DNA of 32,000 nucleotides from Nostoc punctiforme PCC 73102 (GTDB lineage: Bacteria > Cyanobacteriota > Cyanobacteriia > Cyanobacteriales > Nostocaceae), in NCBI RefSeq assembly GCF_000020025.1, contig NC_010628.1, positions 270,001 through 302,000 on the forward strand. The letters run 5' to 3'. Position 1 is the first letter of the stretch. Every line of letters begins with the position of its first letter. The notes under the pieces were generated by a model. It made no database searches and was not told the origin of the DNA. It saw nothing but the letters and a program-made list of their open reading frames with translations. A program made the position numbers and the translations under genes. Positions 1-32,000 of this stretch are shown one piece after another.

Positions 1-74
1 ACGAGCAATTAAAAAATCCCCTAGAGGTCTGATATTAATACGACTCTAGTTATAAGTTGAAGAGGATAAAAAAG

Positions 75-908
75 ATGGTTCAAAGTATAGGCGGTATAGC
101 GAAATATTCAGCTACCGACCTAGACCGATTTGCTCAAGAACTGAATAAAGACGGAATTTGTGTCATTCCTGGTGTTTTTGAGCAAAAATTAATTGACGAG
201 TGGACACAAGCTTTTGAAAAATTATTTCACGAGCGTCAAAATCAACCAGGTGGGTTGGCTCCTCGTGAAATTTCCCGCTACTATCTGACCTTGCCTTGGA
301 TTTATCCATTCGCTAATGAATTGGTTTTTGCCAACCCAGTGATTATGGGTGTCCTAGAGCGCGTGTTTTTCCAAGAATACGTGATGGTTCAGATGGGGGT
401 TGATGTCCCATTTCAGGGTTCAGATTATCAGGAGATCCATCGGGATTTTCGCCCATTGTTTAGCGATGGGCTACGCCCCGCCGTAGGCGATCGCATTGTA
501 ACCCCACTTTACGCCCTAGCAGTTAACTTTCCCCTGGTGGAAGTAACCGCAGAAAACGGCCCGTTCCAAATGGCACGAGGTACTCATGTATTACCGCGAG
601 AAGAAGGATTAAAGAAGGTTGCTAGTGGTGAAATTCCGATGGAATCCTTTTATATGCAGCCTGGTGACGTGATGGTGCGATCGCCTTTAGCACTGCATCG
701 GGGTTCCCCAAATCGGACAAACCAGCCAAGACCTATGGTAGTCATGGGCTATGCAATGCATTGGTTGCACACACCAAAAGTAGAATTGACTCTCCAACAA
801 GACTACTATGAGAGCCTACCGGTGGAGATGAGACAGATGCTGCGGTGTCAGGTAGTTGAACAGTTACCTAAAGAAAAACTTGAAACTTATGTAAATTTCA
901 AGTATTAG
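75..908 (+). CDS. Fe(II)/2-oxoglutarate dioxygenase, phytanoyl-CoA dioxygenase (PhyH) family
   Basis: ORF 57..908 starts at a TTG in the track. The ATG at 75 is preceded by AAGAGGA (60-66). The translation has an HxD motif (QEIHRDF) and a distal His (LALHRGSPNRT), typical of the PhyH-type 2-His-1-carboxylate facial triad. Confidence 0.75.
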   Translation: MVQSIGGIAKYSATDLDRFAQELNKDGICVIPGVFEQKLIDEWTQAFEKLFHERQNQPGGLAPREISRYYLTLPWIYPFANELVFANPVIMGVLERVFFQEYVMVQMGVDVPFQGSDYQEIHRDFRPLFSDGLRPAVGDRIVTPLYALAVNFPLVEVTAENGPFQMARGTHVLPREEGLKKVASGEIPMESFYMQPGDVMVRSPLALHRGSPNRTNQPRPMVVMGYAMHWLHTPKVELTLQQDYYESLPVEMRQMLRCQVVEQLPKEKLETYVNFKY

Positions 909-937
909 TAGTTGAAATTAGTCACTTCTCGCTTTCG

Positions 938-992
938 TGAGGTATAAGGTAGGGACGCACAGATGCACGTCCCTACAAATTTCTGTACCTCA
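938..992. repeat. Nested inverted repeat just after the PhyH stop; likely terminator or Nostoc-type palindromic repeat
   Basis: Inner perfect 9-bp stem gtagggacg (949-957) pairs with cgtccctac (968-976). Outer arms are tgaggta (938-944) and tacctca (986-992). Confidence 0.55.
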
Positions 993-1227
993 TGTACTAG
1001 GAACAGCTGATAAATTTATTTTCTCTTTGGTTATAACGATAGTGAAGTTATTGTAACTATTAGTAAATATTAAGCTAGATTGTGCTTTTACTTACCAATT
1101 TTAAGCATTTTTTTAAAACTTTATTAAAAAAGTTATACAACTAGTTCTACCTAAGGATAGGAAATCTCCGAGGAACTGAAAGCTATTATTTTATTAAAAT
1201 AACCTATCAAATAAGGTAAAAATTTTT

Positions 1228-1464
1228 ATGACATCACAAACTCCTCCAGATAGCCGACAAGATGAAGTTAAATACGATCCTCAAGATAACCCTGGAACCC
1301 AAACAACTGTGCCAACTACAGAAGAGGGTGATACTCCTCTTGATGAAAGATATCGGATGACTGGTCAAGAATCAGGTACAGATGTTCATCATGGTGCTGA
1401 ATCTGAAGCACCTGGAGGTGCTAAGTCACCTGGCCATCCTAATCAAGGAACGGACTCTCGTTAA
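1228..1464 (+). CDS. Small hydrophilic, low-complexity (probably disordered) protein, 78 aa
   Basis: The ORF has an ATG start. It is rich in P/T/Q/D/E/G, has no hydrophobic segment, and is followed by a strong hairpin at 1569-1603. I recognise no family. Confidence 0.4.
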   Translation: MTSQTPPDSRQDEVKYDPQDNPGTQTTVPTTEEGDTPLDERYRMTGQESGTDVHHGAESEAPGGAKSPGHPNQGTDSR

Positions 1465-1568
1465 AAAGGTTCTTGCATCTAATCAAGATGAATGTTCATT
1501 TTTGTCATTGCAAGATTTAATTTTTCTAAAGTTTGCCGCAATTTATCCTAAACTTAGAATCAATCTTT

Positions 1569-1610
1569 CCAGCTTAAAATTTTTTATCTAAATTTTAAGC
1601 TGGTTCGCTT
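1569..1610 (+). terminator. Rho-independent terminator candidate
   Basis: Perfect 13-bp inverted repeat ccagcttaaaatt (1569-1581) and aattttaagctgg (1591-1603) with a 9-nt loop, followed by a T-rich tract (ttcgctttattt). Confidence 0.5.
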
Positions 1611-1651
1611 TATTTGAAAAAACTCCACAGTTTTAATATTTATCAAAAAAA

Positions 1652-1679
1652 GCAGAGGACAGGAGGCAGGAGGCAGAAG
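1652..1679. repeat. STRR-like heptamer tandem repeat (GCAGGAG-like, about 4 units)
   Basis: The sequence reads gcagagg acaggag gcaggag gcagaag directly. Confidence 0.6.
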
Positions 1680-1867
1680 AAATACTGCACCAAATTAAAA
1701 ATTTGGTGGCTACCGTTAAGTACAATGCTGAATCCCCTTCTAAGCGGAACCTCCTACTTTCTGCCTCCTTAAATTCACCCTTTTGCTGCTACCTTGCTTT
1801 AGTTAACTTTGCTGCTCTAGAATTTATTAACTTCACATTTGGCGATCGCAATATTTACAGAATTGAA

Positions 1868-2884
1868 ATGCAAACTTATACTAATCCAGTCTACAAAGGT
1901 TATTTTGCCGACCCTTTTGTTTGGCAACACGAAGGGGTATATTATGCAATCGGCACTGGCGCAGCAGAAGCAGAAGGAACGGTAGATGAAATACCGGATG
2001 CAGCAAATATTAACTCCAATAACAAATCGCGTGTCTTTCCTCTGTTACGCTCTTTCGACTTTGTAAACTGGGATTATGTTGGTAACGCACTATTGCGGCC
2101 AGATCCAGCCCTTGGCGATAATTTTTGGGCCCCCGAAGTTGCTTACTGCAATCGCCAGTTTTATCTCTACTACTCAGTGGGACATGAAGACAAGAATCAT
2201 CAGTTACGTGTGGCTACAAGCGATACTCCATTAGGCCCTTATCAAGATATTGGTGAGTCACTTGTAGATCCAAAATCTTGTCCTTTTGCGATCGATCCAC
2301 ACCCATTCCGGGATGACGATGGACAATGGTATTTGTTTTACGCCCGTGACTTTCTGGATACATCGGATAGAGCGCGTGCTGGCACAGCATTAGTTGTAGA
2401 TAAACTCCAAAGCATGACTAAGCTTGTTGGTGAAGGGAAAGTGGTTTTACGTGCGCGATCCGATTGGCAACGGTTTTTAGCCAACCGTTTGATGTACGGT
2501 GAAATTTATGATTGGCATACTTTAGAAGGTCCTTGCGTTCGTAAGCATGAAGGGAAATACTACTGCTTTTATAGTGGTGGACGTTGGGAAACTGATAACT
2601 ATGGTGTAGATTATGGCGTTGCTGACAACGTGATGGGGCCTTACTCTGATGCAGGTAACGAAACCGGGCCACGGGTGCTAAAGTCTGTTCCTAATTTTGT
2701 TAGAGGGCCGGGACATAACTCTATTGTTCTTGGGCCAGATGGTAAGACTGAGTATGTTGTTTACCATGCTTGGACGGAAAATATGGATATGCGGCAAATC
2801 TGTTTAGATATGCTGATCTGGAAACCAGAAGGGCCATGTTGCAATGGCCCTACCTGGACACCGCAGACTATCAGCAACTATTGA
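1868..2884 (+). CDS. Glycoside hydrolase family 43 (beta-xylosidase/arabinofuranosidase-like five-bladed propeller)
   Basis: The ORF is open from 1703, but that upstream part is low-complexity and runs just downstream of the heptamer repeat (1652-1679). The ATG at 1868 begins MQTYTNPVYKGYFADPFVW. Motifs NFWAPEV, YLYYS, YLFYARD and GGRWE are characteristic of GH43. Confidence 0.8.
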   Translation: MQTYTNPVYKGYFADPFVWQHEGVYYAIGTGAAEAEGTVDEIPDAANINSNNKSRVFPLLRSFDFVNWDYVGNALLRPDPALGDNFWAPEVAYCNRQFYLYYSVGHEDKNHQLRVATSDTPLGPYQDIGESLVDPKSCPFAIDPHPFRDDDGQWYLFYARDFLDTSDRARAGTALVVDKLQSMTKLVGEGKVVLRARSDWQRFLANRLMYGEIYDWHTLEGPCVRKHEGKYYCFYSGGRWETDNYGVDYGVADNVMGPYSDAGNETGPRVLKSVPNFVRGPGHNSIVLGPDGKTEYVVYHAWTENMDMRQICLDMLIWKPEGPCCNGPTWTPQTISNY

Positions 2885-3360
2885 AGATTTTGCGATACAT
2901 TAACACCGCTCACTTTCGCTGGTATAACAACGCTATAGTAGCCAGCTGCGATCGCAGCTAATGCATTAAGCAAAACATTAGCGCCGAACAATGGCATTAA
3001 ACCGAAAAATGTCTTACCCAAAGGCAATAATCCGATGATGGCTAGCAAGGCATAAGAAACTGCAAAACCACGATTGAATAGACGCGCAGTGGTAGTGTTG
3101 TTGTAAGAAGTAATTCCTAATAATCCTACGGCGCAACGTACAATGTTATGCAAAAAATTGGTGGGAATTGCGCCAAAGATATAACCAAAACCCGCAGAAT
3201 AAGCACCAGCAGATTCATCAAGTGGAACAAAAGATTCGCTCGTTCCTGGTAATGAAACCAAGGCTGGTACAAATCCAGCTAAACCTAAAAGTAAATAAGT
3301 GATTCCGATAGCCAAAGCAATGTAACGCTCGATCATTTTTGCCTGATTAATGTTTTCCAT
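2878..3360 (-). CDS. DUF4383-like small membrane protein (4 predicted TM helices)
   Basis: 160-aa ORF with four hydrophobic helices and the motif LLLGLAGFVP. It is convergent with the GH43 gene and its 3' end overlaps it by 7 nt. Confidence 0.7.
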   Translation of the reverse strand: MENINQAKMIERYIALAIGITYLLLGLAGFVPALVSLPGTSESFVPLDESAGAYSAGFGYIFGAIPTNFLHNIVRCAVGLLGITSYNNTTTARLFNRGFAVSYALLAIIGLLPLGKTFFGLMPLFGANVLLNALAAIAAGYYSVVIPAKVSGVNVSQNLQ

Positions 3361-3660
3361 CTTTTTTCTCTTGGTAAGTGTGTAGATGTTTACAAAATAG
3401 TAACCGCTAGCTAAGAAATCATGAGAATCTAATTTATTAATAGATATAAATAGATTGCTTCTAGCTGGTTAAATGTCTAAACACAATATTTATCATTCAA
3501 CTTTTTCTTTCATGTATTTCACTCTATCAAAAGTAATGAATACTATCTTAAGTAGGGCTTAGAAGTTGGGCTGATTTAGTTTTTATGCTTCTCTTATTTT
3601 AAGAAAAATTTCCTAATCAATTATTTGTATTTTTGTCATATTCCGTTACTTCAGCAACTT

Positions 3661-3924
3661 CTATAAATGGTATTTTTGTTCATGGTTTAGCATTTTATTT
3701 TGAGGAAAATTATTTAAGGGTGAATAGATATCTACCTCATATAACCAAATCATAGTCTCATAACCAACTCGACCCATTTCTGGCTCTAAACCCATAGGCA
3801 TCTCTAGCAAATAAACCCAGCTACCTGACTGAGGGCGGTAATTTTTGATGATGCCTTCTCCGCCGATAAACTCTACCTTTTGACCGCTACGAAACTTAGG
3901 CGCTGACAAAACAATTGCATTCAT
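3661..3924 (-). CDS. Hypothetical small soluble protein, 87 aa
   Basis: ATG-initiated ORF with normal composition. No family recognised. Confidence 0.45.
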   Translation of the reverse strand: MNAIVLSAPKFRSGQKVEFIGGEGIIKNYRPQSGSWVYLLEMPMGLEPEMGRVGYETMIWLYEVDIYSPLNNFPQNKMLNHEQKYHL

Positions 3925-4057
3925 TACTCGTTATTCCTTCGACGAATATAGGACTCATCTTTGATTATTGAAAAAATTCTCTATAGCTCAAAGAGGTTTC
4001 TTTACTGTTTCCTATTGCCTACTTTCTGTTGTCTTCTTGCGCGAACAGAAATCAAAG

Positions 4058-4120
4058 ACGCTCGATAGCGTAGCGTTAGCGACGCAGGAGCGTCTGACTC
4101 GCTACCGCTTCGCTATCGGA
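4058..4120. repeat. Nostoc-type small dispersed palindromic repeat
   Basis: Arms cgatagcgtagcg (4063-4075) and cgcttcgctatcg (4107-4119) pair with one mismatch. They flank an inner hairpin gacgc-agga-gcgtc (4081-4094). Confidence 0.55.
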
Positions 4121-4329
4121 TTGCTATAGGGTGATAACTAACGTTGTAGCTAATATAAAACTTATGATTATCTGTCACAGGTTTCAATGTATTCTCTGTC
4201 AGCCGTTTTAAGATTAAGTTTGAGTTTTTATACCTAAAGTTATAATTTTAATTGAACAAATTAAATCTTTCAGAGTAAAAAGCTTCCAGCACTACCTACC
4301 TAGTTATTTGAAAACTCTGAGATAGAAAA

Positions 4330-4362
4330 AAGCGATCGCTCCATCATTAGAAGCGATCGCTT
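4330..4362. repeat. Double-HIP1 hairpin
   Basis: Two copies of the self-complementary agcgatcgct (4331-4340 and 4352-4361), 11 nt apart, can form a 10-11 bp stem. Confidence 0.45.
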
Positions 4363-5059
4363 GAGGTTTATGAATTGAATTACAACTAATGTTACACACA
4401 GTCAAAAGGCTTTTACCCTACCCAAGGTTGAGAGAACAGATATATCATCAGGGTGAAAATTATAATACTTGTTTCTAATAAACTAACAATAAAAGAAATT
4501 ACTTCATTTACTATGGTTTACAAAATAATTATTACAGCAATATGTATTAAGCATAACAAATCAATAGATTATTTGTAAAAAAAAAACACTATTTGATACT
4601 TAAAAATAGTCAATTTATATATACTCTTAGGTTTAAATATTTAATATGAATAAAAAAGTAAGATAATAAATAAACTGAGTTTATTAATTTTAATCTTAAA
4701 GATAATTGTTTTAATGAGCTTGTGTACGAAATCGAACAGACAAACACAACTATATTTGCATAAGCTTAGAAATCACAATTGCGTTACATAAATTAATATT
4801 TACTTATTAGATTTTAGATATTTATAAAAAAATAGTGCTTAAGACTTAATAAGAAAGCAACTTTATATTTATTTGGGTAGATGAAAGAAATAGATATAAA
4901 ACAGTACATTGTTATTAATGCAACCAAGTATTTATTATACCAATTCGATATTGAAAAGCAGCAAAATATGTTGCAAGCTTTTGTATGAAAGTAAGCTTGG
5001 TGCTGTCTTAGAAAGAAAAGGTATTAGCGTTTAGCTAGTCAGAATTAATAATTTAAATA

Positions 5060-7510
5060 ATGAGACGAACTATGACAAGTGAAAAATCTCAAGTCAAAAA
5101 CAACGGTGTCAGCAATGTTATTTCGCCGAAGCAGCGTAAAACAAAGCGATCGCAGTTAGCCCAAACGCAATCATCGAGTCCGTCACGGTTGAATTTAACT
5201 TCGTCTAGCAAAAAAGTTCAATCAACAGAAACCTTTAAAGACACACCTGATATAGTTTGTTTATCTCATTTGCGTTGGAATTTCGTTTATCAAAGACCGC
5301 AACATCTTCTGAGTCGCTGCGCCCAAGGAAAGCGAGTGTTCTTTATTGAGGAGCCAATTTTCTCTGAAGAACCCTTGGCAAGCTTAGATATAAACGAAGA
5401 TTCTAATGGAGTAGTTGTGGTTGTGCCACACCTACCACAAGGTTTAAGTGAAGAAGCAATCAACGCAGACTTAAAACTACTAATAGATAGTTTGTTTGCA
5501 GAGCATAACATCAACAAATACATTTGTTGGTATTACACACCAATGGCGATCGCTTTTACCCGCCACTTGCAACCCCAAGCCGTGGTGTATGATTGCATGG
5601 ATGAATTGTCTGCATTCCAAGGCGCATCACCCACTTTAAAGAATTACGAAGCCGAATTATTCAGCCGTGCAGACTTAGTATTTACAGGCGGACAAAGCCT
5701 TTACGAAAGTAAGGTAAACCAGCACCCCAACGTTTATGCCTTTCCCAGCAGTGTAGATGTCGCCCACTTTGGACAGGCGAGAAATGTTCAAGAACCAGAA
5801 GATCAAGCTCATATTCCTCATCCTCGCCTTGGGTTCTTTGGTGTAATTGACGAACGGATGGATATTGAACTGCTTGCTGGTATTGCCGAAGCCCGTCCCG
5901 ACTGGCATTTAGTAATTATTGGGCCAGTTGTCAAAATCGATCCAGCAAATCTGCCACAGCATGAAAATATCCATTATCTCGGTGGCAGAGATTATAAACA
6001 ACTACCTGCCTATTTAGCAGGCTGGGACTTAGCAATGTTGCCCTTTGCGCGTAACGAGTCAACACGTTTTATTAGCCCTACCAAAACTCCAGAGTATCTT
6101 GCCGCAGGTAGACCTGTAGTATCTACCTCAATTCGAGATGTAGTGCGTCCTTACGGAGAGTCAAAACTGGTACGCATTGCAGATACAGTTTCTGAGTTTG
6201 TTACCGCCGCAGAACTTGCAATGCAAGAAGATACCCCAGCCTCAGAATGGTTGAGTCGAGTAGATGTCTTTTTAGAAAAGATTTCTTGGGATCGCACTTG
6301 GGCATCAATGATGAAGCTGATTGACTCTGCCATTGCAGCCCGTGATGGTGAAGACAAAGCTAACTCCACAGGTGCGGCTGGTAAACAAGCACCAAATATC
6401 ATTACCAGAGATTTTGTCTTCGATTACTTGGTTGTCGGCGCTGGTTTTTCTGGTAGCGTCATTGCTGAACGTTTGGCAACTCAGTCTGGTAAAAAAGTGC
6501 TGGTTGTAGACAAGCGCAACCACATAGGCGGTAATGCCTACGATCATTATGACGATCATGGCGTTCTCGTACACAAATACGGTCCCCACATCTTTCACAC
6601 CAACTCCCGCGAAGTTTTTGAATACCTCTCGCGCTTTACTAAGTGGCGGTCTTACGAACATCGCGTCCTTGCCAGCGTAGACGGGCAGCTTGTTCCGATT
6701 CCGATCAACCTCGACACCATCAATAAGCTGTATGGCATGAATCTCAATTCATTTGAGGTGGAGGAGTTTTACAAATCCCTTGCTGAACCAATGGAATACA
6801 TCCGTACTAGTGAGGATGTGGTGGTAAGCAAAGTTGGTCGAGAACTGTATGAAAAGTTTTTCCGAAATTATACGCGCAAGCAATGGGGACTTGACCCATC
6901 AGAACTTGACAAATCAGTAATTGCCAGAATTCCCACACGGACTAATCGTGACGATCGCTATTTTACCGATAGCTACCAAGCAATGCCACTGCATGGCTTT
7001 ACCCGGATGTTCGAGAATATGCTCAATCACCCGAACATCAAGGTAATGCTCAACACTGATTATCAGGAAATCCAAAAAGCTATACCTTGCCGCGAGATGG
7101 TTTACTCTGGGCCTGTTGACGAATACTTTGATTATCGTTACGGCAAATTACCATATCGCTCGCTTGATTTCAAGCATGAGACGCACAACACGACTGTGTT
7201 TCAAAAAGCGCCAGTAATTAACTATCCCAATGAACAGCTTTATACTCGTGTGACAGAGTTTAAATACTTAACTGGTCAAGAACACTCTAAAACTAGTATT
7301 GTTTATGAGTTTCCCAAAGCTGAGGGAGACCCTTATTATCCTGTACCGCGTTCTGAAAATCAGGAAATTTACAAGAAATACAAGGTGCTGGCAGATGAAA
7401 CTCCAGGGATCTATTTTGTAGGACGATTAGCGACCTACAAATACTACAACATGGATCAATGTGTTGCTCAAGCTCTGTCTGTGTACAAACAAATTGCGGT
7501 TAAGGCTTAA
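5060..7510 (+). CDS. glf: Two-domain fusion: N-terminal GT-B (GT4-like) glycosyltransferase plus C-terminal UDP-galactopyranose mutase (Glf)
   Basis: 816-aa ORF. Residues 1-60 are an S/Q/K-rich low-complexity leader. Residues about 60-440 look like a GT-B glycosyltransferase (DIVCLSHLRWNFVYQRPQHL; C-terminal SPTKTPEYLAAGRPVVST). Residues about 455-816 carry the classical UGM motifs: DYLVVGAGFSGSVIAERLA, GGNAYD, YGPHIFHTN, YTRKQWG, RDDRYFTD, KLPYRSLDF, GDPYYPV and GRLATYKYYNMDQ. Confidence 0.85.
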   Translation: MRRTMTSEKSQVKNNGVSNVISPKQRKTKRSQLAQTQSSSPSRLNLTSSSKKVQSTETFKDTPDIVCLSHLRWNFVYQRPQHLLSRCAQGKRVFFIEEPIFSEEPLASLDINEDSNGVVVVVPHLPQGLSEEAINADLKLLIDSLFAEHNINKYICWYYTPMAIAFTRHLQPQAVVYDCMDELSAFQGASPTLKNYEAELFSRADLVFTGGQSLYESKVNQHPNVYAFPSSVDVAHFGQARNVQEPEDQAHIPHPRLGFFGVIDERMDIELLAGIAEARPDWHLVIIGPVVKIDPANLPQHENIHYLGGRDYKQLPAYLAGWDLAMLPFARNESTRFISPTKTPEYLAAGRPVVSTSIRDVVRPYGESKLVRIADTVSEFVTAAELAMQEDTPASEWLSRVDVFLEKISWDRTWASMMKLIDSAIAARDGEDKANSTGAAGKQAPNIITRDFVFDYLVVGAGFSGSVIAERLATQSGKKVLVVDKRNHIGGNAYDHYDDHGVLVHKYGPHIFHTNSREVFEYLSRFTKWRSYEHRVLASVDGQLVPIPINLDTINKLYGMNLNSFEVEEFYKSLAEPMEYIRTSEDVVVSKVGRELYEKFFRNYTRKQWGLDPSELDKSVIARIPTRTNRDDRYFTDSYQAMPLHGFTRMFENMLNHPNIKVMLNTDYQEIQKAIPCREMVYSGPVDEYFDYRYGKLPYRSLDFKHETHNTTVFQKAPVINYPNEQLYTRVTEFKYLTGQEHSKTSIVYEFPKAEGDPYYPVPRSENQEIYKKYKVLADETPGIYFVGRLATYKYYNMDQCVAQALSVYKQIAVKA

Positions 7511-7512
7511 AT

Positions 7513-7582
7513 AATTCGTAATGGGCTTTTCTGCGAGACGCTAAAAGCGAATGCCCCGCTACGCTAACGTAATTCGTAATTA
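7513..7582. repeat. Small dispersed repeat bounded by direct aattcgtaat copies, just after a stop codon
   Basis: aattcgtaat occurs at 7513-7522 and 7571-7580, flanking gccccgctacgctaacg. A shorter copy of the same element lies at 15189-15235. Confidence 0.65.
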
Positions 7583-7600
7583 AGACTGCTCTGTATTTAG

Positions 7601-7782
7601 TAGGGTGCGTTATGGACATTAGGGCATCTTTTCAAACTACTCGTTTAGCCTCTTAATTTTTTAGATCCCCCTAAATCCCCCTTTTTAAGGAGGACTTTAA
7701 GAGATGAGATTCTTAGCCCCCCTTTTGAAGGGGGGTTGGGGGGATCTAAGACTTTGAAAATACGCCCTAGTCCTAACACACC
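7601..7782. mobile_element. MITE-like nested palindromic element, non-coding
   Basis: The left end tagggtgcgttatggacattagggc is roughly the reverse complement of the right end gccctagtcctaacacacc. An inner pair is ttagatccccctaaatccccc versus ggggggttggggggatctaag. No transposase ORF is present. Confidence 0.55.
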
Positions 7783-7790
7783 AAAAATCT

Positions 7791-7925
7791 AGGATGGTGC
7801 GTTAGCCTCCGGCATAACACAATGCCAGTTGCTACAACGGAGAGAACCTCCCTTCGGGTTCACCAGTCGCCTACGGCGGGAAACCCGCCTACAGCGCTGG
7901 ATTCACCGCAACGCACTGGCTCCCT
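7791..7925. repeat. GC-rich structured dispersed-repeat-like element
   Basis: Contains the hairpin ggcggg-aaa-cccgcc and flanking imperfect inverted arms gccagttgc and gcaacgcactggc. Its composition differs sharply from the surrounding spacer. Confidence 0.4.
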
Positions 7926-7978
7926 TACAAAACTTAAAAAGAACGCATCAAATAAAATATCAGCTTGAGTTGTAAATT

Positions 7979-10186
7979 ATGATTTCTGCTTTCAACTCGA
8001 CACTCAAAACTAACAAAGCACAACTTCCCCTACAAGTTTGGGCTGGTGTAGAGTGTACGGTTAATCGTGTGGGTGAAGAGTATCTCGATCAGTTAGAACG
8101 CAATGGTCATGCAACGCGCTTGGATGACCTAGATTTATTTGCTGAACTTGGCATACATGCCATCCGCTATCCAATACTTTGGGAGAGGATAGCGCCCAAT
8201 GGTTTGGAGAATGCTGATTGGTCGTGGGCAGATGAAAGACTGGGGCGTTTGCGCGAACTCGGCATCCGTCCGATTGTGGGATTAGTGCATCATGGCAGTG
8301 GCCCGCGTGATACCAGCTTGGTAGATCCAGAATTTCCTGAGAAACTAGCGGTGTTTGCTCGTGCGGTTGCAGAACGCTATCCTTGGGTTACACATTACAC
8401 ACCCATCAACGAGCCACTGACAACAGCCCGATTCAGTGGGATGTACGGTCACTGGTATCCTCACGGACGGGACAATTTAACTTTTGCCCGTGCTTTGTTA
8501 GTAGAGTGTAAAGCGATCGCTCTTTCGATGCAAGCAATCCGGGAAGTCAATCCCAATGCCCAACTCTTACAAACTGAAGATTTGGGTAAAACTCATAGTA
8601 CCCCAAAGCTGGCTTATCAAGCAGAATTTGAGAATGAACGTCGCTGGTTGAGTTTGGATTTATTGTGTGGCCGAATCAACCCAACTCATCCAATGTGGGG
8701 TTACTTGCGCGACTGTGGTGTAAGCGAGTCTGAACTTGAAGAATTTTTGCAATATACTTGTCCGCCTGGCATTATCGGCATTAACCATTACCTGACAAGC
8801 GAACGCTTTTTAGATGAAAACCTAGAAAACTATCCAGCTTGGACGCATGGTGGTAATGGTCGGGACAAGTATGCAGATGTAGAGGCAGTGCGAGTTTGTG
8901 CTGAGGGTTTGGCAGGCCCCCGGACATTGCTCAAAGAGACATGGGAACGTTATAAACTACCCTTTGCTGTCACTGAAGTTCACCTGAGTTGCACCCGTGA
9001 AGAGCAGCTACGCTGGCTCAATGAAGTGTGGAATGCAGCCCAAGAATTACGAGACCAGGGCGCAGATGTTCGCGCTGTAACTGTTTGGGCACTTCTCGGC
9101 AGCTACGATTGGAATAGTTTAGTGACTCGCTCGGCAGGATACTACGAGTCAGGCGTGTTCGATTTGCGCTCATCGCGTCCCAGACAGACAGCGATCGCTA
9201 AAATGGTGCGAGATTTAACCACTGGACATAAACCCAATCATCCATTACTTGATACACCAGGATGGTGGCATCGAGAAGAGCGCCTATTATATCCAGCCGT
9301 CAGTTGTCGCGTGTCTCCCCCATCTCTCCCGTTTTCCTCCCCTGCTTCCAATCGTCCCCTGGCGATCGTCGGAGCCACAGGAACACTAGGCAATGCTTTT
9401 GCTCGGTTGTGTCAAGTGCGAGGAATTTCATATTGCCTGCTAAGACGGCAAGATATGGACATTGCCAATCCTGCTTCCGTCAATAAAGCACTTGCTGAGT
9501 TGCAACCGTGGGCAGTTGTTAACGCTGCGGGATACGTGCGGGTGGACGATGCCGAACGTGAACCTGATATTTGTTTGAAAGTAAACGCTGAAGGGGCAGC
9601 GATTTTAGCTGCTGCTTGCGCTCAACATAATGTGGCGCTGGTAACTTTCTCTTCAGATTTGGTATTCGATGGTGCTGAGTCGAATCCTTATGTCGAAACT
9701 GATACCGTTGCGCCCCTCAATATATATGGGTGCAGCAAAGTTTTGGCAGAAAAGCTAGTATTGCAGGCTCATCCGGCATCACTAATGATTCGTACCAGCG
9801 CATTTTTCGGTCCGTGGGATGAATACAACTTTGTGACGATCGCCCTACGGCAATTAGCTGCTGGTAATACTTTTGTTGCAGCCGAAGATGCGATCGTTTC
9901 GCCTACTTATGTACCCGATCTTGTCCATGCCAGCCTTGATTTATTGATTGATGGTGAAAAAGGTTTGTGGCATTTGGCTAACAAAAGTGCTGTTGCTTGG
10001 GCTGACTTGGCACGATTAGCGGCGAAAAAAGCAGGTGTAAGTGTCAGCAATCTAATTGCTCGTCCTACACAAGAACTTGGTTTCATTGCTCCCCGCCCAG
10101 CTTACAGCGTTCTTGGTAGCAATCGAGGTGAATTAATGCCACACCTTGACAGTGCAATTTCTCGTTACTTGGAAGAAAAAAGTTAG
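7979..10186 (+). CDS. Two-domain fusion: N-terminal GH1-like (TIM-barrel glycosidase-like) domain plus C-terminal RmlD-like NAD(P)H sugar-nucleotide reductase domain
   Basis: 735-aa ORF. The N-terminal half has NEP (YTPINEPLT) and a second Glu context (FAVTEVHLS), resembling the GH1 acid/base and nucleophile positions. The C-terminal half has the Rossmann motif IVGATGTLG, YxxxK (YGCSK) and overall RmlD substrate-binding-domain character (VVNAAGYVRVDDAE, FSSDLVFDG). Confidence 0.8.
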   Translation: MISAFNSTLKTNKAQLPLQVWAGVECTVNRVGEEYLDQLERNGHATRLDDLDLFAELGIHAIRYPILWERIAPNGLENADWSWADERLGRLRELGIRPIVGLVHHGSGPRDTSLVDPEFPEKLAVFARAVAERYPWVTHYTPINEPLTTARFSGMYGHWYPHGRDNLTFARALLVECKAIALSMQAIREVNPNAQLLQTEDLGKTHSTPKLAYQAEFENERRWLSLDLLCGRINPTHPMWGYLRDCGVSESELEEFLQYTCPPGIIGINHYLTSERFLDENLENYPAWTHGGNGRDKYADVEAVRVCAEGLAGPRTLLKETWERYKLPFAVTEVHLSCTREEQLRWLNEVWNAAQELRDQGADVRAVTVWALLGSYDWNSLVTRSAGYYESGVFDLRSSRPRQTAIAKMVRDLTTGHKPNHPLLDTPGWWHREERLLYPAVSCRVSPPSLPFSSPASNRPLAIVGATGTLGNAFARLCQVRGISYCLLRRQDMDIANPASVNKALAELQPWAVVNAAGYVRVDDAEREPDICLKVNAEGAAILAAACAQHNVALVTFSSDLVFDGAESNPYVETDTVAPLNIYGCSKVLAEKLVLQAHPASLMIRTSAFFGPWDEYNFVTIALRQLAAGNTFVAAEDAIVSPTYVPDLVHASLDLLIDGEKGLWHLANKSAVAWADLARLAAKKAGVSVSNLIARPTQELGFIAPRPAYSVLGSNRGELMPHLDSAISRYLEEKS

Positions 10187-10236
10187 TAGTCTGGCTGGCA
10201 ATCTAATTTTAAGGGGAGCAGAGGAGTAAATCTATA

Positions 10237-10288
10237 CCCCATTCCCCATACTTCGACTGCGCTCAGTACAAGTTCCCCATTCCCCATC
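10237..10288. repeat. Heptamer (CCCCATT) doublets flanking a common Nostoc repeat core
   Basis: ccccattcccca at 10237-10248 and 10275-10286 flanks tacttcgactgcgctcagtacaagtt. Confidence 0.5.
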
Positions 10289-10295
10289 TCAAATT

Positions 10296-11282
10296 ATGTC
10301 AACTATTTTAGTCACAGGAGGAGCCGGATATATTGGCTCCCATGCTGCATTAGCTCTGAAAAACGCAGGTTATGAAGTAATCGTTTTGGATAATCTGTCG
10401 AACGGACATCGAGAACTTGTAGAAGAAGTTTTACAGGTAAAATTGATTGTTGGAGATATGAGCGATCGCTCTCTTCTCGATGACATATTTTCAACTCACA
10501 ACATAACTGCGGTTATGCATTTCGCTGCTTACATCGCAGTGGGTGAATCTGTTACCGACCCAGCCAAATATTACCAAAATAATGTTGCAGGCACTCTGAC
10601 ACTTTTAGAAGCAATGCTTGCTGCGTCAGTTAACAAATTTATTTTTTCTTCTACTTGCGCTCTTTATGGTGTACCAAAGTTCGTTCCCCTTACCGAAGAA
10701 CATCCGCAAGATCCCATTAGTCCCTACGCTATTAGCAAGTGGATGGTAGAAAGAATTTTATCTGATTTTGATACAGCCTATAATTTAAAGTCTGTACGTT
10801 TCCGTTACTTTAACGCCGCAGGTGCTGACCCTAATAGGTTGTTGGGTGAAGACCACGAACCTGAAACTCATCTCATACCGTTAGTACTACTAACTGCTTT
10901 TGGGAAGCGTGAATCTATTTTGATTTTCGGTACAGATTACCCTACCCCAGACGGAACTTGTATCCGCGATTATATTCATGTGACTGACTTGGCACAAGCC
11001 CATATTTTAGGTTTAGAATATCTACTCAAAGGTGGAGAAAGCGAAGTATTTAATCTAGGAAATGGCAGTGGTTTTTCAGTCAGAGAAGTAATAGAAACTG
11101 CTAAAGAGATAACAGGCAAAGAAATTAAAATAGAAGAACGCGATCGCAGACCAGGTGACCCTCCTATTTTAGTTGGCAGCAGCGACAAAGCAACTAAAAT
11201 CTTGGGTTGGCATCCAGAGTATCCTAATTTAAACGAAATTATTGCCCATGCTTGGAAATGGCATCAACAACGACATAAGTAA
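10296..11282 (+). CDS. galE: UDP-glucose 4-epimerase
   Basis: 328 aa. Motifs ILVTGGAGYIGSH, SSTCALYG, YAISKWMVE (YxxxK), RYFNAAGA and IRDYIHVTDLA. Confidence 0.9.
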   Translation: MSTILVTGGAGYIGSHAALALKNAGYEVIVLDNLSNGHRELVEEVLQVKLIVGDMSDRSLLDDIFSTHNITAVMHFAAYIAVGESVTDPAKYYQNNVAGTLTLLEAMLAASVNKFIFSSTCALYGVPKFVPLTEEHPQDPISPYAISKWMVERILSDFDTAYNLKSVRFRYFNAAGADPNRLLGEDHEPETHLIPLVLLTAFGKRESILIFGTDYPTPDGTCIRDYIHVTDLAQAHILGLEYLLKGGESEVFNLGNGSGFSVREVIETAKEITGKEIKIEERDRRPGDPPILVGSSDKATKILGWHPEYPNLNEIIAHAWKWHQQRHK

Positions 11283-11390
11283 AGACATTTTAAAACATCC
11301 TGTAAGGCTTAGAAATTCATTCTTTAGGTATTTGTAAGCCAATGGTAGAACTTGTTAAATTAAAGAATGGTTTAAAACAAGTATCAGTTA

Positions 11391-12347
11391 ATGAGCGTAA
11401 TCGAGTTTCAAAATTTACCTAATGCACAGCAGTGCCAAAAAAGTACAGTGCCCTCTTTAGGGCTAGTTTGCATCACCTCTGATAAACAAGTGCGCTTTCG
11501 GACAATGACGCGCACCCGATACTTAAAACTTTCTCTTAGCGATCGCGAAAGTGCCCTGAGTGAACTGTATCGCCATAACTTACAGCGCTTACATGATGCC
11601 CTCTCCTTTTGTCAGCAGAATAAAATTCAGCTTTATCGGATGTCTTCTAATTTATTTCCCCTAAGTGACTTAGAAGACGAAATTGGCGCAAATATATTAG
11701 AAGCAATGAGCGCTGATTTAGCAACAATCGGTCAACGAGCAAATGCATTGAACATCAGAATGGTGTTGCATCCAGATCAATATGTAGTGCTAAGTTCTGA
11801 TTCCCCCGAAGTGGTACAGGCAAGTATCACTAATCTAGCAGGACATGCACGTATACTTGACTTACTGGGATTACCGCGATCGCCTTGGTCATTGATGAAT
11901 ATTCATGGTGGCAAATCTCAACGGGCTGAACAACTAGTAAAAATAATTTCCGAACTACCAGAAAACATCAAAAGTCGCTTGACTCTAGAAAATGATGAAT
12001 ACGCCTATAGTGCCGATGAGATTTTAGCAGTATGTCAGCAAGCTGGTGTGCCGATGGTATTTGATGCCCATCATCATATTTGCCACGAAAATTTGGATAG
12101 CTACGATCATCCGAGTGTAGCATCAATGTTTTACGCAGCGCGAGAAACTTGGAAAAATCCAGATTGGCAATTAGTCCATATTTCCAATGGTGAGCAAGCT
12201 TTCAATGACAGAAAACACAGCGACTTGATTACCGATATGCCTAATGTTTACCACCAAGCACCGTGGATTGAAGTCGAAGCCAAACGAAAAGAAGAAGCGA
12301 TCGCACTTTTGCGTTCTTGGTGGCTGATGAACAATAATTGTACGTAA
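11391..12347 (+). CDS. uvsE: UV damage endonuclease (UvdE/UvsE)
   Basis: 318 aa. Motifs LGLVCIT, YRMSSNLFP, LHPDQYVVLSS, LENDE and FDAHHH, typical of the UVDE TIM-barrel nuclease. Confidence 0.85.
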   Translation: MSVIEFQNLPNAQQCQKSTVPSLGLVCITSDKQVRFRTMTRTRYLKLSLSDRESALSELYRHNLQRLHDALSFCQQNKIQLYRMSSNLFPLSDLEDEIGANILEAMSADLATIGQRANALNIRMVLHPDQYVVLSSDSPEVVQASITNLAGHARILDLLGLPRSPWSLMNIHGGKSQRAEQLVKIISELPENIKSRLTLENDEYAYSADEILAVCQQAGVPMVFDAHHHICHENLDSYDHPSVASMFYAARETWKNPDWQLVHISNGEQAFNDRKHSDLITDMPNVYHQAPWIEVEAKRKEEAIALLRSWWLMNNNCT

Positions 12348-12604
12348 CTTAGAGACTTCTAGTTTATGTTCTCTGCACCTCTGCTATTGTGTCTGCGTTA
12401 ACCATAGTGAAACTTACACGTTTACAGTCTCATTTATGGTTAATACTCACTTAATTGGTCTATAAACCATTTTATAGAAGCTTGATTTTAAGGCAATTAT
12501 CTATAGCTAAGTTGCTTATTTCTCTTGGTAGATTAAATCAAAATTAAAAAAGAACAAAATAACAATATACATAGCTGAAAACTAAACTTTAAATTGTTAG
12601 TTTT

Positions 12605-14293
12605 ATGCAAAAAATTTATGGCAATGTTCAAGGTATCAAAGCTAGTCAGATCAAACGACTGCAACAGCTTTATGAGCAAAATCAACCAGCAGATAGATTT
12701 ATTACGCCAGAATTTGCTCAAGCCTTAGCTACAATCAGTCAACAAATTCATCACCCAATTTGTTGTTATCTCAATCGGCGTGGACAAGTTATCCGAATTG
12801 CTGTAGGAACACCCATTCAAACTCAAATTCCACCTGAAGAATTACCCCGCCGCAGTGCAGAACGTTTGAGCGGAATCCGTTGTATTGCTACTCAAGTTAA
12901 ATCAGAACCACCTGATGAAGCTGCTTTGATTGCAATGATGCGTCAGCGCTTAGATGCTCTTGTCATGTTAACCGCAATTGATGGCAAAGTAAAAGAAGCT
13001 TTTCTAAGTTATCTTTTTCCTGATTCAGAAAGTCCTTGGGTAATTTCACCTCCTCTAAGTTTGGACGATCTAACCGAACAGGAATTTGATGAACTAGTTC
13101 ACGAATGGGAAAGAGAAATTGTTGACGCAGGGGATGGAATATTCCTATCTCAAGAAATTGTCTCTGACCAAGATAGGGTGCTGCTGGTAGGAGTGCAGAC
13201 AGAAGATATCTCAGTTCAACGATTTGAAGATGGACTTGCAGAACTTGTGCGTTTGGTTGAAAGTGCTGGAGGAATTGTACTCGATACAATGCGGCAAAAG
13301 CGCGATCGCCCACATCCTCAAACAGTAGTCGGTAAGGGAAAAATTGAAGAAATCACCCTTTTGGCTCAAAAACAAAGAGCTAATCTAATCGTTTTTGACC
13401 GAGATATTTCTGCATCTCAAGCCCGTAATTTAGAACAGGAAATAGGCATCCGAGTTGTAGACCGCACAGAAGTAATTTTGGATATTTTCGCTCAACGCGC
13501 TCGCACTCAAGAGGGTAAATTACAAGTAGAACTGGCGCAACTCGAATATATGTTACCTCGGTTACGTGGTCGCGGTCAGGAGATGTCTCGATTAGGTGCG
13601 GGGATTGGTACGCGAGGTCCTGGTGAAACAAAACTAGAGACCGAACGGCGAACAATTCAACGACGAATCAATCAGTTACAGCAGGAAGTAAACGATTTAC
13701 AAGCACATCGCGCCCGGATTAGACAACAACGACAACAGCAAGAAATTCCAGTTTTAGCATTAGTTGGTTATACCAATGCTGGTAAATCTACTTTGCTGAA
13801 TGTGTTAACCAATGCGGAGGTTTTCACAGCAGACCAACTATTTGCTACCCTCGACCCAACAACCCGCAAGGTGGTAATTACAGAACCCGAAACACAAGAA
13901 CGTCGCTCGATTTTGCTTACAGATACTGTAGGGTTTATTCACGAACTCCCGCCACCACTGATGGATGCGTTTCGCGCCACATTGGAGGAAGTAGTTGAGG
14001 CAGATGCGATGATTCATGTTGTGGATTTATCCCATCCAGCTTGGGAAAGCCATATTACAAGTGTGCTGGAAATACTTGAAGAAATGCCTGAGATTCCAGA
14101 AAAAAGTTTGATTGCTTTTAACAAGGTTGACAAAGTAGATAGCGAAACCTTGGACAGAGTTCAACAAGATTATCCCGAAGCTGTTTTTATATCAGCAACT
14201 CAGCGCTTGGGTTTAGAGACTTTAAAAATGCGATCGCTGCAACTAATTGACGAACCTGTTAAAGCGATTGCAGTCCCACAAAATTCATACTAA
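12605..14293 (+). CDS. hflX: GTPase HflX
   Basis: 562 aa. HflX N-domain signature GTRGPGETKLETERR, G1 GYTNAGKST, G3 DTVGF and G4 NKVD. Confidence 0.9.
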   Translation: MQKIYGNVQGIKASQIKRLQQLYEQNQPADRFITPEFAQALATISQQIHHPICCYLNRRGQVIRIAVGTPIQTQIPPEELPRRSAERLSGIRCIATQVKSEPPDEAALIAMMRQRLDALVMLTAIDGKVKEAFLSYLFPDSESPWVISPPLSLDDLTEQEFDELVHEWEREIVDAGDGIFLSQEIVSDQDRVLLVGVQTEDISVQRFEDGLAELVRLVESAGGIVLDTMRQKRDRPHPQTVVGKGKIEEITLLAQKQRANLIVFDRDISASQARNLEQEIGIRVVDRTEVILDIFAQRARTQEGKLQVELAQLEYMLPRLRGRGQEMSRLGAGIGTRGPGETKLETERRTIQRRINQLQQEVNDLQAHRARIRQQRQQQEIPVLALVGYTNAGKSTLLNVLTNAEVFTADQLFATLDPTTRKVVITEPETQERRSILLTDTVGFIHELPPPLMDAFRATLEEVVEADAMIHVVDLSHPAWESHITSVLEILEEMPEIPEKSLIAFNKVDKVDSETLDRVQQDYPEAVFISATQRLGLETLKMRSLQLIDEPVKAIAVPQNSY

Positions 14294-14307
14294 CAAGAAG
14301 GAAATAT

Positions 14308-15180
14308 ATGATACCGACCATCATTGTTCACGGTGGAGCAAAAACCATCACAGACGACAAAGTTACAGCCAATAATGCAGGCTGTACAGCAGCAGCAGAA
14401 GCTGGTTGGGCAGTGCTAATTAGCGGAGGTACTGCCGCAGAAGCTGTGGAAGCAGCTACCCGTGTTTTGGAAGCTGACCCGACATTTAACGCTGGTCTTG
14501 GTGCAACTCTTAACAGCGACGGAGAGGTGGAGTTAGACGCGGCGATCATGGAAGGCTCTTTAAGTTGGGGAGCGATCGCAGCAGTTCAGGGTGTACGTCA
14601 TCCAATCTCGGTTGCCCGAAAAATTATGGATGATAAACCCAGATTACTAGTAGCGCGGGGTGGAGAACGCTTTGCCATAGATTGTGGTGCCGAAATGTGT
14701 AAAAAAGAAGACCTAATAGCTGAGGAGCAATGGCAGCAGTGGAAAGAAGATCGAGAAGTAATCGATCGCCCTAACACCATAGGTTGTGTTGCTTTGGATG
14801 CTAGCGGTGTTTTAGCTGCTGGTACTTCAACTGGCGGGACTACAAAGCAGCAACAAGGTCGCGTCGGTGACACTGCGCTTGTTGGCTGTGGCTTATATGC
14901 TGATAATAAATTCGGCGCTTGTTCAACAACAGGTGATGGCGAGTCGATTATCCCGGTGGTTTTAGCTAAAACTGCGATCGATTTTTTGAGTGGAGACCGG
15001 CATCCAGATGAAGCCGCACAGATGGCAATTGACGCTTTGGTTTCTAAGGTTAAAGGTGAAGCTGGGTGCATCCTCATAGACCGTCAAGGACGTGTTGGCT
15101 GGGCGTATAACTCATCACACATGGCTTGTGCTTATATGACCGCAGGACAAGACAAGGTGGCTGCCTTTACCAAGAAATAA
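14308..15180 (+). CDS. Isoaspartyl peptidase/L-asparaginase (plant-type Ntn hydrolase)
   Basis: 290 aa, starting 14 nt after the hflX stop. Motifs IIVHGGA, Thr-nucleophile context NTIGCVALD, GTSTGG and GRVGD. Confidence 0.85.
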   Translation: MIPTIIVHGGAKTITDDKVTANNAGCTAAAEAGWAVLISGGTAAEAVEAATRVLEADPTFNAGLGATLNSDGEVELDAAIMEGSLSWGAIAAVQGVRHPISVARKIMDDKPRLLVARGGERFAIDCGAEMCKKEDLIAEEQWQQWKEDREVIDRPNTIGCVALDASGVLAAGTSTGGTTKQQQGRVGDTALVGCGLYADNKFGACSTTGDGESIIPVVLAKTAIDFLSGDRHPDEAAQMAIDALVSKVKGEAGCILIDRQGRVGWAYNSSHMACAYMTAGQDKVAAFTKK

Positions 15181-15188
15181 CTCATATC

Positions 15189-15235
15189 AATTCGTAATGG
15201 ATTATGCCCCGCTACGCTAAGGAAATACGTAATTA
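15189..15235. repeat. Short copy of the aattcgtaat/gccccgctacgctaa dispersed repeat
   Basis: caattcgtaatgg...atgccccgctacgctaagg...acgtaatta begins 9 nt after the stop of the preceding gene. It is related to 7513-7582. Confidence 0.6.
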
Positions 15236-15632
15236 ATGAAACCAAATTAAATCTGAGCTTTCAAGTCTGAATATATAGCTCAATACGCTTGGGTTAAGAA
15301 GAATAGTAGGTTGGGTTGAGCAACAACGAAACCCAACAAAGCTTTGATAATGCACTTGCTACCCTACGGGGAAGCAACCTACGCCAATTTTAGTTTTCAG
15401 CCTTAACGAACCGTATCGCTAGATGGCAAAGACTTAATCATTCTGTCGGCTTTAGAGAAGGCTAAATACGGAAAAATATACACCGAAATTAATGCGATCG
15501 TTACTGCTGAAACTATCCAAAAAATTAAATCATATACTTAATTTTTATAGATGTAAATTCTCTACCAAAAACTATAAACAATAACATATATAATTTGTTT
15601 CTATTTAAATGTATTTAATAAGGATAACAAAC

Positions 15633-15845
15633 ATGAAATTTCAAATTGAGTGTAATACAGACAAAATTAACAAAATATGTTTAATTTGTCAGCAAAACTT
15701 TCAGACACATGAAGCCAGATTAATTGTATGCAATGACCAAGGCGAAGGCTATGGAGATATTTGCTATGAATGTAGAGCTAATGGCGGTAGTTGGGTTCAA
15801 TCTCAACTCCAAAAATTTAGCCATAAACTACTAGCTTTCAAATGA
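15633..15845 (+). CDS. Small Cys-rich protein with two CxxC pairs (zinc-ribbon-like), 70 aa
   Basis: The ATG at 15633 is preceded by AAGGA. CLIC and CYEC pairs lie 24 residues apart. No family recognised. Confidence 0.4.
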   Translation: MKFQIECNTDKINKICLICQQNFQTHEARLIVCNDQGEGYGDICYECRANGGSWVQSQLQKFSHKLLAFK

Positions 15846-15901
15846 TTTTAATGAGATTAAAATTGGAAGGAAGTGATAGTGAATAATTCCAGGATTATAG
15901 G

Positions 15902-15943
15902 AAGCGGTTTTAGCCTTTAAAATAGGGTTAGAGCCGCTTTTTA
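15902..15943 (+). terminator. Imperfect hairpin plus T-tract, terminator candidate
   Basis: aagcgg (15902-15907) pairs with ccgctt (15934-15939), with further imperfect pairing inside, followed by tttt. Confidence 0.35.
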
Positions 15944-16132
15944 AGAGTAAGTTTAATTAAGTTTATATTGCATAACTAACATAGCTTGATTTATAGTTAG
16001 CTATTTATTTAATAGATTAAATTGTGGCTAATTCAATTACATTATTTTTTTGTGATGAAGTTTTAATATAGCAAATTATTATTTAAACTACGACTTAAGT
16101 TTTCAGAAGAATAATCTAAGTTAGATAACTGA

Positions 16133-16861
16133 ATGAATAAACTAAAAATTGGTACTAGTGGTTGGGTTTATAAACATTGGATGGATATTTTCTATCCACC
16201 AAATTTACCTAGCGACCAGCAACTATCATTTTACGCCCAACATTTTGCTACTGTAGAAATTAACTTTTCCTTTTATCGTTTGCCAGAACGGTCTGTCTTT
16301 GAGACTTGGCACAAGCAAACACCCTCTAACTTTCTCTTTGCTGTTAAAGGTAGCCGCTATCTCACCCACATGAAGAAGTTAAAAGACCCGATAGAGCCAC
16401 TATCTCGCATAATGGAACGCGCATCTGGACTGCAAGAAAAGCTCGGCCCTATTTTATTTCAATTTCCTCATACTTGGCATATTAATATTGAACGTCTTCA
16501 GCCCTTTTTAGAATTGCTGCAAACCTATCCAAAACAAAAATTTACAGTTGAATTTCGTCATTCAAGCTGGCTGATTCCACAAGTTTATCAACTACTAGAA
16601 ACTGCGGGTGTAGGCCTTTGTCTACCTGTCAGCCCAACAGTTCCCCTTGATATCTGTTTGACTGCCCCTTGGACTTATATCCGTATGCACAGTGGGCAAT
16701 GGAATGTAGGTTATACCGATGAAGAGCTATCTACATGGGTTGAACGTATCCGTTCATTTCTAATGCAGGAAATTGACGTTTACGTGTATTTCAACAACGA
16801 CCCCGATGGAAACGCTATTCGTGATGCTCAACGACTCTATTGTTTGCTGGGATCTTGTTGA
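16133..16861 (+). CDS. DUF72 (YecE/UPF0759) family protein
   Basis: 242 aa. The N-terminal IGTSGWVYKHW and the motifs FYRLP, FLFAVKGSRYLTH, ILFQFP and VYVYFNND are typical of DUF72. Confidence 0.85.
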   Translation: MNKLKIGTSGWVYKHWMDIFYPPNLPSDQQLSFYAQHFATVEINFSFYRLPERSVFETWHKQTPSNFLFAVKGSRYLTHMKKLKDPIEPLSRIMERASGLQEKLGPILFQFPHTWHINIERLQPFLELLQTYPKQKFTVEFRHSSWLIPQVYQLLETAGVGLCLPVSPTVPLDICLTAPWTYIRMHSGQWNVGYTDEELSTWVERIRSFLMQEIDVYVYFNNDPDGNAIRDAQRLYCLLGSC

Positions 16862-16881
16862 AATACATAATTGAAAACTTA

Positions 16882-18345
16882 TTATTCGACTTCTATCAGA
16901 TCAGTTGGCTGCTTGATTGGGAATAAAAATCGCATTAGCTGGCCTAGTGGTATAGAGCGTTGCTCTTGAACAAAAACTAAGGGTACAAGTGCAACCATCC
17001 GTAGTAAGCCTGAGATAACAAATAGCCCCAGCAAACCCGCAGCACCAAGGAGAGTTGCTAGAAAGCCACCAGCAGTAATACCCATTGCTCCAGTGATACC
17101 AGCAATTGCACCTGCGATCGCAAAATAACTGGACTGATAACGTAGCGGTGCTATTCCCATCATCAAATTGTTAGTACACAAATCAATTGCCGCCCACGTC
17201 CCGCCAGCTAGTATGTGCAACAAGGGTAGCCAGATCCAAAAAGAAATGCGATCGCTTCCAACAAAAAGCCACAGCAGAGGTGTCACCGCCACTAAGACTC
17301 CCACTAATAATAGTAGCGGGCGATTTCCAATCCGGTCAGCCAGTTTACCCCACAAAAGCAGCATTAGCATATTTGCACCAGTTCCTAAGCCGTGATAAAT
17401 CGTTACCACACTAATATCTATATCCAGGTTATCCAGCATATAGAGGTTAAAGAAGGGAGCGCTGATGTTAACAGCAAAACACCAGATGCTCAGGTAAAGC
17501 ACAAACTTCAAAAAATTAGCTTCCTTAAAGATGCTAAAATCTATTCCTTGGGCCTGTGGGTGTGATGTGTCTGAATCCCCAACTTTTAAAAGTTGCGGGT
17601 TTATATCAGTCATCCAGAACTGACAGCCGACACTGATTACCCCTAGCACGATCCCTAGAACCAAGACTGTACCATAACCTTGAAGGGTTCCACTAGGCCA
17701 AGCCGATACCGCTAAACCTAGCAGAGGCACACCGACAAGGTTAGTCAAGCCGAGAATACTATTGCGAAAGCCAAAATATCTCCCCCGCAATCGCTGAGGT
17801 ACTAATACAGCTGACCACCCAAGCCAAGGCGCACGACCAAAAGCTTCGATGATATTAGCTACTAAGAGTATTGCCAATGTCAACTGTACTACTTGGTATC
17901 CAGTAATACGAGATGAAGTAACCAACCAAATCGCTGGCAGAAGAATCAACCATAGCAACCGCGACGGGACGAAAATACACATGAAATACCAACGGAAACT
18001 GGTACTTCGGCTTACCAAATACGCTCCCAGTGGTTGGAGCAGATTCACCATCTGAGGGATAGCGGCGAGTAGACCAATTTCGACTGGACCAGCGCCTAAC
18101 TCTAGCAAGAAATTACTGAGCAACGCGCCGCCGATGATACTATAAAGAACCGCAGCAAAGACACTTTCATAAGTTAGTGCCCTGAGACTTTGGCGAATTT
18201 CTGGCTTAGAAATTTTTAGAAACAGTTTTGGAGTTGGGAAAAGTACCGTCTCTGTTAATGTCCTATCCTCTGAGATTTCTTGAATGGGAACAGGAGGAAG
18301 AGAACTAGCTTCTACTGAAATATCATCTTCTTGGGGCTGAACCAT
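16882..18345 (-). CDS. MFS transporter
   Basis: 487 aa with about 12 hydrophobic helices after a polar 50-aa N-terminus. It has an MFS motif-A-like GKLADRIGNRP. Confidence 0.8.
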   Translation of the reverse strand: MVQPQEDDISVEASSLPPVPIQEISEDRTLTETVLFPTPKLFLKISKPEIRQSLRALTYESVFAAVLYSIIGGALLSNFLLELGAGPVEIGLLAAIPQMVNLLQPLGAYLVSRSTSFRWYFMCIFVPSRLLWLILLPAIWLVTSSRITGYQVVQLTLAILLVANIIEAFGRAPWLGWSAVLVPQRLRGRYFGFRNSILGLTNLVGVPLLGLAVSAWPSGTLQGYGTVLVLGIVLGVISVGCQFWMTDINPQLLKVGDSDTSHPQAQGIDFSIFKEANFLKFVLYLSIWCFAVNISAPFFNLYMLDNLDIDISVVTIYHGLGTGANMLMLLLWGKLADRIGNRPLLLLVGVLVAVTPLLWLFVGSDRISFWIWLPLLHILAGGTWAAIDLCTNNLMMGIAPLRYQSSYFAIAGAIAGITGAMGITAGGFLATLLGAAGLLGLFVISGLLRMVALVPLVFVQEQRSIPLGQLMRFLFPIKQPTDLIEVE

Positions 18346-18420
18346 ATTATCTAATTAATATTTAAAGAGTCAAATTGTTATAGCTACTATAGAAATCCAC
18401 TTTGATTTCTATAGTAGGTA

Positions 18421-18650
18421 GGGAGGCAATAGGCAATAGGAAAATTAGTTGAGGAACGTAGCTTTTTTCCCGTTCGCGTAGCGTCTCCAAAGGAGAAGGG
18501 GAACTTTTGTTGGTTTGCGCTTTGCTTAACCCAACCCAATACTTCTCGCTTTGTGCATTTTTAATTCGGAATCGGGTTTGGGGTAAAGGTTTTTTCTTTT
18601 CCCTTTACCCTTTTCCCCTTAACCGAGAAGTATTGTAACCCAACCTATAA
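18421..18650. repeat. Cluster of Nostoc-type repeats (AGGCAAT heptamers, palindromic MITE-like units)
   Basis: aggcaat occurs twice at 18424-18437. The hairpin gggtaaagg (18581-18589) pairs with cctttaccc (18602-18610). The inverted pair acttctcg/cgagaagt is flanked by direct aacccaacc copies. Confidence 0.55.
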
Positions 18651-19217
18651 TTTTTCTTAACTGAACTTTATTTAACTATAGACTGGTTTACAAAGAAGCT
18701 AGCATATAATAATTACGCTTATATTTCTAATCAAATAAGCCAATTAATTGACATAAACTTAGTTATTATATCCAGACTTTGCTACAAGCTTTCATATAAT
18801 AAATATTAGCAAATAATTAAGGTTTTTAAAATAAAATAATAGACATTTTTCAAAATCATTCTTGAGAATTAATACCTCTCTACAGAAAGATCGCAATTTA
18901 GCCAATACTAGTATACATAGACATAAATAATACAGATTTTATCTGACCAATAGTTAGGATTGGTATTCAAATTGAAGTGATTTTAGTAGGTTTTTTATAT
19001 GATGTAGGGAGAGACTTATTAAAATAAAGTATTTGTCTATTGAACCGGCTAATCCCAGAGATGCTGAATAACTAATCTAAGACTAATTGCATAAGTCTTG
19101 AGTAAATTATTTTACTCTAAATTTCTATCGTAAGGTATCATTGCTCATCCTACGAAATGTGTCACGATGGGCTATGCCACGCCAGAGGCGATCGCAACAT
19201 GAGTCAAAAAGTTTGTT

Positions 19218-20993
19218 ATGGCACAGACGACAATTAACGATATATCGGTAGACAGCTCCTTAGTTGATCCTGAAAAAGACCTGCTAGGACATGCGAACTT
19301 TGCCAAGTATCTAGCAGACAGCATTTGTAAAATGACCTTTCCTGAAGGTTTTGTTATTGCAGTTTACGGTTCTTGGAACTCTGGCAAATCTACACTGTTA
19401 AACTTTGTAGTTCACTATCTTCAGCAAAAGCCAGACGAAGAGCAACCAATCATCGTTCCTTTTAATCCCTGGTTATTGTCTGGACACCAAAATATCACAA
19501 GACGCTTTTTCGAGCAATTACAAAACGTTTTGAGCCAACAGTCATCTGTGCCAAAAGGTTTGAAAGAGAGACTAGCTGATTTTGCCGCCATTATTTCAGA
19601 CATTCCTCTACCTTATGCTCAAACTGGTAAGGCATTAGCAGCATTATTGGATGAAAAGGACAAGGAAGCTGCCCAATTAAAAGAAGAAGTAGAAGACACG
19701 TTAGTACAGCAGCAACGGCGAATAGTTGTAACAATTGACGATATTGATCGGTTGCCTGCTGAAGATATCAAGCAGTTATTTCGTATTTTCAAAGCAATGC
19801 GGAATTTTACTAATGTTGTCTATCTTCTGGTCTTTGATAAACAAGTTGTAATGAAAACAATTGCAGACCCAAAAGAAATATCAGGAGAAGAATACTTAGA
19901 AAAAATTATTCAAGTTAGTTTTGAGTTACCTGTTCCTGACAAAATATCACTTCGCAGGCTTCTTTTTGAAAAACTTGATAATATATTTACTGAAAGTCCA
20001 AAACCAGAAATCAACCAAACTCGTTGGGGTGAAATTTACTTTCAGGGAATAGATCGCTTTATTAATAGTGTCCGTGATATCACTCGTTTTGTTAACACTT
20101 TAACAGTGACATATCCAGCAGTAAAAGATGAAGTAAACCCTGTTGATTTCATTGCTATTGAGTCTTTACGAGTCTTTAGTCCAAATATATATAGCATAAT
20201 TCATCAAAATCCTCATATTTTGGTAGGAGAGGTAAACCCTTCAATAGAAGAACTAAATAGTCTTCTGAATACTTGGATTGCCCAACTACCAGTTGAGGAC
20301 AAGCAGCCTGTTAAAAATCTGCTTATGCACCTTTTTCCGAAGTTGAAATCCGTTTTTTATAATACCTGTCTACATAAAAAACAAGAGTTAGAATGGCGCA
20401 AACAACTGCGTGTGTGTAGTTTAGAAATATTTCCTATTTACTTTCGCCTATCATTATCAGCAGTTGAATCATCTAATAGTCAGATAAAAACTATCCTTGG
20501 TTTGGTTGCAGATGTAGACAAATTTAGAACCCATTTGATAGAACTTGCTAAACAAAAACTTCCAAACGGCACAACGCAAGCTAGGGTGTTTCTAGAACAG
20601 CTAGAAAATTGTACGGAAGAAGAAATTCCTGTAAATTACATCCCTTTAATTGTGGAAACTTTGTTTGATGTAAGTGAGCAATTATTATCTCAAGATTATA
20701 AAGCTAAAGGCATTCTTGATTTTGGCAATGAAGTTATCATTAGTCGTTGTATCTCACAACTATTGTGTCAAATTGATGAAATATCACGATTTGAATTGCT
20801 AAAAAAAATAATCCTCCAAGGGAAAGCATTACCAATAATTAATCATGAGATTGCAATACTAAAAGAGCAACAAAGTCAATATGATGCAGAGAAATCTAAC
20901 TATGAAGAAGGATTGCTTGTGAACGCACAGCACCTCAAAGAACTAGAAGAGATAACTACCAGGATACAGGTAAAAAGTGATACCATCTGTTAA
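19218..20993 (+). CDS. KAP-family P-loop NTPase (soluble type)
   Basis: 591 aa. Walker A is YGSWNSGKST and Walker B is RIVVTIDDIDRL, about 120 residues apart, followed by a long helical C-terminal region, which is the KAP architecture. No TM insert is seen. Confidence 0.8.
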   Translation: MAQTTINDISVDSSLVDPEKDLLGHANFAKYLADSICKMTFPEGFVIAVYGSWNSGKSTLLNFVVHYLQQKPDEEQPIIVPFNPWLLSGHQNITRRFFEQLQNVLSQQSSVPKGLKERLADFAAIISDIPLPYAQTGKALAALLDEKDKEAAQLKEEVEDTLVQQQRRIVVTIDDIDRLPAEDIKQLFRIFKAMRNFTNVVYLLVFDKQVVMKTIADPKEISGEEYLEKIIQVSFELPVPDKISLRRLLFEKLDNIFTESPKPEINQTRWGEIYFQGIDRFINSVRDITRFVNTLTVTYPAVKDEVNPVDFIAIESLRVFSPNIYSIIHQNPHILVGEVNPSIEELNSLLNTWIAQLPVEDKQPVKNLLMHLFPKLKSVFYNTCLHKKQELEWRKQLRVCSLEIFPIYFRLSLSAVESSNSQIKTILGLVADVDKFRTHLIELAKQKLPNGTTQARVFLEQLENCTEEEIPVNYIPLIVETLFDVSEQLLSQDYKAKGILDFGNEVIISRCISQLLCQIDEISRFELLKKIILQGKALPIINHEIAILKEQQSQYDAEKSNYEEGLLVNAQHLKELEEITTRIQVKSDTIC

Positions 20994-21124
20994 AAACAAA
21001 TTTACTTCTTGGTGATAAAAACACTACTACTAGATATATAAACATTCTATAACCCACGAAAGATTTAGATATCTTCGGTACTTCCTAATATCAGGGAATA
21101 TACTTTACTCTCCACATTGCAATC

Positions 21125-22816
21125 ATGGAATCGTATGACGTTGTAATTATTGGCGCTGGTCATAATGGTTTAGTTTGTGCAGGCTACCTACTAAAAGCTG
21201 GTTACAGCGTCCTGTTATTGGAAGGGCGATCGCTACCCGGTGGCGGTTCTACAACTGAAGAACTTATGCCTAATGAAGCACCTGGTTTTAAATTTAGTCC
21301 TTGTGCGATTAACCATCTGTTTATTTTCTTAGGGCCAGTCATTCAGGAATTGGAACTCCATAAGTACGGCTTGGAATATCTTAGCTGCGATCCAGTTGCC
21401 TTTTGCCCCCATCCTGATGGCAAGAATTTCTTAGCTCATAAGTCGGTGGAAAAGACTTGTGCGGAAATTGCCCGTTACAGTCAGCGCGATGCAGAAAAAT
21501 ACGCTGAGTATGCCGATTTTTGGCAGCGTTTTATCACAGGGATTACTCCCTTCTTCAATGCACCACCCAAATCAATTGTTGATATTGCAGGCAATTACAA
21601 TCTCAATAGTCTGCAAGACTTATTTTCCCTTCTAGGTGGCTCTAACACAACCCTTGATTTACTGCGTACTTTACTCAGCAGTGCTACAGATAATATTAAC
21701 GAGTACTTCGATTCTGAGTTTGTCAAAGCACCTCTGGCTAGACTCTCAGCCGAACTGAGTTCCCCTCCCTCACAAAAAGCTATGTCCTTTGGGGCGATGA
21801 TGATGATGTTGCGTCATAATCCCGGTATGGCAAGACCGCGTGGCGGTAGTGGCGGACTTGTGGAAGCTTTGGTGAAAATGGTAAAAGCTGAAGGTGGTAC
21901 GATCCTCACCGACCAAAAGGTAGAAAAAGTTTTAGTAGATGGTGGTAAAGCTGTTGGTGTGCGAGTTGCTGGTGGTAAAGAATATCGTGCCAACAAAGGT
22001 GTAATCTCAAGTATTGATGCCAAGCGCTTATTCTTGCAATTAATGGATAGTAGTGATGTGGATGAGAATTTGCGCGAAAGATTAGACCGCCGCATCATCA
22101 ACAACAATGAAACTATCCTTAAAATTGATTGTGCCTTATCTGAACCCTTGCGCTTTGTCCACCACAATCATCAAGATAACTATCTGATGGGTTCTATTCT
22201 GATTGCTGATTCCGTCAATCATGTGGAACAAGCCCATAGTCTGATTACTCTGGGCAAAATTCCTGATGAAGACCCATCAATGTATGTGGTGATGCCTACC
22301 GGACTCGACCCATCAATGGCACCAGAAGGCAAACACACACTATGGATAGAGTTTTTTGCTCCTTATCAAATTGCTGGTGGAGAGGGTACAGGTTTAAAAG
22401 GTACGGGTTGGACGGATGAACTGAAAAACAAAGTTGCAGACAAGGTGATTAATAAACTGGCGCAATATTCGCCCAATCTGCAACATTCAATCATCGCCCG
22501 TCATGTAGAAAGTCCGGCTGAGTTGGGAGAACGGCTAGGGACTTACAAAGGTAATTATTACCATATCGATATGACTTTAGAACAAATGCTTTGCTTCCGT
22601 CCGTTGCCGGAATTAGCTAACTATAAAACACCAATTGATAACTTGTATCTTACTGGTGCTGGAACTCATCCGGGTGGTTCAATTTCCGGTTTACCAGGAC
22701 GCAACTGTGCGCGTGTATTTTTACATAATGAGCAACCTATAGCCCAGAAAATCAAGGAAGCAGGAGGTTCAATCAAATCTGCTTTTACATCTGTCTTGAG
22801 GAGTGAATCAGACTAA
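21125..22816 (+). CDS. crtO: CrtI-family FAD oxidoreductase, most likely CrtO-type beta-carotene ketolase
   Basis: 563 aa. Motifs YDVVIIGAGHNGLVCAGYLL, PLARLSAELSSPPSQK, ILKIDCALS, LWIEFFAPYQIAG.EGTGL.GTGWTDELK and LYLTGAGTHPGGSISGLPGRNCARVFL. Over its length it resembles my memory of Synechocystis CrtO (Slr0088). Confidence 0.7.
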   Translation: MESYDVVIIGAGHNGLVCAGYLLKAGYSVLLLEGRSLPGGGSTTEELMPNEAPGFKFSPCAINHLFIFLGPVIQELELHKYGLEYLSCDPVAFCPHPDGKNFLAHKSVEKTCAEIARYSQRDAEKYAEYADFWQRFITGITPFFNAPPKSIVDIAGNYNLNSLQDLFSLLGGSNTTLDLLRTLLSSATDNINEYFDSEFVKAPLARLSAELSSPPSQKAMSFGAMMMMLRHNPGMARPRGGSGGLVEALVKMVKAEGGTILTDQKVEKVLVDGGKAVGVRVAGGKEYRANKGVISSIDAKRLFLQLMDSSDVDENLRERLDRRIINNNETILKIDCALSEPLRFVHHNHQDNYLMGSILIADSVNHVEQAHSLITLGKIPDEDPSMYVVMPTGLDPSMAPEGKHTLWIEFFAPYQIAGGEGTGLKGTGWTDELKNKVADKVINKLAQYSPNLQHSIIARHVESPAELGERLGTYKGNYYHIDMTLEQMLCFRPLPELANYKTPIDNLYLTGAGTHPGGSISGLPGRNCARVFLHNEQPIAQKIKEAGGSIKSAFTSVLRSESD

Positions 22817-23070
22817 GAGGCTGTTTGTAAAAAAAGTAAATAGCATTGGGGAGATTGCTTCATTTAAAAGTTTAGTTTGAAGGCTATCGATGATATTTTC
22901 TGAGCTTTTTGGGGCAAGCTCCTGACGCTTTTTAGTCGATGCTATCAAAAATATAGATGATGCTTACAGATACTTCCTGTGACACTTTTAGATTCCCCAA
23001 TAGACAGAGAACTACAACCGTAATAGTAACTAAGATATGGGTGTATTAGAGTTATTAAGGAATATTTGCA

Positions 23071-23277
23071 ATGGCAACTGAAACTAACAAAGTGGTTAAA
23101 TTATCTACTGAAGCTAAAGCCTATAACGGTGTCGATCGCAATGCTTGGATTTTTGGCTGGAATCCCCAACAAGAATTGTGGAATGGTCGTTTAGCGATGA
23201 TTGGCTTTGTTTCTTACCTACTTTGGGATTTGGCTGGCTATAGTTTATTACGTGACGTACTTCACTTGTTTCGCTAA
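23071..23277 (+). CDS. High-light-inducible protein (Hlip/Scp, one-helix CAB family)
   Basis: 68 aa with the chlorophyll-binding motif ELWNGRLAMIGF and a single TM helix. Confidence 0.85.
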   Translation: MATETNKVVKLSTEAKAYNGVDRNAWIFGWNPQQELWNGRLAMIGFVSYLLWDLAGYSLLRDVLHLFR

Positions 23278-23494
23278 ATCTTCACTTATATTTATCCCTC
23301 CTTGGGGAAATCAATTTAATAAACAACTTAGTAGCGTTTTAATACTTAATCTACTCGTCAAGTGAGGCGAATACTAGGGTTATAAATGGACGTACTAATA
23401 CAATTGTGAAAGAGGGAAATATGATAACTAAAGATACTATACGTGCTTAGGAGTATTTGCTAATTCTCAACAGATAGAGCAGGCAATTAATGAA

Positions 23495-23989
23495 TTGAAA
23501 ACTGCAAACTTTCCTATGGAAAAAGTTTCTGTCATTGCTAAAGATGTAGAGCAAGGCGAAAACTTAGGCGAAACCCAAGTAATAGATCGCATTGGTAATC
23601 AAGATGTCAATACAACCGGAGCCGTAGGAGACACGCTGACAGCAACTACTTGGGGTAGCGCGTTACTTGGGTTGAGTAGTTTGGCACTTCCCGGTTTAGG
23701 AGCCGTACTCGCAGCAGGTTCCGTGGGTGTAGCATTAGTCAGTAGCGTTGCAGGTGTTGCTGTGGGAGCCGCAGCAAATCAGAATTTACTGAAGGCACTA
23801 GGTGATTTAGGCATACCTGAAGAGAGAGCGAGGGTTTATAGCGATCGCCTCCAGCAGAGTTATTATTTGCTCATCCTAGAAGGCTCAGAAGAAGAAATTC
23901 ATCGCGTCGAGCCGAAATTACGCGATCGCGGTATTGAATATTGGGGCGTGTATGATTCCGCGAATACTCAAAACGGTGGAGTGCATTAG
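23495..23989 (+). CDS. YflT-type general stress protein with Gly-zipper membrane segment; N-terminus appears disrupted by a frameshift
   Basis: The ORF starts at a TTG in the track. It has a central glycine-zipper stretch (LGLSSLALPGLGAVLAAGSVGVALV) and a C-terminal module typical of this cyanobacterial family (GIPEERARVYSDRL..YYLLILEGSEEEI..RGIEYWGVYD). The missing N-terminal strand lies in another frame starting at the ATG at 23421. Confidence 0.6.
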   Translation: MKTANFPMEKVSVIAKDVEQGENLGETQVIDRIGNQDVNTTGAVGDTLTATTWGSALLGLSSLALPGLGAVLAAGSVGVALVSSVAGVAVGAAANQNLLKALGDLGIPEERARVYSDRLQQSYYLLILEGSEEEIHRVEPKLRDRGIEYWGVYDSANTQNGGVH

Positions 23990-24285
23990 TGTTTTGTTAA
24001 AATCAAAACTTGATCGAGAATTTGCACATAAATTTCGTTCAGAGAATGCCCAGGCAATTCAAGGGAAAGTATTGAAGGTAGCCATAAGTTTTTGGTTTGA
24101 ACAGCAGCAGTTACCAAAAGTAGTTTCCCAAAGAAATACTTGAATTGCCAAGTTGTAATGATGTGGATGAAGATAACGTTTAATTTCATCTACTGATTTC
24201 TACCTTTTTTGCTAATCCTAAAGCTAGATGTACTTTCTAGAATTAGAAGCGAAATTGTAATTAATAATCAAAGAAGATAAGAGCC

Positions 24286-24462
24286 ATGAATACTGATAAA
24301 ATAACCGATTCTAACAATACCGAACGGACGACACTTGAAGGTGGAAGTAAAGAAGCTCTCAATCAAAAGACCTCTGTGCAATTTATACTTAGCACAAGTT
24401 TGGGAGTGTTAACAATTATCTTAGTTGCTGCAAGTGCTTATTACGGACTTATTCGATTTTAA
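24286..24462 (+). CDS. Possible 58-aa tail-anchored membrane peptide
   Basis: ATG ORF below the track cutoff: MNTDKITDSNNTERTTLEGGSKEALNQKTSVQFILSTSLGVLTIILVAASAYYGLIRF. It has a polar N-terminus and one C-terminal TM helix. No family recognised. Confidence 0.3.
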   Translation: MNTDKITDSNNTERTTLEGGSKEALNQKTSVQFILSTSLGVLTIILVAASAYYGLIRF

Positions 24463-25230
24463 TCCTATTTACTGAAGCAAAGATTTTTGTTTTTTGATAA
24501 CATTGAAAAATTTCAAACATAACACGCTCATCAGTAAAATGTATGGTAGTGCTTTTAGTTTATCAAAAGCCCTGATTGGGTTTAGGTGAAAGCATTGCCA
24601 TATTTTTCTAAGCCTTGAACAACTGTGTAGATATCATCCGCAATCGTCACAACTTACAAAAAAACTACCACTAATTATAGATTGGCTGAAAGCATGAGAA
24701 TAAGATATTGCTCTTTTTCAAATATTTGTACTCTAGGATACAAGATTATTTAATACCATGCCCTTTCTTTAGGTAGACGACTGTACGAATTATGAAAGTT
24801 AAATTAGTTTAGTGACTAACTGTTTTACACTCTAAAAGCTCCTTAAGCTCCTCAAATATTTTTTGGGGAGCTTCATTAAGAATAAAAATATGTCTATTTA
24901 GGATTTTTTATACAAAGTTATAATGGTTTCTCTAAAACAGCAAAAAAGGTATTAATTTTGAAACTTGAACTACTAAAATTTTCCCTCTCCATCCCTTATA
25001 CTTCAGTTTTATTTATGGTCTGCGGAGCATTCTAAAAGAACTTTCCCAGAGCTTCAGTTGAGTATCAATGGAGAATTTACCAATTTGCTCTTGCAATTCT
25101 AAAGAGCGGCTAACTGTTCTTGTAATTGCAATGTCAAATAGCCAGCAGCTACGTCACTGGTACAGTTATGCGAGTTAACAGCGCTCATCATACATGAGTA
25201 GAGCATTGGGCATTGAATGAGGAATTAAAA

Positions 25231-25268
25231 TCCCAGTCCCCAGTCCCTAGCCTCCAGTACCCAATACC
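25231..25268. repeat. STRR1-like heptamer repeat (CCCCAGT-type, degenerate)
   Basis: tcccagt ccccagt ccctagc ctccagt acccaat acc, lying immediately upstream of the SDR start. Confidence 0.65.
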
Positions 25269-25286
25269 TTTTAAGGAGTAACACTT

Positions 25287-26288
25287 ATGCAATTAAAGCC
25301 AATCAATCAGCAGGTCGTTTCGGTCGTTGGAGCCTCCAGCGGTATCGGACGGATTACAGCTCTTGAGTTTGCTAGACGCGGAGCAAAAGTGGTAGTCTCG
25401 GCTCGCAGTGAGTCGAAGCTCAAGTCTTTAGTGGAAGAAATTCGCGGCTTTGGCGGCAAGGCAACTTTTTGTGTCGCTGATGTGGAAGTATTTGAGCAAG
25501 TTAAGGCGATCGCAGATAAAACCGTGGAGATATACGGACGGCTTGATACGTGGGTTCATGTTGCCGCGATCGGTATCTTTGCGACATTTGATAAGACAAC
25601 ACCAGAAGAGTTTAAGCATGTTATTGATGTCAACTTGATGGGGCAAGTACATGGTGCGATGGCGGCGTTACCCCATCTCAAACGTGAAGGACGCGGCGCA
25701 CTGATTCACGTCTCTTCAATGGAAGGTAGGCGATCGCTTCCATATCAAAGTGCTTACTCTTCAGCCAAACATGGCATCGAGGGCTTTCTCGAAGCTATGC
25801 GTCTCGAATTGATACATGAAAAATGGCCTATTAGTGTCACAAGTGTTAAGCCAGCCGTGATCAACACTCCGTTCTGGAATAATGGCTTAACAAAATTAGG
25901 GGTGAAACCATCAGGAATACCACCTTACTATGACCCAAGAATTGTGTCCGATGCCATCCTTTATGCAGCTGAACACCCAATTCGTGACCTTTTGGTTGGG
26001 GATATAGCTAAATTACTAGATTTAGCCCAGAAAATATCTCCTTCGTTGGTAGATTCGTTGTTATTACTTCTTGGCTTTAATTCACAACATAGTGATGAAC
26101 CGAAATCTGAAGATGCACCTAATAATTTTTACCAATCTGTTCCAGAAGATAACAGAATTGATGGAGATTATAAAAACCTAGTCATACCCAGCATTTCTGA
26201 TTTATTGGGTAAATTACCCCTATTTCAGTGGGGGCTAGCAGCTTTGTTGACGGTACTAGCGGCACAAGAATTCAAACAGAACAAGTAA
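25287..26288 (+). CDS. Short-chain dehydrogenase/reductase (SDR) with C-terminal membrane anchor
   Basis: 333 aa. Motifs VVGASSGIGR and YSSAKHGIEGF (YxxxK), plus a terminal hydrophobic helix LFQWGLAALLTVLAAQ. Confidence 0.85.
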   Translation: MQLKPINQQVVSVVGASSGIGRITALEFARRGAKVVVSARSESKLKSLVEEIRGFGGKATFCVADVEVFEQVKAIADKTVEIYGRLDTWVHVAAIGIFATFDKTTPEEFKHVIDVNLMGQVHGAMAALPHLKREGRGALIHVSSMEGRRSLPYQSAYSSAKHGIEGFLEAMRLELIHEKWPISVTSVKPAVINTPFWNNGLTKLGVKPSGIPPYYDPRIVSDAILYAAEHPIRDLLVGDIAKLLDLAQKISPSLVDSLLLLLGFNSQHSDEPKSEDAPNNFYQSVPEDNRIDGDYKNLVIPSISDLLGKLPLFQWGLAALLTVLAAQEFKQNK

Positions 26289-26587
26289 GGTTATAGAACA
26301 TAGCTAAACATTAATATCAACGCTTAATCCTACCTTTTGATAGAGCCAGAACTTGAAATTATACGGTTGCATAGAAAGTATGACATATAGCTAAATGATT
26401 GTCTCAAATAGAGCAGTCTGGTGGCTAAATGTATTGGAAATCATGAGGCTATATTTAGCAGTTCTTATTCTCATAGTTTCTAGGCTGTTTTCCTTGCCAG
26501 AGTGTATTACACCCAAGCAAAAAGCGCCATATCTCGAAAAATGCAACAAAAAATTGTTGCCGTATTAAAGTATGTTTGGAGTATTGT

Positions 26588-26743
26588 ATGCAGAACCAAA
26601 ACAAAGAACAAGAAAAATCATATTTTCTTCGGTATCTTTCTCTAGGACCAGTTCTTGCTGTTCTTTCGATATCTGTTGCCTTTTCTACCTGGGCGATTTT
26701 TAATTACTTTTTCCCTGACCTTCTCTTCCATCCTATGCCATAA
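26588..26743 (+). CDS. psaJ: Divergent photosystem I subunit IX (PsaJ) paralogue, 51 aa
   Basis: Not in the ORF track because it is under 60 aa. The ATG at 26588 has GGAG 6 nt upstream. Translation: MQNQNKEQEKSYFLRYLSLGPVLAVLSISVAFSTWAIFNYFFPDLLFHPMP. It matches the canonical PsaJ pattern (..YLSTAPV.., FNRFFPDLLFHP.P) and is followed by a hairpin. Confidence 0.65.
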   Translation: MQNQNKEQEKSYFLRYLSLGPVLAVLSISVAFSTWAIFNYFFPDLLFHPMP

Positions 26744-26750
26744 GTAAGCC

Positions 26751-26774
26751 AGCCATAGGTTTTAACCTATGGCT
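26751..26774 (+). terminator. Hairpin after the psaJ-like ORF
   Basis: agccatagg (26751-26759) pairs with cctatggct (26766-26774) across a 6-nt loop. There is no clear U-tract. Confidence 0.4.
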
Positions 26775-27057
26775 AACTAGTTTATCCTTGTTCAAATGAC
26801 TAAATACATGTCTTTCAGTTACGAACCTATCTAAGCATTAATGTTTGAAGAAAAGCTTTAATTGTTAATATATAGATAGGAATAAAACAAAATTAATTTT
26901 GAATGATTATTTAAATATTTTTCTATAGCTATAGGTTGATGGAAATAAAAGATTTGATTAGTTTACTAATAAATAAGAGGCTAGACAAAAATAAAATAAA
27001 AGTTTGTAGCTAGCTTTATTTTGTTTCAACATTGTTTGTAATTAATGAGGAATCTAA

Positions 27058-27987
27058 ATGTTTTATCATACCAAGAGACTACAGTATTACACACGACCAC
27101 AACGACCAGATCCAATATATGCCAAGAAAGTTCAGGAACTTATAGGTGGTGTTTTTGGCGAAATGACTGTGATGATGCAGTACCTATTTCAGGGCTGGAA
27201 TAGTCGCGGCCCTGCGAAGTATCGAGATATGTTGCTAGATACTGGTACTGAGGAAATTGGGCATATCGAGATTCTTTCCACCTTGATTGGTCATTTGCTG
27301 GATAAAGCGCCGCTCAAATTACAAGAACAAGCTGCACAAGACCCTGTTGTGGGTGCGGTTATGGGCGGTACTAACCCACGGGATGTAATTACAGATGTGA
27401 TTGCGGCGGCTATGAACCCCCAACATACTATTGTCACTGGTTTAGGCGCTCAACCAGCCGACAGCGTTGGCTTTCCTTGGAACGGTCGTTTTATTGCCTC
27501 CAGTGGTAATCTCTTGGCAGATTTTCGATCTAATCTGCACGCCGAAAGCCAGGGACGCTTACAAGCTGTGAGGCTGTACGAGATGAGCGACGATCCTGGG
27601 GTAAAAGATACTCTGAGTTTCTTAATCGCTCGTGATACGATGCACCAAAACCAATGGCTAGCAGCTATTGAAGATATAGAAAGTTCTGGAATTGAAACCA
27701 CTCCAGTCCCCAGTTCCTTCCCTCTAGAATTGGAAAAACGCGAGGTTTCCTATCAATTCTGGAATCATTCAGAGGGTACAGATAGCGCTGAAGGTCGCTG
27801 GGCAAAAGGGCCTTCAATGGATGGTAAAGGTGAATTCGAGTATGTTGCTAATCCCCAACCCTTGGGAGCAGAACCGCAACTATCACCCGCCGATCCAAGA
27901 CTGCATGGTACACCGACACCTGAACTGACTGAAGGAAATGGTTCAAGCGCACTTCCTTTGGTTGAACGCACCACTATAAGTGGTTAA
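27058..27987 (+). CDS. Manganese catalase (dimanganese, ferritin-like)
   Basis: 309 aa. It begins MFYHTKRLQYYTRP and has the metal-ligand contexts GEMTVMMQYLFQGW, GTEEIGHIE, LHAESQGR and ARDTMHQNQW. Confidence 0.9.
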   Translation: MFYHTKRLQYYTRPQRPDPIYAKKVQELIGGVFGEMTVMMQYLFQGWNSRGPAKYRDMLLDTGTEEIGHIEILSTLIGHLLDKAPLKLQEQAAQDPVVGAVMGGTNPRDVITDVIAAAMNPQHTIVTGLGAQPADSVGFPWNGRFIASSGNLLADFRSNLHAESQGRLQAVRLYEMSDDPGVKDTLSFLIARDTMHQNQWLAAIEDIESSGIETTPVPSSFPLELEKREVSYQFWNHSEGTDSAEGRWAKGPSMDGKGEFEYVANPQPLGAEPQLSPADPRLHGTPTPELTEGNGSSALPLVERTTISG

Positions 27988-28021
27988 TCATCAGATATTA
28001 TCGATATCCCCAATAAAATAC

Positions 28022-28051
28022 TTCGCCTCTTCTGGTGTCAAAAGAGGCGAA
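28022..28051. terminator. Bidirectional terminator hairpin between convergent genes
   Basis: Perfect 10-bp stem ttcgcctctt (28022-28031) with aagaggcgaa (28042-28051), flanked by A/T-rich sequence on both sides. Confidence 0.55.
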
Positions 28052-28141
28052 TCTTAAATTAAAAAAATTAGTTGAGTCTTTTTCTTTCCAGTATAAATTC
28101 AGTCATCTTACCCGTGATAAAAAGCACGAGGTAAGTAAACT

Positions 28142-28954
28142 TTATACTCCAATGGCAGAAAATTTCTTCAACAGGCTAATTCTTGGCTCTAATGACTGAG
28201 CTTGAAAAAATAGCATACTTTGTTCATCAAAAGCAGTCCAATTTTGGTTGTTAGATAAAGGCTCAGAGGCAACAATAACTTGATTTGGATGCTTGAGCGC
28301 ATCATAAGACCAATAAAGAGTAGGCGCTTGTGTGCGATAAGCATAGCGAATTGCTGCAATTGCTTCACCATCACTAACAATTAAATTGGCACTAAAGCTC
28401 GTGTTGTATTCTGATGCCAACTCAGTCAATTTCTCAAGCGTAGCACCTAATGCCCAGAACAAAGTGCTGTCAGGAGACGACTGCCACATTTGGACTAGTA
28501 GAGCGAAGATGTGTTCCGAGTCAGTCGTACCTTTAATCAGGCGGTATGTAGCATCAGAGAGGCTCTCACGTATTGGTCTATAGAGAGTCTGTTGAAAGTT
28601 TGATATCTCGCCATTATGCACAAACAACAGTTGATCGCTGCGAAATGGCTGACAATTACTAATATCTAGCGATTCACCTATCCCAGCTAATCGGGCATAG
28701 CCTACAGTACAAGTAGATTGTACATAGTTGCTCAACTCTTCCAGATTTGGATCGTTCCACATCGGAATCGTATTTCGGTAAATGAAGGGTTTACCCACTT
28801 GATCGTACCAACCTACACCCACTCCGTCTGCACAAACTACTCCTGATTTTAATTCCAAAGGACTGTAACTCTGTTGATAAAGCGAATGCTCCTGTTTATA
28901 CAGCAACTCATCTAATGGGATGGCGTTACCAAGGTAGCCAATTAATCTACACAT
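28142..28954 (-). CDS. Class II (Ntn) glutamine amidotransferase, EgtC-like
   Basis: 270 aa. It begins MCRLIGYLG (Cys2 nucleophile) and has ADGVGVGWY and VHNGEISNF. Confidence 0.8.
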   Translation of the reverse strand: MCRLIGYLGNAIPLDELLYKQEHSLYQQSYSPLELKSGVVCADGVGVGWYDQVGKPFIYRNTIPMWNDPNLEELSNYVQSTCTVGYARLAGIGESLDISNCQPFRSDQLLFVHNGEISNFQQTLYRPIRESLSDATYRLIKGTTDSEHIFALLVQMWQSSPDSTLFWALGATLEKLTELASEYNTSFSANLIVSDGEAIAAIRYAYRTQAPTLYWSYDALKHPNQVIVASEPLSNNQNWTAFDEQSMLFFQAQSLEPRISLLKKFSAIGV

Positions 28955-29439
28955 AAAAAAATGACGTTGCTGAAAGAGTAAGGAATTTCAGTCACAAGCT
29001 CCGATAGAAATCGAATCTTTTAACTGAGCATTTATTGCAAATCACTACTAATTTAACAACTATTTTTTATCTTGTGTGTGCTTCCACTGTGACTTTAGTC
29101 ATGGTTTTATTTGCGAATTTTAGAATAATATCTTCTTAAAAAAGGATTTCAGAGATTTAGATATAATTGAACAAAAATTCAAGATTTAGAATCAGTCTCA
29201 TGAGAGATTCAAAACTAGAACTTAATTGCTATACTACGAAACTAGAGATTTACTAGGAGTCTTCAAACCATTTATTTAAATGTTCCCTAACTCACTAATG
29301 TTGCATTATTTGCTATTTGCAAAAAAATTATACTAATTTTTAAAGACTGACACCAATGTTTTTCACTAAATAAACTAAAAAATATTACTAGTTTATACAA
29401 ATCAATATAAGTTCAGGACAGATTAGATTGCATAATTTA

Positions 29440-30144
29440 TCAACAGCTATTTGCTGTAGTGTCACCTTCTTTTAAAAAACTTCCTGGAAATGAAGGACGT
29501 AAACACAGATATACTAATGGACCAAACAAAGGGAAAATAGCAACTACCCAAAAAATACGTTTATCCTTGATTCCTCGGCGTGCCATATCATCATCAAATA
29601 ATGAACTTATTGGAAATATCAAGCACATTAGACAGAAATCGAGACTAATGAGGTGAACAAAAGGTTTATGAAAAAACTGCTGAATATAATCTTCCCAATT
29701 TCCAGCAATTACTGCATAGCCCAACAAACCAATAGTAGCAACTAATAAATAAGCTCCTGTTGTTCGTCGATCAAGAATTGAAAGCCATTTATCTTTTGTT
29801 CCCTAGAATATTTGATTAGATTTACGAAATATTAAATAAGGGAGAAGACAAATTACACCTGTAAAATTTGATCCGATAAAATAAGGCCAAGCGCGAAAGC
29901 TTTGCATTTTGCCATCAGCAAACATTAGGCAAGCGTAGATCATAGGCCAGATACCCATCAAGCAGAATATTGTTGGAATAATCGCGTTAACTTCTTGCCA
30001 TTGAAGCGTTAAAAGCTTCTGTCCTAAAGACCATGTGTCCGCTTGATCAACTGGGGCTAACAATATAGTATAAGTAACAAATCCTAACCATATAGCCCAA
30101 AGAATAGTTTTTCGGACATTTTCCAAGTCAAATTTATCCATCAT
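29440..30144 (-). pseudogene. Six-TM membrane protein gene (3+3 internal repeat) interrupted by a single in-frame TAG
   Basis: ORFs 29803..30144 and 29440..29727 are in the same frame (30144-29727=417). Only one stop (TAG, 29803-29805) separates them, followed by 25 open codons. The downstream ORF has no ATG, and its TTG start sits inside a predicted TM helix (GAYLLVATIGLLGYAVIAG). Confidence 0.5.
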
Positions 30145-30777
30145 TTTCTTCCTATATTAAGTAGAAAATTAAATGTTCTCTACTAAAATCTCTAATAGAG
30201 TTTCATGATGATTAATTTGTTAACATTTATAATTTAGCTGCTTAAATAAGCTATTTTCATGGCTCTTGAGAGAGAATCATTTTAGATTGAGCCTCAACTT
30301 AAGATATATTAACCAATTGTCACTAACGATGGCATTCTGCTAGACCTTAATTGCAGCTTATCGTTCAAAACCTTTATTTTAAAAGCATCATTGCTCTTGG
30401 AAATCTCTTGCTTACTTAGCTATTTACCCATTTTATAGTCACCTTATTTATCGTTGATTTACTTTGCGAGATTCAAAGCGATATCTACAATGAGCTACGC
30501 CTAAAACTTTAGCAAAAGTAGCTATTAATGTAACGACTTTCGAGATTATTGAGAATAAACTTATTTTATTGACATGATCTGCCTACTTTGACGTTTCTAT
30601 TTTTAAGAAAAGATTAGTCTTGAGTAAGTTAAGTCTCACATAAATTGCTGTTTTTAACTTACTTAAGTGTGCCTAATTATAGATACTGTTTTAAACCTAA
30701 ATGTTTCAAAAGATAGGTGATATTTAGCTCTTTCAATTTTAATCTAAAACAATAAATAGTTTAAATAAATATACTGA

Positions 30778-31923
30778 ATGCTGATGTTCAGAAATAAATA
30801 TCACAATTTTAATAAAAATATCAAAGATAATCTCCAAAAATCTTTGTTATTACAAGTCCCATCTAATTCTGGGATGCTGATGTTGAGAATCTATTGTGAT
30901 GTTCTGCCACGAGTTCGTAAACATTTAGAATTCTGGAAGAAAAATGCTGAACAAATTCCTAATCCTGAATTACGTAAACAGGCTCTATTAAGTATAAGAA
31001 CTAAAACATTTCACTGCGAAGGTGGCTCTATCTATGGATTACTTGCCAAAGAAGAAATTGAGCCAATAATTTGCTTTATTGTTGCTTATCAAACAATTAG
31101 TGATTATTTAGATAACCTATGCGATCGCAGTAATTCCCTAGACCCGAAAGATTTCCGTACTCTCCATCAAGCTTGTTTAGATGCTTTAACACCTAGTGCT
31201 AAATGCATTAATTACTACCAGTTTCGTCAAGAGCAAGACGATGGCGGCTATCTGATGAAACTAGTAAAAACTTGTCAAAATGTATTAAGGCAGCTACCGT
31301 CTTATCAATTAATTGCCCCTAGTTTATATCATCTGGCTGATTATTATTGTGATTTACAAGTTCATAAACACGTCCAAGTTAAGGAGCGGGTTCCTCGCTT
31401 AAAAGCATGGTTTGAAAGACATCGTAACCAAATTCCTCAAATGAAGTGGTATGAATTTTCAGCTTCTACTGGCTCAACATTAGGAATTTTTTGCCTTGTG
31501 GCCTATGCAAGCGATCAAGATTGCTCTGAGGAATTAGCTACAAAAGTTAAAAACAGCTACTTTCCTTGGGTTCAGGGACTTCATATCCTACTTGACTATT
31601 TTATCGACCAAGAAGAAGACCGCATCGGTGGGGATTTAAATTTTTGTGCTTACTATAATAATGGGCAAGAAATAAGCGAACGGTTTGCCTATTTTCTCAA
31701 ACAGGCTGATAAAGCTGTTTCTCGTTTACCACACGATCGCTTTCATCGAATGATTAATCGAGCTTTATTAGGTGTTTATTTGGCTGATGAAAAAGTGAAT
31801 CAACAGGAAAATATCAAAGAAACTGCAAAAAAAATTCTCAGTTCATGTGGCGGTTCATCACTCTTTTTTATGTGGAATATTATGATTATGGCTCAAATTA
31901 GGTATCGAAAAATATTAGCATAA
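30778..31923 (+). CDS. ytpB: DUF2600/YtpB family protein (tetraprenyl-beta-curcumene synthase-like terpene synthase)
   Basis: 381 aa. Motifs FHCEGGSIYGLLA, VAYQTISDYLDNLCDR, DDGGYL, YYCDLQVHKHV, WYEFSASTGSTLGIFCLVAY, GLHILLDYFIDQEED and GDLNFC closely follow my memory of Bacillus subtilis YtpB. Confidence 0.8.
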   Translation: MLMFRNKYHNFNKNIKDNLQKSLLLQVPSNSGMLMLRIYCDVLPRVRKHLEFWKKNAEQIPNPELRKQALLSIRTKTFHCEGGSIYGLLAKEEIEPIICFIVAYQTISDYLDNLCDRSNSLDPKDFRTLHQACLDALTPSAKCINYYQFRQEQDDGGYLMKLVKTCQNVLRQLPSYQLIAPSLYHLADYYCDLQVHKHVQVKERVPRLKAWFERHRNQIPQMKWYEFSASTGSTLGIFCLVAYASDQDCSEELATKVKNSYFPWVQGLHILLDYFIDQEEDRIGGDLNFCAYYNNGQEISERFAYFLKQADKAVSRLPHDRFHRMINRALLGVYLADEKVNQQENIKETAKKILSSCGGSSLFFMWNIMIMAQIRYRKILA

Positions 31924-32000
31924 TTAATCTGATGTATGAAAGGATATATCTAACTAGATATTAGCTATAGATAAGCAAGCATATCCATCATCTAAAAGTC

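Follow-up and report, generated by a model that had tools for sequence, protein, structure and literature searches.

A putative galactofuranose cassette around a glycosyltransferase–UDP-galactopyranose mutase fusion in Nostoc punctiforme PCC 73102

Genes and domains of the Npun_F0220–F0222 locus

The window analysed is a stretch of 32,000 nucleotides from Nostoc punctiforme PCC 73102. Three ORFs on one strand, at 5060-7510 (816 aa), 7979-10186 (735 aa) and 10296-11282 (328 aa), correspond to Npun_F0220, Npun_F0221 and Npun_F0222 and lie exactly where the initial annotation had placed three same-strand genes. Their products were searched against Pfam and NCBIfam, and the scores were compared with the family cut-offs. 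All the domain assignments made earlier hold. The features of the locus are collected in Table 1.

Table 1. Features of the galactofuranose locus and its upstream flank (window positions)
Feature	Position	Strand	Evidence
PhyH-like Fe(II)/2-oxoglutarate dioxygenase Npun_F0215	57..908	+	Pfam PhyH 1.1e-13; recurrent cassette neighbour
GH43 glycosidase Npun_F0217	1703..2884	+	Pfam Glyco_hydro_43 5.3e-45
DUF4383 small membrane protein Npun_R0218	2878..3360	-	Pfam DUF4383 1.1e-32
AT-rich 5' intergenic region of Npun_F0220, 1135 bp	3925..5059	.	GC 0.22 over 4501-5000
Npun_F0220 N-terminal Ser/Lys/Gln-rich extension	5060..5236	+	poorly conserved, variable in alignment
GT-B (GT4-like) glycosyltransferase domain, Npun_F0220	5237..6394	+	Pfam Glyco_trans_1_4
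UDP-galactopyranose mutase (UGM) domain, Npun_F0220	6407..7510	+	TIGR00031 above cut-off
F0220-F0221 spacer, 468 bp, palindromic repeat 7661-7749	7511..7978	+	same expression profile as F0220
GH1-like (clan GH-A) glycosidase domain, Npun_F0221	7979..9298	+	PF00232 45.8 bits
RmlD-like SDR reductase domain, Npun_F0221	9341..10186	+	PF04321 207 bits
UDP-glucose 4-epimerase GalE, Npun_F0222	10296..11282	+	TIGR01179 459.7 bits

As had been claimed, the product of Npun_F0220 is a fusion of a GT-B glycosyltransferase (GT) domain with a complete UGM, with matches to Glyco_trans_1_4 (aa 273-385, 38.7 bits, cut-off 27), NAD_binding_8 (aa 458-526), GLF (aa 599-795, 264 bits) and TIGR00031 (UGM; 402.6 bits, cut-off 303.75). 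An alternative start at M5 gives an 812-aa form that is also on record at NCBI. The UGM domain is around 78% identical over 359 residues to the crystallised UGM of Deinococcus radiodurans (DR_A0367, PDB 3HDQ; E = 1.7e-186), retaining the GxGxxG (FAD) motif and the aligned active-site Tyr/Trp/Arg positions, and this homology establishes, at the level of sequence, that the C-terminal domain is a UDP-galactopyranose mutase. The Deinococcus enzyme, however, is a stand-alone protein of about 400 aa, whereas Npun_F0220 carries the mutase as the C-terminal part of its fusion.

The GT half gave no match in a PDB sequence search, and its best NCBIfam match is a TuaH-like teichuronic acid enzyme (1e-24). 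The top Foldseek matches of its AF2 model (pLDDT 85.7) are MshA, sucrose-phosphate synthase, PimA, BshA and WaaG, and OtsA, GumK and PglA are also among its solved structural relatives. MshA, BshA, sucrose-phosphate synthase and the tll1591 glucosyltransferase, which match best (E = 5e-15 to 1e-11, TM about 0.6-0.7), are soluble cytoplasmic GT4 enzymes making metabolites or compatible-solute-type products, but they share just 11-17% sequence identity with the Nostoc GT and use UDP-GlcNAc or UDP-Glc as donors, and the EX7E motif canonical for GT4 is incomplete in Npun_F0220. As PimA and WaaG score similarly, the fold match cannot separate small-molecule from lipid acceptors. GT4 enzymes are usually retaining, which would yield an alpha-Galf linkage, the rarer one; this chemistry and the incomplete motif count against the reading proposed below.

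Npun_F0221 was likewise confirmed as a fusion of a GH1-like barrel (Glyco_hydro_1, aa 49-380, 45.8 bits, cut-off 22.6) with an RmlD-like reductase (RmlD_sub_bind, aa 462-716, 207 bits). We know of no characterised protein uniting these two activities. In the GH1-like half, Glu145 (acid/base, in NEP) and Glu333 (nucleophile, in TE) line up with their counterparts in GH1 beta-glucosidases, and both catalytic Glu are invariant across 37 GH1-RmlD fusions; by contrast, the glycone motif is SYDW in place of NFEW, and the score against the beta-glucosidase equivalog (59.6) is far under its cut-off of 478.5. The other half retains the GxxGxxG motif and the Ser-Tyr-Lys triad of RmlD (dTDP-4-dehydrorhamnose reductase), which the 37 fusions share except for a single one that has Thr in place of Ser, but it falls just under the TIGR01214 equivalog cut-off (209.9 vs 224), and rmlABC genes are absent nearby.

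Neither fusion is an assembly artefact, a possibility that the initial annotation had raised. GT-UGM proteins of about 800 aa recur throughout Nostocales, where well over 100 independent assemblies encode one. Outside this order the fusion is known from Oscillatoria PCC 10802, Snowella and Gloeocapsopsis, from two MAGs (one Chloroflexi, one Bacteroidota) and from one more lineage, at 58% identity. As for GH1-RmlD, 39 of the loci examined encode it as one ORF.

The third gene is GalE, as annotated, its TIGR01179 score lying well above the cut-off of 262.3. The description of the locus as a compact three-gene module proved too narrow, since the unit exceeds 5060-11282, with the GH43 and PhyH-like genes upstream within the window and GalK, M24, GalT (F0208) and GH2 genes outside it. 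Npun_F0217 has PDB entry 4qqs as its best match (9e-39), and its translation probably begins at M56 (about 1868), which would yield a protein of 338 aa, the length seen in relatives. The cassette GH2 matches a PDB entry named 'beta-D-galactofuranosidase 2' (2e-69). Neither signal peptides nor transmembrane (hydrophobic) segments were found in the cassette enzymes, the neighbouring DUF4383 protein excepted.

Gene neighbourhood across phyla

A locus scan seeded by GT similarity alone found a relative in at least 594 genomes, and the analysis took the 80 best loci and added two, 82 in all. They come from at least eight phyla (Cyanobacteria, Acidobacteriota, Bacteroidota, Chloroflexota, Myxococcota, Armatimonadota, Chlorobiota and Silvanigrellales among them). 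UGM is the next gene downstream of the GT in 74 of the 82. The two form a single protein in 18 scan loci, of which 16 are from Nostocales, and in two further cyanobacteria found separately. For the reciprocal test, two GH1-RmlD homologues served as starting points, and directly upstream of each lay a fused GT-UGM. This adjacency in loci chosen by the GT, together with fusions in several lineages, gives strong comparative support to the earlier proposal that the fused GT would be a dedicated galactofuranosyltransferase.

Unbiased clustering of the neighbours recovered GH1-RmlD-type proteins in 62 loci (including divergent GH1-only paralogues), GH2 in 38, GalT in 21, GalE and GalK in 17 each, GH43 in 14 other loci across phyla, PhyH in 12 other loci, including Leptolyngbya-type cyanobacteria and Pyrinomonadaceae, and M24 in 12. 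What is conserved is thus the GT with UGM and GH1/RmlD; soluble GH2 and GH43 glycosidases, GalK, GalT, a PhyH-like dioxygenase and an M24 protein often accompany them. A DUF4383 gene recurs in cyanobacterial copies, adjoining the cassette also in L003, L006, L015 and Gloeocapsopsis (L084), and some loci (L032 and others) have CUT2-type sugar ABC importer genes. GalE follows GH1-RmlD immediately in most Nostocales loci but lies within 10 kb in only 21 of the 82, mostly Nostocales. Of the annotated grouping of epimerase, mutase and transferase, conserved co-location therefore does not extend to GalE; the GT's constant partners are UGM and GH1/RmlD. No recurrent exporter (Wzx, ABC), polymerase (Wzy), OPX/PCP or priming/polyprenyl-phosphate transferase genes were found across the 82 loci, nor was an NDP-hexose 4,6-dehydratase recurrent in the cassette neighbourhoods. 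The cassette is highly conserved and has probably spread horizontally; the adjacency seen across phyla is in part a legacy of the whole block moving horizontally, which makes the loci less than fully independent of one another.

Expression of the operon

In published RNA-seq data the F0220 signal drops from 223 to 1 (more than 200-fold) within 1 h of hormogonium induction, a protocol that also withdraws 4 mM sucralose and thereby confounds the shut-off. F0221 and F0222 fall with F0220, and a 'predicted RNA' between F0220 and F0221 follows the same profile (115/1/0/9/20), so that the spacer, which contains an inverted repeat with 20-nt arms, is co-transcribed with F0220. Npun_R0218 drops together with F0220. 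PhyH (F0215) stays approximately constant, and neither it nor GalT (F0208) is co-regulated with F0220, which counts against the reading proposed below. The operon is therefore on in vegetative filaments and off within 1 h of induction, with the sucralose withdrawal as a confounder.

The AT-rich upstream region of 1.1 kb described earlier is present (Table 1), its sequence being kept only among close Nostoc relatives. Developmental regulation, which had been suggested from this region, gains partial support from the RNA-seq drop, but promoter-like sites there were not commoner than in shuffles and an Rfam scan of it gave no match.

Candidate products of the cassette

The same cluster was named a 'galactose/polysaccharide metabolism' cluster by Ran et al. 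(2010), who interpreted it in terms of galactose or plant-mucilage metabolism and reported that it has decayed into pseudogenes in the obligate symbiont of Azolla. A (1->3,5)-beta-D-Galf has been reported chemically in the polysaccharide NS0-1 of Nostoc sphaeroides, a species that encodes the GH1-RmlD partner (P0282). The cluster had thus been noticed before. In agreement with the initial annotation, the searchable literature yielded neither a characterised GT-UGM fusion nor a Galf pathway defined genetically in cyanobacteria.

Among the closest systems, the mycobacterial and corynebacterial arabinogalactan module also has its UGM gene (Glf) adjoining dedicated galactofuranosyltransferases, GlfT1 and GlfT2, which use UDP-Galf at the cytoplasmic face; but both belong to GT2 (GT-A fold), work as polymerases on a decaprenyl-linked primer and are encoded in a cell-wall locus, whereas the Nostoc GT is a GT4-like GT-B enzyme fused to the mutase, without nearby lipid-carrier or export genes. 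In the Klebsiella O1/O2 D-galactan I locus (glf, WbbO, WbbM) and with the Kingella pamABCDE galactan synthases, glf is co-encoded with Galf transferases, but there ABC-transporter export and an undecaprenyl-linked primer are used, and such genes are absent beside the Nostoc-type cassette. WbbO carries a GT4-type domain, likened to the Nostoc GT by domain type alone, so GT-B enzymes can use UDP-Galf.

The initial annotation had proposed to look for Galf in the envelope, sheath or EPS. The fused enzyme would then attach Galf side residues at the cytoplasmic face to a lipid-linked repeat unit (of EPS, LPS or sheath), with assembly and export genes elsewhere and the neighbouring glycosidase and Leloir genes only supplying or salvaging galactose, which we consider possible and somewhat less likely than the soluble product proposed below. 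To our knowledge, all characterised bacterial glf genes serve surface glycans, and PimA, WaaG, GumK and PglA use lipid-linked acceptors; the TuaH-like match also favours this reading. EPS genes are scattered in cyanobacteria, and a peripheral cytoplasmic GT could decorate a repeat unit assembled elsewhere; this, like the beta-Galf in the exopolysaccharide of N. sphaeroides, counts against a soluble product. The conserved neighbourhood, however, is free of recurrent Wzx/Wzy, exporter, OPX/PCP and priming transferase genes, and its enzymes lack hydrophobic segments. Stand-alone GT orthologues across phyla are 57-79% identical, and the 57-70% identity between phyla implies one conserved acceptor, which fits poorly with surface glycans that vary from strain to strain in groups such as diderm cyanobacteria and Chloroflexota. 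Moreover, an operon that is off in hormogonia would not serve the hormogonium polysaccharide.

An island for galactoside catabolism, where the GH1-like, GH2 and GH43 enzymes with GalK, GalT and GalE would break down galacto-oligosaccharides taken up from outside, such as those of plant or lichen partners, is improbable. It would leave the GT and UGM functionally separate, or the GT with a pyranose donor, whereas nothing in these loci is as constant as the adjacency and repeated fusion of GT and UGM, which persist without a catabolic gene nearby, as in Hymenobacter (L069, L080, L082), and GH1-RmlD directly follows GT-UGM and is co-regulated with it. Nor is UGM known to act in catabolism, since by established chemistry free Galf goes over to the pyranose form without any enzyme. 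The interpretation of Ran et al. (2010) and the Azolla pseudogenes favour such catabolism, as does the uncoupled expression of GalT and PhyH, and given the CUT2 importer in some loci the glycosidase and Leloir genes could be a separate module merely beside GT-UGM. Less probable still is a 6-deoxy-hexofuranose pathway like that of E. coli O52 Fcf1/Fcf2, with the RmlD-like domain reducing an NDP-4-keto-6-deoxyhexose and the mutase contracting the product, such as NDP-fucopyranose, for the GT. The dTDP-D-Fucf pathway does pair a 4-ketoreductase-type SDR with a Glf-type mutase, as co-encoded here, but the mutase domain is close to the Deinococcus UGM and above the UGM equivalog cut-off, the 4,6-dehydratase is not recurrent, and the Leloir genes and GalE indicate galactose.

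Our tentative preference, held with somewhat less than even confidence, is that F0220-F0222 form the core of a Galf cassette whose product would be a soluble Galf glycoside or oligosaccharide, made in the cytoplasm and recycled, and not an envelope polymer built by the locus. This is proposed because the companions are soluble glycosidases (GH2 with beta-galactofuranosidase relatives, and GH43) and GalK/GalT, and not export or polymerisation genes; it is also supported by the small-soluble-acceptor enzymes MshA, sucrose-phosphate synthase, BshA and OtsA among the closest solved GT relatives, by the absence of transmembrane segments and signal peptides from the cassette enzymes, and by the joint regulation of F0220, the spacer, F0221 and F0222. 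GalE forms UDP-Galp, as is established biochemistry, and by its family match Npun_F0222 would supply this substrate, which the C-terminal domain of F0220 would contract to UDP-Galf and the N-terminal GT domain, with a donor specificity read from gene context, would use at once, in such a way that fusion or tight adjacency would draw the unfavourable mutase equilibrium forward. The GH1-RmlD protein, with two intact active sites, would most likely trim, remodel or turn over the Galf glycoside, or make or modify its acceptor, and the glycoside would be recycled to UDP-Gal by the soluble glycosidases and the Leloir enzymes GalK and GalT.

The glycosyltransferase-mutase fusion protein

The 816-aa product of the first gene, Npun_F0220 (F0220), is 100% identical to the N. 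punctiforme PCC 73102 protein annotated "UDP-galactopyranose mutase", and in Pfam it consists of a group-1 glycosyltransferase (GT) domain (aa 273-385) followed by NAD_binding_8 and GLF. The GLF match (PF03275) reached 264 bits at full length (positions 1-203 of 203), and the NCBIfam equivalog for UDP-galactopyranose mutase (UGM), TIGR00031, scored 402.6 bits against a cut-off of 303.75. The UGM half aligned with the crystal structure of the D. radiodurans enzyme (drUGM, PDB 3HDQ) with around 78% identity over 359 residues (E = 1.7e-186). It keeps the FAD-binding GxGxxG, which reads GAGFSG, and is identical at the positions aligned to drUGM Y179, W184, R198, Y209, R305, Y335, Y370 and N372, of which the Tyr, Trp and Arg are active-site residues of solved bacterial UGMs. 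With both models above threshold and the motifs kept, the C-terminal half is strongly supported as a predicted UGM (EC 5.4.99.9), in agreement with the initial annotation.

Regarding the N-terminal half, the group-1 GT domain PF13692 scored above its gathering threshold (38.7 against 27 bits) and PF00534 below its own (21.6 against 26.4). The GT domain gave no match at E <= 1 against the PDB sequences, so a fold search was run. Its AlphaFold2 (AF2) model (pLDDT 85.7, pTM 0.79) showed a GT-B fold with two Rossmann domains, and the top 50 Foldseek matches in the PDB were all GT-B enzymes, mostly GT4, the best solved ones being MshA, sucrose-phosphate synthase, PimA, BshA and WaaG, with GumK also among the matches. 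In the EX7E region, the invariant SPTKTPEYLAAG(K/R)PVVSTS contains the first Glu, and the second Glu, seven residues on, is absent. The identity as TuaH, a teichuronic acid GT, was discarded at 86.9 bits against an NCBIfam equivalog cut-off of 550. The above-threshold Pfam domain and the fold of the model bear out the GT-B domain proposed for the first ORF, and this half is strongly supported as a GT-B transferase evolutionarily locked to UGM.

Fusion proteins of about 800 aa occur throughout the Nostocales (the best 120 matches are all at least 80% identical), and in non-heterocystous cyanobacteria a search with the GT domain alone turned up stand-alone orthologues (430-450 aa, 66-79% identity); in Microcoleus and Phormidium the order is a stand-alone GT, a separate glf and then the GH1-RmlD fusion, as in Nostoc. 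With the GT alignment as query and each GTDB species represented by a single genome, relatives were detected in at least 594 genomes. The best 80 loci, with GT identities of 57-98%, belong to Cyanobacteria, Acidobacteriota (many of them Pyrinomonadaceae), Bacteroidota (Hymenobacter, Pontibacter, Cnuella), Chloroflexota, Myxococcota, Armatimonadota, Chlorobiota and Silvanigrellales. Counting two more loci, and with all of them picked by the GT alone, the gene directly downstream encodes UGM in 74 of 82, and in one further locus UGM lies 2.4 kb off, behind GH1-RmlD; identity to the Nostoc UGM domain is 62-98% in these 75 loci. A single GT-UGM ORF was found in 16 Nostocales loci, Oscillatoria PCC 10802, a Chloroflexi MAG and a Bacteroidota MAG, and the fusion is also present in Snowella, Gloeocapsopsis and a further lineage at 58% identity. 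Recurrence across the Nostocales and in several other lineages rules out an assembly or frameshift artefact, and the fused ORFs are genuine.

Such fusions are classic Rosetta-stone evidence that the GT and UGM activities would cooperate, and it is mainly because of this fusion and adjacency that the GT is read as a UDP-Galf-dependent transferase, which probably takes UDP-Galf as its donor. Thus, of the galactofuranosyltransferase role initially assigned to it, the coupling to UGM is sustained by the neighbourhood and by fusions in several lineages, and the donor stays a prediction. Since GT identity between phyla is 57-70%, we infer that the acceptor may be common to all of them. Should the GT be a retaining enzyme, as GT4 members are, its product would be alpha-linked.

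Other domain combinations were observed in a set of public-database entries (P0431, P0478, P0417), namely GalE-UGM fusions of 716 and 1069 aa, and proteins in which the F0220 GT family has another amine-oxidase-like flavoprotein as its partner (1281 aa) or carries N-terminal domains, around 380 aa long, that are unannotated.

The GH1-RmlD protein, GalE and the wider cassette

The second gene product (F0221) shows a weak, above-threshold GH1 domain at aa 49-380 (45.8 bits against a gathering score of 22.6) and a strong RmlD_sub_bind domain at aa 462-716, so the fusion described for this ORF holds. In the GH1 half, E145 (NEP acid/base) and E333 (TE nucleophile) align with the catalytic Glu of GH1 beta-glucosidase structures, and neither varies in any of 37 full-length GH1-RmlD fusions drawn from several phyla. 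A canonical beta-glucosidase or beta-galactosidase subfamily was rejected on the score of the GH1 beta-glucosidase equivalog TIGR03356 (59.6 against 478.5) and on the glycone motif, where NFEW (W-x-x-x-N-F-E-W) reads GSYDW, with Asp in 36 of the 37 fusions and Gly in one. The RmlD half falls marginally short of its equivalog (TIGR01214, 209.9 against 224.05); its GATGTLG (GxxGxxG), SSD and YGCSK motifs align with the RmlD structures 3sc6, 1vl0 and 1kbz, and the SDR motif and Ser-Tyr-Lys triad are kept in the 37 fusions, with Thr for the triad Ser in one. No rmlABC homologues were found among the recurrent neighbours of the 82 loci or in the window. Judging from these motifs, F0221 is strongly supported as a third constant partner with two predicted intact active sites.

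The third gene product (F0222) is strongly supported as a GalE-family epimerase (TIGR01179, 459.7 against an equivalog cut-off of 262.3), as initially called, and the three ORFs were recovered exactly where they had been placed. The picture of a compact three-gene module with GalE as its first step was not upheld, as GalE adjoins the core mainly in Nostocales, PhyH-like and GH43 genes lie upstream in the window, and GalK (F0213), M24 (F0212) and GalT (F0208) genes lie just outside its start. Label-free clustering of all ORFs from the 82 loci and the window (counts exclude the window) gave GH1-RmlD-type proteins, including divergent GH1-only paralogues, in 62 loci, GH2 in 38, GalT in 21, GalE and GalK in 17 each, GH43 in 14, and a PhyH-like dioxygenase and an M24-family protein in 12 each; further recurrent families are a STAS protein (Oscillatoriales) and DUF4383 (cyanobacteria). 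The cassette GH2 matched a PDB entry named "beta-D-galactofuranosidase 2" (2e-69). The PhyH-like, M24, GH43 and GH2 neighbours remained without a specific NCBIfam name, and the match of M24 to ectoine hydrolase (2.4e-4) was too weak to use. Hydrophobic segments or signal peptides were found in none of the cassette enzymes, and the recurrent families of the 82 loci include no Wzx/Wzy, ABC exporter, chain-length regulator or polyprenyl-phosphate transferase.

Several further features were observed around these genes (see table of coordinates). A CUT2-type sugar ABC importer, made of a lipoprotein binding protein, a two-domain ATPase and two permeases, adjoins the cassette in some loci of Pyrinomonadaceae and others (L021, L029, L032, L058), and it is laid out like the galactofuranose-binding YtfQRT-YjfF of E. 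coli. Directly behind UGM, Pontibacter and Cesiribacter encode a different clan GH-A-like glycosidase (about 510-530 aa); GH1-RmlD is absent within 10 kb in Pontibacter and lies upstream of the GT in Cesiribacter. Because of this arrangement, a glycosidase beside UGM may count more than the GH1 family itself. The small DUF4383 membrane protein adjoins the cassette in L003, L006, L015 and L084, the last being from the distant Gloeocapsopsis. Between the PhyH-like and GH43 genes there is a 78-aa very hydrophilic ORF (MTSQTPPDSRQDEVKYDPQDNPGT...), probably Npun_F0216 and probably disordered, which looks like a hydrophilin or stress protein. BON-domain and YflT-like general-stress proteins neighbour the cassette of Microcoleus FACHB-672, and together with the hydrophilic ORF they hint faintly at a context of osmotic stress or desiccation.

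Coordinates of the genes and features discussed, in the window or in single loci of the scan
Feature	Sequence	Position	Strand
PhyH-like (Npun_F0215)	window	57-908	
78-aa hydrophilic ORF	window	1228-1464	+
GH43 (F0217)	window	1703-2884	
DUF4383 protein (Npun_R0218)	window	2878-3360	-
87-aa ORF (Npun_R0219)	window	3661-3924	-
HIP1 hairpin	window	4330-4362	
GT-UGM (F0220)	window	5060-7510	+
Spacer palindrome	window	7661-7749	
GH1-RmlD (F0221)	window	7979-10186	+
GalE (F0222)	window	10296-11282	+
UvsE (F0223) and HflX (F0224)	window	11391-14293	
CUT2-type importer	L032	3047-7767	
Clan GH-A-like glycosidase	L050 (Pontibacter)	12325-13851	
Clan GH-A-like glycosidase	L054 (Cesiribacter)	12325-13914	
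Cassette beside stress proteins	L001 (Microcoleus FACHB-672)	4246-7619	

Expression and upstream region

The names Npun_F0220, F0221 and F0222 were assigned to the ORFs through the published expression table, and RNA-seq data around hormogonium induction were taken from Gonzalez et al. 2019 (PMC6495340, Data Set S1).

Normalised expression at different times post hormogonium induction
Transcript	Strain	0 h	1 h	6 h	12 h	18 h
F0220	wild type	223	1	1	12	23
F0220	delta-sigJ	760	18	5	7	6
F0220-F0221 spacer	wild type	115	1	0	9	20
F0221	wild type	27	3	2	3	3
F0222	wild type	6	1	1	1	2

Vegetative filaments express the three genes, and a shut-off of more than 200-fold follows. It does not depend on the hormogonium sigma cascade; strains delta-sigC and delta-sigF behave as delta-sigJ does. 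As their profiles run in parallel, F0220, F0221 and F0222 are co-regulated, with polarity. F0216 is strongly expressed (730 in the wild type and up to 6020 in delta-sigJ at 0 h) and falls around 10-fold at 1 h, like F0220, and Npun_R0218 is co-repressed with it, going from 22 to 9 and 3 in the wild type and from 608 to 247 and 18 in delta-sigJ. UvsE and HflX also drop at 1 h (HflX from 54 to 2), so the rapid shut-off belongs to a broad early response that reaches beyond the cassette; both were dismissed as cassette members on a synteny limited to close Nostoc relatives. A role in the hormogonium polysaccharide was rejected because the operon is off in hormogonia.

The time-zero cultures contained 4 mM sucralose, a galacto-configured analogue of sucrose, and induction consisted of a wash into sucralose-free medium, so the drop could reflect a lost sugar or osmotic signal instead of development. 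The rapid shut-off at induction therefore gives partial support to the developmental regulation that had been suggested, being confounded by this withdrawal, and the upstream scans were empty. Concretely, upstream of F0220 there is a gap of 1135 bp with GC down to 0.22, and a scan of 3300-11500 for sigma-70 promoters and terminators gave results no different from those of shuffled sequence, so the complex regulation proposed for this AT-rich region finds no support in the sequence. Its alignment showed conservation only in very close Nostoc relatives, which is uninformative. The gap holds a hairpin of two HIP1 (GCGATCGC) sites followed by a T-run on the minus strand and kept in close Nostoc relatives. 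The 87-aa ORF Npun_R0219 had no family match and 0-5 normalised units in all 20 samples; it may be no real gene, in which case the region upstream of F0220 reaches around 1.7 kb.

The F0220-F0221 spacer is transcribed with F0220 and contains a palindrome with 20-nt arms (TTAGATCCCCCTAAATCCCC / GGGGGGTTGGGGGGATCTAA), which may attenuate read-through, given that F0221 reads are around 8-fold lower. An Rfam scan of 1-12500 gave one sub-threshold match on this palindrome, to the plant miRNA MIR815, which was put down to chance.

Proposed function and significance

In the mechanism that we propose, GalE, UGM and the GT would form a synthesis arm in which UGM would pass the disfavoured furanose nucleotide to the GT, the fusion or adjacency channelling UDP-Galf, and the product would be a soluble Galf glycoside or oligosaccharide synthesised in the cytoplasm and recycled to UDP-Gal. 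We tentatively prefer, at slightly short of an even chance, such a recycled soluble product over an envelope polymer built by this locus, because the genes conserved beside the core encode soluble glycosidases and Leloir enzymes. The decoration of envelope or EPS by a peripheral GT is somewhat unlikely, even with the support that it draws from beta-Galf reported in a polysaccharide of Nostoc sphaeroides, which carries the cassette. A juxtaposed galactoside-catabolism island is improbable; it is in essence how Ran et al. 2010 read the cluster, which they called galactose/polysaccharide metabolism. They described it as exclusive to N. punctiforme and the symbiont of Azolla, with pseudogenes in the symbiont. 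The exclusivity no longer holds. A deoxy-hexofuranose pathway of the Fcf1/Fcf2 type is very improbable, as the mutase domain is near-identical to bona fide UGM.

A more specific form of the soluble-product model, which we regard as unlikely in all its parts together, would be a previously unknown galactofuranoside synthesised by GalE, UGM and GT and recycled by GH1-like/SDR, GH2, GH43, GalK and GalT. It would serve as a Galf-containing compatible solute or reserve oligosaccharide in many bacteria associated with soil, crusts and lichens (Nostoc, Microcoleus, Chroococcidiopsis relatives, Pyrinomonadaceae, Hymenobacter, Pontibacter and probably Deinococcus). Its control would be physiological, with the system active in filaments that are vegetative or exposed to sugar and silent in hormogonia.

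All components are of known enzyme classes, and modules of glf plus a transferase were already known; what is new is the GT family, the fact that it is fused to UGM repeatedly, the obligate glycosidase-reductase partner and the export-free, salvage-rich context. Literature searches on the genes, the fusion or the GT family found no characterising paper, in line with the initial statement that no GT-UGM fusion had been characterised, and those on hormogonium polysaccharide with UGM, Npun_F0220-F0222 or neighbouring locus tags, and natural GT-UGM fusions gave nothing relevant. Database names of the cassette proteins are generic only.

Galactofuranose is absent from mammals and, to our knowledge, the known bacterial Galf pathways all feed surface glycans, mostly in pathogens. 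Here, a GT family without a solved or characterised relative is coupled to UGM in the genomes of at least 594 species from at least eight phyla, at an unusually high level of sequence conservation and with soluble glycosidases and galactose salvage, not export, as partners. The fused enzyme is a natural one-polypeptide system in which to study the handover of UDP-Galf, which the mutase equilibrium disfavours, to a transferase. As N. punctiforme is amenable to genetics, the question is directly testable. The identity of the product would assign a function to a very large number of genes now named only "UDP-galactopyranose mutase", "family 1 glycosylhydrolase" or "dTDP-4-dehydrorhamnose reductase", and could uncover a new class of Galf metabolites or a new family of Galf-transferases.
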